Shown here: positions 1-64,000 of the stretch, in pieces | Layout: each line of letters begins with the position of its first letter | Position numbering within the stretch: the first letter of the stretch is position 1 | The notes under the pieces: generated by a model | The model's input: the letters and a program-made list of their open reading frames with translations, nothing else | Databases searched by the model: none | What the model was told of the DNA's origin: nothing | Origin: Nitrospirota bacterium | GTDB lineage: Bacteria; Nitrospirota; Nitrospiria; Nitrospirales; Nitrospiraceae | Direction of reading: 5' to 3' | Assembly (NCBI GenBank): GCA_963701855.1 | Contig: CAVPBK010000006.1 | Location: 1,152,001-1,216,000, forward strand | Length of the DNA stretch: 64,000 bases | Program-made: the position numbers and the translations under genes

Positions 1-740
1 GATGGTGGTGGGCTTAACGAAGGAGTCGAGGGCGGACGTGCTGTGACAACAGGAGTCGCGGGATGCAACAGGCTCCTGATCGGAGAGTTCTTGAGCACGT
101 TCGCTGCCGATCTCGAACCGCCAGACACAGGAGCTGGGCTGCTACCCGTTGAGGCTGCAGAATGACCGCCTGCCGATCCTGTCAACGGAGAGGAACCGGT
201 CGGAGCCCCCGAAGCGGAGGCGACCGGGGTTGTTCCAGGAAACGTCGCAGCCGTCGCCATTGTGATGGGCGCCGTTGCCGTGGGGCCGCTACTGCTCGAT
301 TGGGTCGTCGAGGTCGAACTGGTGATGGATCCGGATGTCACCGTCAGTGTCACGGGAACCGCGATATTTCCGCCCTTCTTGATGGAGACCGTAACGGTCC
401 CCGTGTAGCTCCCGACCGTCAACCCCGTGGGGTTCACACTCACTGAGATTTGCGCTGCGTTCGTCAGGCTCCCAGTCGTAGGGGATACGCTTAGCCACGA
501 TGCGTTGTCGCTGCTACTCCAGCTGAGAGTGCGGTTATTACTCTTAAGAATGTTCACGATTTGGCTCGGTGGATTGGTGCTGCCCTGCATGGCCTGGAAG
601 CTCAACATCGTCGGAACGGCGTCCAACGCCCATGCGTCAGGGAATGCGAGCACGCTGACAACAAGCATCACACCGGTGCGCAAGAGCCCGCTCCACCATC
701 TCCAGACGTGACCTGGGACATATCGCTTGGCCGCGTTCAT
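1..740 (-). CDS. Exported protein with BACON-like Ig domain and Ser/Thr/Pro-rich linker (3' end beyond window)
   Basis: Not in ORF track because it has no stop in the window. Manual translation from ATG at 740: MNAAKRYVPGHVWRWWSGLLRTGVMLVVSVLAFPDAWA (signal peptide), then LSFQAMQGSTNPPSQIVNI...LSWSSSDNASWLSVSPTTGS...ISVSVNPTGLTVGSYTGTVTV...VPVTLTV (BACON-type pattern). GAGGG RBS upstream. Confidence 0.8.
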   Translation of the reverse strand, partial: MNAAKRYVPGHVWRWWSGLLRTGVMLVVSVLAFPDAWALDAVPTMLSFQAMQGSTNPPSQIVNILKSNNRTLSWSSSDNASWLSVSPTTGSLTNAAQISVSVNPTGLTVGSYTGTVTVSIKKGGNIAVPVTLTVTSGSITSSTSTTQSSSSGPTATAPITMATAATFPGTTPVASASGAPTGSSPLTGSAGGHSAASTGSSPAPVSGGSRSAANVLKNSPIRSLLHPATPVVTARPPSTPSLSPPP

Positions 741-845
741 CGGTTTCCCTCATTTGCAGGAACAAGCCGCTGTTCCCCGCCCCAGCCCATGCATGCCACG
801 GTTGTGCGTCTCCGAGTCGCTCCCGTGGAAGCCCAACGTTGGAAC

Positions 846-861
846 AGCAATCTGCATACCA
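846..861 (-). promoter_or_regulatory. Putative sigma54 (-24/-12) promoter
   Basis: Minus strand reads TGGTAT-GCAGA-TTGCT with GG-N10-GC spacing, about 105 bp upstream of the ATG at 740. Confidence 0.6.
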
Positions 862-1395
862 TACAAGCTGGCCTGGCAAACCGATTGACTGCACAGGCCT
901 AAACGGGCGTCGAGCTGTAGGCTGGGCACGTCCGGACTGGCCGGATTTGTTCAGGCGGTTCAGAGCCCGGCAGCGGACCAAACCGTGGTCGACTCAGAGG
1001 TGCCGAAGGAAGAAGTTCGGGAGTCACTGCACCGGTACGCCGGCCAGATACCAAGACCAGGGTGTAACCCGTTGCGACTGGGGGTGCCGCTCCCTCTGGC
1101 TGTGGTCGATTCGTAGGTTCCCCGCAGACTGAGCCGGTCTGAAAGGCACATGCTGAGCGGCTCCGGCCCCACCTCAGTAATCCAGTTGTGTCCCACGTAA
1201 GCTTTGGACAGGCCTCACCCGCACTGATCCGCAGTCGGTGCCGCCGTGGGAGTGGCGGAAGAGAACCCGGTAGTGTGGAGATAATCCGATGAATCCGCTG
1301 AATGAGGCGAATCCGAGGAACCCGGCGAGTCCGATGAATCGGGGGCTGTATGGGCTTCCGTTTGAGCCGTTACGGTGAGACGGTAGGGAATCTCT

Positions 1396-2517
1396 TCAAA
1401 GACTGCAAAGAGAAACTGAGGTTGGAAACAATTCAACACTCCAGTTGTTGACATCCGCATCAAGGGCTTTCTTCCGTAATCGTATGATTCCACTTGAACT
1501 GGGCAATTCTCGAATGGACCGGACGGTTTCGCGTATCGTCTTTTCCACTGTAGAAGGTCGGCCTTTTACTTGCCGCACATTGAGGTTCGTAGTGATAAAG
1601 GCATTGGGTGTATACCGGCAAATCCTAGACGAGTCATCGGGAGTGGGCAACACGACTCGACCGCATACGAACGGTGTGAGAATCGCGTGTGGGTTTGGCT
1701 CCAACAAGTTTGTCCAAATGTCCGGATGGTGTGCGGTATGTGAACCATGATGAGCAACTTTAGACACCGAAGCTTTGCCTTGGGGCCGGATAGCTGGGTC
1801 GAGTATCGCGGTCCAGCCGGTTGTCGGGTCGCCTGACTCTTCTAAGTTGATCCCAAAAGAATCCTTGAATCACCGGCTGTCACCCACAGGGCAACGGCTG
1901 AGTGATTGGGTGATCTCGGGCTGACTCACCTTTTTGGTTCGTGAACTTTTGGAAACAGAGATGCGATATCGAATTGGGTACGCGTGACTGCTGAATTGAG
2001 GGGATAGACTCCGAATTTCTGCGCCGAAGGACTGGCCATTGATCTTATGCCGCTCCCAAAGGATTTTATTTGCAGATGCTAATGTGGGAGAACCCACTCT
2101 AGATCTTGATTTAGATCTCTGTTTGAGTGTGTTGACGACATCGCTGAACTCTTTCACGCCAGAGGTTCTCATCATCGAATTGACGCTGGCTGCTTTGACT
2201 AATGTGAGGAACTCTAGACTGTTCAGGGCACCGGAGCATGCGAAACGAGCAGATTGGCATTCTTTGAACAACATACCGAGCCCGCCAATGCGGTCGTCAT
2301 GCCAGTGGGTTGCCACGACAAGTTTTACGATCTGAGCGGGATCTTGGCCGAGTGCGCGGAGGTATTCGAGAACCGGAGGGCGCTTATCTCTATTTAAACA
2401 TGAATCAACAATAATCCAGTCGGAAAAACCTAGGTGGAGGAGGACGCATTCCCCATACCCAGGCCCAAATGATGACACCTCAATTTCATCAAAAAACGGC
2501 CCCTTGGTTATTTCCAT
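1396..2517 (-). pseudogene. MBL-fold metallo-hydrolase (ComEC/Rec2-like), disrupted
   Basis: N-part (1870..2517) has GPGYGECVL, IVDS and ATHWHDDRIGG (HxHxDH with last His changed to Arg). C-part (1396..1767) has KVAHHGS. The intervening PNHSAVALW...ILLG..LEE needs two frameshifts (~2000, ~1850) and crosses an in-frame TGA (~1926). Confidence 0.8.
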
Positions 2518-3150
2518 TCAAGGAGACCACTCAGTCGTTCGGCCTCACGTCTCGCTCGTTGTAATTCCTCCGAACGCCAGATTGGCAGACGCCTGAAACG
2601 AATGACTGATACTCTTGCCCGTCCGGTCGAACTGTCGGAATAACCAATATACCAATAGAACATTGCTCCGGGATTGAGAATTCTTATCGGCTGCATCAAT
2701 TTCATCTAGCGCAAATTCACCTTCTTCGTCAGAGCCTTTTTGCGTGAGATCGATGAGTCTGGCCGTAAACGAATTGCTCAGCACATCGAGCACAAATCCT
2801 TCCCACTTTTGGAGAACCTTAAACCGCGAGTGTGGTTGGGCATAAACCGTCTTTCTGAAAAAGACATTCGGAGGAGCTTGCTGTTCTCTCATTGATAGGC
2901 TGACATTGCTGTTGACGTTCGCGGAAATCCCACTTGATGGAGCTTGTACGATTCCAGTATTTGTGAGCATTACTTGGTTCAACTGCTTATCGGGTAGGGA
3001 GGTCGGATACCAGTACTTTTCGCCATAGTGACGAGCTGTCTCTTGGGCTGGATCGCCATTTATTCTTATAGAACCTTGCAAAGCCGAAGAGTTCGGAGGA
3101 CCTAATTCAGCTTGAAATGGATCGTATTTGAGGGCAGCAGCGGACTTCAT
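2508..3150 (-). pseudogene. Conserved hypothetical protein, frameshifted near 2682
   Basis: LQKWEGFVLDVLSNSFTARLIDLT...EEGEFALDEIDAAD continues naturally in the other frame as ILNPGAMFYWYIGY...VIRFRRLPIW...LLEWK*, whose stop overlaps the MBL start. Confidence 0.7.
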
Positions 3151-3800
3151 TTCAATCCTGCGATTGTTTCACCAATATGGAAAGACGGATCCAGTGATTT
3201 TGTCCAAGATGCTTCCAGGAGACCAATTATCTGATCGCTACCATGAGATGGTTCAAGGGGCATTTCATAATGGTCATTCACATTTACAAACACTCCGGGT
3301 TTAACCTTGCCAGAAGGCTCTATCCGTACATTTAAGGCGCCCTTGTGCTCATCCGGTCGTTTCGCTGTGATTGTCAACCCAGCCATCCCTGGATCTATTA
3401 ACAACCCTTTCCATATATCTTTCGGGGCTAAGCGATGACCAATCGCATGCCAAGCTTCCTCTGTCTCTATCCTGAAATGTATATCACGGTTAATTCCTAA
3501 CTTATCAATGGGTGTATGAGGCAAGACTCTGAACGTGCCAATAGCCAGATCACGTAGCCATTCAAATGCTTGAGCTTGGGCAGTTGCGAGCATCATTCGT
3601 TCTGGGGTGACTTCAATACGGAGCCAGCCGGACGAAAAAATTACTAACTCATGATGGATGATTTCTATTTTGGCCCCGTCCGCTTCATCCTTTTTCAGGA
3701 GATTTTGAGAGCCAAACCAAGCCGGTTGGAATATTTGAGGATTGAAGGACCCTACAAACACTATTGTATGGCCATCTATCTCAGATTTGATAACCGGCAT
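3147..3800 (-). CDS. Hypothetical protein (IVFVGSFNPQIFQPAWF family; possibly TIGR04255-like)
   Basis: Intact 217-aa ORF with ATGA overlap to the downstream gene, in an AT-rich segment. Confidence 0.7.
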   Translation of the reverse strand: MPVIKSEIDGHTIVFVGSFNPQIFQPAWFGSQNLLKKDEADGAKIEIIHHELVIFSSGWLRIEVTPERMMLATAQAQAFEWLRDLAIGTFRVLPHTPIDKLGINRDIHFRIETEEAWHAIGHRLAPKDIWKGLLIDPGMAGLTITAKRPDEHKGALNVRIEPSGKVKPGVFVNVNDHYEMPLEPSHGSDQIIGLLEASWTKSLDPSFHIGETIAGLK

Positions 3801-4821
3801 GTGATCCAGGGCTATGAAGTTGGATGTCCAAAATCGAGTTTAGTCACTCTTCGTGTGGGGATAGCTCCTGGGTTTGAACAGTATAAAGGACATCGCTCGG
3901 AATCCGCAACCTCTATGGTATATCCTGCGATACATCCACAAACCAACTTCCTAATCATTCCTAATGACAGATCACGCCCCCACAAGATGATATGATCCCT
4001 TTTTGATTCAAGTTTTGGGTCCACGTTCTGAACCTAATTCGACCACGCGCCGTCACACTGATCGGGGCGGCTTTCCAAAGAGGGACTGAAAAAGGAACCG
4101 GCCTAACTTTCCGATTCATTGAAATTCGCAAACCACTGACTGGTAGCGGTGTTTGGCGGTTCATGCGGAGCATATTAAGCCTCTAGATCCAGCCGCACAA
4201 TGGCTGAGCGGATCAACCTATCAAGCCACCATGACTCTCGTCTTCTCGCGCTGGCCGGGGGCGGGGGATCCGTACGGATAGAAGTTTTTCAAATCTGATG
4301 GCCCACCCTTCTTTCCCTTGTCCGTGTACTGTTGACATGCTCATACCGTCAGCGTCGGGACTCCACTCCGCGCCGAGGATCCGGACTGATTCAGGGATGC
4401 GTTTCAACGAGGACGGGGGTCTTCTTGGGAAGAGTGCACCGTGGATATCTGGCCGTACAGCTAGAGGACTCCATGGGATGGGGCCGCCTGCCGAACAAGG
4501 CCGGGGGGTCGTTATGCTGGGGAAGGGAGAGGAAAACTTTTTCCGGCCACTGTCAAGTAACTGTCAAGTGGCTGCCCTATTCCATTGTTCCCTGTTGTGT
4601 CGCGCTGTCTCATGAATGCCCAGAAACATAAGGGGAAGTGCAATGCACGCCACAGCAAGACACTAGGCGCTATGCCCTTCAATACCTTGTGTATGTAACA
4701 AAAACTTCGTAATCCGCAATCGCAACTGAACTGACCTGTTCCACGGTCTGTGTAAAAAGAAGGCTTGACCTGTATGGAACAGCTCTGCGAAAAGAAAGCA
4801 CTATGATCTAGGAGGGGTGCA

Positions 4822-5982
4822 ATGATGGAACAGCATATCAACCAACGAATGGCTGCATTGGCCCATTCGGAGATTCGAGCGATGACCCAAGCTTGTGTCC
4901 AGTCGAAGGGTCTCAACATGGCACAAGGGGTTTGCGACACGCCGGTTCCACCGGTAGTGCTTCGAGCCGCAGCGCAGGCGATGGAGCGTGGGAAGAATGT
5001 CTATTCGCGGTTCGATGGATTGCCCGAGCTGCGGCAGGCGATCGCCAAGAAGCTCGTGCAGTTCAACGGCATCGTGGCTGATCCAGAAACGGACGTGACG
5101 GTCAGTGCGGGGGCCACAGGATCCTTTCATTGTGCCTGCCTGGCGCTGCTCAATCCCGGCGACGAGGTCGTCCTCTTCGAGCCCTATTACCAGTATCACA
5201 TCAGTGCGCTGCTGGCGGTTGAGGCGGTTCCGGTGGCGGTGAAGATGCGGGCTCCGGACTGGACTTTTTCCGTGGCCGAGGTCGAGCGCGCAATCACGCC
5301 ACGAACCAAGGCGATCATAGTGAACTCGCCTGGCAATCCATCAGGGAAAGTGTTCAGCAGGCAAGAACTGGAGAGTATTGCCGCGATCGCACAACAACAC
5401 GGTTTGTTCGTGTTTACCGATGAAATATACGAATACTTTCTGTATGACGGTCGGACGCATGTGAGCTTCGCAACCTTGCCGGGCATGGCCGACCGTACGA
5501 TTACCATCGGCGGTTACTCCAAAACGTTTAGTATCACCGGTTGGCGCATTGGCTACAGTGTCGCAGCGGCGCGATGGGCGCAAGCGATAGGAGCCATGAA
5601 CGACCTACTCTATGTCTGTGCCCCGACGCCGTTGCAGGCGGGGGTGGCGGTGGGTATCCAGGAACTTCCGGATTCGTTCTACCGCGATCTGGCGCGCGAT
5701 TATGGACAGAAACGTGATCGGTTCTGCCAGGCCTTGGCGAAGGCCGGTCTGACGCCGTCGATTCCACGGGGCGCCTATTATGTCCTGGCCGATGCGTCGC
5801 GGTTGCCTGGCACAACAGGAAAAGAGCGGGCAATGTTTCTCCTTGAGGCGATCGGTTTGGCCGGCGTGCCGGGTGAAGCTTTCTTTTCCGGGGTTGACGG
5901 GAGGCAGTTCATTCGATTTAGCTATGCGAAAATCGACTCTGACATCGACGACGCTTGCCGGCGACTTGAGCGGCTTGGGTAG
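4822..5982 (+). CDS. PLP-dependent aminotransferase class I/II
   Basis: NSPGNPSGKV, TDEIYEY and GYSKTFSITGWRIGY motifs; AGGAGG RBS. Confidence 0.95.
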   Translation: MMEQHINQRMAALAHSEIRAMTQACVQSKGLNMAQGVCDTPVPPVVLRAAAQAMERGKNVYSRFDGLPELRQAIAKKLVQFNGIVADPETDVTVSAGATGSFHCACLALLNPGDEVVLFEPYYQYHISALLAVEAVPVAVKMRAPDWTFSVAEVERAITPRTKAIIVNSPGNPSGKVFSRQELESIAAIAQQHGLFVFTDEIYEYFLYDGRTHVSFATLPGMADRTITIGGYSKTFSITGWRIGYSVAAARWAQAIGAMNDLLYVCAPTPLQAGVAVGIQELPDSFYRDLARDYGQKRDRFCQALAKAGLTPSIPRGAYYVLADASRLPGTTGKERAMFLLEAIGLAGVPGEAFFSGVDGRQFIRFSYAKIDSDIDDACRRLERLG

Positions 5983-6130
5983 TATCCTGTTAGAATGCGG
6001 ATAATTTAGATGGTGGATTTACGGAGCGTGTTATCTCGGCAAGATGACCGCTCTCATCAATACATAGCGATACGACATCGGCACCGTGAATAGTTTCTCA
6101 CGCCATAACCGATGATCTGCAGGGAGTCCC

Positions 6131-6445
6131 ATGGAAGGACGCAAACATACCCGTTTCGCAGTACAACTTCCTGTGTCGTTCAGTGGAGACCAGCTTTCCG
6201 ACAGGGGCACTATCTTAAACTTGTCTGCGGAGGGTTGCGCCATCACGTCGGAAACCGTCGCGGGCGTTGCAGTCTATCTGCAATTGACGATGCAACTCCG
6301 GGAGCGAGATGAGCCGATCCAGGTCGATCTGGCCGCGGTTCGGTGGATTTCCTCGACGAGGTTCGGTGTTGAGTTTATCAAGATTCGTCCTGAAGAAGGG
6401 GAGCGACTGAAGCAGTTCGTCAATGTACTGGAGTCGACGACCTGA
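6131..6445 (+). CDS. PilZ domain protein
   Basis: RKHTR (RxxxR) and NLSAEG (D/NxSxxG) motifs, FGVEF. Confidence 0.9.
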   Translation: MEGRKHTRFAVQLPVSFSGDQLSDRGTILNLSAEGCAITSETVAGVAVYLQLTMQLRERDEPIQVDLAAVRWISSTRFGVEFIKIRPEEGERLKQFVNVLESTT

Positions 6446-6475
6446 GCACAGGGGTTCGCAACAAGATTCGAGCGG

Positions 6476-8227
6476 CTATTTCATGGCGACGGCCCGGACT
6501 TGTTCATAGGTAGTCAGTCCGGCGAGGATTTTCAGAATTCCGTCCTGCACGAGCGTCACCATCCCTTCCTTCTCAGCCAGGCGCTGCATCTCCGTCGTTT
6601 TGGCGCGGCTCTGGATCAGGCTTCGCAGTTCATCCGATCCGCTCAGGAGTTCGTGCAAGGCGATCCGACCTTTGAGGCCTGTTCGGCCGCAGGCTTCACA
6701 CCCCCGCCCCCGATAGAGCTGAAAGTCGTCGCAATAGCCTATTCCGAGCGCCTCCCACATGTGCTTACCGTACCTACTCACCAGTCTATCGTACTCTTGC
6801 ACTGTTGGATGATACTGTTCTTTACAATTGACGCAGATCCGCTTGCAGAGGCGTTGGGCGAGCACTCCCTGCATGGCATCGGCGAAGTTGAAGGAGTCGC
6901 ATCCCAGGTCGAGGAGCCGAACCACAGTCTCGGCCGCCCCATTCGTGTGTAATGTGCTCAAGACCAGGTGGCCAGTCAACGAGGCCTCGATGGCCACATC
7001 GGCTGTTTCCTTGTCCCGCATTTCACCGATCATAATGACATCCGGATCGGCTCGTAAAAATGACCGCATGGCGGCGGCAAAGGTAAACCCGATTCTTGAA
7101 TGGACCTGTACCTGACGGAGGCCCTCCTGGGTGATCTCAATGGGATCCTCCGCCGTCCAGATTTTCCGTTCGTCTGTGTTGAGATGGCGAAGCAGGGCGT
7201 GTAGCGTCGTCGTTTTTCCGGATCCGGTGGGACCCACGCACAAAATGATGCCATGCGGTTTCTCCGCGATGTCCAGGAGTGCTGTGAGCGTGGCTGGAGC
7301 AAACTCCATGGAGTCAAGAGGGAGGGGCTCCTTCGCCGTGAGCAATCGCATAACGATGTCTTCGTTGTTGCCGGCGGTTGGCAGAGTCGCCACCCGCAGC
7401 TCGATTTCTCTATCCTGACTCAGCTTGAACCGGATCTTCCCGTCCTGCGGTTTCCGGCGTTCAGAAATGTCCAGATGGGACATGATCTTGATACGGGAAA
7501 CTAAGGCTCGGCGATAAATCGCGGGAATCCGCATATAGGTGGAACATGTGCCATCTATCCGAAAACGAATGGCTGTTTCCTTACGATCCGAGTACGGTTC
7601 GATATGAATATCGGATGCATCGTGTCGGTATGCCTCGACAATGATCTGATTCGCGAGCCGTACGATCGCGGAATCGTTCTCGTCAATGCCGTCAGAGTTG
7701 ATGTCAAGTGATTGCTCCAGATGAGCGTCGTTGACCAGCTCGCCCAATGTGTCCGCAATGGATCCGCTATCGGTGTCTCCAATCGTGGCGTTGAGGAATC
7801 GCTCGATGTCACGCCGCAGGCCCAAGGCATACCGTATCGTCAGGCCTGGAAAGGCGCGCTGGATGTCATGACCTCTATCGAGATCATGGGGGTTGTCAAT
7901 CAGGACATCCAGAATATCACCCTGCTGTTTCAGTGGGAGCCAGTGATGCCTGTGAAGGTAATCGTGACTAAGATTACTGAGGAGTTGGGGGTCAGCCAGG
8001 GTCCGTTCGTCAAATGGAATATAGGGGCAATCGAAGAAGCTGCTCAGTGTTTTGCCTAGCACTGCTTTCGGGACTCGGTATTTCTCGATCAGCAGGCCTT
8101 CCAAGTCGGTCGATCCCTGCAAGGACTCCTGAACAGCTTTCACGAGGTCCGGCTGGCGGATGAAGCCCTCGTGGATCAAGGGATCATAGGCACGGGGTTC
8201 AATGGTTCTGTGGGCCGCCTTCTGCAT
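6476..8227 (-). CDS. GspE/PilB-family secretion/pilus assembly ATPase
   Basis: ASDIHIEP, Walker A GPTGSGKTT, TAEDPIE, RADPDVIMIGEMRD, TGHLVLSTLHTN and a tetracysteine motif. Confidence 0.95.
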   Translation of the reverse strand: MQKAAHRTIEPRAYDPLIHEGFIRQPDLVKAVQESLQGSTDLEGLLIEKYRVPKAVLGKTLSSFFDCPYIPFDERTLADPQLLSNLSHDYLHRHHWLPLKQQGDILDVLIDNPHDLDRGHDIQRAFPGLTIRYALGLRRDIERFLNATIGDTDSGSIADTLGELVNDAHLEQSLDINSDGIDENDSAIVRLANQIIVEAYRHDASDIHIEPYSDRKETAIRFRIDGTCSTYMRIPAIYRRALVSRIKIMSHLDISERRKPQDGKIRFKLSQDREIELRVATLPTAGNNEDIVMRLLTAKEPLPLDSMEFAPATLTALLDIAEKPHGIILCVGPTGSGKTTTLHALLRHLNTDERKIWTAEDPIEITQEGLRQVQVHSRIGFTFAAAMRSFLRADPDVIMIGEMRDKETADVAIEASLTGHLVLSTLHTNGAAETVVRLLDLGCDSFNFADAMQGVLAQRLCKRICVNCKEQYHPTVQEYDRLVSRYGKHMWEALGIGYCDDFQLYRGRGCEACGRTGLKGRIALHELLSGSDELRSLIQSRAKTTEMQRLAEKEGMVTLVQDGILKILAGLTTYEQVRAVAMK

Positions 8228-8546
8228 GGTTCCTATTATGTGGGCTCCAGAAGGGGGTTGATGTCCGTTTCAATCCCGCCGCCGATCGTCATCACTCTCA
8301 GTATAGAAGTATTTTCGTCGTTCTCAACGAATATCAAAAAAGAAACGCGATCCTTCGCGATCTTATCGGAGGCGGGAACTGGCAATGAGCTTGCGGAGGA
8401 ATGATGTGGTTATGGAGTCGTGAGCAAGACAGGCAAGATCTGCGCGACAGGCGAGACCTGAGCCTGTTGAGGGACGTCCATGAGGAACGCGTTCCGCGAG
8501 ATTTTTCAACAAACCGCCACGAGCGTGTGAAATAGCAGGGTGATGG

Positions 8547-9362
8547 TTATGAAGCGGTTCGTTTCCGTTCTGATTTCGAGCTGGCACGGTTGGCGTGGGT
8601 CTGGAGGTTGGCGTGCAAGTCTTTGCCAGCGGTGGCAGCCACAGCGATGACACCGCGAAATCTCGGTATCGGTTGATTGAAGGCAAAGGGTTTCCCCTTC
8701 GCGTCGCTGATGGCGCCGCCGCTTTCTTCGATGAGCAGGACTCCGGCTGCAAGATCCCACTCGTTCTCCGGCTCGATGGTGAAGGCTGCCTGGACGCGAC
8801 CTGCGGCGACCAGGGCCAGTGCGTTGGCGATGGAGTACATGGGTCGGCACCGAGCGGTCTCGGCGAGTATCGACCATCGGCCGATCCGGAATTCCCCCGC
8901 ACTGACCATGATGGCCGGGTCGAACGCATGAGTGGGGGAGGGGGTGACACGTGTGCCGTTCAGGAAGAGTCCGCTGCCGCGCACCGCGGTGAAGAGTTCG
9001 TCGGTCGAGGGATTGAGGATCGCGGCGACGACCGGTGTGCCTCGTTCAATCAACGCGGCAGAGATGCAGAACTCCGGCATCCGATTCACCAAGGCTTTTG
9101 TACCGTCGATGGGGTCCACAATCCAGACGCGCTGGTTGGTGAGTCGAGCCGGATCGTCGGGAGACTCTTCCGAGAGCCATCCATCCTGTGGAAACTCCCG
9201 GCGCTGCATCTCATGTAGAATGCGGTTGACCTCATAATCCACAGTCGTGACCGGCGAACGATCCGGCTTCGTCTGCACTTCGAACCCAACCCTGATCAGT
9301 TCACGCACCTTCGTACCGGCGTTCCGGATCGATTCGACCAACGTTGCCAACTCTCGTTCCAT
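8547..9362 (-). CDS. Inositol monophosphatase / CysQ-family 3'(2'),5'-bisphosphate nucleotidase
   Basis: SPVT, LSEE, WIVDPIDGT and EWDLAAG motifs; start trimmed to MERELA. Confidence 0.9.
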   Translation of the reverse strand: MERELATLVESIRNAGTKVRELIRVGFEVQTKPDRSPVTTVDYEVNRILHEMQRREFPQDGWLSEESPDDPARLTNQRVWIVDPIDGTKALVNRMPEFCISAALIERGTPVVAAILNPSTDELFTAVRGSGLFLNGTRVTPSPTHAFDPAIMVSAGEFRIGRWSILAETARCRPMYSIANALALVAAGRVQAAFTIEPENEWDLAAGVLLIEESGGAISDAKGKPFAFNQPIPRFRGVIAVAATAGKDLHANLQTHANRASSKSERKRTAS

Positions 9363-9513
9363 GTTGCATGCCTCGCTGAGTGGACCAGGAAGAGTAGCAG
9401 GTCTTACAGGATCAGCAAAGCGTAAAGAGGGCATCCGGCGATCAGCGCCGACGGTCCTCTTGACCATCGCAGTGAACCTGCGTACAAGCAGGGGGTTCTG
9501 CGAGGTCTCTACC

Positions 9514-10569
9514 ATGAAACTGGTCCAGAAACGATCCAGAAAGACGGGGCTTCCCCCAGGTACGCTTGTCCATATCGGTGAGAAAAAACCGGCCAAGGTC
9601 ACTATCACGGCCTTTAACTACGCCGACGCTCGCTGCGACGAACGCCAGGATCTGTCGCTTGAAGGGCTTGCGCCACCGACCGATGAATCCGTCACATGGG
9701 TAGATGTCGGGGGCGTTCACAGGATGGACATTCTGGAATCGTTTGGGAAGCAGTTCCAGCTCCATTCCCTTCTTCTCGAAGACATTGCAAACACCGATCA
9801 GCGTCCGAAACTCGACGACTATGAAACCCGCTTGTTCCTCGTGATGAAGATGCTCTCGGTCACCGACCGACAGGAGATCGTCGTCGAACAGGTGAGTCTG
9901 ATCCTCGGGCCGAACTTTGTACTGTCCTTTCAGGAAAATGGGGCCGACGTCTTCACATCGGTGCGGGATCGACTTCGTGGGGGGAAGGGACGCTTGCGGC
10001 AGTCCGGGGCCGACTACCTGCTCTATGCGCTGATCGATGCCATTGTCGATCAATACTTCGAGGTGCTGGAGGCGCTAGGCGAAAAGATCGAAGCGCTGCA
10101 AGATCTGGTGGTCAGCGATCCGAAGCCAGAGACGCTGCACAAAATCCACGGCCTCAAACGGCAGTTACTGTTTCTGCGGCGGGCGGTGTGGCCACTCCGT
10201 GAAGCGGCGAACAGTCTATCCCGATCAGAATGCCCGTTCTTACAGGAATCGACAAAGATATTCTTCCGTGATGTCTACGATCACGTGGTTCAGATCGTGG
10301 ATACCATCGAGACGCTTCGCGAAATGGTCTCAACCAGTCTCGATATCTATCTGTCGAGCATCAGCTATCGGCTGAACGCTGTGATGAAGGTGCTGACGAT
10401 CATTACGACGATTTTCATGCCCCTGACCTTCATCGTCGGTATCTACGGGATGAACTTCGAACACATGCCGGAGCTGAAGTGGGAATGGGGCTACCCGCTG
10501 GTACTTGGACTGATGGTGGCGATCGTGATCGCCATGCTCGGGTTTTTCAAAGGAAAGAAGTGGATTTAA
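9514..10569 (+). CDS. corA: Magnesium/cobalt transporter CorA
   Basis: KTGLPPGTLVHIGE N-terminus, QRPKLDDY, YGMNF signature, MPELKWEWGY. Confidence 0.97.
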   Translation: MKLVQKRSRKTGLPPGTLVHIGEKKPAKVTITAFNYADARCDERQDLSLEGLAPPTDESVTWVDVGGVHRMDILESFGKQFQLHSLLLEDIANTDQRPKLDDYETRLFLVMKMLSVTDRQEIVVEQVSLILGPNFVLSFQENGADVFTSVRDRLRGGKGRLRQSGADYLLYALIDAIVDQYFEVLEALGEKIEALQDLVVSDPKPETLHKIHGLKRQLLFLRRAVWPLREAANSLSRSECPFLQESTKIFFRDVYDHVVQIVDTIETLREMVSTSLDIYLSSISYRLNAVMKVLTIITTIFMPLTFIVGIYGMNFEHMPELKWEWGYPLVLGLMVAIVIAMLGFFKGKKWI

Positions 10570-10587
10570 TCCGGGCTAAAAGAGGGA

Positions 10588-11151
10588 GTGATGAGGAGAC
10601 GACGAATTCTCACCGTCATGATCGGCGCGCTGCTGCTCGGTGGGTTGCTTGTGACAGGCTGTGAGAGTGCGGACGCACAAGGAGTGCCGGGCGATCTGTC
10701 TGGTGTCAACAAGAATCGAGACAAAGCTCTGTCGGCGGCGCAGCGGTTCGTCGTCCTGCCGGCCTTCAACAGTGAGGCGGTTTTGGATAAAGAAACCAAC
10801 TTGATCTGGGAGAGGTCACCGCAGACAACGAGCGCCAGATGGATCGCGGCTCGCCGTACCTGCATCGAGAAGAATGTCGGAGGGCAGAAAGGCTGGCGGC
10901 TGCCATTGCTTGAGGAGCTGACTAGTCTGGTGGACCCCTCCGTAGCTCCTCCGGGTCCGACTCTTCCGCCAGGTCATCCATTCCTGACGATCCAGTCGAC
11001 CGTCTATTGGTCAGCGACGAGGGTTGATGAGGACGCCAGGGGTTCGTGGGCCGTGCATTTCGGATTGGGCGGCGGCGCGACCTTCATCAACTGGGCCCAC
11101 AGCATCCAAAGCTGGTGTGTCCGTGATGGCATGAATGTGAATCAGCCTTGA
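10588..11151 (+). CDS. DUF1566 (Lcl C-terminal) domain lipoprotein
   Basis: Lipobox-like LVTGC; VLDKETNLIWE, GWRLPLLEELTSL and YWSAT motifs. Confidence 0.85.
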   Translation: MMRRRRILTVMIGALLLGGLLVTGCESADAQGVPGDLSGVNKNRDKALSAAQRFVVLPAFNSEAVLDKETNLIWERSPQTTSARWIAARRTCIEKNVGGQKGWRLPLLEELTSLVDPSVAPPGPTLPPGHPFLTIQSTVYWSATRVDEDARGSWAVHFGLGGGATFINWAHSIQSWCVRDGMNVNQP

Positions 11152-11217
11152 GGCTTCGGTGATTAGAGCGAGGACGGCGCTTGGGCGTGCCGGCAGGGGC
11201 GGCCCAAATGAGAGAGT

Positions 11218-11574
11218 TTATTCGGCGACCTCGACGCGATCGACGTAGTAGGCGGTCTCTCCGAAGCAAGTCGTAGGGAGGTAGCGATACTCTTTATAGT
11301 GCAGAACCAATCGTTTTCCCATGCCTTGCGAGAGTTGTGACGCCACTTTCTCATCCCAGACTGAAAAGTTCCACAATATCGGGGCCACGCCCGGCACCGT
11401 TGTCATAGCCAACTCGCCCTCGTGCGTCTTGCAGATCCAGCCCTTGTTGGAAAACTTCTGAATATAGCCGGCTCGGTTTCCGTCGGAATAGTCGTAATTG
11501 AAGGCGACGAGCAAATAGGCCGAGCCGATAAACAACATGATGATTAGAAATAATTTTATCATCTTTCTCATCAC
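11218..11574 (-). CDS. Conserved hypothetical membrane-anchored protein
   Basis: N-terminal TM then YSDGNRAGYIQKFSNKGWICKTHEGEL; overlaps leuD stop. Confidence 0.75.
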   Translation of the reverse strand: MMRKMIKLFLIIMLFIGSAYLLVAFNYDYSDGNRAGYIQKFSNKGWICKTHEGELAMTTVPGVAPILWNFSVWDEKVASQLSQGMGKRLVLHYKEYRYLPTTCFGETAYYVDRVEVAE

Positions 11575-12212
11575 GCTTTCCCTGAGTTAGGGAGAAGATC
11601 CGTAAATAACCAGGGGGCCTCAGTCTTCCGCCGCGCCTCGTATGAGGAAATGGTGGTCTCGTGTTGCAACGTTAATCCGATAGCGTCGAGACCCCGATAC
11701 AAACAATCTTTTCTGAAGGGGTCGATCTCGAAGCGAGAACGGGTGCCGTCTGGGGCGGTCACTGTCTGGTCTCCAAGGTCCACCGTCAGTTGGTACCCGG
11801 GCGTCTCTAGGACACCGTTCATCATGGCCAGGACTTCGTCGGCCTTCAACACCACGGGCAGCATGCCGTTTTGGAAACAATTGCTGTAGAAGATGTCGGC
11901 AAAGCTCGACGCGATGATACAACGGAATCCCTGGTCGAGGAGCGCCCAGGGGGCATGTTCACGCGACGATCCGCACCCGAAGTTATCGCGGGTCAGAAGA
12001 ATTGTTGCCCCCTGAAAGCGCGGTTGATTCAAAAAAAACTCCGGATCCTGTGACCCGTCCTTCTTCTTGCGCCAATCGTAGAATAGCCCTTCCCGGAGCC
12101 CGGTCCGCTTGATCGTCTTCAGAAACTGCTTCGGGATGATTTGATCGGTATCAACATTGACGCGGTCCAGTGGGGCCACTAACCCCGTGAGTGTCGTAAA
12201 GGCTTGCATCAT
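11571..12212 (-). CDS. leuD: 3-isopropylmalate dehydratase small subunit
   Basis: NVDTDQIIPKQFL and NFGCGSSREHAPWAL. Confidence 0.98.
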   Translation of the reverse strand: MMQAFTTLTGLVAPLDRVNVDTDQIIPKQFLKTIKRTGLREGLFYDWRKKKDGSQDPEFFLNQPRFQGATILLTRDNFGCGSSREHAPWALLDQGFRCIIASSFADIFYSNCFQNGMLPVVLKADEVLAMMNGVLETPGYQLTVDLGDQTVTAPDGTRSRFEIDPFRKDCLYRGLDAIGLTLQHETTISSYEARRKTEAPWLFTDLLPNSGKA

Positions 12213-12284
12213 GATCCTCGTGAAACGTAAGTAAGCTCTTGAAATCCGCTCATCATTCCTCTCATGCAGACCCCCGTCCAGTTC

Positions 12285-13688
12285 TCACGACCAATGGCGA
12301 ATGTCGACGAAATGGCCTTCGACCGCTGCGGCTACGGCCATCGCCGGCGACACGAGATGGGTCCGGCCGCCGGCCCCCTGGCGCCCTTCGAAGTTTCGAT
12401 TGCTGGTCGAGGCGCAACGCTCTCCGGGCTGAAGCACGTCGGCATTCATCGCCAGACACATACTACAGCCGGCTTCCCGCCACTCGAAGCCTGCTTCTTT
12501 GAATAGTCGGTCGAGCCCTTCCTGTTCGGCCTGTTGCTTTACGAGGCCGGAACCGGGCACGACCATCGCATGAACAGTCTTCGCGACATGCTTACCCTTC
12601 GCCAAGCTCGCAGCCAGACGGAGATCTTCGATGCGCGCATTCGTGCAGGATCCGATGAAGACTTTGTCGATGGCGATATCGGTCATGGGCATGTTCGGAA
12701 TGAGGCCCATGTATTCCAACGCCCGTGCAGTAGCCTGGCGCTGGTTCTCGTCGGTGATCGTATGCGGGTCCGGCACTCGTTGATCGATGCCGGTCACCAT
12801 CCCGGGGCTTGTGCCCCAGCTGACTTGCGGCGCGATGTCCTCGGCCCGCATCGTGACGGTCGTATTGTACGTCGCATTCACATCGGTCTTGAGCTGCTGC
12901 CATGCTTGTACGGCCTGCTCGAACAACTCTCCCTTCGGGGCCAATGGACGCCCCTTGACATAGGCGATGGTGTTTTCGTCCGGCGCCACCATTCCAGCCC
13001 TTGCGCCGCCCTCGATCGACATATTGCAGAGCGTCATGCGCCCTTCCATGCTGAGGGCGCGGATCGCTGAGCCAGTGTACTCGATGACATAACCGGTTCC
13101 GCCAGCTGTACCGATTTTTCCGATGATGGCCAGAATTACATCCTTTGCCGAACAGAGATTCGACAGTACCCCGTCGACGCGAATCTCCATAGTCTTGGGC
13201 CGTTTCTGCACCAAACACTGGGTGGCTAGCACATGTTCCACTTCACTGGTGCCGATACCGAAGGCCAATGCGCCGAACGCTCCATGCGTCGATGTGTGAG
13301 AATCACCGCACACGATGGTCGTCCCCGGCAGGGTAAAGCCCTGTTCTGGCCCGATCACGTGCACTACGCCTTGGCGAATGTCGTTCATGCCGAAGAGTGT
13401 AATGCCGAAGTCATGGCAATTCTCCTCCAGCGTCTTGATTTGTTTCGCACTGAGGGGATCAGCGATGCCAAGGGTCCGGTCGGTGGTTGGAACGTTGTGG
13501 TCCGGCACCGCTAATGTGACGCCAGGACGGCGAGGGCGTCGGCCCGAGAGCTTGAGTCCTTCAAACGCCTGCGGCGATGTTACTTCGTGGACCAACTGAC
13601 GATCAATATAGAGCAGAGTGGTCCCGTCCGGCTCCGCGCGAACGACGTGAGATTCCCAGATTTTGTCGAAAAGAGTTTGAGTAGCCAT
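12285..13688 (-). CDS. leuC: 3-isopropylmalate dehydratase large subunit
   Basis: [37 protein letters not shown] and [12 protein letters not shown]; start trimmed to MATQTL. Confidence 0.98.
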
Positions 13689-13876
13689 AGTATGATCCTC
13701 AATGATCGTGTCTCTCTCGGAGGGTACCTCCGAGCGGATGCATATTATACAGAGTCCTCCCATGGTCTGTACAAGAGCACCCAGCGTGTTTCTTGTGTTG
13801 ACCGAATGGACGTGGTACACCGCGCGGTGGGTGGGGACCAGGCTCCTTTCTTACGATTGCCCCGGAGGATTGTGCC

Positions 13877-14347
13877 GTGACTTCTCAGGTATGGACCAAT
13901 CACGGCATCATAGAGTGGTCGCAACTGCTCCTCAACAGTTTCCGTCACTGGACTGGGCGTGAACTGCTCGAACGAGTAGGCGATCAGGACTATCAGGCCC
14001 ACGCGCTCTTCCAGTCTCCCTTAGTCGTCGTATCCCACGGGATAGAAGATGATCCACTCCTCAATTACGGCAATCAGGTCGCGTTAGACTTATGGGAGCT
14101 GACCTGGGCGCAACTCGTAACGACACCGTCGCGGCTGACGGCTGAGTCGGTCAATCGAGCTGAGCGAGAATGGATGTTGGAACAGGCCAGAACGCGTGGC
14201 TATCTCGACACCTATCAAGGCGTGAGAATTGCTTCAACAGGACGCCGCTTTCTCGTCGAGAACGCTCTCATCTGGAATGTCATGGATGTAGAGGGACAGA
14301 GAGTCGGGCAGGCTGCGACCTTCGCGCAATGGACCTGGTTGACCTGA
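13877..14347 (+). CDS. MEKHLA domain protein
   Basis: LLLNSFRHWTGREL, VVSHG..DPLLNYGN, PSRLTAE, YQGVRI, GQAATF. Confidence 0.9.
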   Translation: MTSQVWTNHGIIEWSQLLLNSFRHWTGRELLERVGDQDYQAHALFQSPLVVVSHGIEDDPLLNYGNQVALDLWELTWAQLVTTPSRLTAESVNRAEREWMLEQARTRGYLDTYQGVRIASTGRRFLVENALIWNVMDVEGQRVGQAATFAQWTWLT

Positions 14348-14429
14348 CGCGCAGGTGCGGGAAAACTGTTCTGCGAGTTAGGAGGTGGAAGGACTACATG
14401 ATGTCAAGGGCAAGTGGAACGTTTCCTGC

Positions 14430-14550
14430 CAGATTCCCCAAAAGGCCGTCAGCAAGGCCGAAGCGAGTGAAGGGTCGAGGCGTATCCTCGGGATACGTTG
14501 AGGGTCTGAACGATGCGAGAACGAAGCCGACGGACATTTTGAGCATCCTG
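14430..14550. repeat. MITE-like intergenic repeat (...TTTTGAGCATCCTG end; left end degenerate)
   Basis: AAAGGCCGTC-AGCAAGGCCG..GCGAG..GAGGCGTA..TACGTTGAG..CTGA.CGATGCGAGAACG..TTTTGAGCATCCTG. Recognised from memory as an element dispersed in Nitrospira-like genomes; single copy in this window. Confidence 0.6.
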
Positions 14551-15211
14551 CGGGCTAGGAGGGGAAATAGATCTCAAATATTCCATAGATGCCGCTGTAG
14601 AGGTCGTGTTGTATTGATAGCCACCCGTGACGAGCACAAACACGTTACCAACATGAACTTCGCCGAGGGGTTCAGTCATGACCCCCCGGAAATCTGCATT
14701 ACCCATTCCGGTTACGTTCCAGCCAACATATGTTGTGCAACGGCTCATCTCGGGCTTATAAGCCAGAACCTTTCCTCGTAGCCGACTCCAGAAGAAATTA
14801 TCGAGGTCAGCGTATGACCCTATGGCATAGAGGCTCCATTTTTCATGCCAATAAAAAGCGCTTCAAGCTGGACATACACGCCAGCCTGATAGGTGATCGT
14901 ATTACTCGTGTTCAGCCGCTGTTCTTCGATTCTGCACAGCTGAGGGCCGGCAAGGGCAGAGAGCGTCCAGCCACCGAGGGTTGTGGTGATGCTGAGCAAC
15001 GGGACAACAGCCTGGATGTTGGCATCCAGGAGTTGCCCATCGGTCTTAAAGTTATAGCCGAACCAAGAAGTCATAGCCTGAACAAACAAGCCGGATCCTG
15101 CTGAATTCCGAAAGATCGTGGTCGGACACCGAGATAGGTAATGTACTGGCTCTTATTGTCGATCTGAAATCCGGTGAAGACTGACCTTCCCCCAATTCCG
15201 TGGACACCGGG

Positions 15212-16076
15212 TTAAGCCACAGCCGTCCTCGCTTCGAACTCGGCCGGGGAATCGTAGCCGAGCGTGGAGTGACGCCGCCGCCGATTGTAGAACACCTCAA
15301 TGTACTCGACGATATCCTGTGTCGCGTCGTCACGGGTTGCATAGTGCCGATGGTACACGAGCTCGCGTTTAAGTGTCCCGAAAAAACTTTCGACACAGGC
15401 ATTGTCCCAGCCGTTGCCCGTGCGGCTCATGCTGCTGGTGATGCCGTGCTCGGCGAGCAGCTGCTGGTAGCGACGTGCCGCGTACTGGCTGCCGCGATCC
15501 GAGTGATATAGCAACCCCGCCATGGGCTTCCGATGCGTCAGCGCCAGGGTGAGGGCCCGCTCGGCTAGCTCCACGGTCAGCCGAGGGCCCATCGCCCAGC
15601 CGATCACGGTACGCGCGTACAGGTCGAGCACCACGGCGAGATAGCAGCCAGCCCTCCGTAGTCCAGACATAGGTCATGTCCCCGGCCCACACCCGGTTGG
15701 GCTGCTCGATCTGGAACTGCCGGTTGAGGGTGTTGCGGGCTACCGGCCACGGGTGGTTCGAGTCGGTCGTGGCGCGCCACTTCTTCACGGTCTTGGCCCG
15801 GGTCCCTGCGACGCGCATCCGTCGCGCGATGCGATGTTCGCCGACCCCGTGCCCTCGCTTCATCAATGCGTCCCAGATGCTCGGACTGCCGTAGGTCTCG
15901 CGAGACTCTCGGTGGATCACTCGGATTTCCGAGAGCAGGATGCGGTTGTGCATTGCACGGCGGCTCTCGGGCCGATCCTTCCAGGCGTAATAGCCTGCAG
16001 CCGATACCGCGAGCGCCCGGCACATGAGCCGGATGGGAAAGCGACGGTCGTGCTTCTGGATCGCGCGGTATCTCAT
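15212..16076 (-). pseudogene. IS3 OrfB DDE transposase, +1 frameshift near 15645
   Basis: WAGDMTYVWTTEGWL / YLAVVLDLYARTVIGW split by one extra base; HSDRGSQY, DNACVESFFGTLK, YNRRRRHSTLGY. Confidence 0.9.
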
Positions 16077-16390
16077 TGCGATGCCCTCGCGAAGAACGCC
16101 GCCGCACGTTGTAAAAAATCCCGCTCCTGGGTGACCCGCGCCAACTCCCGCTTCACACGCGTGCGTTCCTCGGCCTCGGCGCGCTGGGCGACCCGTGTGG
16201 GGCCATGGGCCGCCGCCTGCCGATGCTGGGCGGTCCAGCGATACAACACGTTGTCCGAAATCCCCAGGTCCCGCGCGACCTGGGCCACTGGGTAAGCGGA
16301 TTCACACACCAACCGCACCGCCTCCCGCTTAAATTCCTCGGTATACCGACGTCGAGTGCTTGCTGGCATGGGCACCTCCGGTTTCACCAT
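16073..16390 (-). CDS. IS3 OrfA HTH protein
   Basis: RRYTEEFKREAV...VAQVARDLGIS..LYRW...ERDFLQRAAAFFA; ATGA overlap with OrfB. Confidence 0.92.
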   Translation of the reverse strand: MVKPEVPMPASTRRRYTEEFKREAVRLVCESAYPVAQVARDLGISDNVLYRWTAQHRQAAAHGPTRVAQRAEAEERTRVKRELARVTQERDFLQRAAAFFARASQ

Positions 16391-16703
16391 TCTCCCCCTT
16401 ATGAAGGTGTCTGTAAAATCGGGGGAGGGTCAGACCTCTCCCACCTCGCTCACGAGAGACAAGCATGTCAGGATACATGCCGCCAGTAGGAGTCGTATCC
16501 GTCTCGCCATCGCTCTTCTCTCTCGTTGAAACTCAATGTTGGAGACCCGCCTGAAATCAAGCACAGTCGCGCATAGGCTTCGACATTCACAGTCTGGAAA
16601 CGAAAAAACGTTTTTCAAGGAGTAACAATTACGAGAGCGAGTGACGGGGTACCTGCTTCCTCAAGATGGGGGACATGAAAGGGCACCCAAGGAGGAAGGT
16701 CAT

Positions 16704-16928
16704 TTAGCCTGTAGGTTCGTCCGGGAGTCGTTGGAACCGTGGGCGTGGAAGACCCTCTACCATCACGGTTTCCACAAACATGGCCATTGGTCTGACCCAC
16801 AGATCTCGTTCGCCGTAGAGTGCGCGATAGACGACGAACTCTTTTTCCGTTTCCGAATGCCGCGCCACACCGAGCACCTCGTACTCGTGGCCCTTCTTGT
16901 AGTGCCGATAGCGGCCAGGCTGGACCAT
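16704..16928 (-). CDS. DUF1653 domain protein
   Basis: GRYRHYKKGHEYEVLGVARHSETEKEFVVYRALYG..LWVRP..MF..PRF; start trimmed to MVQPG. Confidence 0.9.
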   Translation of the reverse strand: MVQPGRYRHYKKGHEYEVLGVARHSETEKEFVVYRALYGERDLWVRPMAMFVETVMVEGLPRPRFQRLPDEPTG

Positions 16929-17118
16929 CGTGTCTCCATTTCCGCTCCGTACTATACGAGAACAAACTCTGGAATTACAGAGCTGCAAGGTCCAGCCTTT
17001 CGGCTGAAGCTCTTGGCTGGATGAGCCATGAAGAGGGCGGGCGCAGTACCTTGTGAGGGCCTGTAACGTGGGTGCGTGGAAACTCAAGATTCTGTGGGAA
17101 GTAATCAGAGCGTTAACC

Positions 17119-17301
17119 CGCATTATTCATGACGGTTCGTGGCGAAATTGCTGAGCCGCGTCGCGAGATCGGCTCGCGGAACCGTGAGAATCCGATGCGT
17201 ACTCGTGTAGCACGGTGAGAGTTCGAGGGTAAGCCCGTTGGCCCAAGGTTCGTCGTAGCCGCAGATCGGCGATTGCAGCAGAAGCGCTCATGAATAATGC
17301 G
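17119..17301. mobile_element. MITE-like element with 14-bp terminal inverted repeats
   Basis: CGCATTATTCATGA (17119-17132) and TCATGAATAATGCG (17288-17301) flank ~155 bp with no credible coding region. Confidence 0.7.
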
Positions 17302-17315
17302 TGATAAGGCGTTGG

Positions 17316-17939
17316 TTACGTCCGGAGATCGAGTGGGCTTCGGTGGACGATGGCTCGGAGAATATCGCTAGTTGTCAGAATGCCGACCGGGTGACGGGAG
17401 CTGTCGAGAATCGGAATTGCACTGACCTGTTCATCGAGCATGGCATGGGCGATCTCGCGGATCTCCGTCGTCGGGGTGGCGGACAAGACTCGGCTGCTCA
17501 TCACATGGGCGAGCTTGTGCCCGACGGACGGTCCTGGGGAACTGACGGATTCCAACTCATGCGCATAGGGCAGCAGGTCGTAGTTCGATATCATTCCGAC
17601 CAACGTGCCATGAACCGACATTACAGGAAGATGTTGAATCCCCTTGTGCTTCATGAGGCTCCATGCCTCCAGCAGCGTACTGTCGGACGGCAACCATATG
17701 ACGGGCGAGGTCATTAAGTCCTGTGCAAAGAGGGCCGGCTTCGATGCAGGGGCTTGGTTCACCTGTTGCTGGTAGGCCCGTTGAGCGAGGCGTGCTGCAT
17801 GGTCGCCAGTCTGTTGCTCCTGACCTTTTGAGCGATCCTCTCGATCGGCCGCAACAACCTGTGCGGCTGGTGGGCGTGGAGCCACCGGTAGGGCAGGATG
17901 TATTTCGACGATTCCATCGACCGCACGTATAATCGGCAT
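17316..17939 (-). CDS. CBS domain pair protein
   Basis: AQDLMTSPV..IQHLPV..LVGMIS..D and VMSSRV..SAIPILD..PVGILTTSDIL; start trimmed to MPIIRA. Confidence 0.9.
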   Translation of the reverse strand: MPIIRAVDGIVEIHPALPVAPRPPAAQVVAADREDRSKGQEQQTGDHAARLAQRAYQQQVNQAPASKPALFAQDLMTSPVIWLPSDSTLLEAWSLMKHKGIQHLPVMSVHGTLVGMISNYDLLPYAHELESVSSPGPSVGHKLAHVMSSRVLSATPTTEIREIAHAMLDEQVSAIPILDSSRHPVGILTTSDILRAIVHRSPLDLRT

Positions 17940-18325
17940 GGCTGACCTCGTAACGTCTGTATCGGAGGCTAGCAGTAAGTACTTAAGCGGGGAAGGGTTT
18001 GTCTGGCGACCGTTGAAGGCGAGCGGGGACCAGGATCGGGAACAAGAATCAAGGGCCTGAGTGGAGATTACGGGAAAGCAAGGAATTGAAACAGTGGACA
18101 AGAGTGATCATTAACGATCACGGTTTCCAGCAACATTGCCAATGGTCTGACCCAGGACCCGCGGTCGTCGAGTGTGCGATGGACCACGTGTACTACTTCT
18201 GTTTCTGAGTGCCAGCCACCCTCAACACCTCATACAATTCCTGGGCATTATGTGCCGATAGTAACTAAGTTGTACCATCGTGTATTCTTCCACTCCTGAC
18301 ATCGTACGACAAAAGGGAACGACCA

Positions 18326-19735
18326 ATGGAATCACAGAGTCAGGTTTCGATGAGCAAGAGACATGACGTGATTGTAATCGGCGGCGGATCGGCGGGCTAT
18401 GCCGCGGCACGGACTGCGCGGGATGCCGGCGCTGACGTGGCGATTGTGGATCAGGGTCCGCTTGGGGGGCTCTGTATCCTGCGTGGCTGCATGCCGACAA
18501 AGGCCATTCTGCGTTCTGCCGAAGTCGCAGCCCTTTTCAGGCGAGCGAAGGAATTTGGACTCTGTCCAGTTTCGGCCCAGGCCGATCTGTCAGCGATCAT
18601 GGATCGAAAGGATCGGCTGGTCCGCGAGTTTGCTGACTATCGCATTCAGCAGCTTCAAGACCCAAGGTTCACACTTTATCAATCGCGGGCAGTCTTTCGG
18701 TCGCCCCACGAGATCACCGTCGGAGACGTCGTCTTGTCGGCTGGCTCCTTCATCCTCGCTACCGGGTCGAGGCCCAGTGAGGTTTCGATTCCTGGCCTGG
18801 GCCAAGCCGGATATTTCACGAGCGACACGATCCTGGATCTCCGTACCCAATCGGGTTCATTGATCGTCTTGGGTGGCGGGGCTGTCGCCCTCGAACTTGG
18901 GCAGTTCTTTGCTCGACTTGGAACGAAGGTCACGATCCTCCAACGGGGACGCACACTCCTTTCTGAAATGGACGAGGATATCGGATGCTCGCTTGAAGCT
19001 TCATTGATTGACGAGGGCATCGAAGTTGTCACGGGCGCGCAATGGCTGCGCGTGACTCAGGACGCAAGAGGGAAGACGGTGTGGGCGTTAAAAGATGGAC
19101 GTGAAAGGTCCTACGTCGGCGGGGAGATTCTCCAGGCCTTAGGCCGACGGCCCAACATCGAAGGGCTTCACCTAGAATTAGCGGAGGTGACAGTAACCGG
19201 TGGGCGGATTGTGGTCGATGGCGCGATGCGCACGTCGCAAGCGCATATCTATGCTGTGGGTGACGTAAACGATGTCACGCCCATTGTGCATCTCGCCATC
19301 CAGCAGGGAGAGATTGCGGGGTACAACGCGGCTCACGCAGATCGACCAGCGAAAACGATTGATCATCGCCTGGATGCCGAAGTCGTTTTTACCGATCCTC
19401 AGGTTGCGGTGCTGGGGCTCAATGAAATGCGCGCGAAAGCCAGGAATATACCATATCTCACGGCCTCCTATCCGTTCGCCGATCATGGCAAAGCGCTTTG
19501 TCTTGGCGCGACGCAAGGGTTTGTGAAGTTGCTTGCGGCGCCTCAGACCGGTGAGATTCTTGGTGCGCAGATCGTCGGCCCGGAAGCTGGTGAACTGATT
19601 CACGAACTGATCGCGGTGATGTATTACCATGGGACAGTGGCCGATCTCCTGCGTATGCCGCACTATCATCCCACGCTGGCGGAAATTGTGACCTACCCGG
19701 CGGAATCCATTGTCGAACGGTTGGGCGCACGATAA
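18326..19735 (+). CDS. Pyridine nucleotide-disulfide oxidoreductase (dihydrolipoamide dehydrogenase/MerA-like)
   Basis: GGGSAG FAD motif, GGLCILRGCMPTK redox disulfide, YAVGD, HYHPTLAE; lacks the MerA C-terminal CC pair. Confidence 0.92.
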   Translation: MESQSQVSMSKRHDVIVIGGGSAGYAAARTARDAGADVAIVDQGPLGGLCILRGCMPTKAILRSAEVAALFRRAKEFGLCPVSAQADLSAIMDRKDRLVREFADYRIQQLQDPRFTLYQSRAVFRSPHEITVGDVVLSAGSFILATGSRPSEVSIPGLGQAGYFTSDTILDLRTQSGSLIVLGGGAVALELGQFFARLGTKVTILQRGRTLLSEMDEDIGCSLEASLIDEGIEVVTGAQWLRVTQDARGKTVWALKDGRERSYVGGEILQALGRRPNIEGLHLELAEVTVTGGRIVVDGAMRTSQAHIYAVGDVNDVTPIVHLAIQQGEIAGYNAAHADRPAKTIDHRLDAEVVFTDPQVAVLGLNEMRAKARNIPYLTASYPFADHGKALCLGATQGFVKLLAAPQTGEILGAQIVGPEAGELIHELIAVMYYHGTVADLLRMPHYHPTLAEIVTYPAESIVERLGAR

Positions 19736-19921
19736 AGAGATTCAGTGTGCTCGCGCTCAACTATTATCCCTCGCGCTTCGAGGCGAACCGTCGTTTCAGG
19801 CATCACGTTTCCCAAAGAGGCGAGAGGCCTTGCCAATGCACTGTTGAACCGGCCTCGCCATCCAGTGTAGCGTACCCCTACTATGTCAATACACAATGAA
19901 CCGGCTCCCATAAATTTGCGT

Positions 19922-20125
19922 ATGAAGGGGATGATCGCGCGATTCGTGGGGATAGTGGCGATCGCACTCGGGTTCGTCATCGGGATCTACGGACTGGAAG
20001 ATACAGGAGCACCGTGGCTACAGACAGCGCTGGGCTTGCTGGTCACTGGCATGTTGGCTCAAGGCTATGCGCTCTATTGTTCCATGAAGCGCGTGCAAGA
20101 CATCAAGGACCAGTCTAAGTCATGA
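19922..20125 (+). CDS. Small two-TM membrane protein
   Basis: Two hydrophobic segments; ATGA overlap with next gene. Confidence 0.6.
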   Translation: MKGMIARFVGIVAIALGFVIGIYGLEDTGAPWLQTALGLLVTGMLAQGYALYCSMKRVQDIKDQSKS

Positions 20126-20547
20126 GGCAAGCGCGTCAGCACTTGTTCGCAGTCGGGATATTCATCCTTGCAGGGGCGATGCTCGCCTGTGGAGGTCCGT
20201 GGCGCGATAGCTATTTCAAGAAGGGCGTGGATCGACTCACGCAAGATGAGGTGACGGAGAAATTCGGGCCGCCCCATACGGCGAAGACGCCGGCTCTCGG
20301 GGGGGATTCGGTCTGGACCTATCGGGTTTCGATCAGTGACAGGGAATTGGCCTCGGTGGACATTTCCCATCTGGGCGACACAGTGAAAGAAGCATCCGCA
20401 TTAATGGGAAAGACTGTCGAACAAGGTCCCAAGGCCATGTTGTACTGCTACCGCTATACACTGACCTTCAACGAACAGAAAATTCTGAAACAGTGGAAAC
20501 GCGAAGAATGCGTGCCGGGAACCCATGATACGCTCAACGCCAATTAA
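20122..20547 (+). CDS. Hypothetical lipoprotein (BamE/SmpA-like pattern)
   Basis: MLAC lipobox; LTQDEVTEKFGPP..VWTY..YTLTFNEQKILKQW. Confidence 0.7.
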   Translation: MRQARQHLFAVGIFILAGAMLACGGPWRDSYFKKGVDRLTQDEVTEKFGPPHTAKTPALGGDSVWTYRVSISDRELASVDISHLGDTVKEASALMGKTVEQGPKAMLYCYRYTLTFNEQKILKQWKREECVPGTHDTLNAN

Positions 20548-20566
20548 TGTTCTGATGCGGTAATTC

Positions 20567-21400
20567 ATGCCTGCTTGGTTGCCGCACATCGATAGTTCAG
20601 CCGTGCTCGATGGGCTTACCTCGCTTCTGCTGCTGCTCTTCCTCCTCATCGTGCGGGCATTGATTGTCCGAGCGATCGCAAAGAATCCGACTCTCTCGAT
20701 GGAAGCGAAACGCCGATGGGTGGTCTCTGTCCGCAATAGCATCGTGTTCGTGTTGCTCGTGGGGTTGGTCGTCATCTGGGCGCACGAACTCCAAGCTTTT
20801 GGCCTGTCCCTCGTCGCCTTGGCGGCGGCGTTCGTCCTGGCGACCAAAGAACTCATTCTTTGCTGGAGTGGAGCCGCGCTGAGAGTCGGTGGAAAAATCT
20901 ATTCGGTGGGCGATCGCATTCAGATCGCAGGTCATCGCGGCGTCGTCTTGGATCATGACATCTTTGCGACCAGGCTCCTCGAGATCGGGCCAGGCCAAGC
21001 CTCGCATCTTTATACGGGTCGCGTGACAGTGTTCCCGAACAGCCTACTGTTTGCGAATGCCTTGATCAAAGAGAATCCCGGCCAGGAGTATGGGCTCTAT
21101 CTCCTCGTGATTCCTCTCGGGGACAAGGACGACTGGCGGGATGCCGAACGGCACTTGCTCGACGCAGCCAAGGCCGAATGTACTTCATTTATGGAAGTAG
21201 CAGGTCGTCAGATGAAGTTGTTGGAGCAGACGAATCTGCTTGAAGCGCCGTCACCGGAGCCCCGCGTCACAATTCAATTGTCCGAGCCGGGACGCATCAA
21301 TTTGGTGCTGCGGTTCCCGGCACCGGATCGCGGGCGCTCGCGGATCGAACAGGCCATCCTGCGCCGGTATCTCAACGCGGTTGCGTCAGAGACCAAATAA
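20567..21400 (+). CDS. MscS-family mechanosensitive channel
   Basis: Three TMs, YSVGDRIQIAGHRGVV, VTVFPNS. Confidence 0.88.
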   Translation: MPAWLPHIDSSAVLDGLTSLLLLLFLLIVRALIVRAIAKNPTLSMEAKRRWVVSVRNSIVFVLLVGLVVIWAHELQAFGLSLVALAAAFVLATKELILCWSGAALRVGGKIYSVGDRIQIAGHRGVVLDHDIFATRLLEIGPGQASHLYTGRVTVFPNSLLFANALIKENPGQEYGLYLLVIPLGDKDDWRDAERHLLDAAKAECTSFMEVAGRQMKLLEQTNLLEAPSPEPRVTIQLSEPGRINLVLRFPAPDRGRSRIEQAILRRYLNAVASETK

Positions 21401-21702
21401 GCAGGGTTCGCGAGCGGTGTTCTGGCTACCCCTGAATCGCGAAGCGTATATCGCGCCGATTGACGATCAATCCATTGCACCGATGAATCAATTCATGCAC
21501 TGGCTCACGCTCCACAAACGATGGTGAAGAGGGTGGCCTTGGGAGCATTCTGTGGGACCGGAACGAATTGGCCTGCCGATTGAGGCCTAGGCACAGCGAT
21601 GCGTCGGTTCCCGGACAAATTCTTGACAGGATTGAAAAACGAGTACAGGCTGTATTCATTGTGAAGGAAATCATCATTACTATCTATTCCAGGAGGTGCT
21701 GC

Positions 21703-21984
21703 ATGCAGAAATTGATCGGCGTCGCGTTTGCCGCTCTGTGTCTGATCGGGACCAGCTCGCTGGCTCTAGCTGACGATGCCATGAAGAGCGAGATGGGTAC
21801 GATGAAGGGCGAGATGAAAGCCGAGAAAGGTGCGATGAAGGGCAAAATGAAGGCCCACAAAGACGCGATGAAGGCGAAACACCATGAGATGAAGGGCAAG
21901 ATGAAGACGCACAAAGATGCGGCAAAATCCAGCCCGGCAGTCGCTGCTCCGATGTCAGCCCCCGTCCCTGTCGCCGCACCATAA
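21703..21984 (+). CDS. Small exported Met/Lys/His-rich protein
   Basis: AGGAGG RBS, signal peptide ending ALA, repeated MKG/MKA units. Confidence 0.75.
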   Translation: MQKLIGVAFAALCLIGTSSLALADDAMKSEMGTMKGEMKAEKGAMKGKMKAHKDAMKAKHHEMKGKMKTHKDAAKSSPAVAAPMSAPVPVAAP

Positions 21985-22012
21985 GTTTTCGCAGTCGCGT
22001 TAGTAGATACCT

Positions 22013-22043
22013 GGCCCTCGGGAGGTCTTTCCTTCTGAGGGCC
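22013..22043 (+). terminator. Putative intrinsic terminator hairpin
   Basis: GGCCCTCGGGAGG-TCTTT-CCTTCTGAGGGCC about 30 bp after the 21984 stop; weak U-tract. Confidence 0.5.
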
Positions 22044-22059
22044 GTTCTATGTTGAACTT

Positions 22060-22171
22060 GAATATTCCCCGTAGCTTGCTACGGGGTTCGCCTCTGGTTC
22101 CGTCCTGCTTCCGAGGAGTCTTCGAAATTAAGTTCTATGATACCCCGCAGCTTGCTGCGGGGAGCTTCATT
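22060..22171. mobile_element. IS200/IS605-type non-autonomous palindromic element
   Basis: Two hairpins CCCCGTAGCTTGCTACGGGG (22067-22086) and CCCCGCAGCTTGCTGCGGGG (22143-22162), the second followed by AGCTTCATT. Confidence 0.65.
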
Positions 22172-22344
22172 TCTCTCAGACAAGGACGGGCACGAAGGAA
22201 GCGGGGCTTGGTTCACCGTCATGACGTCACGACGAGAACCGGAATCGCCTCCTCGGTAAACCGCTTCACCGACCATATCCCTCGCCTTGTTCCCCAGTGG
22301 GTCTTTTGCTAGGATGCGGCGGTCTGAATGTTTGCAGGACTCCC

Positions 22345-23118
22345 ATGAAAATCGCGACCTTCAACGTCAACTCTCTCCGCAAACGTTTGCCGATCGTGCT
22401 CGATTGGCTTGCCCGGCAGAAGCCGGACGTACTTTGTCTTCAAGAAACCAAAGTCCAGGACAGCGAGTTTCCGCTACTGGCATTGGCGGAATCCGGGTAC
22501 GACATCACCTACCGGGGGATGAAATCGTATAACGGCGTCGCGATATTGAGCCGGGAGAAGCCAGAGGCGGTGGCGTACGGGTTTGACGATGGAGGCGAAT
22601 CGGAGGATGCGCGGCTCTTGCGCGTAGTGATCAAGGGGATTCCCATCGTGAATACCTATGTGCCGCAAGGCTTCGAGATCGACTCACCCAAGTATCAATA
22701 CAAGCTTGGCTGGTACGATCGGCTCCGCAAGTATTTCGAAAAGCATGTGCTGCCGAACAAACCGGCCATCTGGTGTGGCGATATGAACGTCGCTCCTCGG
22801 CCTATGGACGTGCACAGCCCAGAAAAACATCTCAAGCATGTCTGCTATCACGAAGATGTGCGGCGAGCGTATGAGAACACGTTGGCGTGGGGATTTCAGG
22901 ACGTGTTTGTGAAACTCTATCCGGACCGGCAGCAGTATACGTTTTGGGATTACCGGGCGCCGGGCTCGCTGGAAGCGAATAAAGGCTGGCGCATCGACCA
23001 TATTCTGACAACGGCCTCGCTGGCAGAACACTGTGTCAGGGTAGAGGTGGACGTCGAGCCGCGGCGAGCGAAAGACCCTTCAGATCACACATTCTTATGG
23101 GCGGAGTTTTCGGTCTAA
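22345..23118 (+). CDS. xth: Exodeoxyribonuclease III
   Basis: MKIATFNVNS, LCLQETK, YNGVAILS, CGDMNVA, GWRIDH, SDH. Confidence 0.96.
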   Translation: MKIATFNVNSLRKRLPIVLDWLARQKPDVLCLQETKVQDSEFPLLALAESGYDITYRGMKSYNGVAILSREKPEAVAYGFDDGGESEDARLLRVVIKGIPIVNTYVPQGFEIDSPKYQYKLGWYDRLRKYFEKHVLPNKPAIWCGDMNVAPRPMDVHSPEKHLKHVCYHEDVRRAYENTLAWGFQDVFVKLYPDRQQYTFWDYRAPGSLEANKGWRIDHILTTASLAEHCVRVEVDVEPRRAKDPSDHTFLWAEFSV

Positions 23119-23208
23119 CCACGAGCGCAACGTCCACATCTGCCTAGCTCGGTCGGTTCTCTATGGCGTCCACACCGACCGAACTGGCTCACGATCTCGA
23201 ACGAACCA

Positions 23209-23379
23209 TTACGCCGCATGCAGGACCCGCTGCTTCGCAGGCAACGGGGTCACGCGATTCTGTGCAATCAATGGATCGAGGACCAGTCCGCAATTGATAC
23301 AGCGGAGCACTGCGGCCTCCGGGGAGAATTCCGGCCGCCACTCTTTCACCATCAGCCCTTTGCATTTTTGACAGGTCAT
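23209..23379 (-). CDS. Small CxxC...CxxC zinc-ribbon protein (56 aa)
   Basis: Manual translation MTCQKCKGLMVKEWRPEFSPEAAVLRCINCGLVLDPLIAQNRVTPLPAKQRVLHAA*; strong AGGAGGT RBS; below the ORF-track cutoff. Confidence 0.8.
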   Translation of the reverse strand: MTCQKCKGLMVKEWRPEFSPEAAVLRCINCGLVLDPLIAQNRVTPLPAKQRVLHAA

Positions 23380-23491
23380 CGTGCTCACCTCCTGCTTTCG
23401 TGTGTTCCGGCGCCGACGAGTCGACCGTTCACGAGGGGAACTCTAACATTGCAAGATTAATAAGGTGTTAACTGGCAGTTAAAACTCTCTA

Positions 23492-24787
23492 ATGTCTATA
23501 CATGACGATTTGTATGATGTTGCGGTGGTCGGTGCTGGCGCCGCCGGTCTGGCAGCTTCGATTTTCGTGGCAGAGACGGCCGCGAAGGGCGATCGCGTTC
23601 AGAGGATTGTGCTGCTCGATGGTGTGAAAACGATCGGCGCCAAGATCCTCGTCTCCGGAGGCGGGCGCTGTAATGTGACGCACGAGGCCGTCATCCCCAC
23701 CGACTACTTTGGCAATCGCCGGATCATCAAGAATGTGCTGGCGGCGTTTTCCGTTGAGCAGACCGTGAAGTGGTTTGCCTCGTTAGGGGTCGAGCTTAAA
23801 CGCGAAGAGACCGGGAAGCTCTTTCCCGTTACCGACAACGCACGAACTGTCCTGAACGCGCTTGTTGATCGCTGTCACGCGCTTGATGTCGCCATTCGCC
23901 CGGACCATCGGGTAACGAGCATCGAAAGTCGAGGTGGGTTAGAACCTGGATTTATCCTGCACCATACCCACGGGATTCTATATGTGAAGAAGGTTATTCT
24001 GGCAACCGGAGGCCGATCGATCCCCAAATCGGGGAGCGATGGATTCGGCTACGAATTAGCGCGACGTTTGAGTCATTGGGTGACGGCCACTGTCCCGGCA
24101 CTCGTGCCACTAATGCTTGACGACCAGATGTTTCATAAGACACTCTCCGGTCTCTCGCATAACGTCGAGTTGACCACTATGGTGAAGGGTCGCGTCGTCG
24201 ACCGCCGGACAGGGAGTTTACTCTGGACCCACTTCGGCATCAGTGGGCCAGTGGTCATGGATGTGAGCCGCTTCTGGACACTTGGGCATGAGCAGGGAGA
24301 AACCGTAGAGGTTTATGGAAACTTCTTGATCGGTCAGACACAAGAACAGGCAAAGTCGTGGGTTATGGAGCAAGCGAAGGGCAATCCCCGGCGATCATTG
24401 CTGAAGACATGGGCGCAACAGATACCAGAGCGGTTTGCCGAAGCACTCTGTTCCCACGTCGAATGCGATCCCAAGACGGCGATTGCACAACTGCCGCGAA
24501 AAGACCGAGATCGTCTGCTCGCTGCACTGACCAAGTTTAAATTCCCAGTCAAACACGATCGAGGTTGGAACTATGCCGAGGTCACAGCCGGTGGTGTGCC
24601 GCTCGAAGAAATCAACTTTCGGACTATGGAATCCAAGCTGGTGCCGGGCCTCTATCTGATTGGTGAGATTCTCGACTGCGACGGCCGGATCGGCGGGTTC
24701 AACTTCCAATGGGCCTGGGCGACGGGATTTCTGGCTGGCCGTGCGATCGTGTCCTGTCGCCGATCAGATTATTCGCAAGGCGGCTGA
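23492..24787 (+). CDS. HI0933/YhiN/BaiN-family flavoprotein
   Basis: GAGAAG, GAKILVSGGGRCNVT, LLWTHFGISGP, AEVTAGGV, GRIGGFNFQWAW. Confidence 0.93.
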   Translation: MSIHDDLYDVAVVGAGAAGLAASIFVAETAAKGDRVQRIVLLDGVKTIGAKILVSGGGRCNVTHEAVIPTDYFGNRRIIKNVLAAFSVEQTVKWFASLGVELKREETGKLFPVTDNARTVLNALVDRCHALDVAIRPDHRVTSIESRGGLEPGFILHHTHGILYVKKVILATGGRSIPKSGSDGFGYELARRLSHWVTATVPALVPLMLDDQMFHKTLSGLSHNVELTTMVKGRVVDRRTGSLLWTHFGISGPVVMDVSRFWTLGHEQGETVEVYGNFLIGQTQEQAKSWVMEQAKGNPRRSLLKTWAQQIPERFAEALCSHVECDPKTAIAQLPRKDRDRLLAALTKFKFPVKHDRGWNYAEVTAGGVPLEEINFRTMESKLVPGLYLIGEILDCDGRIGGFNFQWAWATGFLAGRAIVSCRRSDYSQGG

Positions 24788-24832
24788 AACGTCCTCTCCG
24801 GACCAGACGACGTCCAGCAGGGCTCGTTTCTC

Positions 24833-25192
24833 TCAGGCCGCATTGACTTGTGGTCTGGCGTCGTCCTTCAACCCCCCAAATTTGGACTCATATTCGGCGA
24901 CCACACGATTGAGCACGGCGGCCAACCGTTTTGCCGCAAAGGGGTTCAGCACGATACGATTCGTCAGCTGAACCTGGATATTCGCCTGCGCCCGCTCCCA
25001 CACGTTATTGACGCCAAAGGCCAGCACCACTTCTTCACGGGTCGAAGATACGTTGCACACGTTGGCGTAGGAACTCTGAAGATTGGAGACATCAAACTGG
25101 ACCGTCGGAGTGGCATTGGTTGGCTGGCTTGGATGTGACGGGCTTGCCAAGGATAGGCCCGTTGCATTCGCCGTTGATCCTGCCTCTTTCAT
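24833..25192 (-). CDS. DUF3467-like protein
   Basis: SSYANVCNVSSTREEVVLAFG...RIVLNPFAAKRLAAVL..VV..YE.KFG; GGAGG RBS before MKEAG. Confidence 0.8.
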   Translation of the reverse strand: MKEAGSTANATGLSLASPSHPSQPTNATPTVQFDVSNLQSSYANVCNVSSTREEVVLAFGVNNVWERAQANIQVQLTNRIVLNPFAAKRLAAVLNRVVAEYESKFGGLKDDARPQVNAA

Positions 25193-25521
25193 AAAGACCT
25201 CCCTGGTGATGGGTGAAACCGTTCTCAACCGAAAGAAACACATTCCCAACATCTTGTACGCAGGCTAGCAAGAAATGTGACGCACAAAAAGGAAAAACAG
25301 GATTTGTGCGATCGTTTCCGTGCCACCGAGGCTGTTCATCGCGACCACGCGGTGAGGGGATGTACAAATGCGGAAAAATGATGACAAACCACAGCAGTCA
25401 AGTACTCTGATAACAATCTACGCAGGCATTGAGCCGGTCGGTGGTCGGGCAGCAGAGCGCGGTTGTCTGTCGCCGCGCGAAATAGGTCTGGTTCAAGTGG
25501 TGCGCCTATGCAGAAAGTGAC

Positions 25522-27060
25522 ATGGTGAACGAACCGAATTCTCCAGCTGACCGCTCTCGAGGCATAGCTAGCCCGTTACTGGTGGTACTGACGATTCTCG
25601 CTGCCATAGGTCTCAGCAGTTGTGCCGTCACACCAATACCGTTGACGAGGGAAGAGGTGCGATCACGAGCGCAAGAAGATCGGGCCGTTCTAATAAAGGA
25701 TCAAGAGCCTGTCTCGGGCCCGATCGATCTCTACGAAGCAATGGCGCGGGCGCTGAAGTATAACCTCGACGCGCGTGTCGAGCTGATGCACAAGATGCTG
25801 GCACAGACGCAACTTGATCTGTCTCACTATGCCATGTTGCCTCGTCTCGCGGCGAACGCTGGATTCGACGGTCGCGATAATTACTCGGGAGGAGTTGGGC
25901 GGTCCTTGGTTACAGGGATAGATAACCTCTCACCTTTTACCTCTTCCGAGAAAAACGTATTCTCCGCCGATCTGTCGCTTAGTTGGAATGTGTTGGATTT
26001 CGGAATGTCGTACATCCGAGCGAAGCAGGCAGCCGACGACGTGTTGATCGCTGAAGAAGAGCGTCGGCGTGTGGCTAATCGGGTGATGCAGGATGTGCGG
26101 GCCGCCTATTGGCGTGCCGTCAGCGCGGAACGAATTCTCCCCTCACTCAAGATGCTGGATGAATGGGTGAAGACCGCGCTGGAAAAAGCCCAAGCAGTTC
26201 AGGACGAGAAACTGAGTACGCCACTGGTTCCCTTGCAGTACAGGCTAGAACTCCTCAATACCCAACGCTACATTCAACAGTTATTCCGGGAACTCAATAT
26301 TGCGAAGCTTCATTTGGTCGCGCTCATCAATCTTCCTCCAGGCCAGGAGCAAGAAATGAAGCTCATGGTTCCGGAGCGAGAGGCTGGAACGCTGAACCTT
26401 CCGCTGGATATGACGATGCTGGAGGATCGAGCTCTGGAAGCACGCCCGGAACTGAGGCAGATTGATTATCGTCGTCGCATCAACGCGCGCGAGACTAAGG
26501 CGGCGATTCTCGAAATGATCCCCAGCCTGAATTTCCAAGTCGGCGGGAACTACAATGGCAACGCGCTTCTCTTCCATCAGCATTGGGCCGCCTATGCAGC
26601 CCGGACCAGTTGGAATTTGCTGAACATCTTTCGGTATCCAGCCCGGGCGAAGACCATTGAGGCTCAAGATAAGGTGCTACACACGCAGAACCTCGCACTG
26701 ACCATGGCCATCATGTCGCAGGTGCATGTCAGCGTGGCACAGGTGGCATATGCGAAGAAAGAAACCTCTACGGCGAAGCTCTATCACGATACGCAGTCCC
26801 AAATTTCCGAGCAGACTCGATTAGGTTGGCGGATCGGACGGCAGAGCGAACAGGCTGTGCTGCGCGAACGAGTCAATCAGGTGGCGGCACAACTGCGATA
26901 CGATGCCATAGAATCCGAACTCCAAACCTCCTGGGCCTCGCTCCTGGCCGCCATTGGAGAAGATGTACTGCCCAACGATCTGACGCGGGAACAGAGCGTG
27001 TCCGACCTCGCCCTCGAAATTCGTACGCGATGGGCGAAAAGCAAGGAGTTGATCAAGTGA
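25522..27060 (+). CDS. TolC-family outer membrane efflux lipoprotein
   Basis: LSSC lipobox, EAMARALKYNLD, LSWNVLDFG, ARPEL, IPSLNF. Confidence 0.9.
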   Translation: MVNEPNSPADRSRGIASPLLVVLTILAAIGLSSCAVTPIPLTREEVRSRAQEDRAVLIKDQEPVSGPIDLYEAMARALKYNLDARVELMHKMLAQTQLDLSHYAMLPRLAANAGFDGRDNYSGGVGRSLVTGIDNLSPFTSSEKNVFSADLSLSWNVLDFGMSYIRAKQAADDVLIAEEERRRVANRVMQDVRAAYWRAVSAERILPSLKMLDEWVKTALEKAQAVQDEKLSTPLVPLQYRLELLNTQRYIQQLFRELNIAKLHLVALINLPPGQEQEMKLMVPEREAGTLNLPLDMTMLEDRALEARPELRQIDYRRRINARETKAAILEMIPSLNFQVGGNYNGNALLFHQHWAAYAARTSWNLLNIFRYPARAKTIEAQDKVLHTQNLALTMAIMSQVHVSVAQVAYAKKETSTAKLYHDTQSQISEQTRLGWRIGRQSEQAVLRERVNQVAAQLRYDAIESELQTSWASLLAAIGEDVLPNDLTREQSVSDLALEIRTRWAKSKELIK

Positions 27061-27845
27061 CCCGTCTCAGCTGGCCACTAGCTTGTGGCTGTATCATGGG
27101 CCTGTGGTTCCTGATGCCGATGTGGCTCGCGACGGCCGGCACCAAGTCAGATCCCAAGCCCGCCAGCAGCGCGGCAGAACTCAGCACGATCCGTGGGCTC
27201 GTGAAGGCGACCGCGCAAGCCACCTTAGCCAGCCAGGTTCAGGGCCGGATCAGCCAGCTGCCGTTCAAGGAGGGGCAGCGGTTTAAAAAAGGAGCCATCC
27301 TGGTTGCCCTCGATTGTTCGAAGTATGAGGCGGAACTGGCGAGCGTCCAGGCGGAATATCGCGGCAAGAGGAAGACCTACGAGAACAACGTCCAGCTCGC
27401 TAAACACCAAGCCGTTGGTGAACTCGAACTCGTGGTCTCTCAGGCCGATGCGGAGAAAGCGTTTGCCGCTGTGAAGGTCGCGCAAGTCAATGTGACCGGC
27501 TGCACCGTGCGCGCACCGTTTCCTGGACGTGTCGTCAAAATGATCGTGAACGAACACGAGAATGTATTTCCCAACGACCAGCTCATAAGCCTGTTGGATG
27601 ATAGCCTACTGGAGATCGAGCTCATTCTGCCGTCGAAGTCTCTCGCGTGGCTGAAGGTCGGCACGCCGTTCGATTACACCGTCGATGAAACGGCACTTCG
27701 GTATCCCGCGGTGGTGCAGGACATCGGCGCGAACGTTGATCCTGCCAGCCAGACAGTGAAGGTGAAGGGTTTGTTCCGCGCCCAGCCGGACAATGTGCTG
27801 GCAGGCATGAGCGGAACCGCCTCCTTCACGGAGCTCCCACGCTAA
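27057..27845 (+). CDS. HlyD/RND periplasmic adaptor subunit
   Basis: GTG start overlaps TolC stop; LASQVQGRI..FKEGQRFKKG, VRAPFPGRV, VDPASQT, LAGMSG. Confidence 0.88.
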   Translation: MTRLSWPLACGCIMGLWFLMPMWLATAGTKSDPKPASSAAELSTIRGLVKATAQATLASQVQGRISQLPFKEGQRFKKGAILVALDCSKYEAELASVQAEYRGKRKTYENNVQLAKHQAVGELELVVSQADAEKAFAAVKVAQVNVTGCTVRAPFPGRVVKMIVNEHENVFPNDQLISLLDDSLLEIELILPSKSLAWLKVGTPFDYTVDETALRYPAVVQDIGANVDPASQTVKVKGLFRAQPDNVLAGMSGTASFTELPR

Positions 27846-27847
27846 AT

Positions 27848-29212
27848 ATGAACGCAGCAGAAAGTAAGCCACCCAGCCTGCCGAAGAACGCGGTAGTCTA
27901 CACGTTGCTTCAGGTGGAAGGGAAGATTCGCGCCGTCCAGAACCAGCAAGAACTACAATTTCTCTTCGTCAATGAAACGCGTCGGTTGGTTCCCTATCAA
28001 CAAGCAATACTGCTCAGCCCGCTGACCCCGTCGGCACAAAGTTATCAGGTAAGAGCCGCATCGAGTATCCCGGTGGTGGATCGCACCGTGCCCTTGATGC
28101 AATGGACCGAGCGATTGATTGGAGGTCTGCGCAAGACTTCGACAGGGCCGGACATGTGTCACGTCACGGAAACGGATTGCCCTGCCGAGCTCAGACCAGA
28201 CTGGAAAGAATTTACTCCAGGCTATGGATTGTGGTGCCCTCTCAAGCACCCCGGGGGACAGATTATTGGCGGCCTGTGGATGACGCGGGACCAGCCCTGG
28301 GCAGACCATGAGGTGCCGATCCTGCAGCGTCTCAGCGAAGCCTATGCCTATGCCTGGCACGCCGTCGGCCGATCGAACAGCCGTCGGTGGAGATGGGGAC
28401 TGAGCCGGACCACGACATGGATACTCGCAATTGCAACGCTGGGCGCACTGGCCATTCCCGTCCCCATGTCGACGCTGGCGCCTGCGAAGATTGTCGCAAA
28501 GGATCCCCTGATCGTGAGCGCGCCGATCGATGGTGTCATCGCCGAGATTCTCGTCCTCCCCAATACTGTCGTGTCCGAAGGCCAAGTGTTGTTCAAGTAC
28601 GAAGACACCACGTTCAGAAGCGAGTATGACGTTGCGGAACGGAACCTTGATGTGGCGATGGCGCAGTATCGGCGCGCGGCGCAAGGCTCATTCGTAGAAG
28701 CCGACCAAAAGGCCGATGTTCCGTTGTTGAAAGCCGAAGTCGAGTTGCGAGAAACCGAGCGGAACTATGCCCATGAACGATTGACGAAGGTCGAGGTGAA
28801 GGCGGAGCAGGCCGGGCTGTTGCTCTACTCGGACAAGTCCGATTGGATCGGAAAGCCGGTCGTGGTCGGCCAACGCATCATGGAACTGGCGAACCCACAG
28901 CAGCTGGAGGTGCGGATCGATCTGCCGGTGGAGGATGCCATTGTGTTGCGCGAAGGCGCATCGGCGACGCTGTTCCTGAATGCCAATCCTTTTTCCAGCG
29001 TTCCTGCTACGGTCAGTCATGCGAGCTACCATGCCGAGGTCTTGCCGAACAATACGCTGGCCTACCGTGTGACGGCACAGCTCGAGCAAGGATCATCGGA
29101 ATTCCGCATAGGCTGGCAAGGCAGCGCAAAAATATACGGAGAGCAGGTGCTGCTGTTCACCTATCTGTTCCGTCGCCCGATTTCCGCCATCCGACCATGG
29201 ATCGGCCTATGA
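27848..29212 (+). CDS. HlyD-family adaptor with N-terminal GAF-like cytoplasmic domain
   Basis: N-terminal FVNETRRLVPYQQA...GGLWMTRD region, one TM, VSAPIDGVI, RIGWQGSAKIYG, YLFRRP. Confidence 0.85.
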   Translation: MNAAESKPPSLPKNAVVYTLLQVEGKIRAVQNQQELQFLFVNETRRLVPYQQAILLSPLTPSAQSYQVRAASSIPVVDRTVPLMQWTERLIGGLRKTSTGPDMCHVTETDCPAELRPDWKEFTPGYGLWCPLKHPGGQIIGGLWMTRDQPWADHEVPILQRLSEAYAYAWHAVGRSNSRRWRWGLSRTTTWILAIATLGALAIPVPMSTLAPAKIVAKDPLIVSAPIDGVIAEILVLPNTVVSEGQVLFKYEDTTFRSEYDVAERNLDVAMAQYRRAAQGSFVEADQKADVPLLKAEVELRETERNYAHERLTKVEVKAEQAGLLLYSDKSDWIGKPVVVGQRIMELANPQQLEVRIDLPVEDAIVLREGASATLFLNANPFSSVPATVSHASYHAEVLPNNTLAYRVTAQLEQGSSEFRIGWQGSAKIYGEQVLLFTYLFRRPISAIRPWIGL

Positions 29213-31341
29213 AACTGACAACGCCGCCCACGCAGGATGTCGCGTTACCGCTGTTGCGCGGGGATCTCCAGCTCATCGAGGGTGGCTCGGCCGCCGATGG
29301 TTCGCCGACTTGGGTCATCGTCGATCCGGTCCGCGGGAAATATTTTCAGATCGGCTGGGCGGCCTACCAGATTCTGTCGCGCTGGGACGCCCAATCCGCG
29401 GAGGCCATCCTCGCGCAGATCCATACGGACACGACCTGCCGAGCCACAAAGCATGACGTCGAGGATCTCCTCCGATTTTTGTATGCCAACCATCTGATGC
29501 GCGATCCGCCGCAGGGTGGGTATCGGGCCTATGCCGAGCAAGCAGAGGCTGCGCGGCCATCTTGGGTGACCTGGCTGGTGCATCACTATCTGTTTTTCCA
29601 GATTCCACTCCTCCGGCCGGATCGGTTTCTTCGTGCCACGCTTCCGTTCGTGGACTGGCTCTATTCATGGGCTGTGGCCTGGGCGATCGGCGGTATCGGG
29701 TTCATCGGACTGTATCTGGTCTCGCGCCAGTGGGACACCTTCATGGCCACCGCCCTGCATTTTTTCACCCCCCGTGGCTTCGCGCTGTACATCCTCTGTC
29801 TGGCCTTCGTCAAGGTATTCCATGAACTCGGGCATGCCTATACGGCGACGCGCTATGGCTGTCGGGTTCCCACCATGGGCTTTGCCATGGTTGTAATGGT
29901 GCCGATGCTGTATTCAGACACTTCAGATGCGTGGAAATTAGCCTCCCGTCGTCAGCGTGCCGCGATCGGCGCTGCCGGTATGATCGTTGAATGCGCGTTG
30001 GCCGCCCTGGCGATCTTCGCGTGGAACTTTCTTGACGACGGCCTGGCGCGGAGTCTGGTGTTTATCGTGGCGACCACGAGCCTAATGGTCGGTGCTGCCA
30101 TTAATTTGAGCCCGTTCATGCGATTCGATGGGTACTATGTGCTTTCTGACTGGCTGGGCATTCCCAACTTGCACGATCGAGCCTTTGCCTTCGGGCGGTG
30201 GCAGCTACGGCGCCTTCTGTTTGGTTTGGATAGACCGATGCCCGAGCCGGTGACCGCTGCCCGACGCCGACTCTTGGTCTGGTTCGCCTGGGGAGTCTGG
30301 GCGTACCGTTTTACGCTGTTTCTCGGCATCGCGCTGATGGTGTACCACTATTTTTTCAAACTTCTGGGCCTGATTCTATTTGCCATTGAGATTGGGTGGT
30401 TCATCGTGCTCCCGATGGTGGGCGAACTGAAGATCTGGTGGGCCTTGCGCGGAGAAATCATCGAACGTCGGAGGGGGTGGCTCTCCGCCGGGGTGCTGGC
30501 CTGTGTCATCGCCGTACTGTTCGTGCCCTGGTCCGATCGCATCAGCCTCCCTGCGGTGTTGGAGTCGACGCCGCACGCGACAATCTATGCGCCAGCGCCC
30601 GGGAGGATCGTCGAACTGTCGGTGAAAGAAGGGAGGCTGGTGGGGGTGGGGGATAGGCTGGTTGTATTGGAGTCTCCCGCACTTGAAAAGGATATGGCGT
30701 TGACACGCAAACGGATCGAGGTTGAGAGATTGAGAAGCCAGCGACAGTTCGTCGATCGAGAAGAGCTCGCGAAGCACCAGGTAACGTTGGAAAACCTGAG
30801 GGCGCGCCTCTCACAGCTTGAAGGCCTGCTCCAGCAGCAACAGAACCTGTCACTAACGGCGCCGATTGCGGGAGTGGTGACCGACCGAGTGGAGGCCCTG
30901 CACGTGGGTCAGTGGATCAACAAGCAACTGCCGCTCGCATACGTGATCGATCCGGCCGGTGAAGAACTGCATGCGCTGGCTCCCGAGACAGACGTCGGCT
31001 ATCTCCACGAGGGTCAATCAGCCCGATTCATTCCAGAAGGTCCGGATCGGCCTAGCTTGGAGGCGCAGGTTACCGAGATTCGAGGCATCGACGAAAGCAG
31101 CTTCACGGTGCCCTACCTCCTCTCCGTCTATGGCGGAGATGTATCAGTTCGTGAAGATGCCAATCATAGACTGAAGCCCGAAACCTCCGTCTATCGCATC
31201 ACGCTGCATCTCGTCGAGTCGCCGCCACGATGGAACCAAGCCGTGCGAGGAACCGTGCTGGTGAAAGGCCCTCGTATCAGCTTTGCTCAACGAGCTTGGG
31301 AACAGACCGCCCGCATCTTCATTCGCGAAAGCGGTGCGTAG
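29209..31341 (+). CDS. PqqD-like / M50 site-2 protease / HlyD fusion membrane protein
   Basis: ATGA overlap with upstream gene; HELGH (HExxH) and NLSPFMRFDG (NxxPxxxxDG) S2P motifs; multiple TMs; C-terminal YAPAPGRI and LTAPIAGVV lipoyl-like hairpin. Confidence 0.88.
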   Translation: MKLTTPPTQDVALPLLRGDLQLIEGGSAADGSPTWVIVDPVRGKYFQIGWAAYQILSRWDAQSAEAILAQIHTDTTCRATKHDVEDLLRFLYANHLMRDPPQGGYRAYAEQAEAARPSWVTWLVHHYLFFQIPLLRPDRFLRATLPFVDWLYSWAVAWAIGGIGFIGLYLVSRQWDTFMATALHFFTPRGFALYILCLAFVKVFHELGHAYTATRYGCRVPTMGFAMVVMVPMLYSDTSDAWKLASRRQRAAIGAAGMIVECALAALAIFAWNFLDDGLARSLVFIVATTSLMVGAAINLSPFMRFDGYYVLSDWLGIPNLHDRAFAFGRWQLRRLLFGLDRPMPEPVTAARRRLLVWFAWGVWAYRFTLFLGIALMVYHYFFKLLGLILFAIEIGWFIVLPMVGELKIWWALRGEIIERRRGWLSAGVLACVIAVLFVPWSDRISLPAVLESTPHATIYAPAPGRIVELSVKEGRLVGVGDRLVVLESPALEKDMALTRKRIEVERLRSQRQFVDREELAKHQVTLENLRARLSQLEGLLQQQQNLSLTAPIAGVVTDRVEALHVGQWINKQLPLAYVIDPAGEELHALAPETDVGYLHEGQSARFIPEGPDRPSLEAQVTEIRGIDESSFTVPYLLSVYGGDVSVREDANHRLKPETSVYRITLHLVESPPRWNQAVRGTVLVKGPRISFAQRAWEQTARIFIRESGA

Positions 31342-31494
31342 GAGAAATGTAGGAGGTCAGCCCTCACTGTCGACCCCCTCTAAAGTGTCAGGCCAGAAAA
31401 AGTCGTCCTAGGGCGCATTCTGTAGCCCTCAGCGAACCTCCCTACCAAGAGCACTATAACTCGGCTGCACAAAAGAAGAAATTAGTAAGAGGAA

Positions 31495-31510
31495 TGGCAC
31501 CCTCCTTGCT
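31495..31510 (+). promoter_or_regulatory. Sigma54 (-24/-12) promoter for the giant protein gene
   Basis: TGGCAC-CCTCC-TTGCT matches TGGCAC-N5-TTGCW and ends 46 bp before the ATG. Confidence 0.8.
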
Positions 31511-31556
31511 ACAGTATTGCGGGTAATAATGGACGTATGCTGTCTCAAGCCATACC

Positions 31557-34500
31557 ATGAAAATACTACGTAGGCAGAAGAAAGCGGCGGGCAAACCAGC
31601 GCGAGGGCAGCGTCCTGCCTCCGCGGACACACGCATCACTCTTTCGACGTTTGGTGGCTCGTTGATTGCGCTCGAATCGCGCATCATGTTTGACGGCGCT
31701 GCCGTAGCCACGGTCAGTACTGTGACCACCGAGCAAATCGCGCAAAGCCAGGCTGATAAGGCTCTCTCGAATCATGACGCGGCGGCAGCCGATAGCGCGC
31801 CTGCTGCGCCGACGGGCGACCCGCACTCTACTACCAGCGACCAGGCGTTGTTCGATGCCCTGGCGGCATACGATACATCGGCCGCCCGCCAGGAGGTTGT
31901 GTTCCTTTCCCCCAGCGTCCTTGACTACCAGCAACTCCTCGACGGCATCAGTCCCAACGTCGAAGTGCACATACTCGACCCTGGCCGCGACGGCGTTCAG
32001 CAGATGGCGGAAATCCTCGCCGGTCGTACAGGCATCGACGCAATCCATCTGATCGGCGATGGCACCGAAGCCGAGATGCATCTCGGCGCGAGCTTCCTGA
32101 CGCAAGATTCGATCAGCACGACCTACGCTGAACAGTTTCAACAGATCGGTCGGAGCTTGTCGGCAAACGCTGACCTCCTGATCTACGGCTGTAACTTTGG
32201 CCAGGGCGTGGACGGGCAACTGGCCATAAACAAGTTGGCCGACCTCACCGGCGCCGATGTGGCCGCGAGCACGGATCGTACAGGTAGTGCCGCTGAGTAT
32301 GCAGACTGGAAACTGGAAGTCTCCACCGGAGCGATTGAGACCTCAGTGGTGATCAGCGCCAGCACGCAGGCGGCCTGGGAGCATGCGTTGGCGACGTTCA
32401 CCGTCACCAATACGAACGATTCGGGTGCCGGATCGCTCCGTCAGGAGATCCTAGTTGCCAACGCGGCCGGAGGCACCGACACGATTGTATTCAACATCGC
32501 CGGAGCGGGTGTACATACGATCAATCTGGCCTCCGCTCTGCCGACGATCACGGACAAGGTCACGATCGACGGCTACACGGAGGCGGGCTCATCGGTCAAT
32601 ACGCTGTCGGTCGGTGATAATGCAGTCCTCACCATTGAACTCAACGGCACCGGCGCCGGCAGCGCCAATGGACTCTGGCTTGGCGCCGGCAGTGATGGCA
32701 GCACGATCCGCGGCCTGGTCATCAATCGGTTCAGCCTCGATGGTATTCAGATCGACAGCACCGGCAACCTAATCGTCGGCAACTGGATCGGTGTCGATAA
32801 CACTGGAACCCTGGACTTCGGCAATGGCGTAGACGGCATCACCAACAGCGCAAACAACAACACGATCGGAACGTCAGCCGTCGCAGATCGCAATGTGCTG
32901 TCGGGCAACGACGACGAGGGGGTGGACGTCGATCCCGGAATAACGGGGATCGTGATTCAAGGGAATTACATTGGGACGAACGCGATGGGGACAGCGGCGG
33001 TGCCCAACGGAGATCTGGCAAATGCCAATTCTGGCGGTGTCTTATTGGGAGGGGACGGTACCGTCTTTGGCGGCTCGTTACCCGGCCAAGGAAACCTCGT
33101 GTCCGGGAACCTTATTGACGGCATCCTTATCGACGGTATCGGGAACGACGTGGTCTACGGCAATTTGATCGGCACCAATGCCGCCGGTACGGCAGGCATC
33201 GCGAACAGCGGGCCCGGCATATGGATTAATGGAGGAAGCAACAGTAGCATCGGAGGCACCGCTGCCGGACAAGGAAACACGATTGCCTACAACACCGACG
33301 ACGGTATCCAGATTGCGCCAGCGACCTCCACGGGCAACGTCATTCTTGGTAACTCAATCTTTGCAAACACTGGCCTGGGAATTGACCTGGGCAATAACGG
33401 CGTCACGGCCAACGATGCGGGTGACGGCGACACAGGAGCCAACAACCTGCAAAACTTCCCGGTGCTGACGTCCGCACAAATATCCGCCTCCCAGGTGACG
33501 GTCGCGGGCTCGTTAAACAGCACGGCCAACAGCCAATTCCGCGTTGAGTTCTTCAGCGACAGTGCCCAGGACCCAACCGGCTACGGCCAAGGCCGGACCT
33601 ATCTGGGCTTCGTTAACGTCACAACCAACGGGAGCGGCAACGCCAACTTCAACACGACGTTGGCGGCCACCGTTCCCGCCGACAGCTATGTCACCGCCAC
33701 TGCCACCAGAAGTAATGCCACGTTTACAGCCTTCACCAATACCTCTGAGTTCGCCCAAGATCGCGTGGCAACGTACACCCCGATTGTAGATCTTAACTCC
33801 GGGCCGGCGATAGTTACCACCGGCCCGGTCGTGGTATCGACGACGACGTCGACGACCAACCTGGTATCAAGCGGAAATTTCGGAACAGTCGCAAACGGCA
33901 CTCCTCCGGCTCCGTGGGTAGAATCCGGGACTGCCGGGAACGGGTCAGTCGTCCTTGCGGCGGGGAATGGGCGCTATGACTGGGTTGATGGGAACGCAAC
34001 TGGGACCACCATCACCCAAGCGCTGACGATTCCGGCAAGTACGTCGAACAGCACGGTGTCGACGACCAATACGGCTACCAGCACGAGTGTCGTCACAACG
34101 ACAGTCGATACCGTGGACGCTATTACGTCCATTTCGTTTGATATGGCCTGGCAGAACACTGATGTGACCGGATCAAACAACAATAATACACTCATTATTT
34201 CTTATAACGGCGTCACGTATGCCACATTCGAGACGTTCCAGCGCGGCACTGCCAACGCTGCGGGACTTGTAGGCAATTGGACCTATTCCAACGGTGCTAC
34301 GGGCCCCGCCACGACGCTTTCGGTCACGGATGAGGTGACAGGCGCAATGACGCCCATCACTATCAATCTCCCAGCTGGGATAACGGTGTCCAGCTCTCTC
34401 CAGTTCCGCTACACGATTGGGTCTACTGGAACAGGATCCGACGATCTGGCTATTGACAATGTGGTCGCCACCAGCACGAAGACCACGACCACCTCGGTTA

Positions 34501-37500
34501 CCACTGTCACCACCACAGCAGACACGGCCGACAACAACTGGACAGCGACCTACACAGAGAACGGCCCAGCCGTCTCGATCGCCGATACCGATAGCTCGAT
34601 CTTCGACAGTAACAGTACAAATATTGTGAGCGCCGCGATTACACTCACCAATCCGGCTGCAGGGGATCGTTTGCTCGTCAACGGTTCGGCTGCTGCCAGC
34701 GGCACCTTGGCAAGCGGCATAGCCTGGACGCGCACGGACACGGCAGTCACGCTGTCCGGTTCGTTCACCAAGGCTCAATATGCCGATGCCATCGAGTTCA
34801 TTCAGTTCGAGAACACGACCGACACACCTTCGACGACACCGCGTACCATCAATGTTACGGTCAATGACGGCACTTCCAACTCAAATACGGCAATTGCGAC
34901 GTTGACCGTGACGGCGGTGAACGACGCGCCGGTGGTGGACCTGAACGCCGCGGGGGCGGGCCAGGATGTGACGACGGCGTTTACGGAACAGACGCCGGTG
35001 CTGATTGCCCCGGTGGGGACACTGACCGATGTGGACTCGGCGAACCTGACCTCGTTAACGGTGACGCTCACGACGCGGCCGGATGGCAATGCGGTGGAGT
35101 CGCTCTCACTCAATGCGGCGGCGACGGCGGCGGCCGCCGGGGCGGGCTTGACGGTGAGCTACACGCCCGCGTCGGGACTGCTCTCGATCACGGGTGCGGC
35201 CACGAAGGCGGTGTACCAGACGATCCTGCAGGGCATTCTCTACAACGACACGAGTGACACGCCGACCACGAGCAACCGCTCGATCACCGTGGTGGCGAAC
35301 GACGGCACGACGGCGAGCGCGACGCAGACGGTGACGTTGACCGTGACGGCGGTGAACGACGCGCCGGTGGTGGACCTGAACGCCGCGGGGGCGGGCCAGG
35401 ATGTGACGACGGCGTTTACGGAACAGACGCCGGTGCTGATTGCCCCGGTGGGGACACTGACCGATGTGGACTCGGCGAACCTGACCTCGTTAACGGTGAC
35501 GCTCACGACGCGGCCGGATGGCAATGCGGTGGAGTCGCTCTCACTCAATGCGGCGGCGACGGCGGCGGCCGCCGGGGCGGGCTTGACGGTGAGCTACACG
35601 CCCGCGTCGGGACTGCTCTCGATCACGGGTGCGGCCACGAAGGCGGTGTACCAGACGATCCTGCAGGGCATTCTCTACAACGACACGAGTGACACGCCGA
35701 CCACGAGCAACCGCTCGATCACCGTGGTGGCGAACGACGGCACGACGGCGAGCGCGACGCAGACGGTGACGTTGACCGTGACGGCGGTGAACGACGCGCC
35801 GGTGGTGGACCTGAACGCCGCGGGGGCGGGCCAGGATGTGACGACGGCGTTTACGGAACAGACGCCGGTGCTGATTGCCCCGGTGGGGACACTGACCGAT
35901 GTGGACTCGGCGAACCTGACCTCGTTAACGGTGACGCTCACGACGCGGCCGGATGGCAATGCGGTGGAGTCGCTCTCACTCAATGCGGCGGCGACGGCGG
36001 CGGCCGCCGGGGCGGGCTTGACGGTGAGCTACACGCCCGCGTCGGGACTGCTCTCGATCACGGGTGCGGCCACGAAGGCGGTGTACCAGACGATCCTGCA
36101 GGGCATTCTCTACAACGACACGAGTGACACGCCGACCACGAGCAACCGCTCGATCACCGTGGTGGCGAACGACGGCACGACGGCGAGCGCGACGCAGACG
36201 GTGACGTTGACCGTGACGGCGGTGAACGACGCGCCGGTGGTGGACCTGAACGCCGCGGGGGCGGGCCAGGATGTGACGACGGCGTTTACGGAACAGACGC
36301 CGGTGCTGATTGCCCCGGTGGGGACACTGACCGATGTGGACTCGGCGAACCTGACCTCGTTAACGGTGACGCTCACGACGCGGCCGGATGGCAATGCGGT
36401 GGAGTCGCTCTCACTCAATGCGGCGGCGACGGCGGCGGCCGCCGGGGCGGGCTTGACGGTGAGCTACACGCCCGCGTCGGGACTGCTCTCGATCACGGGT
36501 GCGGCCACGAAGGCGGTGTACCAGACGATCCTGCAGGGCATTCTCTACAACGACACGAGTGACACGCCGACCACGAGCAACCGCTCGATCACCGTGGTGG
36601 CGAACGACGGCACGACGGCGAGCGCGACGCAGACGGTGACGTTGACCGTGACGGCGGTGAACGACGCGCCGGTGGTGGACCTGAACGCCGCGGGGGCGGG
36701 CCAGGATGTGACGACGGCGTTTACGGAACAGACGCCGGTGCTGATTGCCCCGGTGGGGACACTGACCGATGTGGACTCGGCGAACCTGACCTCGTTAACG
36801 GTGACGCTCACGACGCGGCCGGATGGCAATGCGGTGGAGTCGCTCTCACTCAATGCGGCGGCGACGGCGGCGGCCGCCGGGGCGGGCTTGACGGTGAGCT
36901 ACACGCCCGCGTCGGGACTGCTCTCGATCACGGGTGCGGCCACGAAGGCGGTGTACCAGACGATCCTGCAGGGCATTCTCTACAACGACACGAGTGACAC
37001 GCCGACCACGAGCAACCGCTCGATCACCGTGGTGGCGAACGACGGCACGACGGCGAGCGCGACGCAGACGGTGGCGTTGACGGTGACGCCGGTGAACGAT
37101 GCGCCGGTGAACACGGTGCCGGGGCCGCAGACGGTGGCCGAGGATACGGCGCTGGCGCTCGGCGGGGTGAGCGTCACGGATGTGGACGGCAACCTGAGCA
37201 CGGTGCAGCTGGGGGTGGCGAACGGGACGGTGACGGTGAGCCTGGTGGGCGGCGCGACGATCAGTGCGGGGGCGAACGGCACGGGCACGCTGACCTTGGC
37301 GGGCACGGCGGCGCAGATCAACGCGGCCCTGGGGACGCTGGCCTATCAAGGCAATCTGAACTTCAATGGCAGCGACGTGCTCACGGTGACGAGCAGCGAT
37401 GGCACGCTCACCGACGTGGACACGGTGGCGTTGACGGTGACGCCGGTGAACGATGCGCCGGTGAACACGGTGCCGGGGCCGCAGACGGTGGCCGAGGATA

Positions 37501-40500
37501 CGGCGCTGGCGCTCGGCGGGGTGAGCGTCACGGATGTGGACGGCAACCTGAGCACGGTGCAGCTGGGGGTGGCGAACGGGACGGTGACGGTGAGCCTGGT
37601 GGGCGGCGCGACGATCAGTGCGGGGGCGAACGGCACGGGCACGCTGACCTTGGCGGGCACGGCGGCGCAGATCAACGCGGCCCTGGGGACGCTGGCCTAT
37701 CAAGGCAATCTGAACTTCAATGGCAGCGACGTGCTCACGGTGACGAGCAGCGATGGCACGCTCACCGACGTGGACACGGTGGCGTTGACGGTGACGCCGG
37801 TGAACGATGCGCCGGTGAACACGGTGCCGGGGCCGCAGACGGTGGCCGAGGATACGGCGCTGGCGCTCGGCGGGGTGAGCGTCACGGATGTGGACGGCAA
37901 CCTGAGCACGGTGCAGCTGGGGGTGGCGAACGGGACGGTGACGGTGAGCCTGGTGGGCGGCGCGACGATCAGTGCGGGGGCGAACGGCACGGGCACGCTG
38001 ACCTTGGCGGGCACGGCGGCGCAGATCAACGCGGCCCTGGGGACGCTGGCCTATCAAGGCAATCTGAACTTCAATGGCAGCGACGTGCTCACGGTGACGA
38101 GCAGCGATGGCACGCTCACCGACGTGGACACGGTGGCGTTGACGGTGACGCCGGTGAACGATGCGCCGGTGAACACGGTGCCGGGGCCGCAGACGGTGGC
38201 CGAGGATACGGCGCTGGCGCTCGGCGGGGTGAGCGTCACGGATGTGGACGGCAACCTGAGCACGGTGCAGCTGGGGGTGGCGAACGGGACGGTGACGGTG
38301 AGCCTGGTGGGCGGCGCGACGATCAGTGCGGGGGCGAACGGCACGGGCACGCTGACCTTGGCGGGCACGGCGGCGCAGATCAACGCGGCCCTGGGGACGC
38401 TGGCCTATCAAGGCAATCTGAACTTCAATGGCAGCGACGTGCTCACGGTGACGAGCAGCGATGGCACGCTCACCGACGTGGACACGGTGGCGTTGACGGT
38501 GACGCCGGTGAACGATGCGCCGGTGAACACGGTGCCGGGGCCGCAGACGGTGGCCGAGGATACGGCGCTGGCGCTCGGCGGGGTGAGCGTCACGGATGTG
38601 GACGGCAACCTGAGCACGGTGCAGCTGGGGGTGGCGAACGGGACGGTGACGGTGAGCCTGGTGGGCGGCGCGACGATCAGTGCGGGGGCGAACGGCACGG
38701 GCACGCTGACCTTGGCGGGCACGGCGGCGCAGATCAACGCGGCCCTGGGGACGCTGGCCTATCAAGGCAATCTGAACTTCAATGGCAGCGACGTGCTCAC
38801 GGTGACGAGCAGCGATGGCACGCTCACCGACGTGGACACGGTGGCGTTGACGGTGACGCCGGTGAACGATGCGCCGGTGAACACGGTGCCGGGGCCGCAG
38901 ACGGTGGCCGAGGATACGGCGCTGGCGCTCGGCGGGGTGAGCGTCACGGATGTGGACGGCAACCTGAGCACGGTGCAGCTGGGGGTGGCGAACGGGACGG
39001 TGACGGTGAGCCTGGTGGGCGGCGCGACGATCAGTGCGGGGGCGAACGGCACGGGCACGCTGACCTTGGCGGGCACGGCGGCGCAGATCAACGCGGCCCT
39101 GGGGACGCTGGCCTATCAAGGCAATCTGAACTTCAATGGCAGCGACGTGCTCACGGTGACGAGCAGCGATGGCACGCTCACCGACGTGGACACGGTGGCG
39201 TTGACGGTGACGCCGGTGAACGATGCGCCGGTGAACACGGTGCCGGGGCCGCAGACGGTGGCCGAGGATACGGCGCTGGCGCTCGGCGGGGTGAGCGTCA
39301 CGGATGTGGACGGCAACCTGAGCACGGTGCAGCTGGGGGTGGCGAACGGGACGGTGACGGTGAGCCTGGTGGGCGGCGCGACGATCAGTGCGGGGGCGAA
39401 CGGCACGGGCACGCTGACCTTGGCGGGCACGGCGGCGCAGATCAACGCGGCCCTGGGGACGCTGGCCTATCAAGGCAATCTGAACTTCAATGGCAGCGAC
39501 GTGCTCACGGTGACGAGCAGCGATGGCACGCTCACCGACGTGGACACGGTGGCGTTGACGGTGACGCCGGTGAACGATGCGCCGGTGAACACGGTGCCGG
39601 GGCCGCAGACGGTGGCCGAGGATACGGCGCTGGCGCTCGGCGGGGTGAGCGTCACGGATGTGGACGGCAACCTGAGCACGGTGCAGCTGGGGGTGGCGAA
39701 CGGGACGGTGACGGTGAGCCTGGTGGGCGGCGCGACGATCAGTGCGGGGGCGAACGGCACGGGCACGCTGACCTTGGCGGGCACGGCGGCGCAGATCAAC
39801 GCGGCCCTGGGGACGCTGGCCTATCAAGGCAATCTGAACTTCAATGGCAGCGACGTGCTCACGGTGACGAGCAGCGATGGCACGCTCACCGACGTGGACA
39901 CGGTGGCGTTGACGGTGACGCCGGTGAACGATGCGCCGGTGAACACGGTGCCGGGGCCGCAGACGGTGGCCGAGGATACGGCGCTGGCGCTCGGCGGGGT
40001 GAGCGTCACGGATGTGGACGGCAACCTGAGCACGGTGCAGCTGGGGGTGGCGAACGGGACGGTGACGGTGAGCCTGGTGGGCGGCGCGACGATCAGTGCG
40101 GGGGCGAACGGCACGGGCACGCTGACCTTGGCGGGCACGGCGGCGCAGATCAACGCGGCCCTGGGGACGCTGGCCTATCAAGGCAATCTGAACTTCAATG
40201 GCAGCGACGTGCTCACGGTGACGAGCAGCGATGGCACGCTCACCGACGTGGACACGGTGGCGTTGACGGTGACGCCGGTGAACGATGCGCCGGTGAACAC
40301 GGTGCCGGGGCCGCAGACGGTGGCCGAGGATACGGCGCTGGCGCTCGGCGGGGTGAGCGTCACGGATGTGGACGGCAACCTGAGCACGGTGCAGCTGGGG
40401 GTGGCGAACGGGACGGTGACGGTGAGCCTGGTGGGCGGCGCGACGATCAGTGCGGGGGCGAACGGCACGGGCACGCTGACCTTGGCGGGCACGGCGGCGC

Positions 40501-43500
40501 AGATCAACGCGGCCCTGGGGACGCTGGCCTATCAAGGCAATCTGAACTTCAATGGCAGCGACGTGCTCACGGTGACGAGCAGCGATGGCACGCTCACCGA
40601 CGTGGACACGGTGGCGTTGACGGTGACGCCGGTGAACGATGCGCCGGTGAACACGGTGCCGGGGCCGCAGACGGTGGCCGAGGATACGGCGCTGGCGCTC
40701 GGCGGGGTGAGCGTCACGGATGTGGACGGCAACCTGAGCACGGTGCAGCTGGGGGTGGCGAACGGGACGGTGACGGTGAGCCTGGTGGGCGGCGCGACGA
40801 TCAGTGCGGGGGCGAACGGCACGGGCACGCTGACCTTGGCGGGCACGGCGGCGCAGATCAACGCGGCCCTGGGGACGCTGGCCTATCAAGGCAATCTGAA
40901 CTTCAATGGCAGCGACGTGCTCACGGTGACGAGCAGCGATGGCACGCTCACCGACGTGGACACGGTGGCGTTGACGGTGACGCCGGTGAACGATGCGCCG
41001 GTGAACACGGTGCCGGGGCCGCAGACGGTGGCCGAGGATACGGCGCTGGCGCTCGGCGGGGTGAGCGTCACGGATGTGGACGGCAACCTGAGCACGGTGC
41101 AGCTGGGGGTGGCGAACGGGACGGTGACGGTGAGCCTGGTGGGCGGCGCGACGATCAGTGCGGGGGCGAACGGCACGGGCACGCTGACCTTGGCGGGCAC
41201 GGCGGCGCAGATCAACGCGGCCCTGGGGACGCTGGCCTATCAAGGCAATCTGAACTTCAATGGCAGCGACGTGCTCACGGTGACGAGCAGCGATGGCACG
41301 CTCACCGACGTGGACACGGTGGCGTTGACGGTGACGCCGGTGAACGATGCGCCGGTGAACACGGTGCCGGGGCCGCAGACGGTGGCCGAGGATACGGCGC
41401 TGGCGCTCGGCGGGGTGAGCGTCACGGATGTGGACGGCAACCTGAGCACGGTGCAGCTGGGGGTGGCGAACGGGACGGTGACGGTGAGCCTGGTGGGCGG
41501 CGCGACGATCAGTGCGGGGGCGAACGGCACGGGCACGCTGACCTTGGCGGGCACGGCGGCGCAGATCAACGCGGCCCTGGGGACGCTGGCCTATCAAGGC
41601 AATCTGAACTTCAATGGCAGCGACGTGCTCACGGTGACGAGCAGCGATGGCACGCTCACCGACGTGGACACGGTGGCGTTGACGGTGACGCCGGTGAACG
41701 ATGCGCCGGTGAACACGGTGCCGGGGCCGCAGACGGTGGCCGAGGATACGGCGCTGGCGCTCGGCGGGGTGAGCGTCACGGATGTGGACGGCAACCTGAG
41801 CACGGTGCAGCTGGGGGTGGCGAACGGGACGGTGACGGTGAGCCTGGTGGGCGGCGCGACGATCAGTGCGGGGGCGAACGGCACGGGCACGCTGACCTTG
41901 GCGGGCACGGCGGCGCAGATCAACGCGGCCCTGGGGACGCTGGCCTATCAAGGCAATCTGAACTTCAATGGCAGCGACGTGCTCACGGTGACGAGCAGCG
42001 ATGGCACGCTCACCGACGTGGACACGGTGGCGTTGACGGTGACGCCGGTGAACGATGCGCCGGTGAACACGGTGCCGGGGCCGCAGACGGTGGCCGAGGA
42101 TACGGCGCTGGCGCTCGGCGGGGTGAGCGTCACGGATGTGGACGGCAACCTGAGCACGGTGCAGCTGGGGGTGGCGAACGGGACGGTGACGGTGAGCCTG
42201 GTGGGCGGCGCGACGATCAGTGCGGGGGCGAACGGCACGGGCACGCTGACCTTGGCGGGCACGGCGGCGCAGATCAACGCGGCCCTGGGGACGCTGGCCT
42301 ATCAAGGCAATCTGAACTTCAATGGCAGCGACGTGCTCACGGTGACGAGCAGCGATGGCACGCTCACCGACGTGGACACGGTGGCGTTGACGGTGACGCC
42401 GGTGAACGATGCGCCGGTGAACACGGTGCCGGGGCCGCAGACGGTGGCCGAGGATACGGCGCTGGCGCTCGGCGGGGTGAGCGTCACGGATGTGGACGGC
42501 AACCTGAGCACGGTGCAGCTGGGGGTGGCGAACGGGACGGTGACGGTGAGCCTGGTGGGCGGCGCGACGATCAGTGCGGGGGCGAACGGCACGGGCACGC
42601 TGACCTTGGCGGGCACGGCGGCGCAGATCAACGCGGCCCTGGGGACGCTGGCCTATCAAGGCAATCTGAACTTCAATGGCAGCGACGTGCTCACGGTGAC
42701 GAGCAGCGATGGCACGCTCACCGACGTGGACACGGTGGCGTTGACGGTGACGCCGGTGAACGATGCGCCGGTGAACACGGTGCCGGGGCCGCAGACGGTG
42801 GCCGAGGATACGGCGCTGGCGCTCGGCGGGGTGAGCGTCACGGATGTGGACGGCAACCTGAGCACGGTGCAGCTGGGGGTGGCGAACGGGACGGTGACGG
42901 TGAGCCTGGTGGGCGGCGCGACGATCAGTGCGGGGGCGAACGGCACGGGCACGCTGACCTTGGCGGGCACGGCGGCGCAGATCAACGCGGCCCTGGGGAC
43001 GCTGGCCTATCAAGGCAATCTGAACTTCAATGGCAGCGACGTGCTCACGGTGACGAGCAGCGATGGCACGCTCACCGACGTGGACACGGTGGCGTTGACG
43101 GTGACGCCGGTGAACGATGCGCCGGTGAACACGGTGCCGGGGCCGCAGACGGTGGCCGAGGATACGGCGCTGGCGCTCGGCGGGGTGAGCGTCACGGATG
43201 TGGACGGCAACCTGAGCACGGTGCAGCTGGGGGTGGCGAACGGGACGGTGACGGTGAGCCTGGTGGGCGGCGCGACGATCAGTGCGGGGGCGAACGGCAC
43301 GGGCACGCTGACCTTGGCGGGCACGGCGGCGCAGATCAACGCGGCCCTGGGGACGCTGGCCTATCAAGGCAATCTGAACTTCAATGGCAGCGACGTGCTC
43401 ACGGTGACGAGCAGCGATGGCACGCTCACCGACGTGGACACGGTGGCGTTGACGGTGACGCCGGTGAACGATGCGCCGGTGAACACGGTGCCGGGGCCGC

Positions 43501-46500
43501 AGACGGTGGCCGAGGATACGGCGCTGGCGCTCGGCGGGGTGAGCGTCACGGATGTGGACGGCAACCTGAGCACGGTGCAGCTGGGGGTGGCGAACGGGAC
43601 GGTGACGGTGAGCCTGGTGGGCGGCGCGACGATCAGTGCGGGGGCGAACGGCACGGGCACGCTGACCTTGGCGGGCACGGCGGCGCAGATCAACGCGGCC
43701 CTGGGGACGCTGGCCTATCAAGGCAATCTGAACTTCAATGGCAGCGACGTGCTCACGGTGACGAGCAGCGATGGCACGCTCACCGACGTGGACACGGTGG
43801 CGTTGACGGTGACGCCGGTGAACGATGCGCCGGTGAACACGGTGCCGGGGCCGCAGACGGTGGCCGAGGATACGGCGCTGGCGCTCGGCGGGGTGAGCGT
43901 CACGGATGTGGACGGCAACCTGAGCACGGTGCAGCTGGGGGTGGCGAACGGGACGGTGACGGTGAGCCTGGTGGGCGGCGCGACGATCAGTGCGGGGGCG
44001 AACGGCACGGGCACGCTGACCTTGGCGGGCACGGCGGCGCAGATCAACGCGGCCCTGGGGACGCTGGCCTATCAAGGCAATCTGAACTTCAATGGCAGCG
44101 ACGTGCTCACGGTGACGAGCAGCGATGGCACGCTCACCGACGTGGACACGGTGGCGTTGACGGTGACGCCGGTGAACGATGCGCCGGTGAACACGGTGCC
44201 GGGGCCGCAGACGGTGGCCGAGGATACGGCGCTGGCGCTCGGCGGGGTGAGCGTCACGGATGTGGACGGCAACCTGAGCACGGTGCAGCTGGGGGTGGCG
44301 AACGGGACGGTGACGGTGAGCCTGGTGGGCGGCGCGACGATCAGTGCGGGGGCGAACGGCACGGGCACGCTGACCTTGGCGGGCACGGCGGCGCAGATCA
44401 ACGCGGCCCTGGGGACGCTGGCCTATCAAGGCAATCTGAACTTCAATGGCAGCGACGTGCTCACGGTGACGAGCAGCGATGGCACGCTCACCGACGTGGA
44501 CACGGTGGCGTTGACGGTGACGCCGGTGAACGATGCGCCGGTGAACACGGTGCCGGGGCCGCAGACGGTGGCCGAGGATACGGCGCTGGCGCTCGGCGGG
44601 GTGAGCGTCACGGATGTGGACGGCAACCTGAGCACGGTGCAGCTGGGGGTGGCGAACGGGACGGTGACGGTGAGCCTGGTGGGCGGCGCGACGATCAGTG
44701 CGGGGGCGAACGGCACGGGCACGCTGACCTTGGCGGGCACGGCGGCGCAGATCAACGCGGCCCTGGGGACGCTGGCCTATCAAGGCAATCTGAACTTCAA
44801 TGGCAGCGACGTGCTCACGGTGACGAGCAGCGATGGCACGCTCACCGACGTGGACACGGTGGCGTTGACGGTGACGCCGGTGAACGATGCGCCGGTGAAC
44901 ACGGTGCCGGGGCCGCAGACGGTGGCCGAGGATACGGCGCTGGCGCTCGGCGGGGTGAGCGTCACGGATGTGGACGGCAACCTGAGCACGGTGCAGCTGG
45001 GGGTGGCGAACGGGACGGTGACGGTGAGCCTGGTGGGCGGCGCGACGATCAGTGCGGGGGCGAACGGCACGGGCACGCTGACCTTGGCGGGCACGGCGGC
45101 GCAGATCAACGCGGCCCTGGGGACGCTGGCCTATCAAGGCAATCTGAACTTCAATGGCAGCGACGTGCTCACGGTGACGAGCAGCGATGGCACGCTCACC
45201 GACGTGGACACGGTGGCGTTGACGGTGACGCCGGTGAACGATGCGCCGGTGAACACGGTGCCGGGGCCGCAGACGGTGGCCGAGGATACGGCGCTGGCGC
45301 TCGGCGGGGTGAGCGTCACGGATGTGGACGGCAACCTGAGCACGGTGCAGCTGGGGGTGGCGAACGGGACGGTGACGGTGAGCCTGGTGGGCGGCGCGAC
45401 GATCAGTGCGGGGGCGAACGGCACGGGCACGCTGACCTTGGCGGGCACGGCGGCGCAGATCAACGCGGCCCTGGGGACGCTGGCCTATCAAGGCAATCTG
45501 AACTTCAATGGCAGCGACGTGCTCACGGTGACGAGCAGCGATGGCACGCTCACCGACGTGGACACGGTGGCGTTGACGGTGACGCCGGTGAACGATGCGC
45601 CGGTGAACACGGTGCCGGGGCCGCAGACGGTGGCCGAGGATACGGCGCTGGCGCTCGGCGGGGTGAGCGTCACGGATGTGGACGGCAACCTGAGCACGGT
45701 GCAGCTGGGGGTGGCGAACGGGACGGTGACGGTGAGCCTGGTGGGCGGCGCGACGATCAGTGCGGGGGCGAACGGCACGGGCACGCTGACCTTGGCGGGC
45801 ACGGCGGCGCAGATCAACGCGGCCCTGGGGACGCTGGCCTATCAAGGCAATCTGAACTTCAATGGCAGCGACGTGCTCACGGTGACGAGCAGCGATGGCA
45901 CGCTCACCGACGTGGACACGGTGGCGTTGACGGTGACGCCGGTGAACGATGCGCCGGTGAACACGGTGCCGGGGCCGCAGACGGTGGCCGAGGATACGGC
46001 GCTGGCGCTCGGCGGGGTGAGCGTCACGGATGTGGACGGCAACCTGAGCACGGTGCAGCTGGGGGTGGCGAACGGGACGGTGACGGTGAGCCTGGTGGGC
46101 GGCGCGACGATCAGTGCGGGGGCGAACGGCACGGGCACGCTGACCTTGGCGGGCACGGCGGCGCAGATCAACGCGGCCCTGGGGACGCTGGCCTATCAAG
46201 GCAATCTGAACTTCAATGGCAGCGACGTGCTCACGGTGACGAGCAGCGATGGCACGCTCACCGACGTGGACACGGTGGCGTTGACGGTGACGCCGGTGAA
46301 CGATGCGCCGGTGAACACGGTGCCGGGGCCGCAGACGGTGGCCGAGGATACGGCGCTGGCGCTCGGCGGGGTGAGCGTCACGGATGTGGACGGCAACCTG
46401 AGCACGGTGCAGCTGGGGGTGGCGAACGGGACGGTGACGGTGAGCCTGGTGGGCGGCGCGACGATCAGTGCGGGGGCGAACGGCACGGGCACGCTGACCT

Positions 46501-49088
46501 TGGCGGGCACGGCGGCGCAGATCAACGCGGCCCTGGGGACGCTGGCCTATCAAGGCAATCTGAACTTCAATGGCAGCGACGTGCTCACGGTGACGAGCAG
46601 CGATGGCACGCTCACCGACGTGGACACGGTGGCGTTGACGGTGACGCCGGTGAACGATGCGCCGGTGAACACGGTGCCGGGGCCGCAGACGGTGGCCGAG
46701 GATACGGCGCTGGCGCTCGGCGGGGTGAGCGTCACGGATGTGGACGGCAACCTGAGCACGGTGCAGCTGGGGGTGGCGAACGGGACGGTGACGGTGAGCC
46801 TGGTGGGCGGCGCGACGATCAGTGCGGGGGCGAACGGCACGGGCACGCTGACCTTGGCGGGCACGGCGGCGCAGATCAACGCGGCCCTGGGGACGCTGGC
46901 CTATCAAGGCAATCTGAACTTCAATGGCAGCGACGTGCTCACGGTGACGAGCAGCGATGGCACGCTCACCGACGTGGACACGGTGGCGTTGACGGTGACG
47001 CCGGTGAACGATGCGCCGGTGAACACGGTGCCGGGGCCGCAGACGGTGGCCGAGGATACGGCGCTGGCGCTCGGCGGGGTGAGCGTCACGGATGTGGACG
47101 GCAACCTGAGCACGGTGCAGCTGGGGGTGGCGAACGGGACGGTGACGGTGAGCCTGGTGGGCGGCGCGACGATCAGTGCGGGGGCGAACGGCACGGGCAC
47201 GCTGACCTTGGCGGGCACGGCGGCGCAGATCAACGCGGCCCTGGGGACGCTGGCCTATCAAGGCAATCTGAACTTCAATGGCAGCGACGTGCTCACGGTG
47301 ACGAGCAGCGATGGCACGCTCACCGACGTGGACACGGTGGCGTTGACGGTGACGCCGGTGAACGATGCGCCGGTGAACACGGTGCCGGGGCCGCAGACGG
47401 TGGCCGAGGATACGGCGCTGGCGATCGGCGGGGTGAGCGTCACGGATGTGGACGGCAACCTGAGCACGGTGCAGCTGGGGGTGGCGAACGGGACGGTGAC
47501 GGTGAGCCTGGTGGGCGGCGCGACGATCAGTGCGGGGGCGAACGGCACGGGCACGCTGACCTTGGCGGGCACGGCGGCGCAGATCAACGCGGCCCTGGGG
47601 ACGCTGGCCTATCAAGGCAATCTGAACTTCAATGGCAGCGACGTGCTCACGGTGACGAGCAGCGATGGCACGCTCACCGACGTGGACACGGTGGCGTTGA
47701 CGGTGACGCCGGTGAACGATGCGCCGGTGAACACGGTGCCGGGGCCGCAGACGGTGGCCGAGGATACGGCGCTGGCGATCGGCGGGGTGAGCGTCACGGA
47801 TGTGGACGGCAACCTGAGCACGGTGCAGCTGGGGGTGGCGAACGGGACGGTGACGGTGAGCCTGGTGGGCGGCGCGACGATCAGTGCGGGGGCGAACGGC
47901 ACGGGCACGCTGACCTTGGCGGGCACGGCGGCGCAGATCAACGCGGCCCTGGGGACGCTGGCCTATCAAGGCAATCTGAACTTCAATGGCAGCGACGTGC
48001 TCACGGTGACGAGCAGCGATGGCACGCTCACCGACGTGGACACGGTGGCGTTGACGGTGACGCCGGCGCCGAATATTGTTCCGAGTCTTGCCACGAATGC
48101 GGGCTCGACGGTCGTCCAGGGATTGACCGATCTCATTACTCTAGGCGAATTGCAAGTTACGGACGCGGACAACACTCCGGCCCAACTAATCTACACGGTG
48201 ACCGTAGGACCGGTGCATGGTCAACTCGAACTGACGACAGCCCCTGGCGTGGTGATCGTGAGTTTCACGCAAGCGGATATCGATGCGGGGCGACTGGTGT
48301 ACGTTAACAACGGAGCCAACAGCACGAGTGATAGTTTTACCTTTACGGTTAGCGATGGCGCCGGAGGCATGATCGGGGCGACAGCGTTTAATATCACGGT
48401 TACGCCGTTTTTCCCCCCACCGCTCCCGCCCCCGTCCCCGCCCCCTCTCCCTCCCCCGGACCCAGTTCCCGTCCCCATCACTGTACTTGGCCCTCCTGGA
48501 CCAATCCCCGGCGATGTTGTGCCGCCTGTGTTGCCACCACCACCAGTGCTGGTTACGACGGTTGGCGCAATCGACGATCCAGTGCGGCGAGCGGCAATGC
48601 CGAGTCGAACGTTTGCCAGGGTGGAGCAGCAGGATATCGTACTCGAAGAGCCATCAGCTCTTGAGCTGGAGCCGCTTTCGAATCCGGTTAAGACAATGTT
48701 GGCCGCGGGCCATAAATTCGCTGAGCATTTGACCAGACTGGCCGACAACCTCGAACGAGCGATTGAAGAGCGTGAAAACCAGGCGCGCCTCATTGGGCGG
48801 GTGGCATCGTTCGCCGGGATGACCTTATCTGTAGGATTCGTGGCGTGGATCCTGCGCGGCGGAGCTTTAGTGACAAGTTTTCTCGTCTCGATGCCGGCCT
48901 GGCGCCACTTCGATCCTTTGCCGGTACTGGGTTCGACTAGCAGAGATCGCCGGAAACGCGATCGCAAGGTGCGTGAGGAACATGAACAGGAGAACAAGGA
49001 GTTCCGAGGTCTGGATCGGGTGCTGAAATCATCGCCAAAATCGGCCAAGCAGCAAGAGACGGACCGCGCGAGGAGACCGAAGTCATAA
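31557..49088 (+). CDS. Giant repetitive surface protein/adhesin (5843 aa): LEPR-XLL-like leader, DUF4347, beta-helix, 36 tandem Ig/cadherin-like repeats, CSPG-type domain, Pro-rich linker, C-terminal TM
   Basis: ALESRIMFDG; IDAIHLIG..DLLIYGCNFG..LTGADVAASTD (DUF4347); VTNTNDSGAGSLR and GN.IG repeats; VNDAP repeats; SFTQADIDAGRLVY..DSFTFTVSDG; LSVGFVAWILRGG..MPAWRHFDPLPVL. Confidence 0.92.
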   Translation: MKILRRQKKAAGKPARGQRPASADTRITLSTFGGSLIALESRIMFDGAAVATVSTVTTEQIAQSQADKALSNHDAAAADSAPAAPTGDPHSTTSDQALFDALAAYDTSAARQEVVFLSPSVLDYQQLLDGISPNVEVHILDPGRDGVQQMAEILAGRTGIDAIHLIGDGTEAEMHLGASFLTQDSISTTYAEQFQQIGRSLSANADLLIYGCNFGQGVDGQLAINKLADLTGADVAASTDRTGSAAEYADWKLEVSTGAIETSVVISASTQAAWEHALATFTVTNTNDSGAGSLRQEILVANAAGGTDTIVFNIAGAGVHTINLASALPTITDKVTIDGYTEAGSSVNTLSVGDNAVLTIELNGTGAGSANGLWLGAGSDGSTIRGLVINRFSLDGIQIDSTGNLIVGNWIGVDNTGTLDFGNGVDGITNSANNNTIGTSAVADRNVLSGNDDEGVDVDPGITGIVIQGNYIGTNAMGTAAVPNGDLANANSGGVLLGGDGTVFGGSLPGQGNLVSGNLIDGILIDGIGNDVVYGNLIGTNAAGTAGIANSGPGIWINGGSNSSIGGTAAGQGNTIAYNTDDGIQIAPATSTGNVILGNSIFANTGLGIDLGNNGVTANDAGDGDTGANNLQNFPVLTSAQISASQVTVAGSLNSTANSQFRVEFFSDSAQDPTGYGQGRTYLGFVNVTTNGSGNANFNTTLAATVPADSYVTATATRSNATFTAFTNTSEFAQDRVATYTPIVDLNSGPAIVTTGPVVVSTTTSTTNLVSSGNFGTVANGTPPAPWVESGTAGNGSVVLAAGNGRYDWVDGNATGTTITQALTIPASTSNSTVSTTNTATSTSVVTTTVDTVDAITSISFDMAWQNTDVTGSNNNNTLIISYNGVTYATFETFQRGTANAAGLVGNWTYSNGATGPATTLSVTDEVTGAMTPITINLPAGITVSSSLQFRYTIGSTGTGSDDLAIDNVVATSTKTTTTSVTTVTTTADTADNNWTATYTENGPAVSIADTDSSIFDSNSTNIVSAAITLTNPAAGDRLLVNGSAAASGTLASGIAWTRTDTAVTLSGSFTKAQYADAIEFIQFENTTDTPSTTPRTINVTVNDGTSNSNTAIATLTVTAVNDAPVVDLNAAGAGQDVTTAFTEQTPVLIAPVGTLTDVDSANLTSLTVTLTTRPDGNAVESLSLNAAATAAAAGAGLTVSYTPASGLLSITGAATKAVYQTILQGILYNDTSDTPTTSNRSITVVANDGTTASATQTVTLTVTAVNDAPVVDLNAAGAGQDVTTAFTEQTPVLIAPVGTLTDVDSANLTSLTVTLTTRPDGNAVESLSLNAAATAAAAGAGLTVSYTPASGLLSITGAATKAVYQTILQGILYNDTSDTPTTSNRSITVVANDGTTASATQTVTLTVTAVNDAPVVDLNAAGAGQDVTTAFTEQTPVLIAPVGTLTDVDSANLTSLTVTLTTRPDGNAVESLSLNAAATAAAAGAGLTVSYTPASGLLSITGAATKAVYQTILQGILYNDTSDTPTTSNRSITVVANDGTTASATQTVTLTVTAVNDAPVVDLNAAGAGQDVTTAFTEQTPVLIAPVGTLTDVDSANLTSLTVTLTTRPDGNAVESLSLNAAATAAAAGAGLTVSYTPASGLLSITGAATKAVYQTILQGILYNDTSDTPTTSNRSITVVANDGTTASATQTVTLTVTAVNDAPVVDLNAAGAGQDVTTAFTEQTPVLIAPVGTLTDVDSANLTSLTVTLTTRPDGNAVESLSLNAAATAAAAGAGLTVSYTPASGLLSITGAATKAVYQTILQGILYNDTSDTPTTSNRSITVVANDGTTASATQTVALTVTPVNDAPVNTVPGPQTVAEDTALALGGVSVTDVDGNLSTVQLGVANGTVTVSLVGGATISAGANGTGTLTLAGTAAQINAALGTLAYQGNLNFNGSDVLTVTSSDGTLTDVDTVALTVTPVNDAPVNTVPGPQTVAEDTALALGGVSVTDVDGNLSTVQLGVANGTVTVSLVGGATISAGANGTGTLTLAGTAAQINAALGTLAYQGNLNFNGSDVLTVTSSDGTLTDVDTVALTVTPVNDAPVNTVPGPQTVAEDTALALGGVSVTDVDGNLSTVQLGVANGTVTVSLVGGATISAGANGTGTLTLAGTAAQINAALGTLAYQGNLNFNGSDVLTVTSSDGTLTDVDTVALTVTPVNDAPVNTVPGPQTVAEDTALALGGVSVTDVDGNLSTVQLGVANGTVTVSLVGGATISAGANGTGTLTLAGTAAQINAALGTLAYQGNLNFNGSDVLTVTSSDGTLTDVDTVALTVTPVNDAPVNTVPGPQTVAEDTALALGGVSVTDVDGNLSTVQLGVANGTVTVSLVGGATISAGANGTGTLTLAGTAAQINAALGTLAYQGNLNFNGSDVLTVTSSDGTLTDVDTVALTVTPVNDAPVNTVPGPQTVAEDTALALGGVSVTDVDGNLSTVQLGVANGTVTVSLVGGATISAGANGTGTLTLAGTAAQINAALGTLAYQGNLNFNGSDVLTVTSSDGTLTDVDTVALTVTPVNDAPVNTVPGPQTVAEDTALALGGVSVTDVDGNLSTVQLGVANGTVTVSLVGGATISAGANGTGTLTLAGTAAQINAALGTLAYQGNLNFNGSDVLTVTSSDGTLTDVDTVALTVTPVNDAPVNTVPGPQTVAEDTALALGGVSVTDVDGNLSTVQLGVANGTVTVSLVGGATISAGANGTGTLTLAGTAAQINAALGTLAYQGNLNFNGSDVLTVTSSDGTLTDVDTVALTVTPVNDAPVNTVPGPQTVAEDTALALGGVSVTDVDGNLSTVQLGVANGTVTVSLVGGATISAGANGTGTLTLAGTAAQINAALGTLAYQGNLNFNGSDVLTVTSSDGTLTDVDTVALTVTPVNDAPVNTVPGPQTVAEDTALALGGVSVTDVDGNLSTVQLGVANGTVTVSLVGGATISAGANGTGTLTLAGTAAQINAALGTLAYQGNLNFNGSDVLTVTSSDGTLTDVDTVALTVTPVNDAPVNTVPGPQTVAEDTALALGGVSVTDVDGNLSTVQLGVANGTVTVSLVGGATISAGANGTGTLTLAGTAAQINAALGTLAYQGNLNFNGSDVLTVTSSDGTLTDVDTVALTVTPVNDAPVNTVPGPQTVAEDTALALGGVSVTDVDGNLSTVQLGVANGTVTVSLVGGATISAGANGTGTLTLAGTAAQINAALGTLAYQGNLNFNGSDVLTVTSSDGTLTDVDTVALTVTPVNDAPVNTVPGPQTVAEDTALALGGVSVTDVDGNLSTVQLGVANGTVTVSLVGGATISAGANGTGTLTLAGTAAQINAALGTLAYQGNLNFNGSDVLTVTSSDGTLTDVDTVALTVTPVNDAPVNTVPGPQTVAEDTALALGGVSVTDVDGNLSTVQLGVANGTVTVSLVGGATISAGANGTGTLTLAGTAAQINAALGTLAYQGNLNFNGSDVLTVTSSDGTLTDVDTVALTVTPVNDAPVNTVPGPQTVAEDTALALGGVSVTDVDGNLSTVQLGVANGTVTVSLVGGATISAGANGTGTLTLAGTAAQINAALGTLAYQGNLNFNGSDVLTVTSSDGTLTDVDTVALTVTPVNDAPVNTVPGPQTVAEDTALALGGVSVTDVDGNLSTVQLGVANGTVTVSLVGGATISAGANGTGTLTLAGTAAQINAALGTLAYQGNLNFNGSDVLTVTSSDGTLTDVDTVALTVTPVNDAPVNTVPGPQTVAEDTALALGGVSVTDVDGNLSTVQLGVANGTVTVSLVGGATISAGANGTGTLTLAGTAAQINAALGTLAYQGNLNFNGSDVLTVTSSDGTLTDVDTVALTVTPVNDAPVNTVPGPQTVAEDTALALGGVSVTDVDGNLSTVQLGVANGTVTVSLVGGATISAGANGTGTLTLAGTAAQINAALGTLAYQGNLNFNGSDVLTVTSSDGTLTDVDTVALTVTPVNDAPVNTVPGPQTVAEDTALALGGVSVTDVDGNLSTVQLGVANGTVTVSLVGGATISAGANGTGTLTLAGTAAQINAALGTLAYQGNLNFNGSDVLTVTSSDGTLTDVDTVALTVTPVNDAPVNTVPGPQTVAEDTALALGGVSVTDVDGNLSTVQLGVANGTVTVSLVGGATISAGANGTGTLTLAGTAAQINAALGTLAYQGNLNFNGSDVLTVTSSDGTLTDVDTVALTVTPVNDAPVNTVPGPQTVAEDTALALGGVSVTDVDGNLSTVQLGVANGTVTVSLVGGATISAGANGTGTLTLAGTAAQINAALGTLAYQGNLNFNGSDVLTVTSSDGTLTDVDTVALTVTPVNDAPVNTVPGPQTVAEDTALALGGVSVTDVDGNLSTVQLGVANGTVTVSLVGGATISAGANGTGTLTLAGTAAQINAALGTLAYQGNLNFNGSDVLTVTSSDGTLTDVDTVALTVTPVNDAPVNTVPGPQTVAEDTALALGGVSVTDVDGNLSTVQLGVANGTVTVSLVGGATISAGANGTGTLTLAGTAAQINAALGTLAYQGNLNFNGSDVLTVTSSDGTLTDVDTVALTVTPVNDAPVNTVPGPQTVAEDTALALGGVSVTDVDGNLSTVQLGVANGTVTVSLVGGATISAGANGTGTLTLAGTAAQINAALGTLAYQGNLNFNGSDVLTVTSSDGTLTDVDTVALTVTPVNDAPVNTVPGPQTVAEDTALALGGVSVTDVDGNLSTVQLGVANGTVTVSLVGGATISAGANGTGTLTLAGTAAQINAALGTLAYQGNLNFNGSDVLTVTSSDGTLTDVDTVALTVTPVNDAPVNTVPGPQTVAEDTALALGGVSVTDVDGNLSTVQLGVANGTVTVSLVGGATISAGANGTGTLTLAGTAAQINAALGTLAYQGNLNFNGSDVLTVTSSDGTLTDVDTVALTVTPVNDAPVNTVPGPQTVAEDTALALGGVSVTDVDGNLSTVQLGVANGTVTVSLVGGATISAGANGTGTLTLAGTAAQINAALGTLAYQGNLNFNGSDVLTVTSSDGTLTDVDTVALTVTPVNDAPVNTVPGPQTVAEDTALALGGVSVTDVDGNLSTVQLGVANGTVTVSLVGGATISAGANGTGTLTLAGTAAQINAALGTLAYQGNLNFNGSDVLTVTSSDGTLTDVDTVALTVTPVNDAPVNTVPGPQTVAEDTALALGGVSVTDVDGNLSTVQLGVANGTVTVSLVGGATISAGANGTGTLTLAGTAAQINAALGTLAYQGNLNFNGSDVLTVTSSDGTLTDVDTVALTVTPVNDAPVNTVPGPQTVAEDTALAIGGVSVTDVDGNLSTVQLGVANGTVTVSLVGGATISAGANGTGTLTLAGTAAQINAALGTLAYQGNLNFNGSDVLTVTSSDGTLTDVDTVALTVTPVNDAPVNTVPGPQTVAEDTALAIGGVSVTDVDGNLSTVQLGVANGTVTVSLVGGATISAGANGTGTLTLAGTAAQINAALGTLAYQGNLNFNGSDVLTVTSSDGTLTDVDTVALTVTPAPNIVPSLATNAGSTVVQGLTDLITLGELQVTDADNTPAQLIYTVTVGPVHGQLELTTAPGVVIVSFTQADIDAGRLVYVNNGANSTSDSFTFTVSDGAGGMIGATAFNITVTPFFPPPLPPPSPPPLPPPDPVPVPITVLGPPGPIPGDVVPPVLPPPPVLVTTVGAIDDPVRRAAMPSRTFARVEQQDIVLEEPSALELEPLSNPVKTMLAAGHKFAEHLTRLADNLERAIEERENQARLIGRVASFAGMTLSVGFVAWILRGGALVTSFLVSMPAWRHFDPLPVLGSTSRDRRKRDRKVREEHEQENKEFRGLDRVLKSSPKSAKQQETDRARRPKS
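34898..37072 (+). repeat. Tandem repeat, 5 x 435 bp (145 aa), apparently identical
   Basis: 435-bp periodicity in the sequence and in the five antisense ORFs. Confidence 0.95.
37068..48066 (+). repeat. Tandem repeat, 31 x 354 bp (118 aa) plus a short partial unit
   Basis: 354-bp periodicity (antisense ORF starts 37321 to 47941 give 31 copies). The last two copies carry CTC->ATC (L->I). Confidence 0.95.
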
Positions 49089-51001
49089 TGCGAGTGACGC
49101 CGTTGGTGTGGATAAGTTTTGGACTGGTCGGTCTTACGATCAGTATCATGATGGCGGGCGATGTGTTCGTCAACTTGGTGCCAAACCGCGATCGCCAGGT
49201 ATTCGAATACCGGCGTGATTTGGCGGAATCGTTGGCGATTCAGTACTCGGCGCTGGCGGAGCGTGACCAGATCGAGACAGTGAAATTTGCGATGGAGACG
49301 CTGGTCAAGCGGATTCCGGATATCTTGTCGCTGGCGCTTCTCCATGAAAACGGGATAGTTGTCGCACAGATTGGCGACCATGCGGGAGTATGGGTCCAGC
49401 CGCCTGGTAAAGAGTCCACCCTCGAGTTTCTCCAAGTTCCGATCTTTTCCGGTGACCAAAGGTGGGGCGTGCTTCAGATTGCGTTTCGCCAAGTGAACGT
49501 GTCCGGTCTTCAGTGGTTCCTCACGGATCCGTGGGTACGCTTCTTGGCGTTTGTCAGTGTGTCGGGATTCGTCGGCTACCTCCTCTTCATGAAACGCACC
49601 CTCCGTCAGCTCGATCCTTCCGGCATTGTTCCCACTCGGGTGAAGTCCGCGCTCGATGCGCTTACGCAAGGCGTGGTTATGATCGATACGCGAGATTTAA
49701 TCGTCTTGGCGAACGATACCTTCTGCCAGGCTGTGGGAAAGCCGGTGACGTCGTTGATTGGATCAGACCTTAGCACCTTGTCGTGGACGTTTGCCGCTTC
49801 ATCCGACACGGTGTTGGTGTATCCCTGGACAGAGGCAATCATGGAAAAGCAACCCCAAGCAGACAGGCCTCTTCTTCTGGGGCTTCCTGATGGTGGATCG
49901 CGAAAGTTCATCGTCAATACCGTGCCGATTATGGACGACGCGTCCACGATTAGAGGGGCTCTGGTCTCCTTCCACGATGTCACCGAACTCGATCGAGCGA
50001 ATTCTTCCCTCCGGGAAGCGAACAGCGAGTTGGAGTTGTCCCGCTTCCAAATTCTGGAGAAGAACCAGGAACTTGAAACGACAAATACGAGCCTTCATGT
50101 CGAGATGAGAGAACGGAAAAGAGTTCAGGCAGAGAAAGAAGAACTGCATCAACAACTTGTGCTGGCGTCGCGCCAAGCCGGCATGGCAGATGTGGCGTCG
50201 AGCGTGCTGCACAACGTCGGGAATGTACTCACTAGCATTAACGTGTCGACGGATACCTTGCTGAAGACCCTCAAGAAGCCGATGGTGGGAGACGTTTGCC
50301 GAATTGCTTCGATGTTTCATGAGCATCAGGACGATTTAGAGGCATTTCTGACACAAGATTCAAAGGGCAAGCAGATTCCCTCGTATTTGGGCATGGTTGC
50401 CGAGTCTCTGAGCGGAAGTCACCAGACCATCCAGAGCGAAATCGACTCTCTCGTGAAAAAAATCGACCATGTCAAACAAGTGATCATGTCGCAGCAGGAT
50501 ATCGCCCACGCAGGGAATATCCGTGAGGCGACGACGGTCGAGGACTTGATGGAGGAAGCCTTGTTAATGGGGATGCCCGAGCCGGAGAAGTACGGTATCC
50601 GCGTCGTGCGGGAGTACACTCATGTTCCAGCCATCATGACGGATCGACATCATGTCCTCCAGATTCTGGTGAATATTATTACCAATGCCAAGAACTCCAT
50701 GGTCGAATATCCGGCGAACTCGCGCTGCCTCACGGTCCGAATCGTGTTGCCTACCGACCGCACAGGATCCGTGCGATTGGAGGTGATCGATACCGGTGGC
50801 GGCATAAAAGCTGAAAACCTCCCACGTTTGTTTAGTCAGGGTTTTACGACGAGAAAGGCCGGACATGGCCTTGGTCTTCACAGCGCCGCTATCTCCGCCA
50901 ATAAGCTTGGTGGAACCATACAAGCCCGGAGTGAGGGAGAAGGGCGCGGCGCCACCTTCATGCTCGATCTCCCATTGGTCTTAGCGGAGGCCGCCGCATG
51001 A
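49088..51001 (+). CDS. Membrane sensor histidine kinase (2 TM, periplasmic domain, PAS, HisKA, HATPase)
   Basis: TAATG overlap with the giant gene; H-box VLHNVGNVL, N-box NIITNA, DTGGG, FTT, GHGLGL. Confidence 0.93.
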   Translation: MRVTPLVWISFGLVGLTISIMMAGDVFVNLVPNRDRQVFEYRRDLAESLAIQYSALAERDQIETVKFAMETLVKRIPDILSLALLHENGIVVAQIGDHAGVWVQPPGKESTLEFLQVPIFSGDQRWGVLQIAFRQVNVSGLQWFLTDPWVRFLAFVSVSGFVGYLLFMKRTLRQLDPSGIVPTRVKSALDALTQGVVMIDTRDLIVLANDTFCQAVGKPVTSLIGSDLSTLSWTFAASSDTVLVYPWTEAIMEKQPQADRPLLLGLPDGGSRKFIVNTVPIMDDASTIRGALVSFHDVTELDRANSSLREANSELELSRFQILEKNQELETTNTSLHVEMRERKRVQAEKEELHQQLVLASRQAGMADVASSVLHNVGNVLTSINVSTDTLLKTLKKPMVGDVCRIASMFHEHQDDLEAFLTQDSKGKQIPSYLGMVAESLSGSHQTIQSEIDSLVKKIDHVKQVIMSQQDIAHAGNIREATTVEDLMEEALLMGMPEPEKYGIRVVREYTHVPAIMTDRHHVLQILVNIITNAKNSMVEYPANSRCLTVRIVLPTDRTGSVRLEVIDTGGGIKAENLPRLFSQGFTTRKAGHGLGLHSAAISANKLGGTIQARSEGEGRGATFMLDLPLVLAEAAA

Positions 51002-51873
51002 AGCATGACGAAAGGACTGACAATCGACGCATTCTGGTCATCGACGACAATGTCTCAATCCATGAGGACTTTCGTAAGATCTTAGCGCCGCTGAAAGATT
51101 CTGACGCGCTCGAGCAGGCGCGGGCGGTCTTGTTCGGAGAGGCGCCAAGCCTTCCTTCACAGGTGAACTACGAGCTCGAGGTTGCGAGTCGGGGGCGAGA
51201 GGGGTGCGGTATGGTCCATACCGCTTGCGGAGAGGGCCGCCCCTATGCGATGGCCTTCGTGGACATGCGTATGCCGCCGGGGTGGGACGGTCTCGAAACG
51301 ATCGAGAATCTGTGGTATGTCGATCCCGACCTCGAGATCGTGATCTGCACTGCCTATTCCGATCATCCATGGGAAGATCTGAGTCGCCGAATCGGGAACA
51401 CCGATAAGCTGCTCATCCTGATGAAACCCTTCAACAGCATCGAAGTCGTCCAACTGGCAAATTCGCTCACGAAGAAATGGAACCTGACACGTTTGCTAAA
51501 GCTGCAGATTGAAAGCTTTAATTCCTCCGTGAGCCAGCGGGCGACCGACTTGCGTGAAGCGAACGACCGTCTCAAAACAAACATCGCCCAGAGAATCCAG
51601 GAGATTATGAAGGATCAACCTCAGAGCGATGTCTCGGCAGCGTTCCGTCAGAAAGAGGAGTTTTTAACGATTATGAGCCATGAAATACTCACGCCCATGA
51701 ATGAATTGGTCGACAAGGTGAGCCTGTTGTCTGACGGCCCGCTCAATCCTGGGCAGCAAGAGCACGTGACGACCATACAGAGATGCGCGCAAGATCTCCT
51801 TGCCCTCCACAACGACATGCACGAGTTCATGGCTGGCCGGAGACAAGAAGCTCGGACTGGAGGTCGTCAATGA
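50998..51873 (+). CDS. Response regulator: REC plus C-terminal HisKA-like helix pair without ATPase domain
   Basis: ILVIDDN, FVDMRMPPGWDG, CTAYSD, KPF; FLTIMSHEILTPMN; ATGA overlap with the kinase. Confidence 0.88.
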   Translation: MKHDERTDNRRILVIDDNVSIHEDFRKILAPLKDSDALEQARAVLFGEAPSLPSQVNYELEVASRGREGCGMVHTACGEGRPYAMAFVDMRMPPGWDGLETIENLWYVDPDLEIVICTAYSDHPWEDLSRRIGNTDKLLILMKPFNSIEVVQLANSLTKKWNLTRLLKLQIESFNSSVSQRATDLREANDRLKTNIAQRIQEIMKDQPQSDVSAAFRQKEEFLTIMSHEILTPMNELVDKVSLLSDGPLNPGQQEHVTTIQRCAQDLLALHNDMHEFMAGRRQEARTGGRQ

Positions 51874-51910
51874 TGACGGCTATCCCGTCGACGTGGGCAG
51901 AAAGAAATAC

Positions 51911-53167
51911 ATGACTAAGGATACCGATAATCAAAACCTTCGAGTCTTGGTCATCGATGACAACAAGGCTATCCACGATGACTTTCGAAAAATCCTTCAA
52001 GCGAAGGCCGAGGAGGAGAGTTTCGATCAAGCGCGGGCGGCGTTGTTCGGCGATCCGCCGCTCTCGGAGGCGTTCGAACGGTTCGAACTAGACTGCGTTG
52101 ATCAGGGGCAAGCCGGTCTCATCTTGATGCAGAGGGCACGGAATGAAGGCCGCCCGTATGCGGTGGCGTTTGTTGATATGAGGATGCCGCCCGGGTGGGA
52201 CGGCCTGGAAACTATCGAACGCCTCTGGAAAGAGGACGCAGGGCTTCAGGTGGTCATCTGTACAGCATATTCCGACCAACCGTGGGACGAAATCACAAAA
52301 CGTATTGGCCGGAATGACAAGTTGCTGATTCTTCAGAAACCGTTTAACAGCATTGAAGTGTCACAACTTGCTACCGCACTCTGTCGAAAATGGGATCTTT
52401 CACATGAGGTAGCAGGACAACTGAATGAATTGAGCAGACAGGTCGACAAACGCACGGCAGAACTCCAGGGCGCGAACGAGCTACTGACTCAATCCAATGC
52501 GGCCTTGGTGCGAACCGTGGCAGATCTTGAAGTGGCTCAAGCGGAAATTTTGCGACAAAACGTTGAACTGGAACGGCTCGCGTCTCGAGATCCGCTCACC
52601 GGATGTTTCAACCGCCGCGCCTTTTACGTGCAATTTGAGAAAGCTTTTGCTGAGAGTCGCGAACATAACTCCGAGCTGTACTGTCTGATGGTTGACATCG
52701 ACAATTTTAAACGTGTTAACGACCAATTTGGACATGCGGTGGGGGACCAGGCCATCCAAGCGGTAGCCAGCTGCCTGAGCGCCGGGCTGCGATTGACGGA
52801 CACCGTCGGTCGCTATGGCGGAGAGGAATTCTGTTTGATGTTCCCGCGCACCACGCTGGCAGAAGCCTCTAATCTGGCAGAACGTCTTCGGATTCAGGTC
52901 GAAACAGAGGCTGGGGACAGGGTGCGAACGGTATCCCGTTTGGTAATCACAGTGAGTTGCGGTATTTCATCTACAGCACTTGGAGCGCGAACGCCTTTGG
53001 AGCTGATTGATCAAGCGGACAAGGCTCTCTATGCGGCCAAGGAAGGTGGGCGCAATTGTGTCATGGCTCTTGATCCGATTATCGCCGGGGCGAACGCATC
53101 CGATCAGCTTGAGCCGCAAGTCAGGCGGATCACTTCACGGGTGTCGAGCCCATCGGCGTCCCGGTAA
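51911..53167 (+). CDS. REC-GGDEF diguanylate cyclase
   Basis: REC paralogous to the upstream gene; DPLTGCFNRR, DIDNFK.VND.FGH..GD, RLTD I-site, GGEEF. Confidence 0.93.
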   Translation: MTKDTDNQNLRVLVIDDNKAIHDDFRKILQAKAEEESFDQARAALFGDPPLSEAFERFELDCVDQGQAGLILMQRARNEGRPYAVAFVDMRMPPGWDGLETIERLWKEDAGLQVVICTAYSDQPWDEITKRIGRNDKLLILQKPFNSIEVSQLATALCRKWDLSHEVAGQLNELSRQVDKRTAELQGANELLTQSNAALVRTVADLEVAQAEILRQNVELERLASRDPLTGCFNRRAFYVQFEKAFAESREHNSELYCLMVDIDNFKRVNDQFGHAVGDQAIQAVASCLSAGLRLTDTVGRYGGEEFCLMFPRTTLAEASNLAERLRIQVETEAGDRVRTVSRLVITVSCGISSTALGARTPLELIDQADKALYAAKEGGRNCVMALDPIIAGANASDQLEPQVRRITSRVSSPSASR

Positions 53168-53628
53168 CGGAGTTTTGCACTGTTGCCGATGTGAGGCAGC
53201 AGAACCCGATCGGTTCTGCCGACAACCGTCGTATTTCATATCGCGCTCATCCAGACAGATTCGACAATCTCGAAATCGTGTGTCAATTGTCCGCAATGCC
53301 GAAGTCCGCCTTCTTGGCATTAGAACGTCGGTCTAGACCCTGAAGCACGAGGTCATCAAATACTCTACGACGTATGCACTCTTCACCCTGGACGCATGAC
53401 TATCCATGCAACCGCGACGAGGAGAGAGGGATTTCTGGCTGGCCGGGCGGTTTCCACAATTGTGTGTGCTGACAGCGAGGGGCACCGATGAAAACCCCGT
53501 TTCTCTCAACATGGCTTCCGCACGGAACCTTCGATTTCTTGACAGAGAGAAAGAGATCGTCTATCCGTGGACAAGAGAGGCTGGTCTGTCGGCAAGTCAG
53601 AGCGAGAGAATGAGAAAGAACAGATGAT

Positions 53629-54147
53629 ATGAGCCGCATCCTTAGTTGCCCGCGGTGCCAGAAGAATGGCCTTTTGCGGTCTCACCCGCAATCGCCACGC
53701 GAGCACCTCGCCTCCATCCTTTTCGTGGCACCATTCCGCTGTCCATCTTGCAGTCACCGCTTTCTGGCGTCCCGTCTTTGGCTGGACCATTCCACGCATC
53801 CAATTGATCGACGCGAACACCTCAGGATTCCAGTGCGACTCTATCTCTCGTTCTCCGGGGGCAAGGTTCGTGGCGAGGGAACAGTGCTTGATCTTTCGAT
53901 GGGTGGCTGTATCATCAAGAGTGAAACACAGGTTCATACGAACGACATCTTCTATCTACAACTGTCCCTTGACGACACCGACCCTCCTCTTGAAGTAGCC
54001 GGGATGGTCCATTCTGTAAGCGCTCGTGGCATCGCCTTCAAGTTCCTTAGAGCTGCGCAAGAGAATAAGCGCCTGCTCACTTTTGTCCAAGCCCAGACGC
54101 AGGATCCGTCGGTCAAATCCTCGGACAAAGTTGTCGTTGCCGCCTGA
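53629..54147 (+). CDS. Zn-ribbon + PilZ domain protein
   Basis: CPRC...CPSC, then RREHLR and DLSMGG c-di-GMP-binding motifs. Confidence 0.88.
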   Translation: MSRILSCPRCQKNGLLRSHPQSPREHLASILFVAPFRCPSCSHRFLASRLWLDHSTHPIDRREHLRIPVRLYLSFSGGKVRGEGTVLDLSMGGCIIKSETQVHTNDIFYLQLSLDDTDPPLEVAGMVHSVSARGIAFKFLRAAQENKRLLTFVQAQTQDPSVKSSDKVVVAA

Positions 54148-54348
54148 ACAGGCCGGCGGATCCCTTGTCCACCATACCATCACCAACCGAACAGGATTCG
54201 ACGCGAATAGCGGGCTTGCTCAAATCGGCCGTTCAGCGATCCGTGAGACGTTTTGGAGAAAGAGCACTCGGACGTCACACGATTATATCGTTCACGGTTC
54301 TTGCGGTAGCCGCAACGAACGTAGTCGGGGGACTTTTTCGGCATCCTG

Positions 54349-54654
54349 CTATGTTGGAGTTTCCCAAGCAGAATGAAGCGGATGGCTGTTGATCAGTTCC
54401 TCGTGTGCGGCAAGGTCATAGGGTTCAATGGTGAGGTCGTGCTCATTGAGCGGCTCCGGGCAGGCAGGAGAACAGAGGTAGGTGCGATAGGATTCAGCTT
54501 TCTCCTTCGTGGCAAATCGGCACAGCCCATATTCCGGCATCCCGGATGAGGGATACCAAAATGCCAACTCAATCGCACTTCCTTGGTAGGTGCCGAGGGT
54601 GCGATGGTTTATCTGAAACCCGCCTGGTAGATGTGAAGAGGGCTCAAGCGACAT
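54349..54654 (-). CDS. Hypothetical protein
   Basis: ORF with GGAGG upstream of MSLEPS; no recognised family. Confidence 0.5.
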   Translation of the reverse strand: MSLEPSSHLPGGFQINHRTLGTYQGSAIELAFWYPSSGMPEYGLCRFATKEKAESYRTYLCSPACPEPLNEHDLTIEPYDLAAHEELINSHPLHSAWETPT

Positions 54655-54743
54655 CGGGCGGCCTTGCCTCCGTATCATAATGGTTTTTCTCATGATAGCA
54701 TGAGCGGTACCCAGCATTATAGATCAGCGCAAGGGGAAGGAGG

Positions 54744-55352
54744 ATGGCCATGGGCAGCCGCAGTTCTGTATTCACCGCCATTGCGATCACGGTGTTGTTT
54801 GTCGGACTCCCTGGGTGCGGCTACAACGATCTCCAGGGATTAGACGAAGACACCAAGGCCGCCTGGAGCGAAGTGGTCAATCAGTACCAGCGGAGGGCCG
54901 ATCTGATCCCGAACCTGGTTGCTACAGTGAAAGGCTATGCTGCGCATGAGAAGGAGACGCTCGAAGGGGTAGTGCAGGCGCGGGCACAAGCCACGGGGAT
55001 TCAAGTGACGCCTGAAACGTTAAGAGATCCAGCCGTTTTCGAACAATTCCAAAAGGCGCAGGCCGGCCTCACCTCGGCATTGGGCCGCCTCATCGCCATT
55101 GCAGAGAATTATCCCAATCTGAAAGCCGATCAGAACTTTCGTGATCTCCAGAGCCAACTCGAAGGGACGGAGAATCGCATTGCCGTCGCGCGCAAGCGCT
55201 ACATTGAGAAAGTGGCGGAATATAACAAAGGCGTCCGCTATTTCCCTACGAACCTGACGGCCAAGTATATGCTTCACATGGAGGAGAAACCGAATTTCAC
55301 CGTGGCAGATGAGAAAGCTGTGGCGAAGCCGCCCGAAGTCAAATTCAACTGA
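54744..55352 (+). CDS. lemA: LemA family lipoprotein
   Basis: GCGYN, QYQRRADLIPNLV, ENYPNLKA, LEGTENRI. Confidence 0.95.
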   Translation: MAMGSRSSVFTAIAITVLFVGLPGCGYNDLQGLDEDTKAAWSEVVNQYQRRADLIPNLVATVKGYAAHEKETLEGVVQARAQATGIQVTPETLRDPAVFEQFQKAQAGLTSALGRLIAIAENYPNLKADQNFRDLQSQLEGTENRIAVARKRYIEKVAEYNKGVRYFPTNLTAKYMLHMEEKPNFTVADEKAVAKPPEVKFN

Positions 55353-55380
55353 GTTCATGCAGTCGATGGAAACCCTTAAT

Positions 55381-56268
55381 ATGAGCCGTGTCTGGCGAGA
55401 GCCGGCGCGGCTCATGGTTTTTATCGGGGTGATGCTCATGGCGGCCCCGGCCTGGGCACTCGACGTGCCGCCACTCACAGGACATGTCGTGGACCTCGCG
55501 CAGGTGCTGCCAGCCAATGTTGCCGCCTCACTCACACGCGATCTCGAAGCCCACGAAGCAAAGACCAGCAATCAAGTTGCCGTCCTGACACTTCCCTCAC
55601 TCGAAGGCGAACCACTCGAAACCTTCTCCCATCGCGTTGCGACCACCTGGAAGCTCGGCCAGAAGGGAACGGAGAACGGCGTATTGCTGCTTCTCGCCCT
55701 GCGTGAGCGAAAGGTTCGTATCGAAGTGGGCTATGGTCTGGAAGGGGCCTTGACAGATCTCCGTTCCGCCCACATCATTCGGCAGGAAATCGTGCCACGG
55801 TTTCGAAGCGGAGATCTGCCGGGCGGCATAGCCGCAGGGGTCAAGGCCATTCTCGATACCATTGAAGGCACCTACAAGGCTGAAGAGGTGCTGCCGGGTC
55901 GCGACCGTTCCGGCCAAGAGCCGACTGCGTTTGAGTATATGATCATCGGGATCGTCGTCGGAACCCTGGCCGGTATCGTGTTAAGCCACGGACTTCAACG
56001 CACCCGTGCATTGATCGGGAGCCTGCTCGCATTCCTCGTCGCGCAATTTGCGAGTGTGGGATTAGGGCTTGCCGCAGCCGGGATAACGGCTTTCTTACTT
56101 TGGTTGATGCTGCAAGCGAATCGCGGCGGAGGCCGGCGTGGAGGGTGGGGAGATGGTGTTGTGATGGGCCCGGGCGGGGGATTCGGTGGTTCATTTGGTA
56201 GTGGCGGGGGCGGATTCAGCGGCGGGGGCGGTTCATTCGGCGGCGGCGGGGCCTCAGGAGGTTGGTAG
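55381..56268 (+). CDS. TPM domain protein (YgcG-like)
   Basis: VVDLAQVL, WKLGQKG..NGVLLL, RIEVGYGLEGALTD, Gly-rich tail GGGGASGGW. Confidence 0.92.
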   Translation: MSRVWREPARLMVFIGVMLMAAPAWALDVPPLTGHVVDLAQVLPANVAASLTRDLEAHEAKTSNQVAVLTLPSLEGEPLETFSHRVATTWKLGQKGTENGVLLLLALRERKVRIEVGYGLEGALTDLRSAHIIRQEIVPRFRSGDLPGGIAAGVKAILDTIEGTYKAEEVLPGRDRSGQEPTAFEYMIIGIVVGTLAGIVLSHGLQRTRALIGSLLAFLVAQFASVGLGLAAAGITAFLLWLMLQANRGGGRRGGWGDGVVMGPGGGFGGSFGSGGGGFSGGGGSFGGGGASGGW

Positions 56269-56916
56269 ATGAAGCCTTTCACCGACGGAGAACGAGAACG
56301 GATTAAGCAAGCGGTTCAACAAGCCGAACGGGTCACGAAGGGCGAGATTGTGCCGATGATTGTCCCGTCCTCGGCGCTGTATCGCGAAGCCGGCTATCGA
56401 ACGGGACTCATCCTCGCGCTGCTCACTCTGGCCCTCCTGCTGACGATCGAAATCTACTGGCTGCCCTGGGGGTGGCACGCAGGCAACGCGGGCTGGCTGT
56501 TGTTGGCGGTTGTTGCGTCGTATGGACTCGGGCAATGGATTGGCAAGGCTCCGCTTATCGTCCGCCTCGTCACGTCGCGCGAGCGCATGGCGCATAAAGT
56601 GACCCTCCGCGCCGAGCAGGCATTCTACAAGCACGGGTTGCACAACACACAAAGCCGTACAGGAATCCTGATCCTTGTCTCGATGCTGGAGCGGCGCGTG
56701 CACGTATTGGCGGACAAAGGCATTAACGACCACGTCCCAGTCGGCACCTGGGATAAACTGGTCAACGGCATCCTCGACGGCATTCGAACGGGGCAAGCGA
56801 CCGACGCCATCTGTGCGGCGATTGCAAAGTGCGGGATCCTCCTCGCAGAAGTCAGTCCTGTAGATTCTGGAGAAAACCTCAATGAGCTGCCGGACACGTT
56901 GATTCAAGAACCATAA
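56269..56916 (+). CDS. TPM/DUF477-like membrane protein
   Basis: AERVTKGEIVP, RTGILILVS..ERRVHVLADKGI, NELPD. Confidence 0.88.
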   Translation: MKPFTDGERERIKQAVQQAERVTKGEIVPMIVPSSALYREAGYRTGLILALLTLALLLTIEIYWLPWGWHAGNAGWLLLAVVASYGLGQWIGKAPLIVRLVTSRERMAHKVTLRAEQAFYKHGLHNTQSRTGILILVSMLERRVHVLADKGINDHVPVGTWDKLVNGILDGIRTGQATDAICAAIAKCGILLAEVSPVDSGENLNELPDTLIQEP

Positions 56917-56967
56917 TCCTGGGCTTGATAGACTGCCCGGCATCGTTCCGCTAGAATCCCTATATTC

Positions 56968-58581
56968 ATGTCCGATCCTACGAGGGTATCCCAAGCTCCA
57001 GCGAATACGCAGGACGAGACTCGCTCGGTGGTCAAAGCGGCCGGTGTGATCGGCGTGGCCACCTTCTCCAGTCGAATCCTCGGGTTCATCCGCGACATGG
57101 TGTTGGCGAGAATTTTTGGCGCGACACCCGCGGCAGATGCTTTCTTCGTGGCCTATCGTGTCCCCAACTTGCTTCGAGAGCTATTTGCGGAAGGGTCAAT
57201 GTCTTCCGCCTTCATTCCTGTTTTCACGGAATATCAGACGCTCAAGTCGAAACAAGACGCCTGGGAACTGGCAAGCGCCGTCTTTACCACGCTGCTTACA
57301 ATTGTGACTGGTATCACGATCCTGGGCATGATCCTCGCGTCCGGAATCGTCTGGCTCTTGGCGCCGGGATTTCATGACGATCCAGCGAAGCTGGGCATGA
57401 CGACATTGCTCACGCAGATCATGTTCCCCTATCTGATCTTTATCAGCCTGGCCGCGCTGGCGATGGGCATCCTGAATTCCATGCGCGCCTTTGCAGCGCC
57501 GGCGTTCTCGCCGGTGTTCTTCAATATTTTTATCATCGGCTGCGCGATTTTTTTATCGCCGACGATGCCGGAGCCTATCCTCGGCGTGGCCATCGGAGTC
57601 GTGGTGGGAGGTGCGGCGCAGTTTGCCATGCAGTTGCCCGGCTTGCATCTGCGTGGGATGCTGTTCGGATTTCGGTTCAAACCAAGCCATCCCGGCTTAC
57701 GGCGGATCGGCGCGCTGATGGTGCCGTCGCTTCTCGGTCTCTCCGTGACCCAGATCAACATTACCGTGAGCACGATCCTGGCCTCCTTCTTTGCGGGTGG
57801 GCCGACCTATCTCTTCTTCGGTATGCGGTTGATTCAGTTTCCACTCGGGATTTTTGGTGTGGCATTGGCCACGGCCATTTTGCCGACACTCTCGGCGCAG
57901 GCCGCGCGCGGGGCGCTGGATGAATTGCGGACGACGTTGGGATTCGGTCTTCGCATGATCTTCTTTATCATCCTGCCGGCGATGCTGGGACTCATCCTTT
58001 TACGTCAGCCGATCGTCCATCTGTTCTTCGAGCACGGGACTTTTACGGCACACGATACAGCCGAGACCGCATTGGCGGTGCTCTGTTATTCTGTCGGCCT
58101 CTGGGCCTTCGGAGGCGTCCGCATCATTGTCTCAGCCTTCTACTCGCTGCAGGACACGCGCACGCCGGCTATTTCCGCGGCCATCGCTATTACAGCCAAC
58201 CTCGCCTTCTCGGTTCTGCTGATGTCGTCTCTTGGCGCGGCTGGCCTGGCCTTGGCCACAGCTTTGGCGGCGATGGTCAATGGAGGCATTTTGGTCGCGG
58301 TGCTGCACCGCCGGTTAGGCGGCGTGGAGTGGGGCTCTGTGGGACGATCATTGCTGCGTGTGCTGATCGCGTCTGTGCCGTTGGTGGTGATTTGCGCCTG
58401 GGTGGCAACAGCGCAGCTCTGGACTCATCCTGGTGAATGGATTGAAAAATCGGCCATGCTCGCCATGGCCATCGGATTGAGCGTGAGCGGTTATCTAGGT
58501 GTCCATACCTTGCTGCGATCAGAAGAACTTGGTCTGGTCTGGGGAATGGTCAGACGGAAACTCAAGCGAGGAACAGTCTGA
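56968..58581 (+). CDS. murJ: Lipid II flippase MurJ (MviN)
   Basis: SRILGFIRD, PNLLRELFAEG, RLIQFPLGIFG, FYSLQDTRTP. Confidence 0.97.
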   Translation: MSDPTRVSQAPANTQDETRSVVKAAGVIGVATFSSRILGFIRDMVLARIFGATPAADAFFVAYRVPNLLRELFAEGSMSSAFIPVFTEYQTLKSKQDAWELASAVFTTLLTIVTGITILGMILASGIVWLLAPGFHDDPAKLGMTTLLTQIMFPYLIFISLAALAMGILNSMRAFAAPAFSPVFFNIFIIGCAIFLSPTMPEPILGVAIGVVVGGAAQFAMQLPGLHLRGMLFGFRFKPSHPGLRRIGALMVPSLLGLSVTQINITVSTILASFFAGGPTYLFFGMRLIQFPLGIFGVALATAILPTLSAQAARGALDELRTTLGFGLRMIFFIILPAMLGLILLRQPIVHLFFEHGTFTAHDTAETALAVLCYSVGLWAFGGVRIIVSAFYSLQDTRTPAISAAIAITANLAFSVLLMSSLGAAGLALATALAAMVNGGILVAVLHRRLGGVEWGSVGRSLLRVLIASVPLVVICAWVATAQLWTHPGEWIEKSAMLAMAIGLSVSGYLGVHTLLRSEELGLVWGMVRRKLKRGTV

Positions 58582-58584
58582 GCC

Positions 58585-59163
58585 ATGGGCAAGAGACAAC
58601 CTTCGCTCAAACGTCTGACGCCTGATACCGCACACATCACAACCTGCGTTTTTCATACGCCATGGGGTTGGATGGGCATGTCCGAAACGACGAAAGGGAT
58701 CAACGCGGTGGTGTTGCCGAAGGCGTCGCGCCAGGCCGTGCTGTCCGAGTTGCAAGCGGCTTCAGCCGCGCTGCTTGGCACCCAGGTCTCTCCACGATTG
58801 CGGAAGGCGCAGGCACAATTGATTGGCTATTTGGCCGGAACGCGCAGGTCCTTCGATCTGCCGCTGGACCTCTCACGCGGAACAAGGTTTCAGCAGAGGG
58901 TCTGGCGGATTCTTCACCGCATCTCTTACGGCCGGCTTCGGTCCTATCAATGGGTGGCTGCCAGTGTTGGAGGCAGACAGTATGCCCGCGCTGTCGGCAA
59001 TGCCGTGGGGGCGAATCCAATGCCGATCGTGATTCCTTGCCATCGCATTGTGGCACAGGATGGGTCGCTCGGAGGATTTTCAGGAGGTTTGCCCACGAAA
59101 CGAAAGCTGCTCGCTCTCGAAGGAACCCTGGCTGCGCTTCGACCGGGACGATCGTCAGGATGA
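58585..59163 (+). CDS. ogt: Methylated-DNA--protein-cysteine methyltransferase
   Basis: [26 protein letters not shown]. Confidence 0.93.
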
Positions 59164-59609
59164 AGGCCGTGATTCAGCGGGTGACGAAAGCGTCGGTTCA
59201 GATTGAGGGCCAGACCGTAGGACAGATCGAATCCGGCCTCCTGGTATTGTTGGGCATAGCAAAGGGCGATGGGGAGACCGACGGACGGTATCTCGTTGAG
59301 AAGCTTCGTATGCTCCGGATCTTTTCTGATCAGCAGGGGAAGATGAATCGTTCGTTGGCGGACATCGGGGGATCGGTCCTTCTGGTTTCTCAGTTTACCT
59401 TACTGGGCAGGACGGCGAATGGCCGTCGTCCGAGTTTTGATGAGGCAGCGTCCCCGGATGAAGCCAAGCGATTATATGACCAAGTCGTAGCAGGGTTACG
59501 AGATCAGGGTACTCATGTGGAAACCGGGGTTTTCGCCGCGCACATGCAGGTCGAATTGCTGAACGACGGGCCGGTGACTTTTGTGCTGGACAGCCGTGAA
59601 AGGAGCTAG
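59160..59609 (+). CDS. dtd: D-aminoacyl-tRNA deacylase
   Basis: [26 protein letters not shown]. Confidence 0.96.
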
Positions 59610-59766
59610 CAGACTGTTGAAAAAGCCTGCGGGCTCTGCTGATTCCGATCTATACTCAAGTCTGTTTCATGAAGACCGATAGAAGGATCATAGTGGCGGC
59701 ATCGGCACATCGACCATTGTCTGCTATACTGAGATAACACGTTATCGGAATGTGTGAGAGGTGGAT

Positions 59767-60333
59767 ATGAGAACGCAAGTTCCGCCACGACATCCGCTCC
59801 GTCAGCTGTTCGGCGCCCTGACCGAGAAGAGTTTCACGGAACATCTCGGGTGGCCAGACCTCAACGTCACCAGCTACGTCTCCAACCTGCTTGTCGACTT
59901 TACCCACAGCGACCAACTGTATAAAATCAGAAATCAGCAAGACCAACCAGTCGATACGGTGGTGGATCTCTTGTTTGAATCGGAAGTGTTGCTCGAAGCG
60001 CAGTCAATGGATCGTGAACGGGACGTGCATCAGCATATCGGCGATTTCACGCTCTTCATGGCGGGACTGTTTCCGGAATATCTGCGCCGCCTCAAGACAA
60101 CCGGATTGATCTACCACAAGGATTTCCTCGTGGACTATATGAAGACGGGAAAACGCTCCTATGGGATTGTCGCTCGAATGGCTGACAGCCCGTCAGGAGA
60201 AGAGCCTCCTCTGTTCAGAAAACTCTCCGACAACTTCGAGCTCTGTGTCACCGGCCTTGGATTCGTGCGGTCCGATCTGGATCGCATGAAAGATCCGGCG
60301 TACCGGCAGGCTCGGAAGCTTCTCCTCAATTGA
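59767..60333 (+). CDS. Conserved hypothetical protein
   Basis: Well-formed ORF with HIGDFTLFMAGLFPE and DY...GKRSY; overlaps next gene. Confidence 0.75.
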   Translation: MRTQVPPRHPLRQLFGALTEKSFTEHLGWPDLNVTSYVSNLLVDFTHSDQLYKIRNQQDQPVDTVVDLLFESEVLLEAQSMDRERDVHQHIGDFTLFMAGLFPEYLRRLKTTGLIYHKDFLVDYMKTGKRSYGIVARMADSPSGEEPPLFRKLSDNFELCVTGLGFVRSDLDRMKDPAYRQARKLLLN

Positions 60334-61138
60334 CCAGTTCCCGTCCTCTCATTCTTGCCCATGGAGGCGCCGGTTCCCGGCGTATGACGCCGGCGCAGGC
60401 CACTTGTTTGGCCGAAGCGCTCGTCATGGGCTACGCCATTCTTGAGCAGGGCCGTCCCGCCGTCATCGCCGTCGAACATACGATCGGTCTCCTGGAGCAA
60501 TCGGGGCTATTCAATGCGGGACGAGGAGCGAATCGTCAGCTGGATGGGGTACAGCGGATGGATGCCGCGATCATGGAAGGGGCCCAACTCAAAGCCGGAG
60601 CTGTCGCCTCGATCGAAGGAATCGCGCATCCGATTACGGCGGCCAGATTGGTCATGGAAGAGACGGACCATGTTCTATTAGTCGGACCGTTCGCAGGCAA
60701 ATTTGCGCAGCATTTCAAACTCGACCGGCATCGTTCCACCGGCGCGCCTCGCCGCCTCTCCTACGACCGGATTCTCGCAAGACAGAAACGTTCAACAGCA
60801 GAACGGCACGGGACCGTCGGCGCCGTTGCCTTGGATCGGTCCGGGACAGTGGCGGCAGGGGCCTCGACCGGGGGCATCGATTCAATGTTGCCGGGCGGGT
60901 TGGCGACAGTCCGCTCATCGGGTGTGGAGTCTACGCGGACAATCAGAGCGGTGCGGTGTCGATGACGGGAATCGGCGAAGGCATCATCCGCCTTGTGATC
61001 GCCAAGAGTATCTGCGATCATCTGGCTATGGAGAAGAGCCCCGCGGTCGCCGCTCGACAGGTGTTGCGGATGCTCGTGTCTCGGATCCGTGGGTCGGCTG
61101 GAGCCTTAGTCCTCTCGCCGGACGGGCGATTTGCCATA
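60330..61138 (+). pseudogene. iaaA: Isoaspartyl peptidase/L-asparaginase (IaaA-like), frameshifted near 60895 and 3'-truncated
   Basis: ILAHGGAG, FNAGRG, MDAAIM, HGTVGAVALD (catalytic Thr). PG-RVGDSPLIGCGVYAD needs one missing base. Confidence 0.85.
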
Positions 61139-61741
61139 ACGACCTTTGCGCCGCTCCAGCGTCCAGTCCGCGACTATGCGACACAAAAAAATGTCCTGGA
61201 CTCCCTCCGCAAAGCATTGCTTCGTCAACTCACGGTCGTGCTGCGCGGCTACCAGAAGCCAGGAGCAGGGCACTCGAAGGACTATCTGGTAGACCCCTAT
61301 TCGCTGGTCCTGTATCAGTACGGCCTATATCTCGTTGGCTATTCGCATCGCGCAAGAGAGATCAGAACATTCGCAGTGGAGCGAATCAAGAGCGTCGAGG
61401 TCACCGAGGACATGTTCGAGCTTCCCCAATCCTTTTCCCTTGCGGAGCGCTTCGATCAAGGGTTCGGCCTGATCGAGGAGCCACCGCAGGAAGTGAAGAT
61501 CTGGATCTCTCGCGATTGGGCGTATTTCGTCAAAGAACGAAGCTGGCATCCAACCCAGATCCTTCATCCCCAGAAGGATGGCTCTGTGATCCTGACCATG
61601 CGGTGCGGCGGCTTAGACGAGCTCACCGCCTGGGTTCTTTCCTTCGGGCCAGGGGCTCGGGTGCTCGCCCCGCAAGCGTTGATCGACAATGTGTCCAGCC
61701 AACTGACGTTAGCAGCCAAGCCGTATCAATCCTCCCGCTAG
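61139..61741 (+). pseudogene. WYL-WCX domain fragment (PafBC-like regulator lacking N-terminal HTH)
   Basis: VDPYSLVLYQYGLYLVGY...IRTFAVERIKSV (WYL) and WHPTQ...WVLSFGPGARVLAP (WCX); no own start. Confidence 0.85.
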
Positions 61742-61820
61742 CAATTTTCAACGACCAGCGACCTATTCTGTCGCACCCTCGTGCTAGGTTCCCTTCACGC
61801 ACACATGAGGGAGGGAAACC

Positions 61821-63097
61821 ATGAGCGAATCCATGTTTCTTTGGAGAAGCACCAGTAGATTTCTTGCCGAGCATCCTCGCGAGGAAGGCTGGACGGTCTA
61901 TGAATTTGCCAGCGACACAGCGCGCAAGATGTATCTAAATTATTTATTGGATTGTCTTCGGGACTGGCACCCCGATGCGTTGAAACGCAGAGCGGCTCTC
62001 TCGTTCGTTGAAGAAGATGCATTGAGAAAGTCATTCAAGAAAGACAAGGTTTCCGATGAGGGCGTCGCGAAAAATTCTCCCGACGAGGTTGATTCCTTCG
62101 GCTGGAGAGGGAGCGTCGAGCTTGCGTGGACCGGACAGGACATTCACTGTTGGATGTTCTCGCTCGTCGTGAAGAACGGTTGTGCTGACGTGTACCTCGT
62201 TGCGACGAAGTCCCTCGCAGCCTTCCACGACTTCCTCCTCGTTCTCACCCGTTACGGCCAAACCAGGCATAAGGGGGAGGTGAAGGAAATTCTTGTCGTC
62301 AACGGCGAGAACATTCCGATTGCCATGAGCTCTTGGGACGATATCGCGCCGCCGTCTGACATGGCGAGGGATATCCGAATCAACGTGCAGGCTTTTTTTC
62401 AGAGCCAGGAGCGGTATCGACAATTGGGTATCCCTCACCGCCGAGGATTCGTATTTGCCGGGCCGCCTGGCTGCGGGAAAACGCTGATGCTCAAGACGCT
62501 GGCATACAACACGCCGGCAAAATTTATTAGCGTACTGGGGAAGGCAGATGTGGACGATGACATTATCGGCTACGCCTTGCACCTGGCCGAAAAATGTACG
62601 CCGGCGGTCGTCCTGCTGGAGGATCTTGACCGGATTGTGAAGGCCGAAGGTATTTCGCTGTCCCATTTGCTGAATCTGCTGGATGGGCTGAGAGTGTTGA
62701 ACGGGGTCTTGCTCATTGCGACGTGCAATGAGCCGGACAAGTTGAACCCGCGCTGATTCACCGGCCAAGCCGCTTCGACCGAGTGTGGAGATTTGAGCTG
62801 CCGAAATACGAGCAGCGACTCGCACTTCTGCACAAGCGGGGAGGAGTTTTCTTCTCCGAGGCGGCGCTGCAAGAGGCGGCGCGACGGTCCGAAGGGTTTT
62901 CGATGGCCTACGTCCAAGAGATTGTGGTGAGCGCACTTCTCGAATGCGCGCACGACGAGACCGTTCCTGGCGACGACTGTCTGTTCAAAAGCCTGGACAC
63001 GCTCCGCGTCCAGCGAAAATCGGCCTCGAAACCGGGCGAATCAATGGATGAACGAGAGAGCGTCGGATTTTGCCAGTCGAATAATGGGAAACCGTAG
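61821..63097 (+). pseudogene. AAA+ ATPase, frameshifted near 62749
   Basis: GPPGCGKT, LLEDLD, LLNLLDG, ATCNEPDKLNP / ALIHRPSRFDRVW split by one missing base; GGAGG RBS. Confidence 0.85.
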
Positions 63098-63223
63098 AAC
63101 CGAAGACTACGAACTGGAGAAAGAGCTGTCGCTTCGATGACCACACATCAGGCATGTGACCCCCCATATGGCTGCGGGGTGGTGGAACGGGACAGGCCTG
63201 CCAACCATTCGAGGACAATTTCC

Positions 63224-63655
63224 ATGAAGGATGCGCTCTTTCACTTGGCCTTTCCGATACACGATGTGGCGGCGGCGAAACGTTTCTATGTCGATGGACT
63301 TGGTTGTACGTTGGGTCGGGAGTCGAGCCACGCCGTCATGTTCGGACTCAAGGGGCATCAACTCGTGGCGCATTTGACGCCAGAACTGCCACCTTCTCAG
63401 CAGGGGATCTATCCGCGTCATTTCGGGTTGGTCCTGCCTTCTCAAGAGGCATGGCAAGCCTTGGCCGATCAGGCCAAAGCCAAGGAGCTGACGTTTTATC
63501 AGCAGCCGCGCGTGCGGTTCCCCGGAACCCGCATCGAACATCGCACATTTTTTCTCGAAGACCCCTCTCACAATCTGCTCGAATTCAAACACTACACGCA
63601 TGAATCGGCCATTTTCGGCGAGCGAGACTATTGTGAGGTCGGCGACTCGTTGTAA
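63224..63655 (+). CDS. VOC/glyoxalase family protein
   Basis: [40 protein letters not shown]. Confidence 0.92.
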
Positions 63656-64000
63656 TCTCCCGCCTGTCCCTGGCCTGTGGGCTCTGCCGAATGTTGGTCT
63701 GGTTCTGAGTGCTGGCTCTGACTTTGGCTCTGGTTCTAGCTGGGGAGATTGAGAAGATCCCCGAGTAATCCGTTTGAAGATACCATTGTGGCGTCGAGCC
63801 AAAAAGGTTGTTTTTCGAATCGGGTCGTATCGACGCGGCGACGGCAAAATGGCCGCCAGCCAGGCTGCCTCGTCGGCCGTCAGGTCGTGCGAGGATTTTT
63901 TGAAGTGGTGACGGGCCGCTGCCTCAGCGCCATAGACGCCCTGCCCCCATTCAGCGACATTGAGATACAGCTCGAGAATACGCTCCTTCGTGAGATGCTG
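63628..64000 (-). CDS. mtgA: Monofunctional peptidoglycan transglycosylase (5' end outside window; 3' end uncertain because of an apparent frameshift near 63707)
   Basis: Manual translation [31 protein letters not shown]...[12 protein letters not shown] (GT51 motifs). Confidence 0.85.

Follow-up and report, generated by a model that had tools for sequence, protein, structure and literature searches.

A conserved C-terminal module in giant LEPR-XLL/DUF4347 surface proteins as a possible inner-membrane tail anchor

Introduction

A stretch of 64,000 nucleotides from a Nitrospirota bacterium (the window) encodes a giant surface protein and raises the question of how this protein leaves the cell and by which end it is held. 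A preliminary description of the DNA had proposed that it exits N-terminus first and stays tethered in the inner membrane by its C-terminus, with a Pro-rich segment threading a TolC channel.

Giant reading frame

The following features were assigned to the giant ORF (all on the plus strand).

31557-49088, plus: giant adhesin/surface-protein ORF (cargo), 5,843 residues
31557-31781, plus: N-terminal cargo leader, basic at first and followed by the conserved core SLIALESRIMFDGAAVAT, without a hydrophobic signal-peptide core
31896-32390, plus: DUF4347 domain (Pfam PF14252, E 7.8e-53, residues 114-278)
34898-48066, plus: tandem repeat body of cadherin-like/Ig-like domains (Tandem Repeats Finder; Pfam)
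48405-48590, plus: Pro-rich linker behind the last cadherin-like domain (translation)
48684-48803, plus: acidic helix, continuous into the hydrophobic helix (AlphaFold2 model)
48804-48902, plus: hydrophobic helix of 33 residues, putative inner-membrane span (protein residues 5750-5782; hydropathy peak; conserved G, W, R, G, L and S positions)
48903-48929, plus: conserved RHFDPLPVL motif close to the membrane (PxWRxFDPLPVL as family consensus, beginning inside the helix)
48942-49085, plus: charged tail with the basic cluster RDRRKRDRKVR, then the distal motif EFRGLDRVL (translation; distal motif seen in the alignment)

The stop codon was located by translation at 49086-49088. The repeat body was resolved with Tandem Repeats Finder into a 435 bp unit of 5.1 copies and a 354 bp unit of 31.1 copies (99% identity each), and its domains were assigned to the Pfam families Cadherin_4, Big_9, Cadherin_3 and Cadherin_5. 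Behind the final Cadherin_3 domain (E 1.3e-23), the translation continues with PFFPPPLPPPSPPPLPPPDPVPVP..., a charged helical region, ASFAGMTLSVGFVAWILRGGALVTSFLVSMPAW, RHFDPLPVL and RDRRKRDRKVR; condensed, a Pro-rich stretch is followed by an acidic helix, a hydrophobic segment of 33 residues, then PAWRHFDPLPVL and finally a basic tail. Every C-terminal element named in the preliminary description was recovered by translating the ORF frame, which begins in this region at 48411, one base past the 48410 given there. Its statement that an RTX array and a Sec signal peptide are lacking also held: GGxGxD occurs 0 times across the whole protein, and Kyte-Doolittle hydropathy (19-residue window) suggests no hydrophobic N-terminal signal, as only 3 windows reach 1.4, none of them N-terminal.

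C-terminal module

The last approximately 135 residues make up a conserved C-terminal module found in giant LEPR-XLL/DUF4347 surface proteins. It comprises an acidic helix, a hydrophobic helix of approximately 30 residues (core W-x-L-R-G-G), the motif PxWRxFDPLPVL and a charged tail bearing a short distal motif. A phmmer search of 1.84 billion cluster representatives with the last 185 residues resulted in 3,885 matches at E<=1e-3, of which 262 reached E<=1e-10 and 14 reached E<=1e-30, and judged by these sequence matches the C-terminal pattern is far beyond chance. Of 150 matches listed, 129 could be scored; in all of these the module lies at the extreme C-terminus, with the motif 25-83 residues (median 44) from the protein end. 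The tail module is widespread, conserved and undescribed, with no family match in Pfam, NCBIfam or PDB.

Residues 5759-5777 form the most hydrophobic stretch of the protein (mean 1.78, Kyte-Doolittle, 19-residue window). In the module alignment, W56 and P72 are invariant. Conservation of 90% or more was seen for G52, R59, G61 and W74 and, within the RHFDPLPVL motif, for D78, P79 and P81; L83 reaches 81%. The module of 135 residues was modelled with AlphaFold2 from a 31-sequence alignment as a single helix over residues 2-75 (mean pLDDT 87.4; 84-96 per block as far as residue 70) with a break at residues 76-80. The hydrophobic segment is conserved and was modelled as one continuous helix, and on hydropathy and this model it is a putative transmembrane helix.

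In 52 of 55 homologues, the 60 residues preceding the hydrophobic helix carry a net negative charge. The Pro-rich segment is present in the window protein, where the densest 40-residue window contains 22 Pro and stops 88 residues ahead of the helix; as a general feature it did not stand, since of 55 homologues only about 65% have such a stretch, which ends approximately 100-130 residues ahead of the helix. The orientation had been derived from the positive-inside rule, which suits the window protein (19 K/R versus 11 D/E in the last 75 residues) and its close clade, with a net positive tail in 99 of 138 close matches. The K/R count is higher behind the helix than ahead of it in 107/129 matches listed. 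In diverse sets, however, acidic tails exceed basic ones, both among giants (17 net negative and 14 net positive of 33) and at distant metagenome loci (31 and 18 of 50). The basic tail is thus clade-specific and not a family trait, and the positive-inside rule cannot settle the topology family-wide.

Among 109 giant DUF4347 proteins, 41 end in the module, 5 in C-terminal RTX repeats and 61 in other ways. The module looks optional, as would suit an anchor that certain cargoes have gained, and not the universal export signal.

Export cassette and leader

The genes on both sides of the giant ORF were annotated as follows.

25522-27060, plus: TolC-like outer-membrane factor (OMF), lipoprotein (Pfam OEP, E 2.6e-32; signal with LSSC lipobox)
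26826-27845, plus: MFP1, short membrane-fusion protein (Pfam HlyD_3, E 2.4e-16; TIGR01730, 118.9 bits)
27848-29212, plus: MFP2, with a cytoplasmic N-domain of ~190 residues, one TM and a HlyD-type periplasmic part (HlyD_3, E 2.1e-14)
29197-31341, plus: RRE-M50-MFP3 fusion of an RRE/PqqD-like leader-binding domain, an intact M50 intramembrane metalloprotease and a HlyD-type adaptor (ORF open from 28843)
49088-51001, plus: membrane sensor histidine kinase (HK), 2 TM, PAS, HATPase (Pfam HATPase_c and PAS)
50998-53167, plus: response-regulator/HisKA-like protein and response-regulator-GGDEF diguanylate cyclase (NCBIfam GGDEF TIGR00254, E 2.2e-48; receiver-type matches)

The TolC part of the earlier reading is supported by the genes directly upstream of the giant ORF, which encode a TolC-like channel together with three membrane-fusion proteins. 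The OMF has a hydrophobic N-terminal segment and a Cys, and its gene order is conserved in related loci. MFP1 has one TM (ORF residues 85-103) and likely starts near 27027; the TM of MFP2 comprises residues 192-210, and its N-domain gave a weak GAF-like match below the cut-off (E 0.0031, 18.5 bits). The fusion protein matched Peptidase_M50 (E 2.3e-8) and HlyD_3 (E 3.7e-16) in Pfam, and NF041824 (daptide HExxH protease) at 172 bits, below the 300-bit cut-off. The best Foldseek matches of its N-domain were all RRE proteins, and fold comparison with RRE proteins gave Z values of 9.7 (6jx3_B), 9.1 (5v1u_A) and 8.6 (PqqD 5sxy). As modelled, the N-domain was shown to have the leader-binding RRE fold; the M50 motifs HELGH and NLSPFMRFDGYY are intact, and invariant across 28 orthologues. 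No ABC exporter or pump gene was found within the window; canonical SecA is present in the genome, and no second SecA. The export machine may be an unusual, pump-less one.

In an alignment of 20 leaders, L39, E40, R42, M44, F45, D46, A48, A51 and T52 are invariant. Leaders of relatives match NCBIfam NF012209 LEPR-XLL at 24.0-30.2 bits (cut-off 17), and the window's own leader gave no match to this family. A leader-like motif was present in 80 of the 109 giant DUF4347 proteins, regardless of the C-terminus. A single complex was predicted, that of leader and RRE-M50, with the C-terminal module outside the tested pair. It scored 0.59 (runs 0.59, 0.61 and 0.58; best control 0.01), with a partner pLDDT of at least 41 and agreement between runs in at least 59% of contacts. 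In benchmarking, 116 of 157 solved pairs passed the tool's mark, as did 2 of 215 mismatches; scores <=0.60 count as weak, so that the prediction lends weak support.

Among 401 Nitrospirota genomes, the module was found in 43 and the M50 orthologue in 48 (both 41, module only 2, M50 only 7, neither 351), counts that include related genomes and are hence not independent. Both lie 4.5-19.5 kb apart in 24 of 25 genomes carrying them on one contig. The order OMF-MFP-MFP-M50::MFP-cargo-HK recurs in 70 related loci, and in 11 of 16 testable loci the cassette immediately precedes the cargo. Outside Nitrospirota, cassette and module are in most cases not neighbours, and 7 inspected upstream regions contained housekeeping genes; of 63 distant metagenome loci, 1 had an M50 and 3 an MFP3-type adaptor. 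Four genomes possess cassette and leader with a different, shorter hydrophobic C-terminus. The HK start overlaps the cargo stop codon by one base. HK genes were located within 1 kb behind the module in 44/65 genome loci and 38/63 distant metagenome loci, with response-regulator/GGDEF genes kept behind them in many related loci.

Proposed export and comparison with known systems

With the giant gene behind a possibly pump-less export machine and a membrane-type helix in its tail, the protein may exit head first and remain attached to the inner membrane. In the cytoplasm, the fusion's RRE domain would bind the leader, and the M50 protease would probably clip it. Without the help of an ABC pump, the N-terminus of the chain would lead the way into the adaptor/TolC duct; on arrival, the C-terminal hydrophobic helix would be retained in the inner membrane, within the machine's transmembrane bundle or next to it, and the linker (Pro-rich stretch and helix) would sit in the duct. 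The tail would stay cytoplasmic in this clade, and may report to the downstream histidine kinase/GGDEF genes. On this reading the module would serve as a docking element and as a stop-transfer anchor in the inner membrane.

This explanation as a whole is plausible, is rated somewhat short of probable and is put forward tentatively. It is favoured by the conserved module, its co-occurrence with the cassette, the N-terminal leader signal, the optional nature of the module, the mirrored RTX layout, the charge asymmetry in the window protein and close relatives, and the EpeP precedent. Against it stand the clade-specific basic tail, the cassette often being non-adjacent outside Nitrospirota, the lack of an ABC gene in the window or a second SecA in the genome as energy source, the weak leader complex, the 4 genomes with another C-terminus, and DUF4347 with C-terminal RTX.

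In module-bearing proteins with at least three GGxGxD motifs (n=6), every motif falls between 0.07 and 0.49 of the protein length, whereas in module-less DUF4347 giants (n=6) they reach 0.89-0.98. The RTX blocks of module-bearing relatives are thus N-proximal, a layout mirror-inverted with respect to classical substrates, which fits head-first exit. DUF4347 also occurs with C-terminal RTX repeats, and the N-terminal architecture alone is therefore no proof of head-first export. A precedent is EpeP, an intramembrane M50 protease which, according to passages of PMC10885120, is thought to cleave and also export a leader-bearing peptide.

C-terminal module of the cargo

Translation of the 3' end of the cargo, a 5,843-residue repeat surface protein (ORF 31557-49088, + strand), bore out the C-terminal elements listed in the preliminary description, with the reading frame running from 48411, not 48410. 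The last Cadherin_3 domain (Pfam, E 1.3e-23) is followed by a Pro-rich run, a charged helical stretch and the hydrophobic segment ASFAGMTLSVGFVAWILRGGALVTSFLVSMPAW, and these by RHFDPLPVL, RDRRKRDRKVR and 45 further residues of mixed charge. The hydrophobic helix forms the highest Kyte-Doolittle peak of the cargo (1.78, residues 5759-5777), and the final 75 residues contain 19 K/R versus 11 D/E. A Sec signal and an RTX array had been reported as missing, and scans of the whole protein agreed: just three Kyte-Doolittle windows of the cargo reach 1.4 or more, none of them N-terminal, and the GGxGxD motif was counted 0 times across 5,843 residues. HemolysinCabind was not matched in Pfam scans covering the entire cargo.

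The last 185 residues were compared by phmmer with 1.84 billion cluster representatives, resulting in 3,885 matches at E<=1e-3, 262 of them with E<=1e-10 and 14 with E<=1e-30. Among the 150 matches listed, 129 were scorable for the position of the motif, which lies 25-83 residues (median 44) before the protein end. In an alignment of 31 members of the module (the last ~135 residues of the cargo), W56 and P72 are invariant and G52, R59, G61, W74, D78, P79 and P81 are conserved to at least 90%; the family core reads LSAGFVxWxLRGGSLLASxLxxLPxWRxFDPLPVL. AlphaFold2 modelling on this alignment (mean pLDDT 87.4) predicted one helix at residues 2-75 of 135, so that the acidic pre-helix and the whole hydrophobic stretch appear continuous, followed by a helix break at 76-80 (HFDPL) and two tail helices. 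The hydrophobic segment proposed earlier as a membrane anchor is thus kept among homologues, spans 33 residues (Kyte-Doolittle 1.78) and is modelled as a single helix. A hairpin or re-entrant reading, which the conserved R-G-G in the middle of the segment had raised, was dropped because this predicted helix is continuous at a pLDDT above 90. The conservation periodicity of the module has no clear peak near 100 degrees.

Pfam matched 0 of the 31 members, and the one NCBIfam match was a chance-level hit to GrpE in 1 of 31. A PDB profile search with the module gave a best E-value of 0.45, and the ESM Atlas returned unnamed clusters only. A published description of the module or of the cargo was not found; the supplements of the 2015 paper by Kamneva and colleagues may list neighbouring giants. 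The accessible text of a paper on DDxP proteins (PMC7730722) and of a review of tripartite systems (PMC8277102) does not cover the module. As a described element, the module is new.

The basic tail had been used in the preliminary description as a positive-inside argument for a cytoplasmic C-terminus. This argument holds for the cargo and its close matches, 107 of 129 of which carry more K/R after the helix than before it, and fails for the family as a whole, since acidic tails outnumber basic ones in the diverse sets. Over the 15 residues after the motif, the net charge is positive in 99 and negative in 25 of the close matches (n=138), negative in 17 and positive in 14 of the diverse giants (n=33), and negative in 31 and positive in 18 of the distant metagenome loci (n=50). 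Several planctomycete tails consist of Asp runs. A short distal motif (E-x-L-x-x-L-F/L-D-like) is kept in basic and acidic tails alike. About 65% of 55 homologues have a Pro-rich stretch (at least 12 Pro per 40 residues), whose end lies ~100-130 residues ahead of the helix, compared with 88 in the cargo. Inner-membrane tethering of the module is plausible in the clade of the window.

Cassette upstream of the cargo and its association with the module

The following cassette genes are located directly upstream of the cargo:

25522-27060, + strand: TolC-like OEP lipoprotein (channel)
26826-27845, + strand: short HlyD-type adaptor
27848-29212, + strand: second adaptor with a 190-residue cytoplasmic N-domain weakly resembling GAF
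29197-31341, + strand: RRE-M50-adaptor fusion (RRE N-domain, M50 membrane core, C-terminal HlyD-type adaptor)

An ABC gene is absent from the conserved gene order. The ABC-type model TIGR01842 had 29 matches in the genome, none above the family cut-off and 0 within the window; a T1SS-like ABC exporter lies elsewhere, on contig 11 (368 bits, cut-off 510). The genome has a single SecA_DEAD match, the canonical SecA, in a frame of 931 residues some 220 kb away. A search of this 97% complete genome for LapG (PF06035) found nothing. The N-domain of the second adaptor (27848-28420) matched GAF with an E-value of 0.0031 and 18.5 bits, under the cut-off of 22.4; together with the downstream GGDEF gene, this weak resemblance hints at nucleotide-regulated export.

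Searches for the module and for the M50 orthologue (E below 1e-120) covered one set of 401 genomes from the phylum.

Table. Occurrence of module and M50 orthologue in 401 genomes. The positive genomes are all from one order, and as relatives they are not independent counts.
Module present: 43
M50 orthologue present: 48
Both module and M50: 41
Module only: 2 (one a remnant with a stop codon)
M50 only: 7 (one with a broken M50 gene)
Neither: 351

Module and M50 gene share one contig in 25 of the 41 genomes with both, and in 24 of these 25 the nearest module is found 4.5-19.5 kb from the M50 start. The genome under study has exactly one module and one fusion gene. The order channel-adaptor-adaptor-M50 fusion-cargo-kinase recurs, where the cargo fits a 10-kb flank, among 70 genome loci that were found with a three-sequence module alignment and are accordingly biased to Nitrospira-like sequences, nearly all being labelled Nitrospira or Nitrospiraceae. 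At 11 of 16 testable loci the fusion gene is immediately 5' of the cargo N-terminus; at two more the cassette is placed after the kinase genes. Among 63 distant metagenome loci, the M50 fusion was seen in 1 and its adaptor part in 3, and the seven upstream regions inspected there hold unrelated or housekeeping genes.

Variants of the cassette were recorded in several related loci. At the distant metagenome locus L206 (297-2456), the adaptor preceding the fusion is joined to a WD40 beta-propeller (HlyD_D23, E 3.7e-16; WD40, E 5.5e-40), so the cassette adaptors accept varied extra domains. Two related genomes carry a second, paralogous cassette (L133, G289:C1, 8578-19398; L134, G059:C1) in the order GAF-adaptor, PqqD-M50-adaptor, 696-residue SecA_DEAD paralogue, adaptor, 715-residue protein, adaptor and OEP. 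The GAF match in L133 is clear (E 8.9e-11), and no giant gene adjoins the paralogous cassette at either locus. The genome of the window has neither this cassette nor a second SecA. At L139 (G325:C85, 14226-18999) a 660-residue ORF directly follows the M50 fusion and no leader-bearing cargo is visible; the cargo gene may have been lost.

The setting of the cargo also bears on whether it is exported. That the giant is a tail-anchored cytoplasmic protein, left unexported and tethered to the cytoplasmic face, or that it is an annotation artefact, is barely credible. Such a reading could draw on the missing Sec signal and ABC pump, on the absence of a proven motor, and on the acidic tails of many relatives, which could be translocated. 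It is opposed by the body of the protein, whose cadherin-like and Ig-like repeats are of a kind usual in extracellular proteins, by the tight synteny of its gene with those for periplasmic adaptors and an outer-membrane channel, and by the conservation of the ORF and of both its ends across phyla.

Leader of the cargo and the RRE-M50 fusion

The first ~55 residues of the cargo are conserved and consist of a basic start, a variable spacer and then SLIALESRIMFDGAAVAT. L39, E40, R42, M44, F45, D46, A48, A51 and T52 are invariant in 20 sequences. Among 28 module-bearing proteins of more than 1,000 residues, 14 start with a leader of this type, 11 are fragments that begin inside repeats, and 3 start at MFDAAAA within the leader, which suggests miscalled starts. 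Distant module-bearing proteins have the leader LEPRVLYSA or a similar one and score 30.2, 24.0 and 24.5 bits with NF012209 (LEPR-XLL; cut-off 17). The first 150 residues of the cargo gave no match to this model at E<=10, and the leader of one relative from the Nitrospira clade reached 15.0 bits. The cargo core LESRIMFDGAA aligns with the leaders of its relatives and is thus a diverged LEPR-XLL form. In a related cargo at L092 (6008-6337) an in-frame stop lies within the leader, which means either that the gene is a pseudogene or that the sequence of the metagenome bin contains an error.

The M50 motifs HELGH and NLSPFMRFDG of the fusion agree with HExxH and NxxPxxxxDG and are intact; H209, E210, H213, N303, P306, D311 and G312 are invariant in 28 sequences. 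The best NCBIfam match of the fusion is the daptide protease NF041824 (172.2 bits, E 1.7e-50), below its cut-off of 300, so that by sequence score the two are related and not equivalog. For the N-terminal 150 residues a fold resembling a RiPP recognition element (RRE) was predicted (pLDDT 74.7), with the three-strand sheet and three-helix winged fold of that domain. VIA-align gave Z-scores of 9.7 to 6jx3_B, a lasso-peptide B1 protein with leader (rmsd 2.9, 82 aligned), 9.1 to 5v1u_A (TbiB1) and 8.6 to PqqD 5sxy. The top 11 Foldseek rows were all RRE proteins, the best at an E-value of just 7.8e-3, and Pfam PqqD matched with an E-value of only 0.014.

Complex prediction was done with 75 residues of the leader (20-row alignment) and 450 residues of the RRE-M50 part (28 rows). 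The scores were 0.59, 0.61 and 0.58, and the best of three controls reached 0.01; the mark used is passed by 116 of the 157 solved pairs, compared with 2 of the 215 mismatches, and a pass at or below 0.60 is counted as weak. The pLDDT of the partner was at least 41, and contacts agreed to at least 59% between runs. The models weakly suggest a contact between leader and RRE-M50.

The protease may have another target. It is rather unlikely, and worth weighing, that the C-terminal helix holds the cargo in the inner membrane and is itself the substrate of the M50 protease. Cleavage close to the Pro-rich motif, where the helix ends on the cytoplasmic side, would then free the adhesin, as a switch by regulated intramembrane proteolysis that the kinase and GGDEF genes might control. 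The active site of site-2 proteases is membrane-embedded near the cytoplasmic face, and the most conserved part of the module is the set of helix-breaking residues P72, D78, P79 and P81 at the helix end. Intact and invariant M50 catalytic motifs, the joint occurrence of module and M50 gene in 41 of 43 genomes, and c-di-GMP-type regulators encoded in adjoining genes fit as well. Against a cleaved anchor, the RRE domain and the weak complex support favour the N-terminal leader as ligand, known site-2 protease substrates span the membrane in the opposite orientation, and the cassette is kept with cargoes that lack the canonical module.

Repeat body, DUF4347 domain and alternative C-termini

Tandem Repeats Finder resolved the body of the cargo into 31.1 copies of a 354-bp unit and 5.1 copies of a 435-bp unit at 99% identity, which encode cadherin-like and Ig-like domains. 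On the opposite strand there are a 3,707-residue antisense ORF (36846-47969, - strand) and 23 periodic ORFs of 109 amino acids, one per 354 bp (39824-47941, - strand). These coincide with the 354-bp, 99%-identical repeats and are most likely by-products of the repeats, not genes. Residues 114-278 form a DUF4347 domain (PF14252; 179 bits, E 7.8e-53, above the gathering score). In the related loci L004, L181 and L190 this domain has HI(V/I)SHG and, further on, YGC, two motifs that could supply a His/Cys pair; the cargo copy (31896-32390) has HLIGDG and keeps YGC.

A query with the N-terminal 300 residues of the cargo matched 109 giants with DUF4347, which come from many phyla and range from 3,200 to 8,000 residues. 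Their C-termini were classified by script.

Table. C-terminal types of 109 giant DUF4347 proteins.
Module: 41
RTX array: 5
Another hydrophobic end: 2
Other or truncated ends: 61

Named bearers of the module are Nitrospira, the planctomycetes Stieleria and Aureliella, and the gammaproteobacterial symbiont Candidatus Thiodiazotropha. Of the 109 proteins, 80 carry a leader-like motif, compared with 41 for the module. This makes the leader the shared trait and the module optional, a pattern that suits an anchor more than a universal signal for export. In six module bearers with at least three GGxGxD motifs, every motif lies at 0.07-0.49 of the length; in six DUF4347 giants without module, the motifs reach 0.89-0.98 of the length. 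The calcium-binding repeats of classical substrates occupy the end that is exported first. The mirrored position in the module bearers, although seen in small numbers, is what head-first export predicts.

Other ends were found at L135 (G381), L136 (G331), L137 (G052) and L138 (G240), all from Nitrospira-order genomes with an orthologous cassette and a kept leader. The cargoes of these loci have 1,269-1,778 residues and end in a hydrophobic stretch of 17-20 residues (e.g. TTMAVGLAGVVLQGAMG), K/R and an acidic Ser-rich end; the PxW...DPLP motif is absent from their C-termini. The next gene at each locus encodes a protein of ~770 residues in place of the kinase.

At L004 (G225:C3, 1453-1947), a 164-residue ORF that encodes hardly more than the module lies beside a transposase-like ORF, as judged by a look at the sequence, and is followed closely by a new giant gene with a leader. 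It was rejected as a minimal cargo since it has no leader and a transposase-like neighbour, and is probably a 3' end left behind when a cargo gene was disrupted.

These distributions are also relevant to the direction of export. In the classical direction, the module would be a non-RTX secretion signal that enters first, the cargo would exit C-terminus first, and leader and DUF4347 would be the retention element, held by RRE-M50 until cleaved, in parallel to LapA-type systems. We consider this quite improbable. Classical T1SS adhesins do pair a C-terminal signal with an N-terminal retention module, as is generally known and stated in the accessible part of a review (PMC8277102). DUF4347 also occurs in proteins with C-terminal RTX repeats, a T1SS-like ABC exporter is encoded elsewhere on contig 11, and the many acidic tails with their conserved distal amphipathic motif look more like a recognition peptide than a stop-transfer sequence. 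The conserved cassette, however, has no ABC protein, and most leader-bearing relatives have no module. N-proximal RTX blocks occur in exactly the module bearers, and LapG was not found in the 97% complete genome. To our knowledge, a 30-residue hydrophobic helix is no known T1SS signal, and it would have to pass the duct.

Downstream kinase

The ATG of a membrane PAS histidine kinase gene (49088-51001) shares one base with the stop codon of the cargo (31557-49088; junction at 49086-49090), which at the level of the sequence suggests translational coupling. The adjacency of cargo and kinase recurs in many related loci. The kinase gene is followed by genes for a receiver/HisKA protein and then a receiver-GGDEF cyclase. 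A histidine kinase was found within 1 kb after the module at 44 of 65 genome loci and adjoins it at 38 of the 63 distant metagenome loci.

The module could accordingly be mainly a contact to the adjacent membrane kinase, reporting for example the load or presence of the adhesin, with anchoring as a secondary role. As the main function this is very improbable; a signalling role is compatible with anchoring. The overlapping genes point in this direction, and the kinase follows the module even in the distant loci where the cassette is rarely seen. In G381, whose cargo lacks the canonical module, the next gene does not look like a kinase, judged from its N-terminal sequence only. The conserved helix spacing of 52, 56, 59, 63 and 66 suggests a helix-helix contact, against which stands the conservation periodicity without a clear helical signal. 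An adjacent kinase is also absent from 21 of the 65 genome loci and from long marine contigs.

Proposed mechanism and significance

Head-first, tail-anchored export through the adaptor/TolC duct is the reading that we prefer tentatively, as a serious possibility that falls short of probable. Its base is observed: a fold of the RRE type, protease motifs that are intact, conservation of leader and module, the gene order and the co-occurrence. The RRE of the fusion would bind the leader of the cargo, the M50 protease would clip it, and the chain would enter the duct head first. The C-terminal helix would act as a stop-transfer sequence and remain embedded in the inner membrane, inside the machine or next to it. 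The stretch of ~130 residues from the last cadherin domain to the helix would then lie in the duct, and the tail would remain cytoplasmic in the clade of the window. An extended linker of this kind possibly exceeds 30 nm, about the length of a tripartite assembly.

The preliminary description had proposed exit N-terminus first with a tether in the inner membrane. Head-first passage gained indirect support, for example from the mirrored RTX position, and the positive-inside argument did not extend to the family. Further evidence runs against the simple form of the reading: the basic tail is not family-wide, the Pro-rich stretch is found in ~65%, the cassette is rarely adjacent in distant loci, and no motor is evident.

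In the common view, giant adhesins of diderm bacteria are exported tail first by ABC-driven type 1 secretion and retained by an N-terminal plug. It is possible, if doubtful, that the present locus represents an undescribed envelope-spanning display route, in which a RiPP-style leader is read by the RRE-M50-adaptor fusion, the cargo passes the duct head first without an ABC pump, the C-terminal helix is kept in the inner membrane and the tail is wired to histidine kinase and c-di-GMP signalling. One polypeptide would then reach from the cytoplasm through both membranes to the outside, giving a direct mechanical or occupancy link from a surface adhesin to signalling. The module family, with 3,885 cluster representatives for the tail alone, carries opposite signals, namely an N-terminal leader and a C-terminal membrane helix, and its cargoes adjoin a machine that combines TolC and adaptors with an intramembrane protease and a leader-binding domain. 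Should the reading prove correct, it would describe a new route to export and retain proteins of thousands of residues, identify substrates for the conserved locus that was described in 2015 as having an unknown role, and offer a possible way for a cell to sense its own adhesin from inside. There could be consequences for aggregation and biofilm formation in nitrite-oxidising Nitrospira. Being short and sharply delimited, the module is suited to a family model and to small reporter cargoes.

Comparison with known systems

The cassette shares Peptidase_M50-HlyD, HlyD adaptors, OEP and the absence of an ABC protein with the locus described by Kamneva, Poudel and Ward in 2015, as far as given in the accessible text (PMC4452313). 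That text reports the locus in Nitrospirae among other phyla, with OEP sometimes present, calls its role completely unknown, and names no substrate, leader or C-terminal module (PMC4452313). The published locus includes a GAF adaptor and a secondary SecA_DEAD (PMC4452313), whereas the second adaptor of the window reaches just 18.5 bits, below the cut-off, and its cassette has no SecA paralogue, the genome encoding the canonical one only. The paralogous cassette of related genomes (L133), with its 696-residue SecA_DEAD paralogue, is a complete copy of the published one. Unlike the locus as published there (PMC4452313), the cassette of the window is directly followed by a giant cargo.

The T1SS adhesin systems LapA/LapBCE, SiiE/SiiCDF and MpIBP share with the cargo the giant repeats, TolC- and HlyD-like neighbours and c-di-GMP-type regulators nearby, and, in the reading preferred here, the idea of a polypeptide kept threaded through an outer-membrane channel. 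The cargo differs from T1SS RTX adhesins in that RTX array, ABC exporter and LapG are all missing, with adaptors and channel present. Its conserved signal is N-terminal and its proposed retention element a C-terminal inner-membrane helix, whereas T1SS adhesins are held by an N-terminal plug in the outer-membrane channel.

The M50 fusion has in common with RiPP M50 peptidases (NF041824; EpeP/YydH) an RRE-like domain beside an intramembrane HExxH protease. EpeP is thought, according to the accessible text of PMC10885120, to cleave and export its own peptide. The fusion differs in being adaptor-fused and TolC-linked, and its presumed substrate has 5,843 residues and is not a small peptide.

In having a motif, a hydrophobic helix, a basic cluster (in this clade) and large surface proteins as bearers, the module presumably resembles the LPXTG/sortase, PEP-CTERM/exosortase and GlyGly-CTERM/rhombosortase signals. 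In those tripartite signals the motif precedes the helix and the basic end is short; in the module the helix comes first and the tail has 25-83 residues and is often acidic. A sortase-like gene is absent from the conserved locus, where the partners are adaptors, M50 and kinase. The NF012209 (LEPR-XLL) and DUF4347 models cover the N-terminus only, and the module lies outside both. Of the features of an anchor with N-out/C-in topology, a helix of membrane-spanning length is present, and the charge bias is found in close matches, not across the family. The system is a pump-less variant of TolC/adaptor export, a kind barely known in print.
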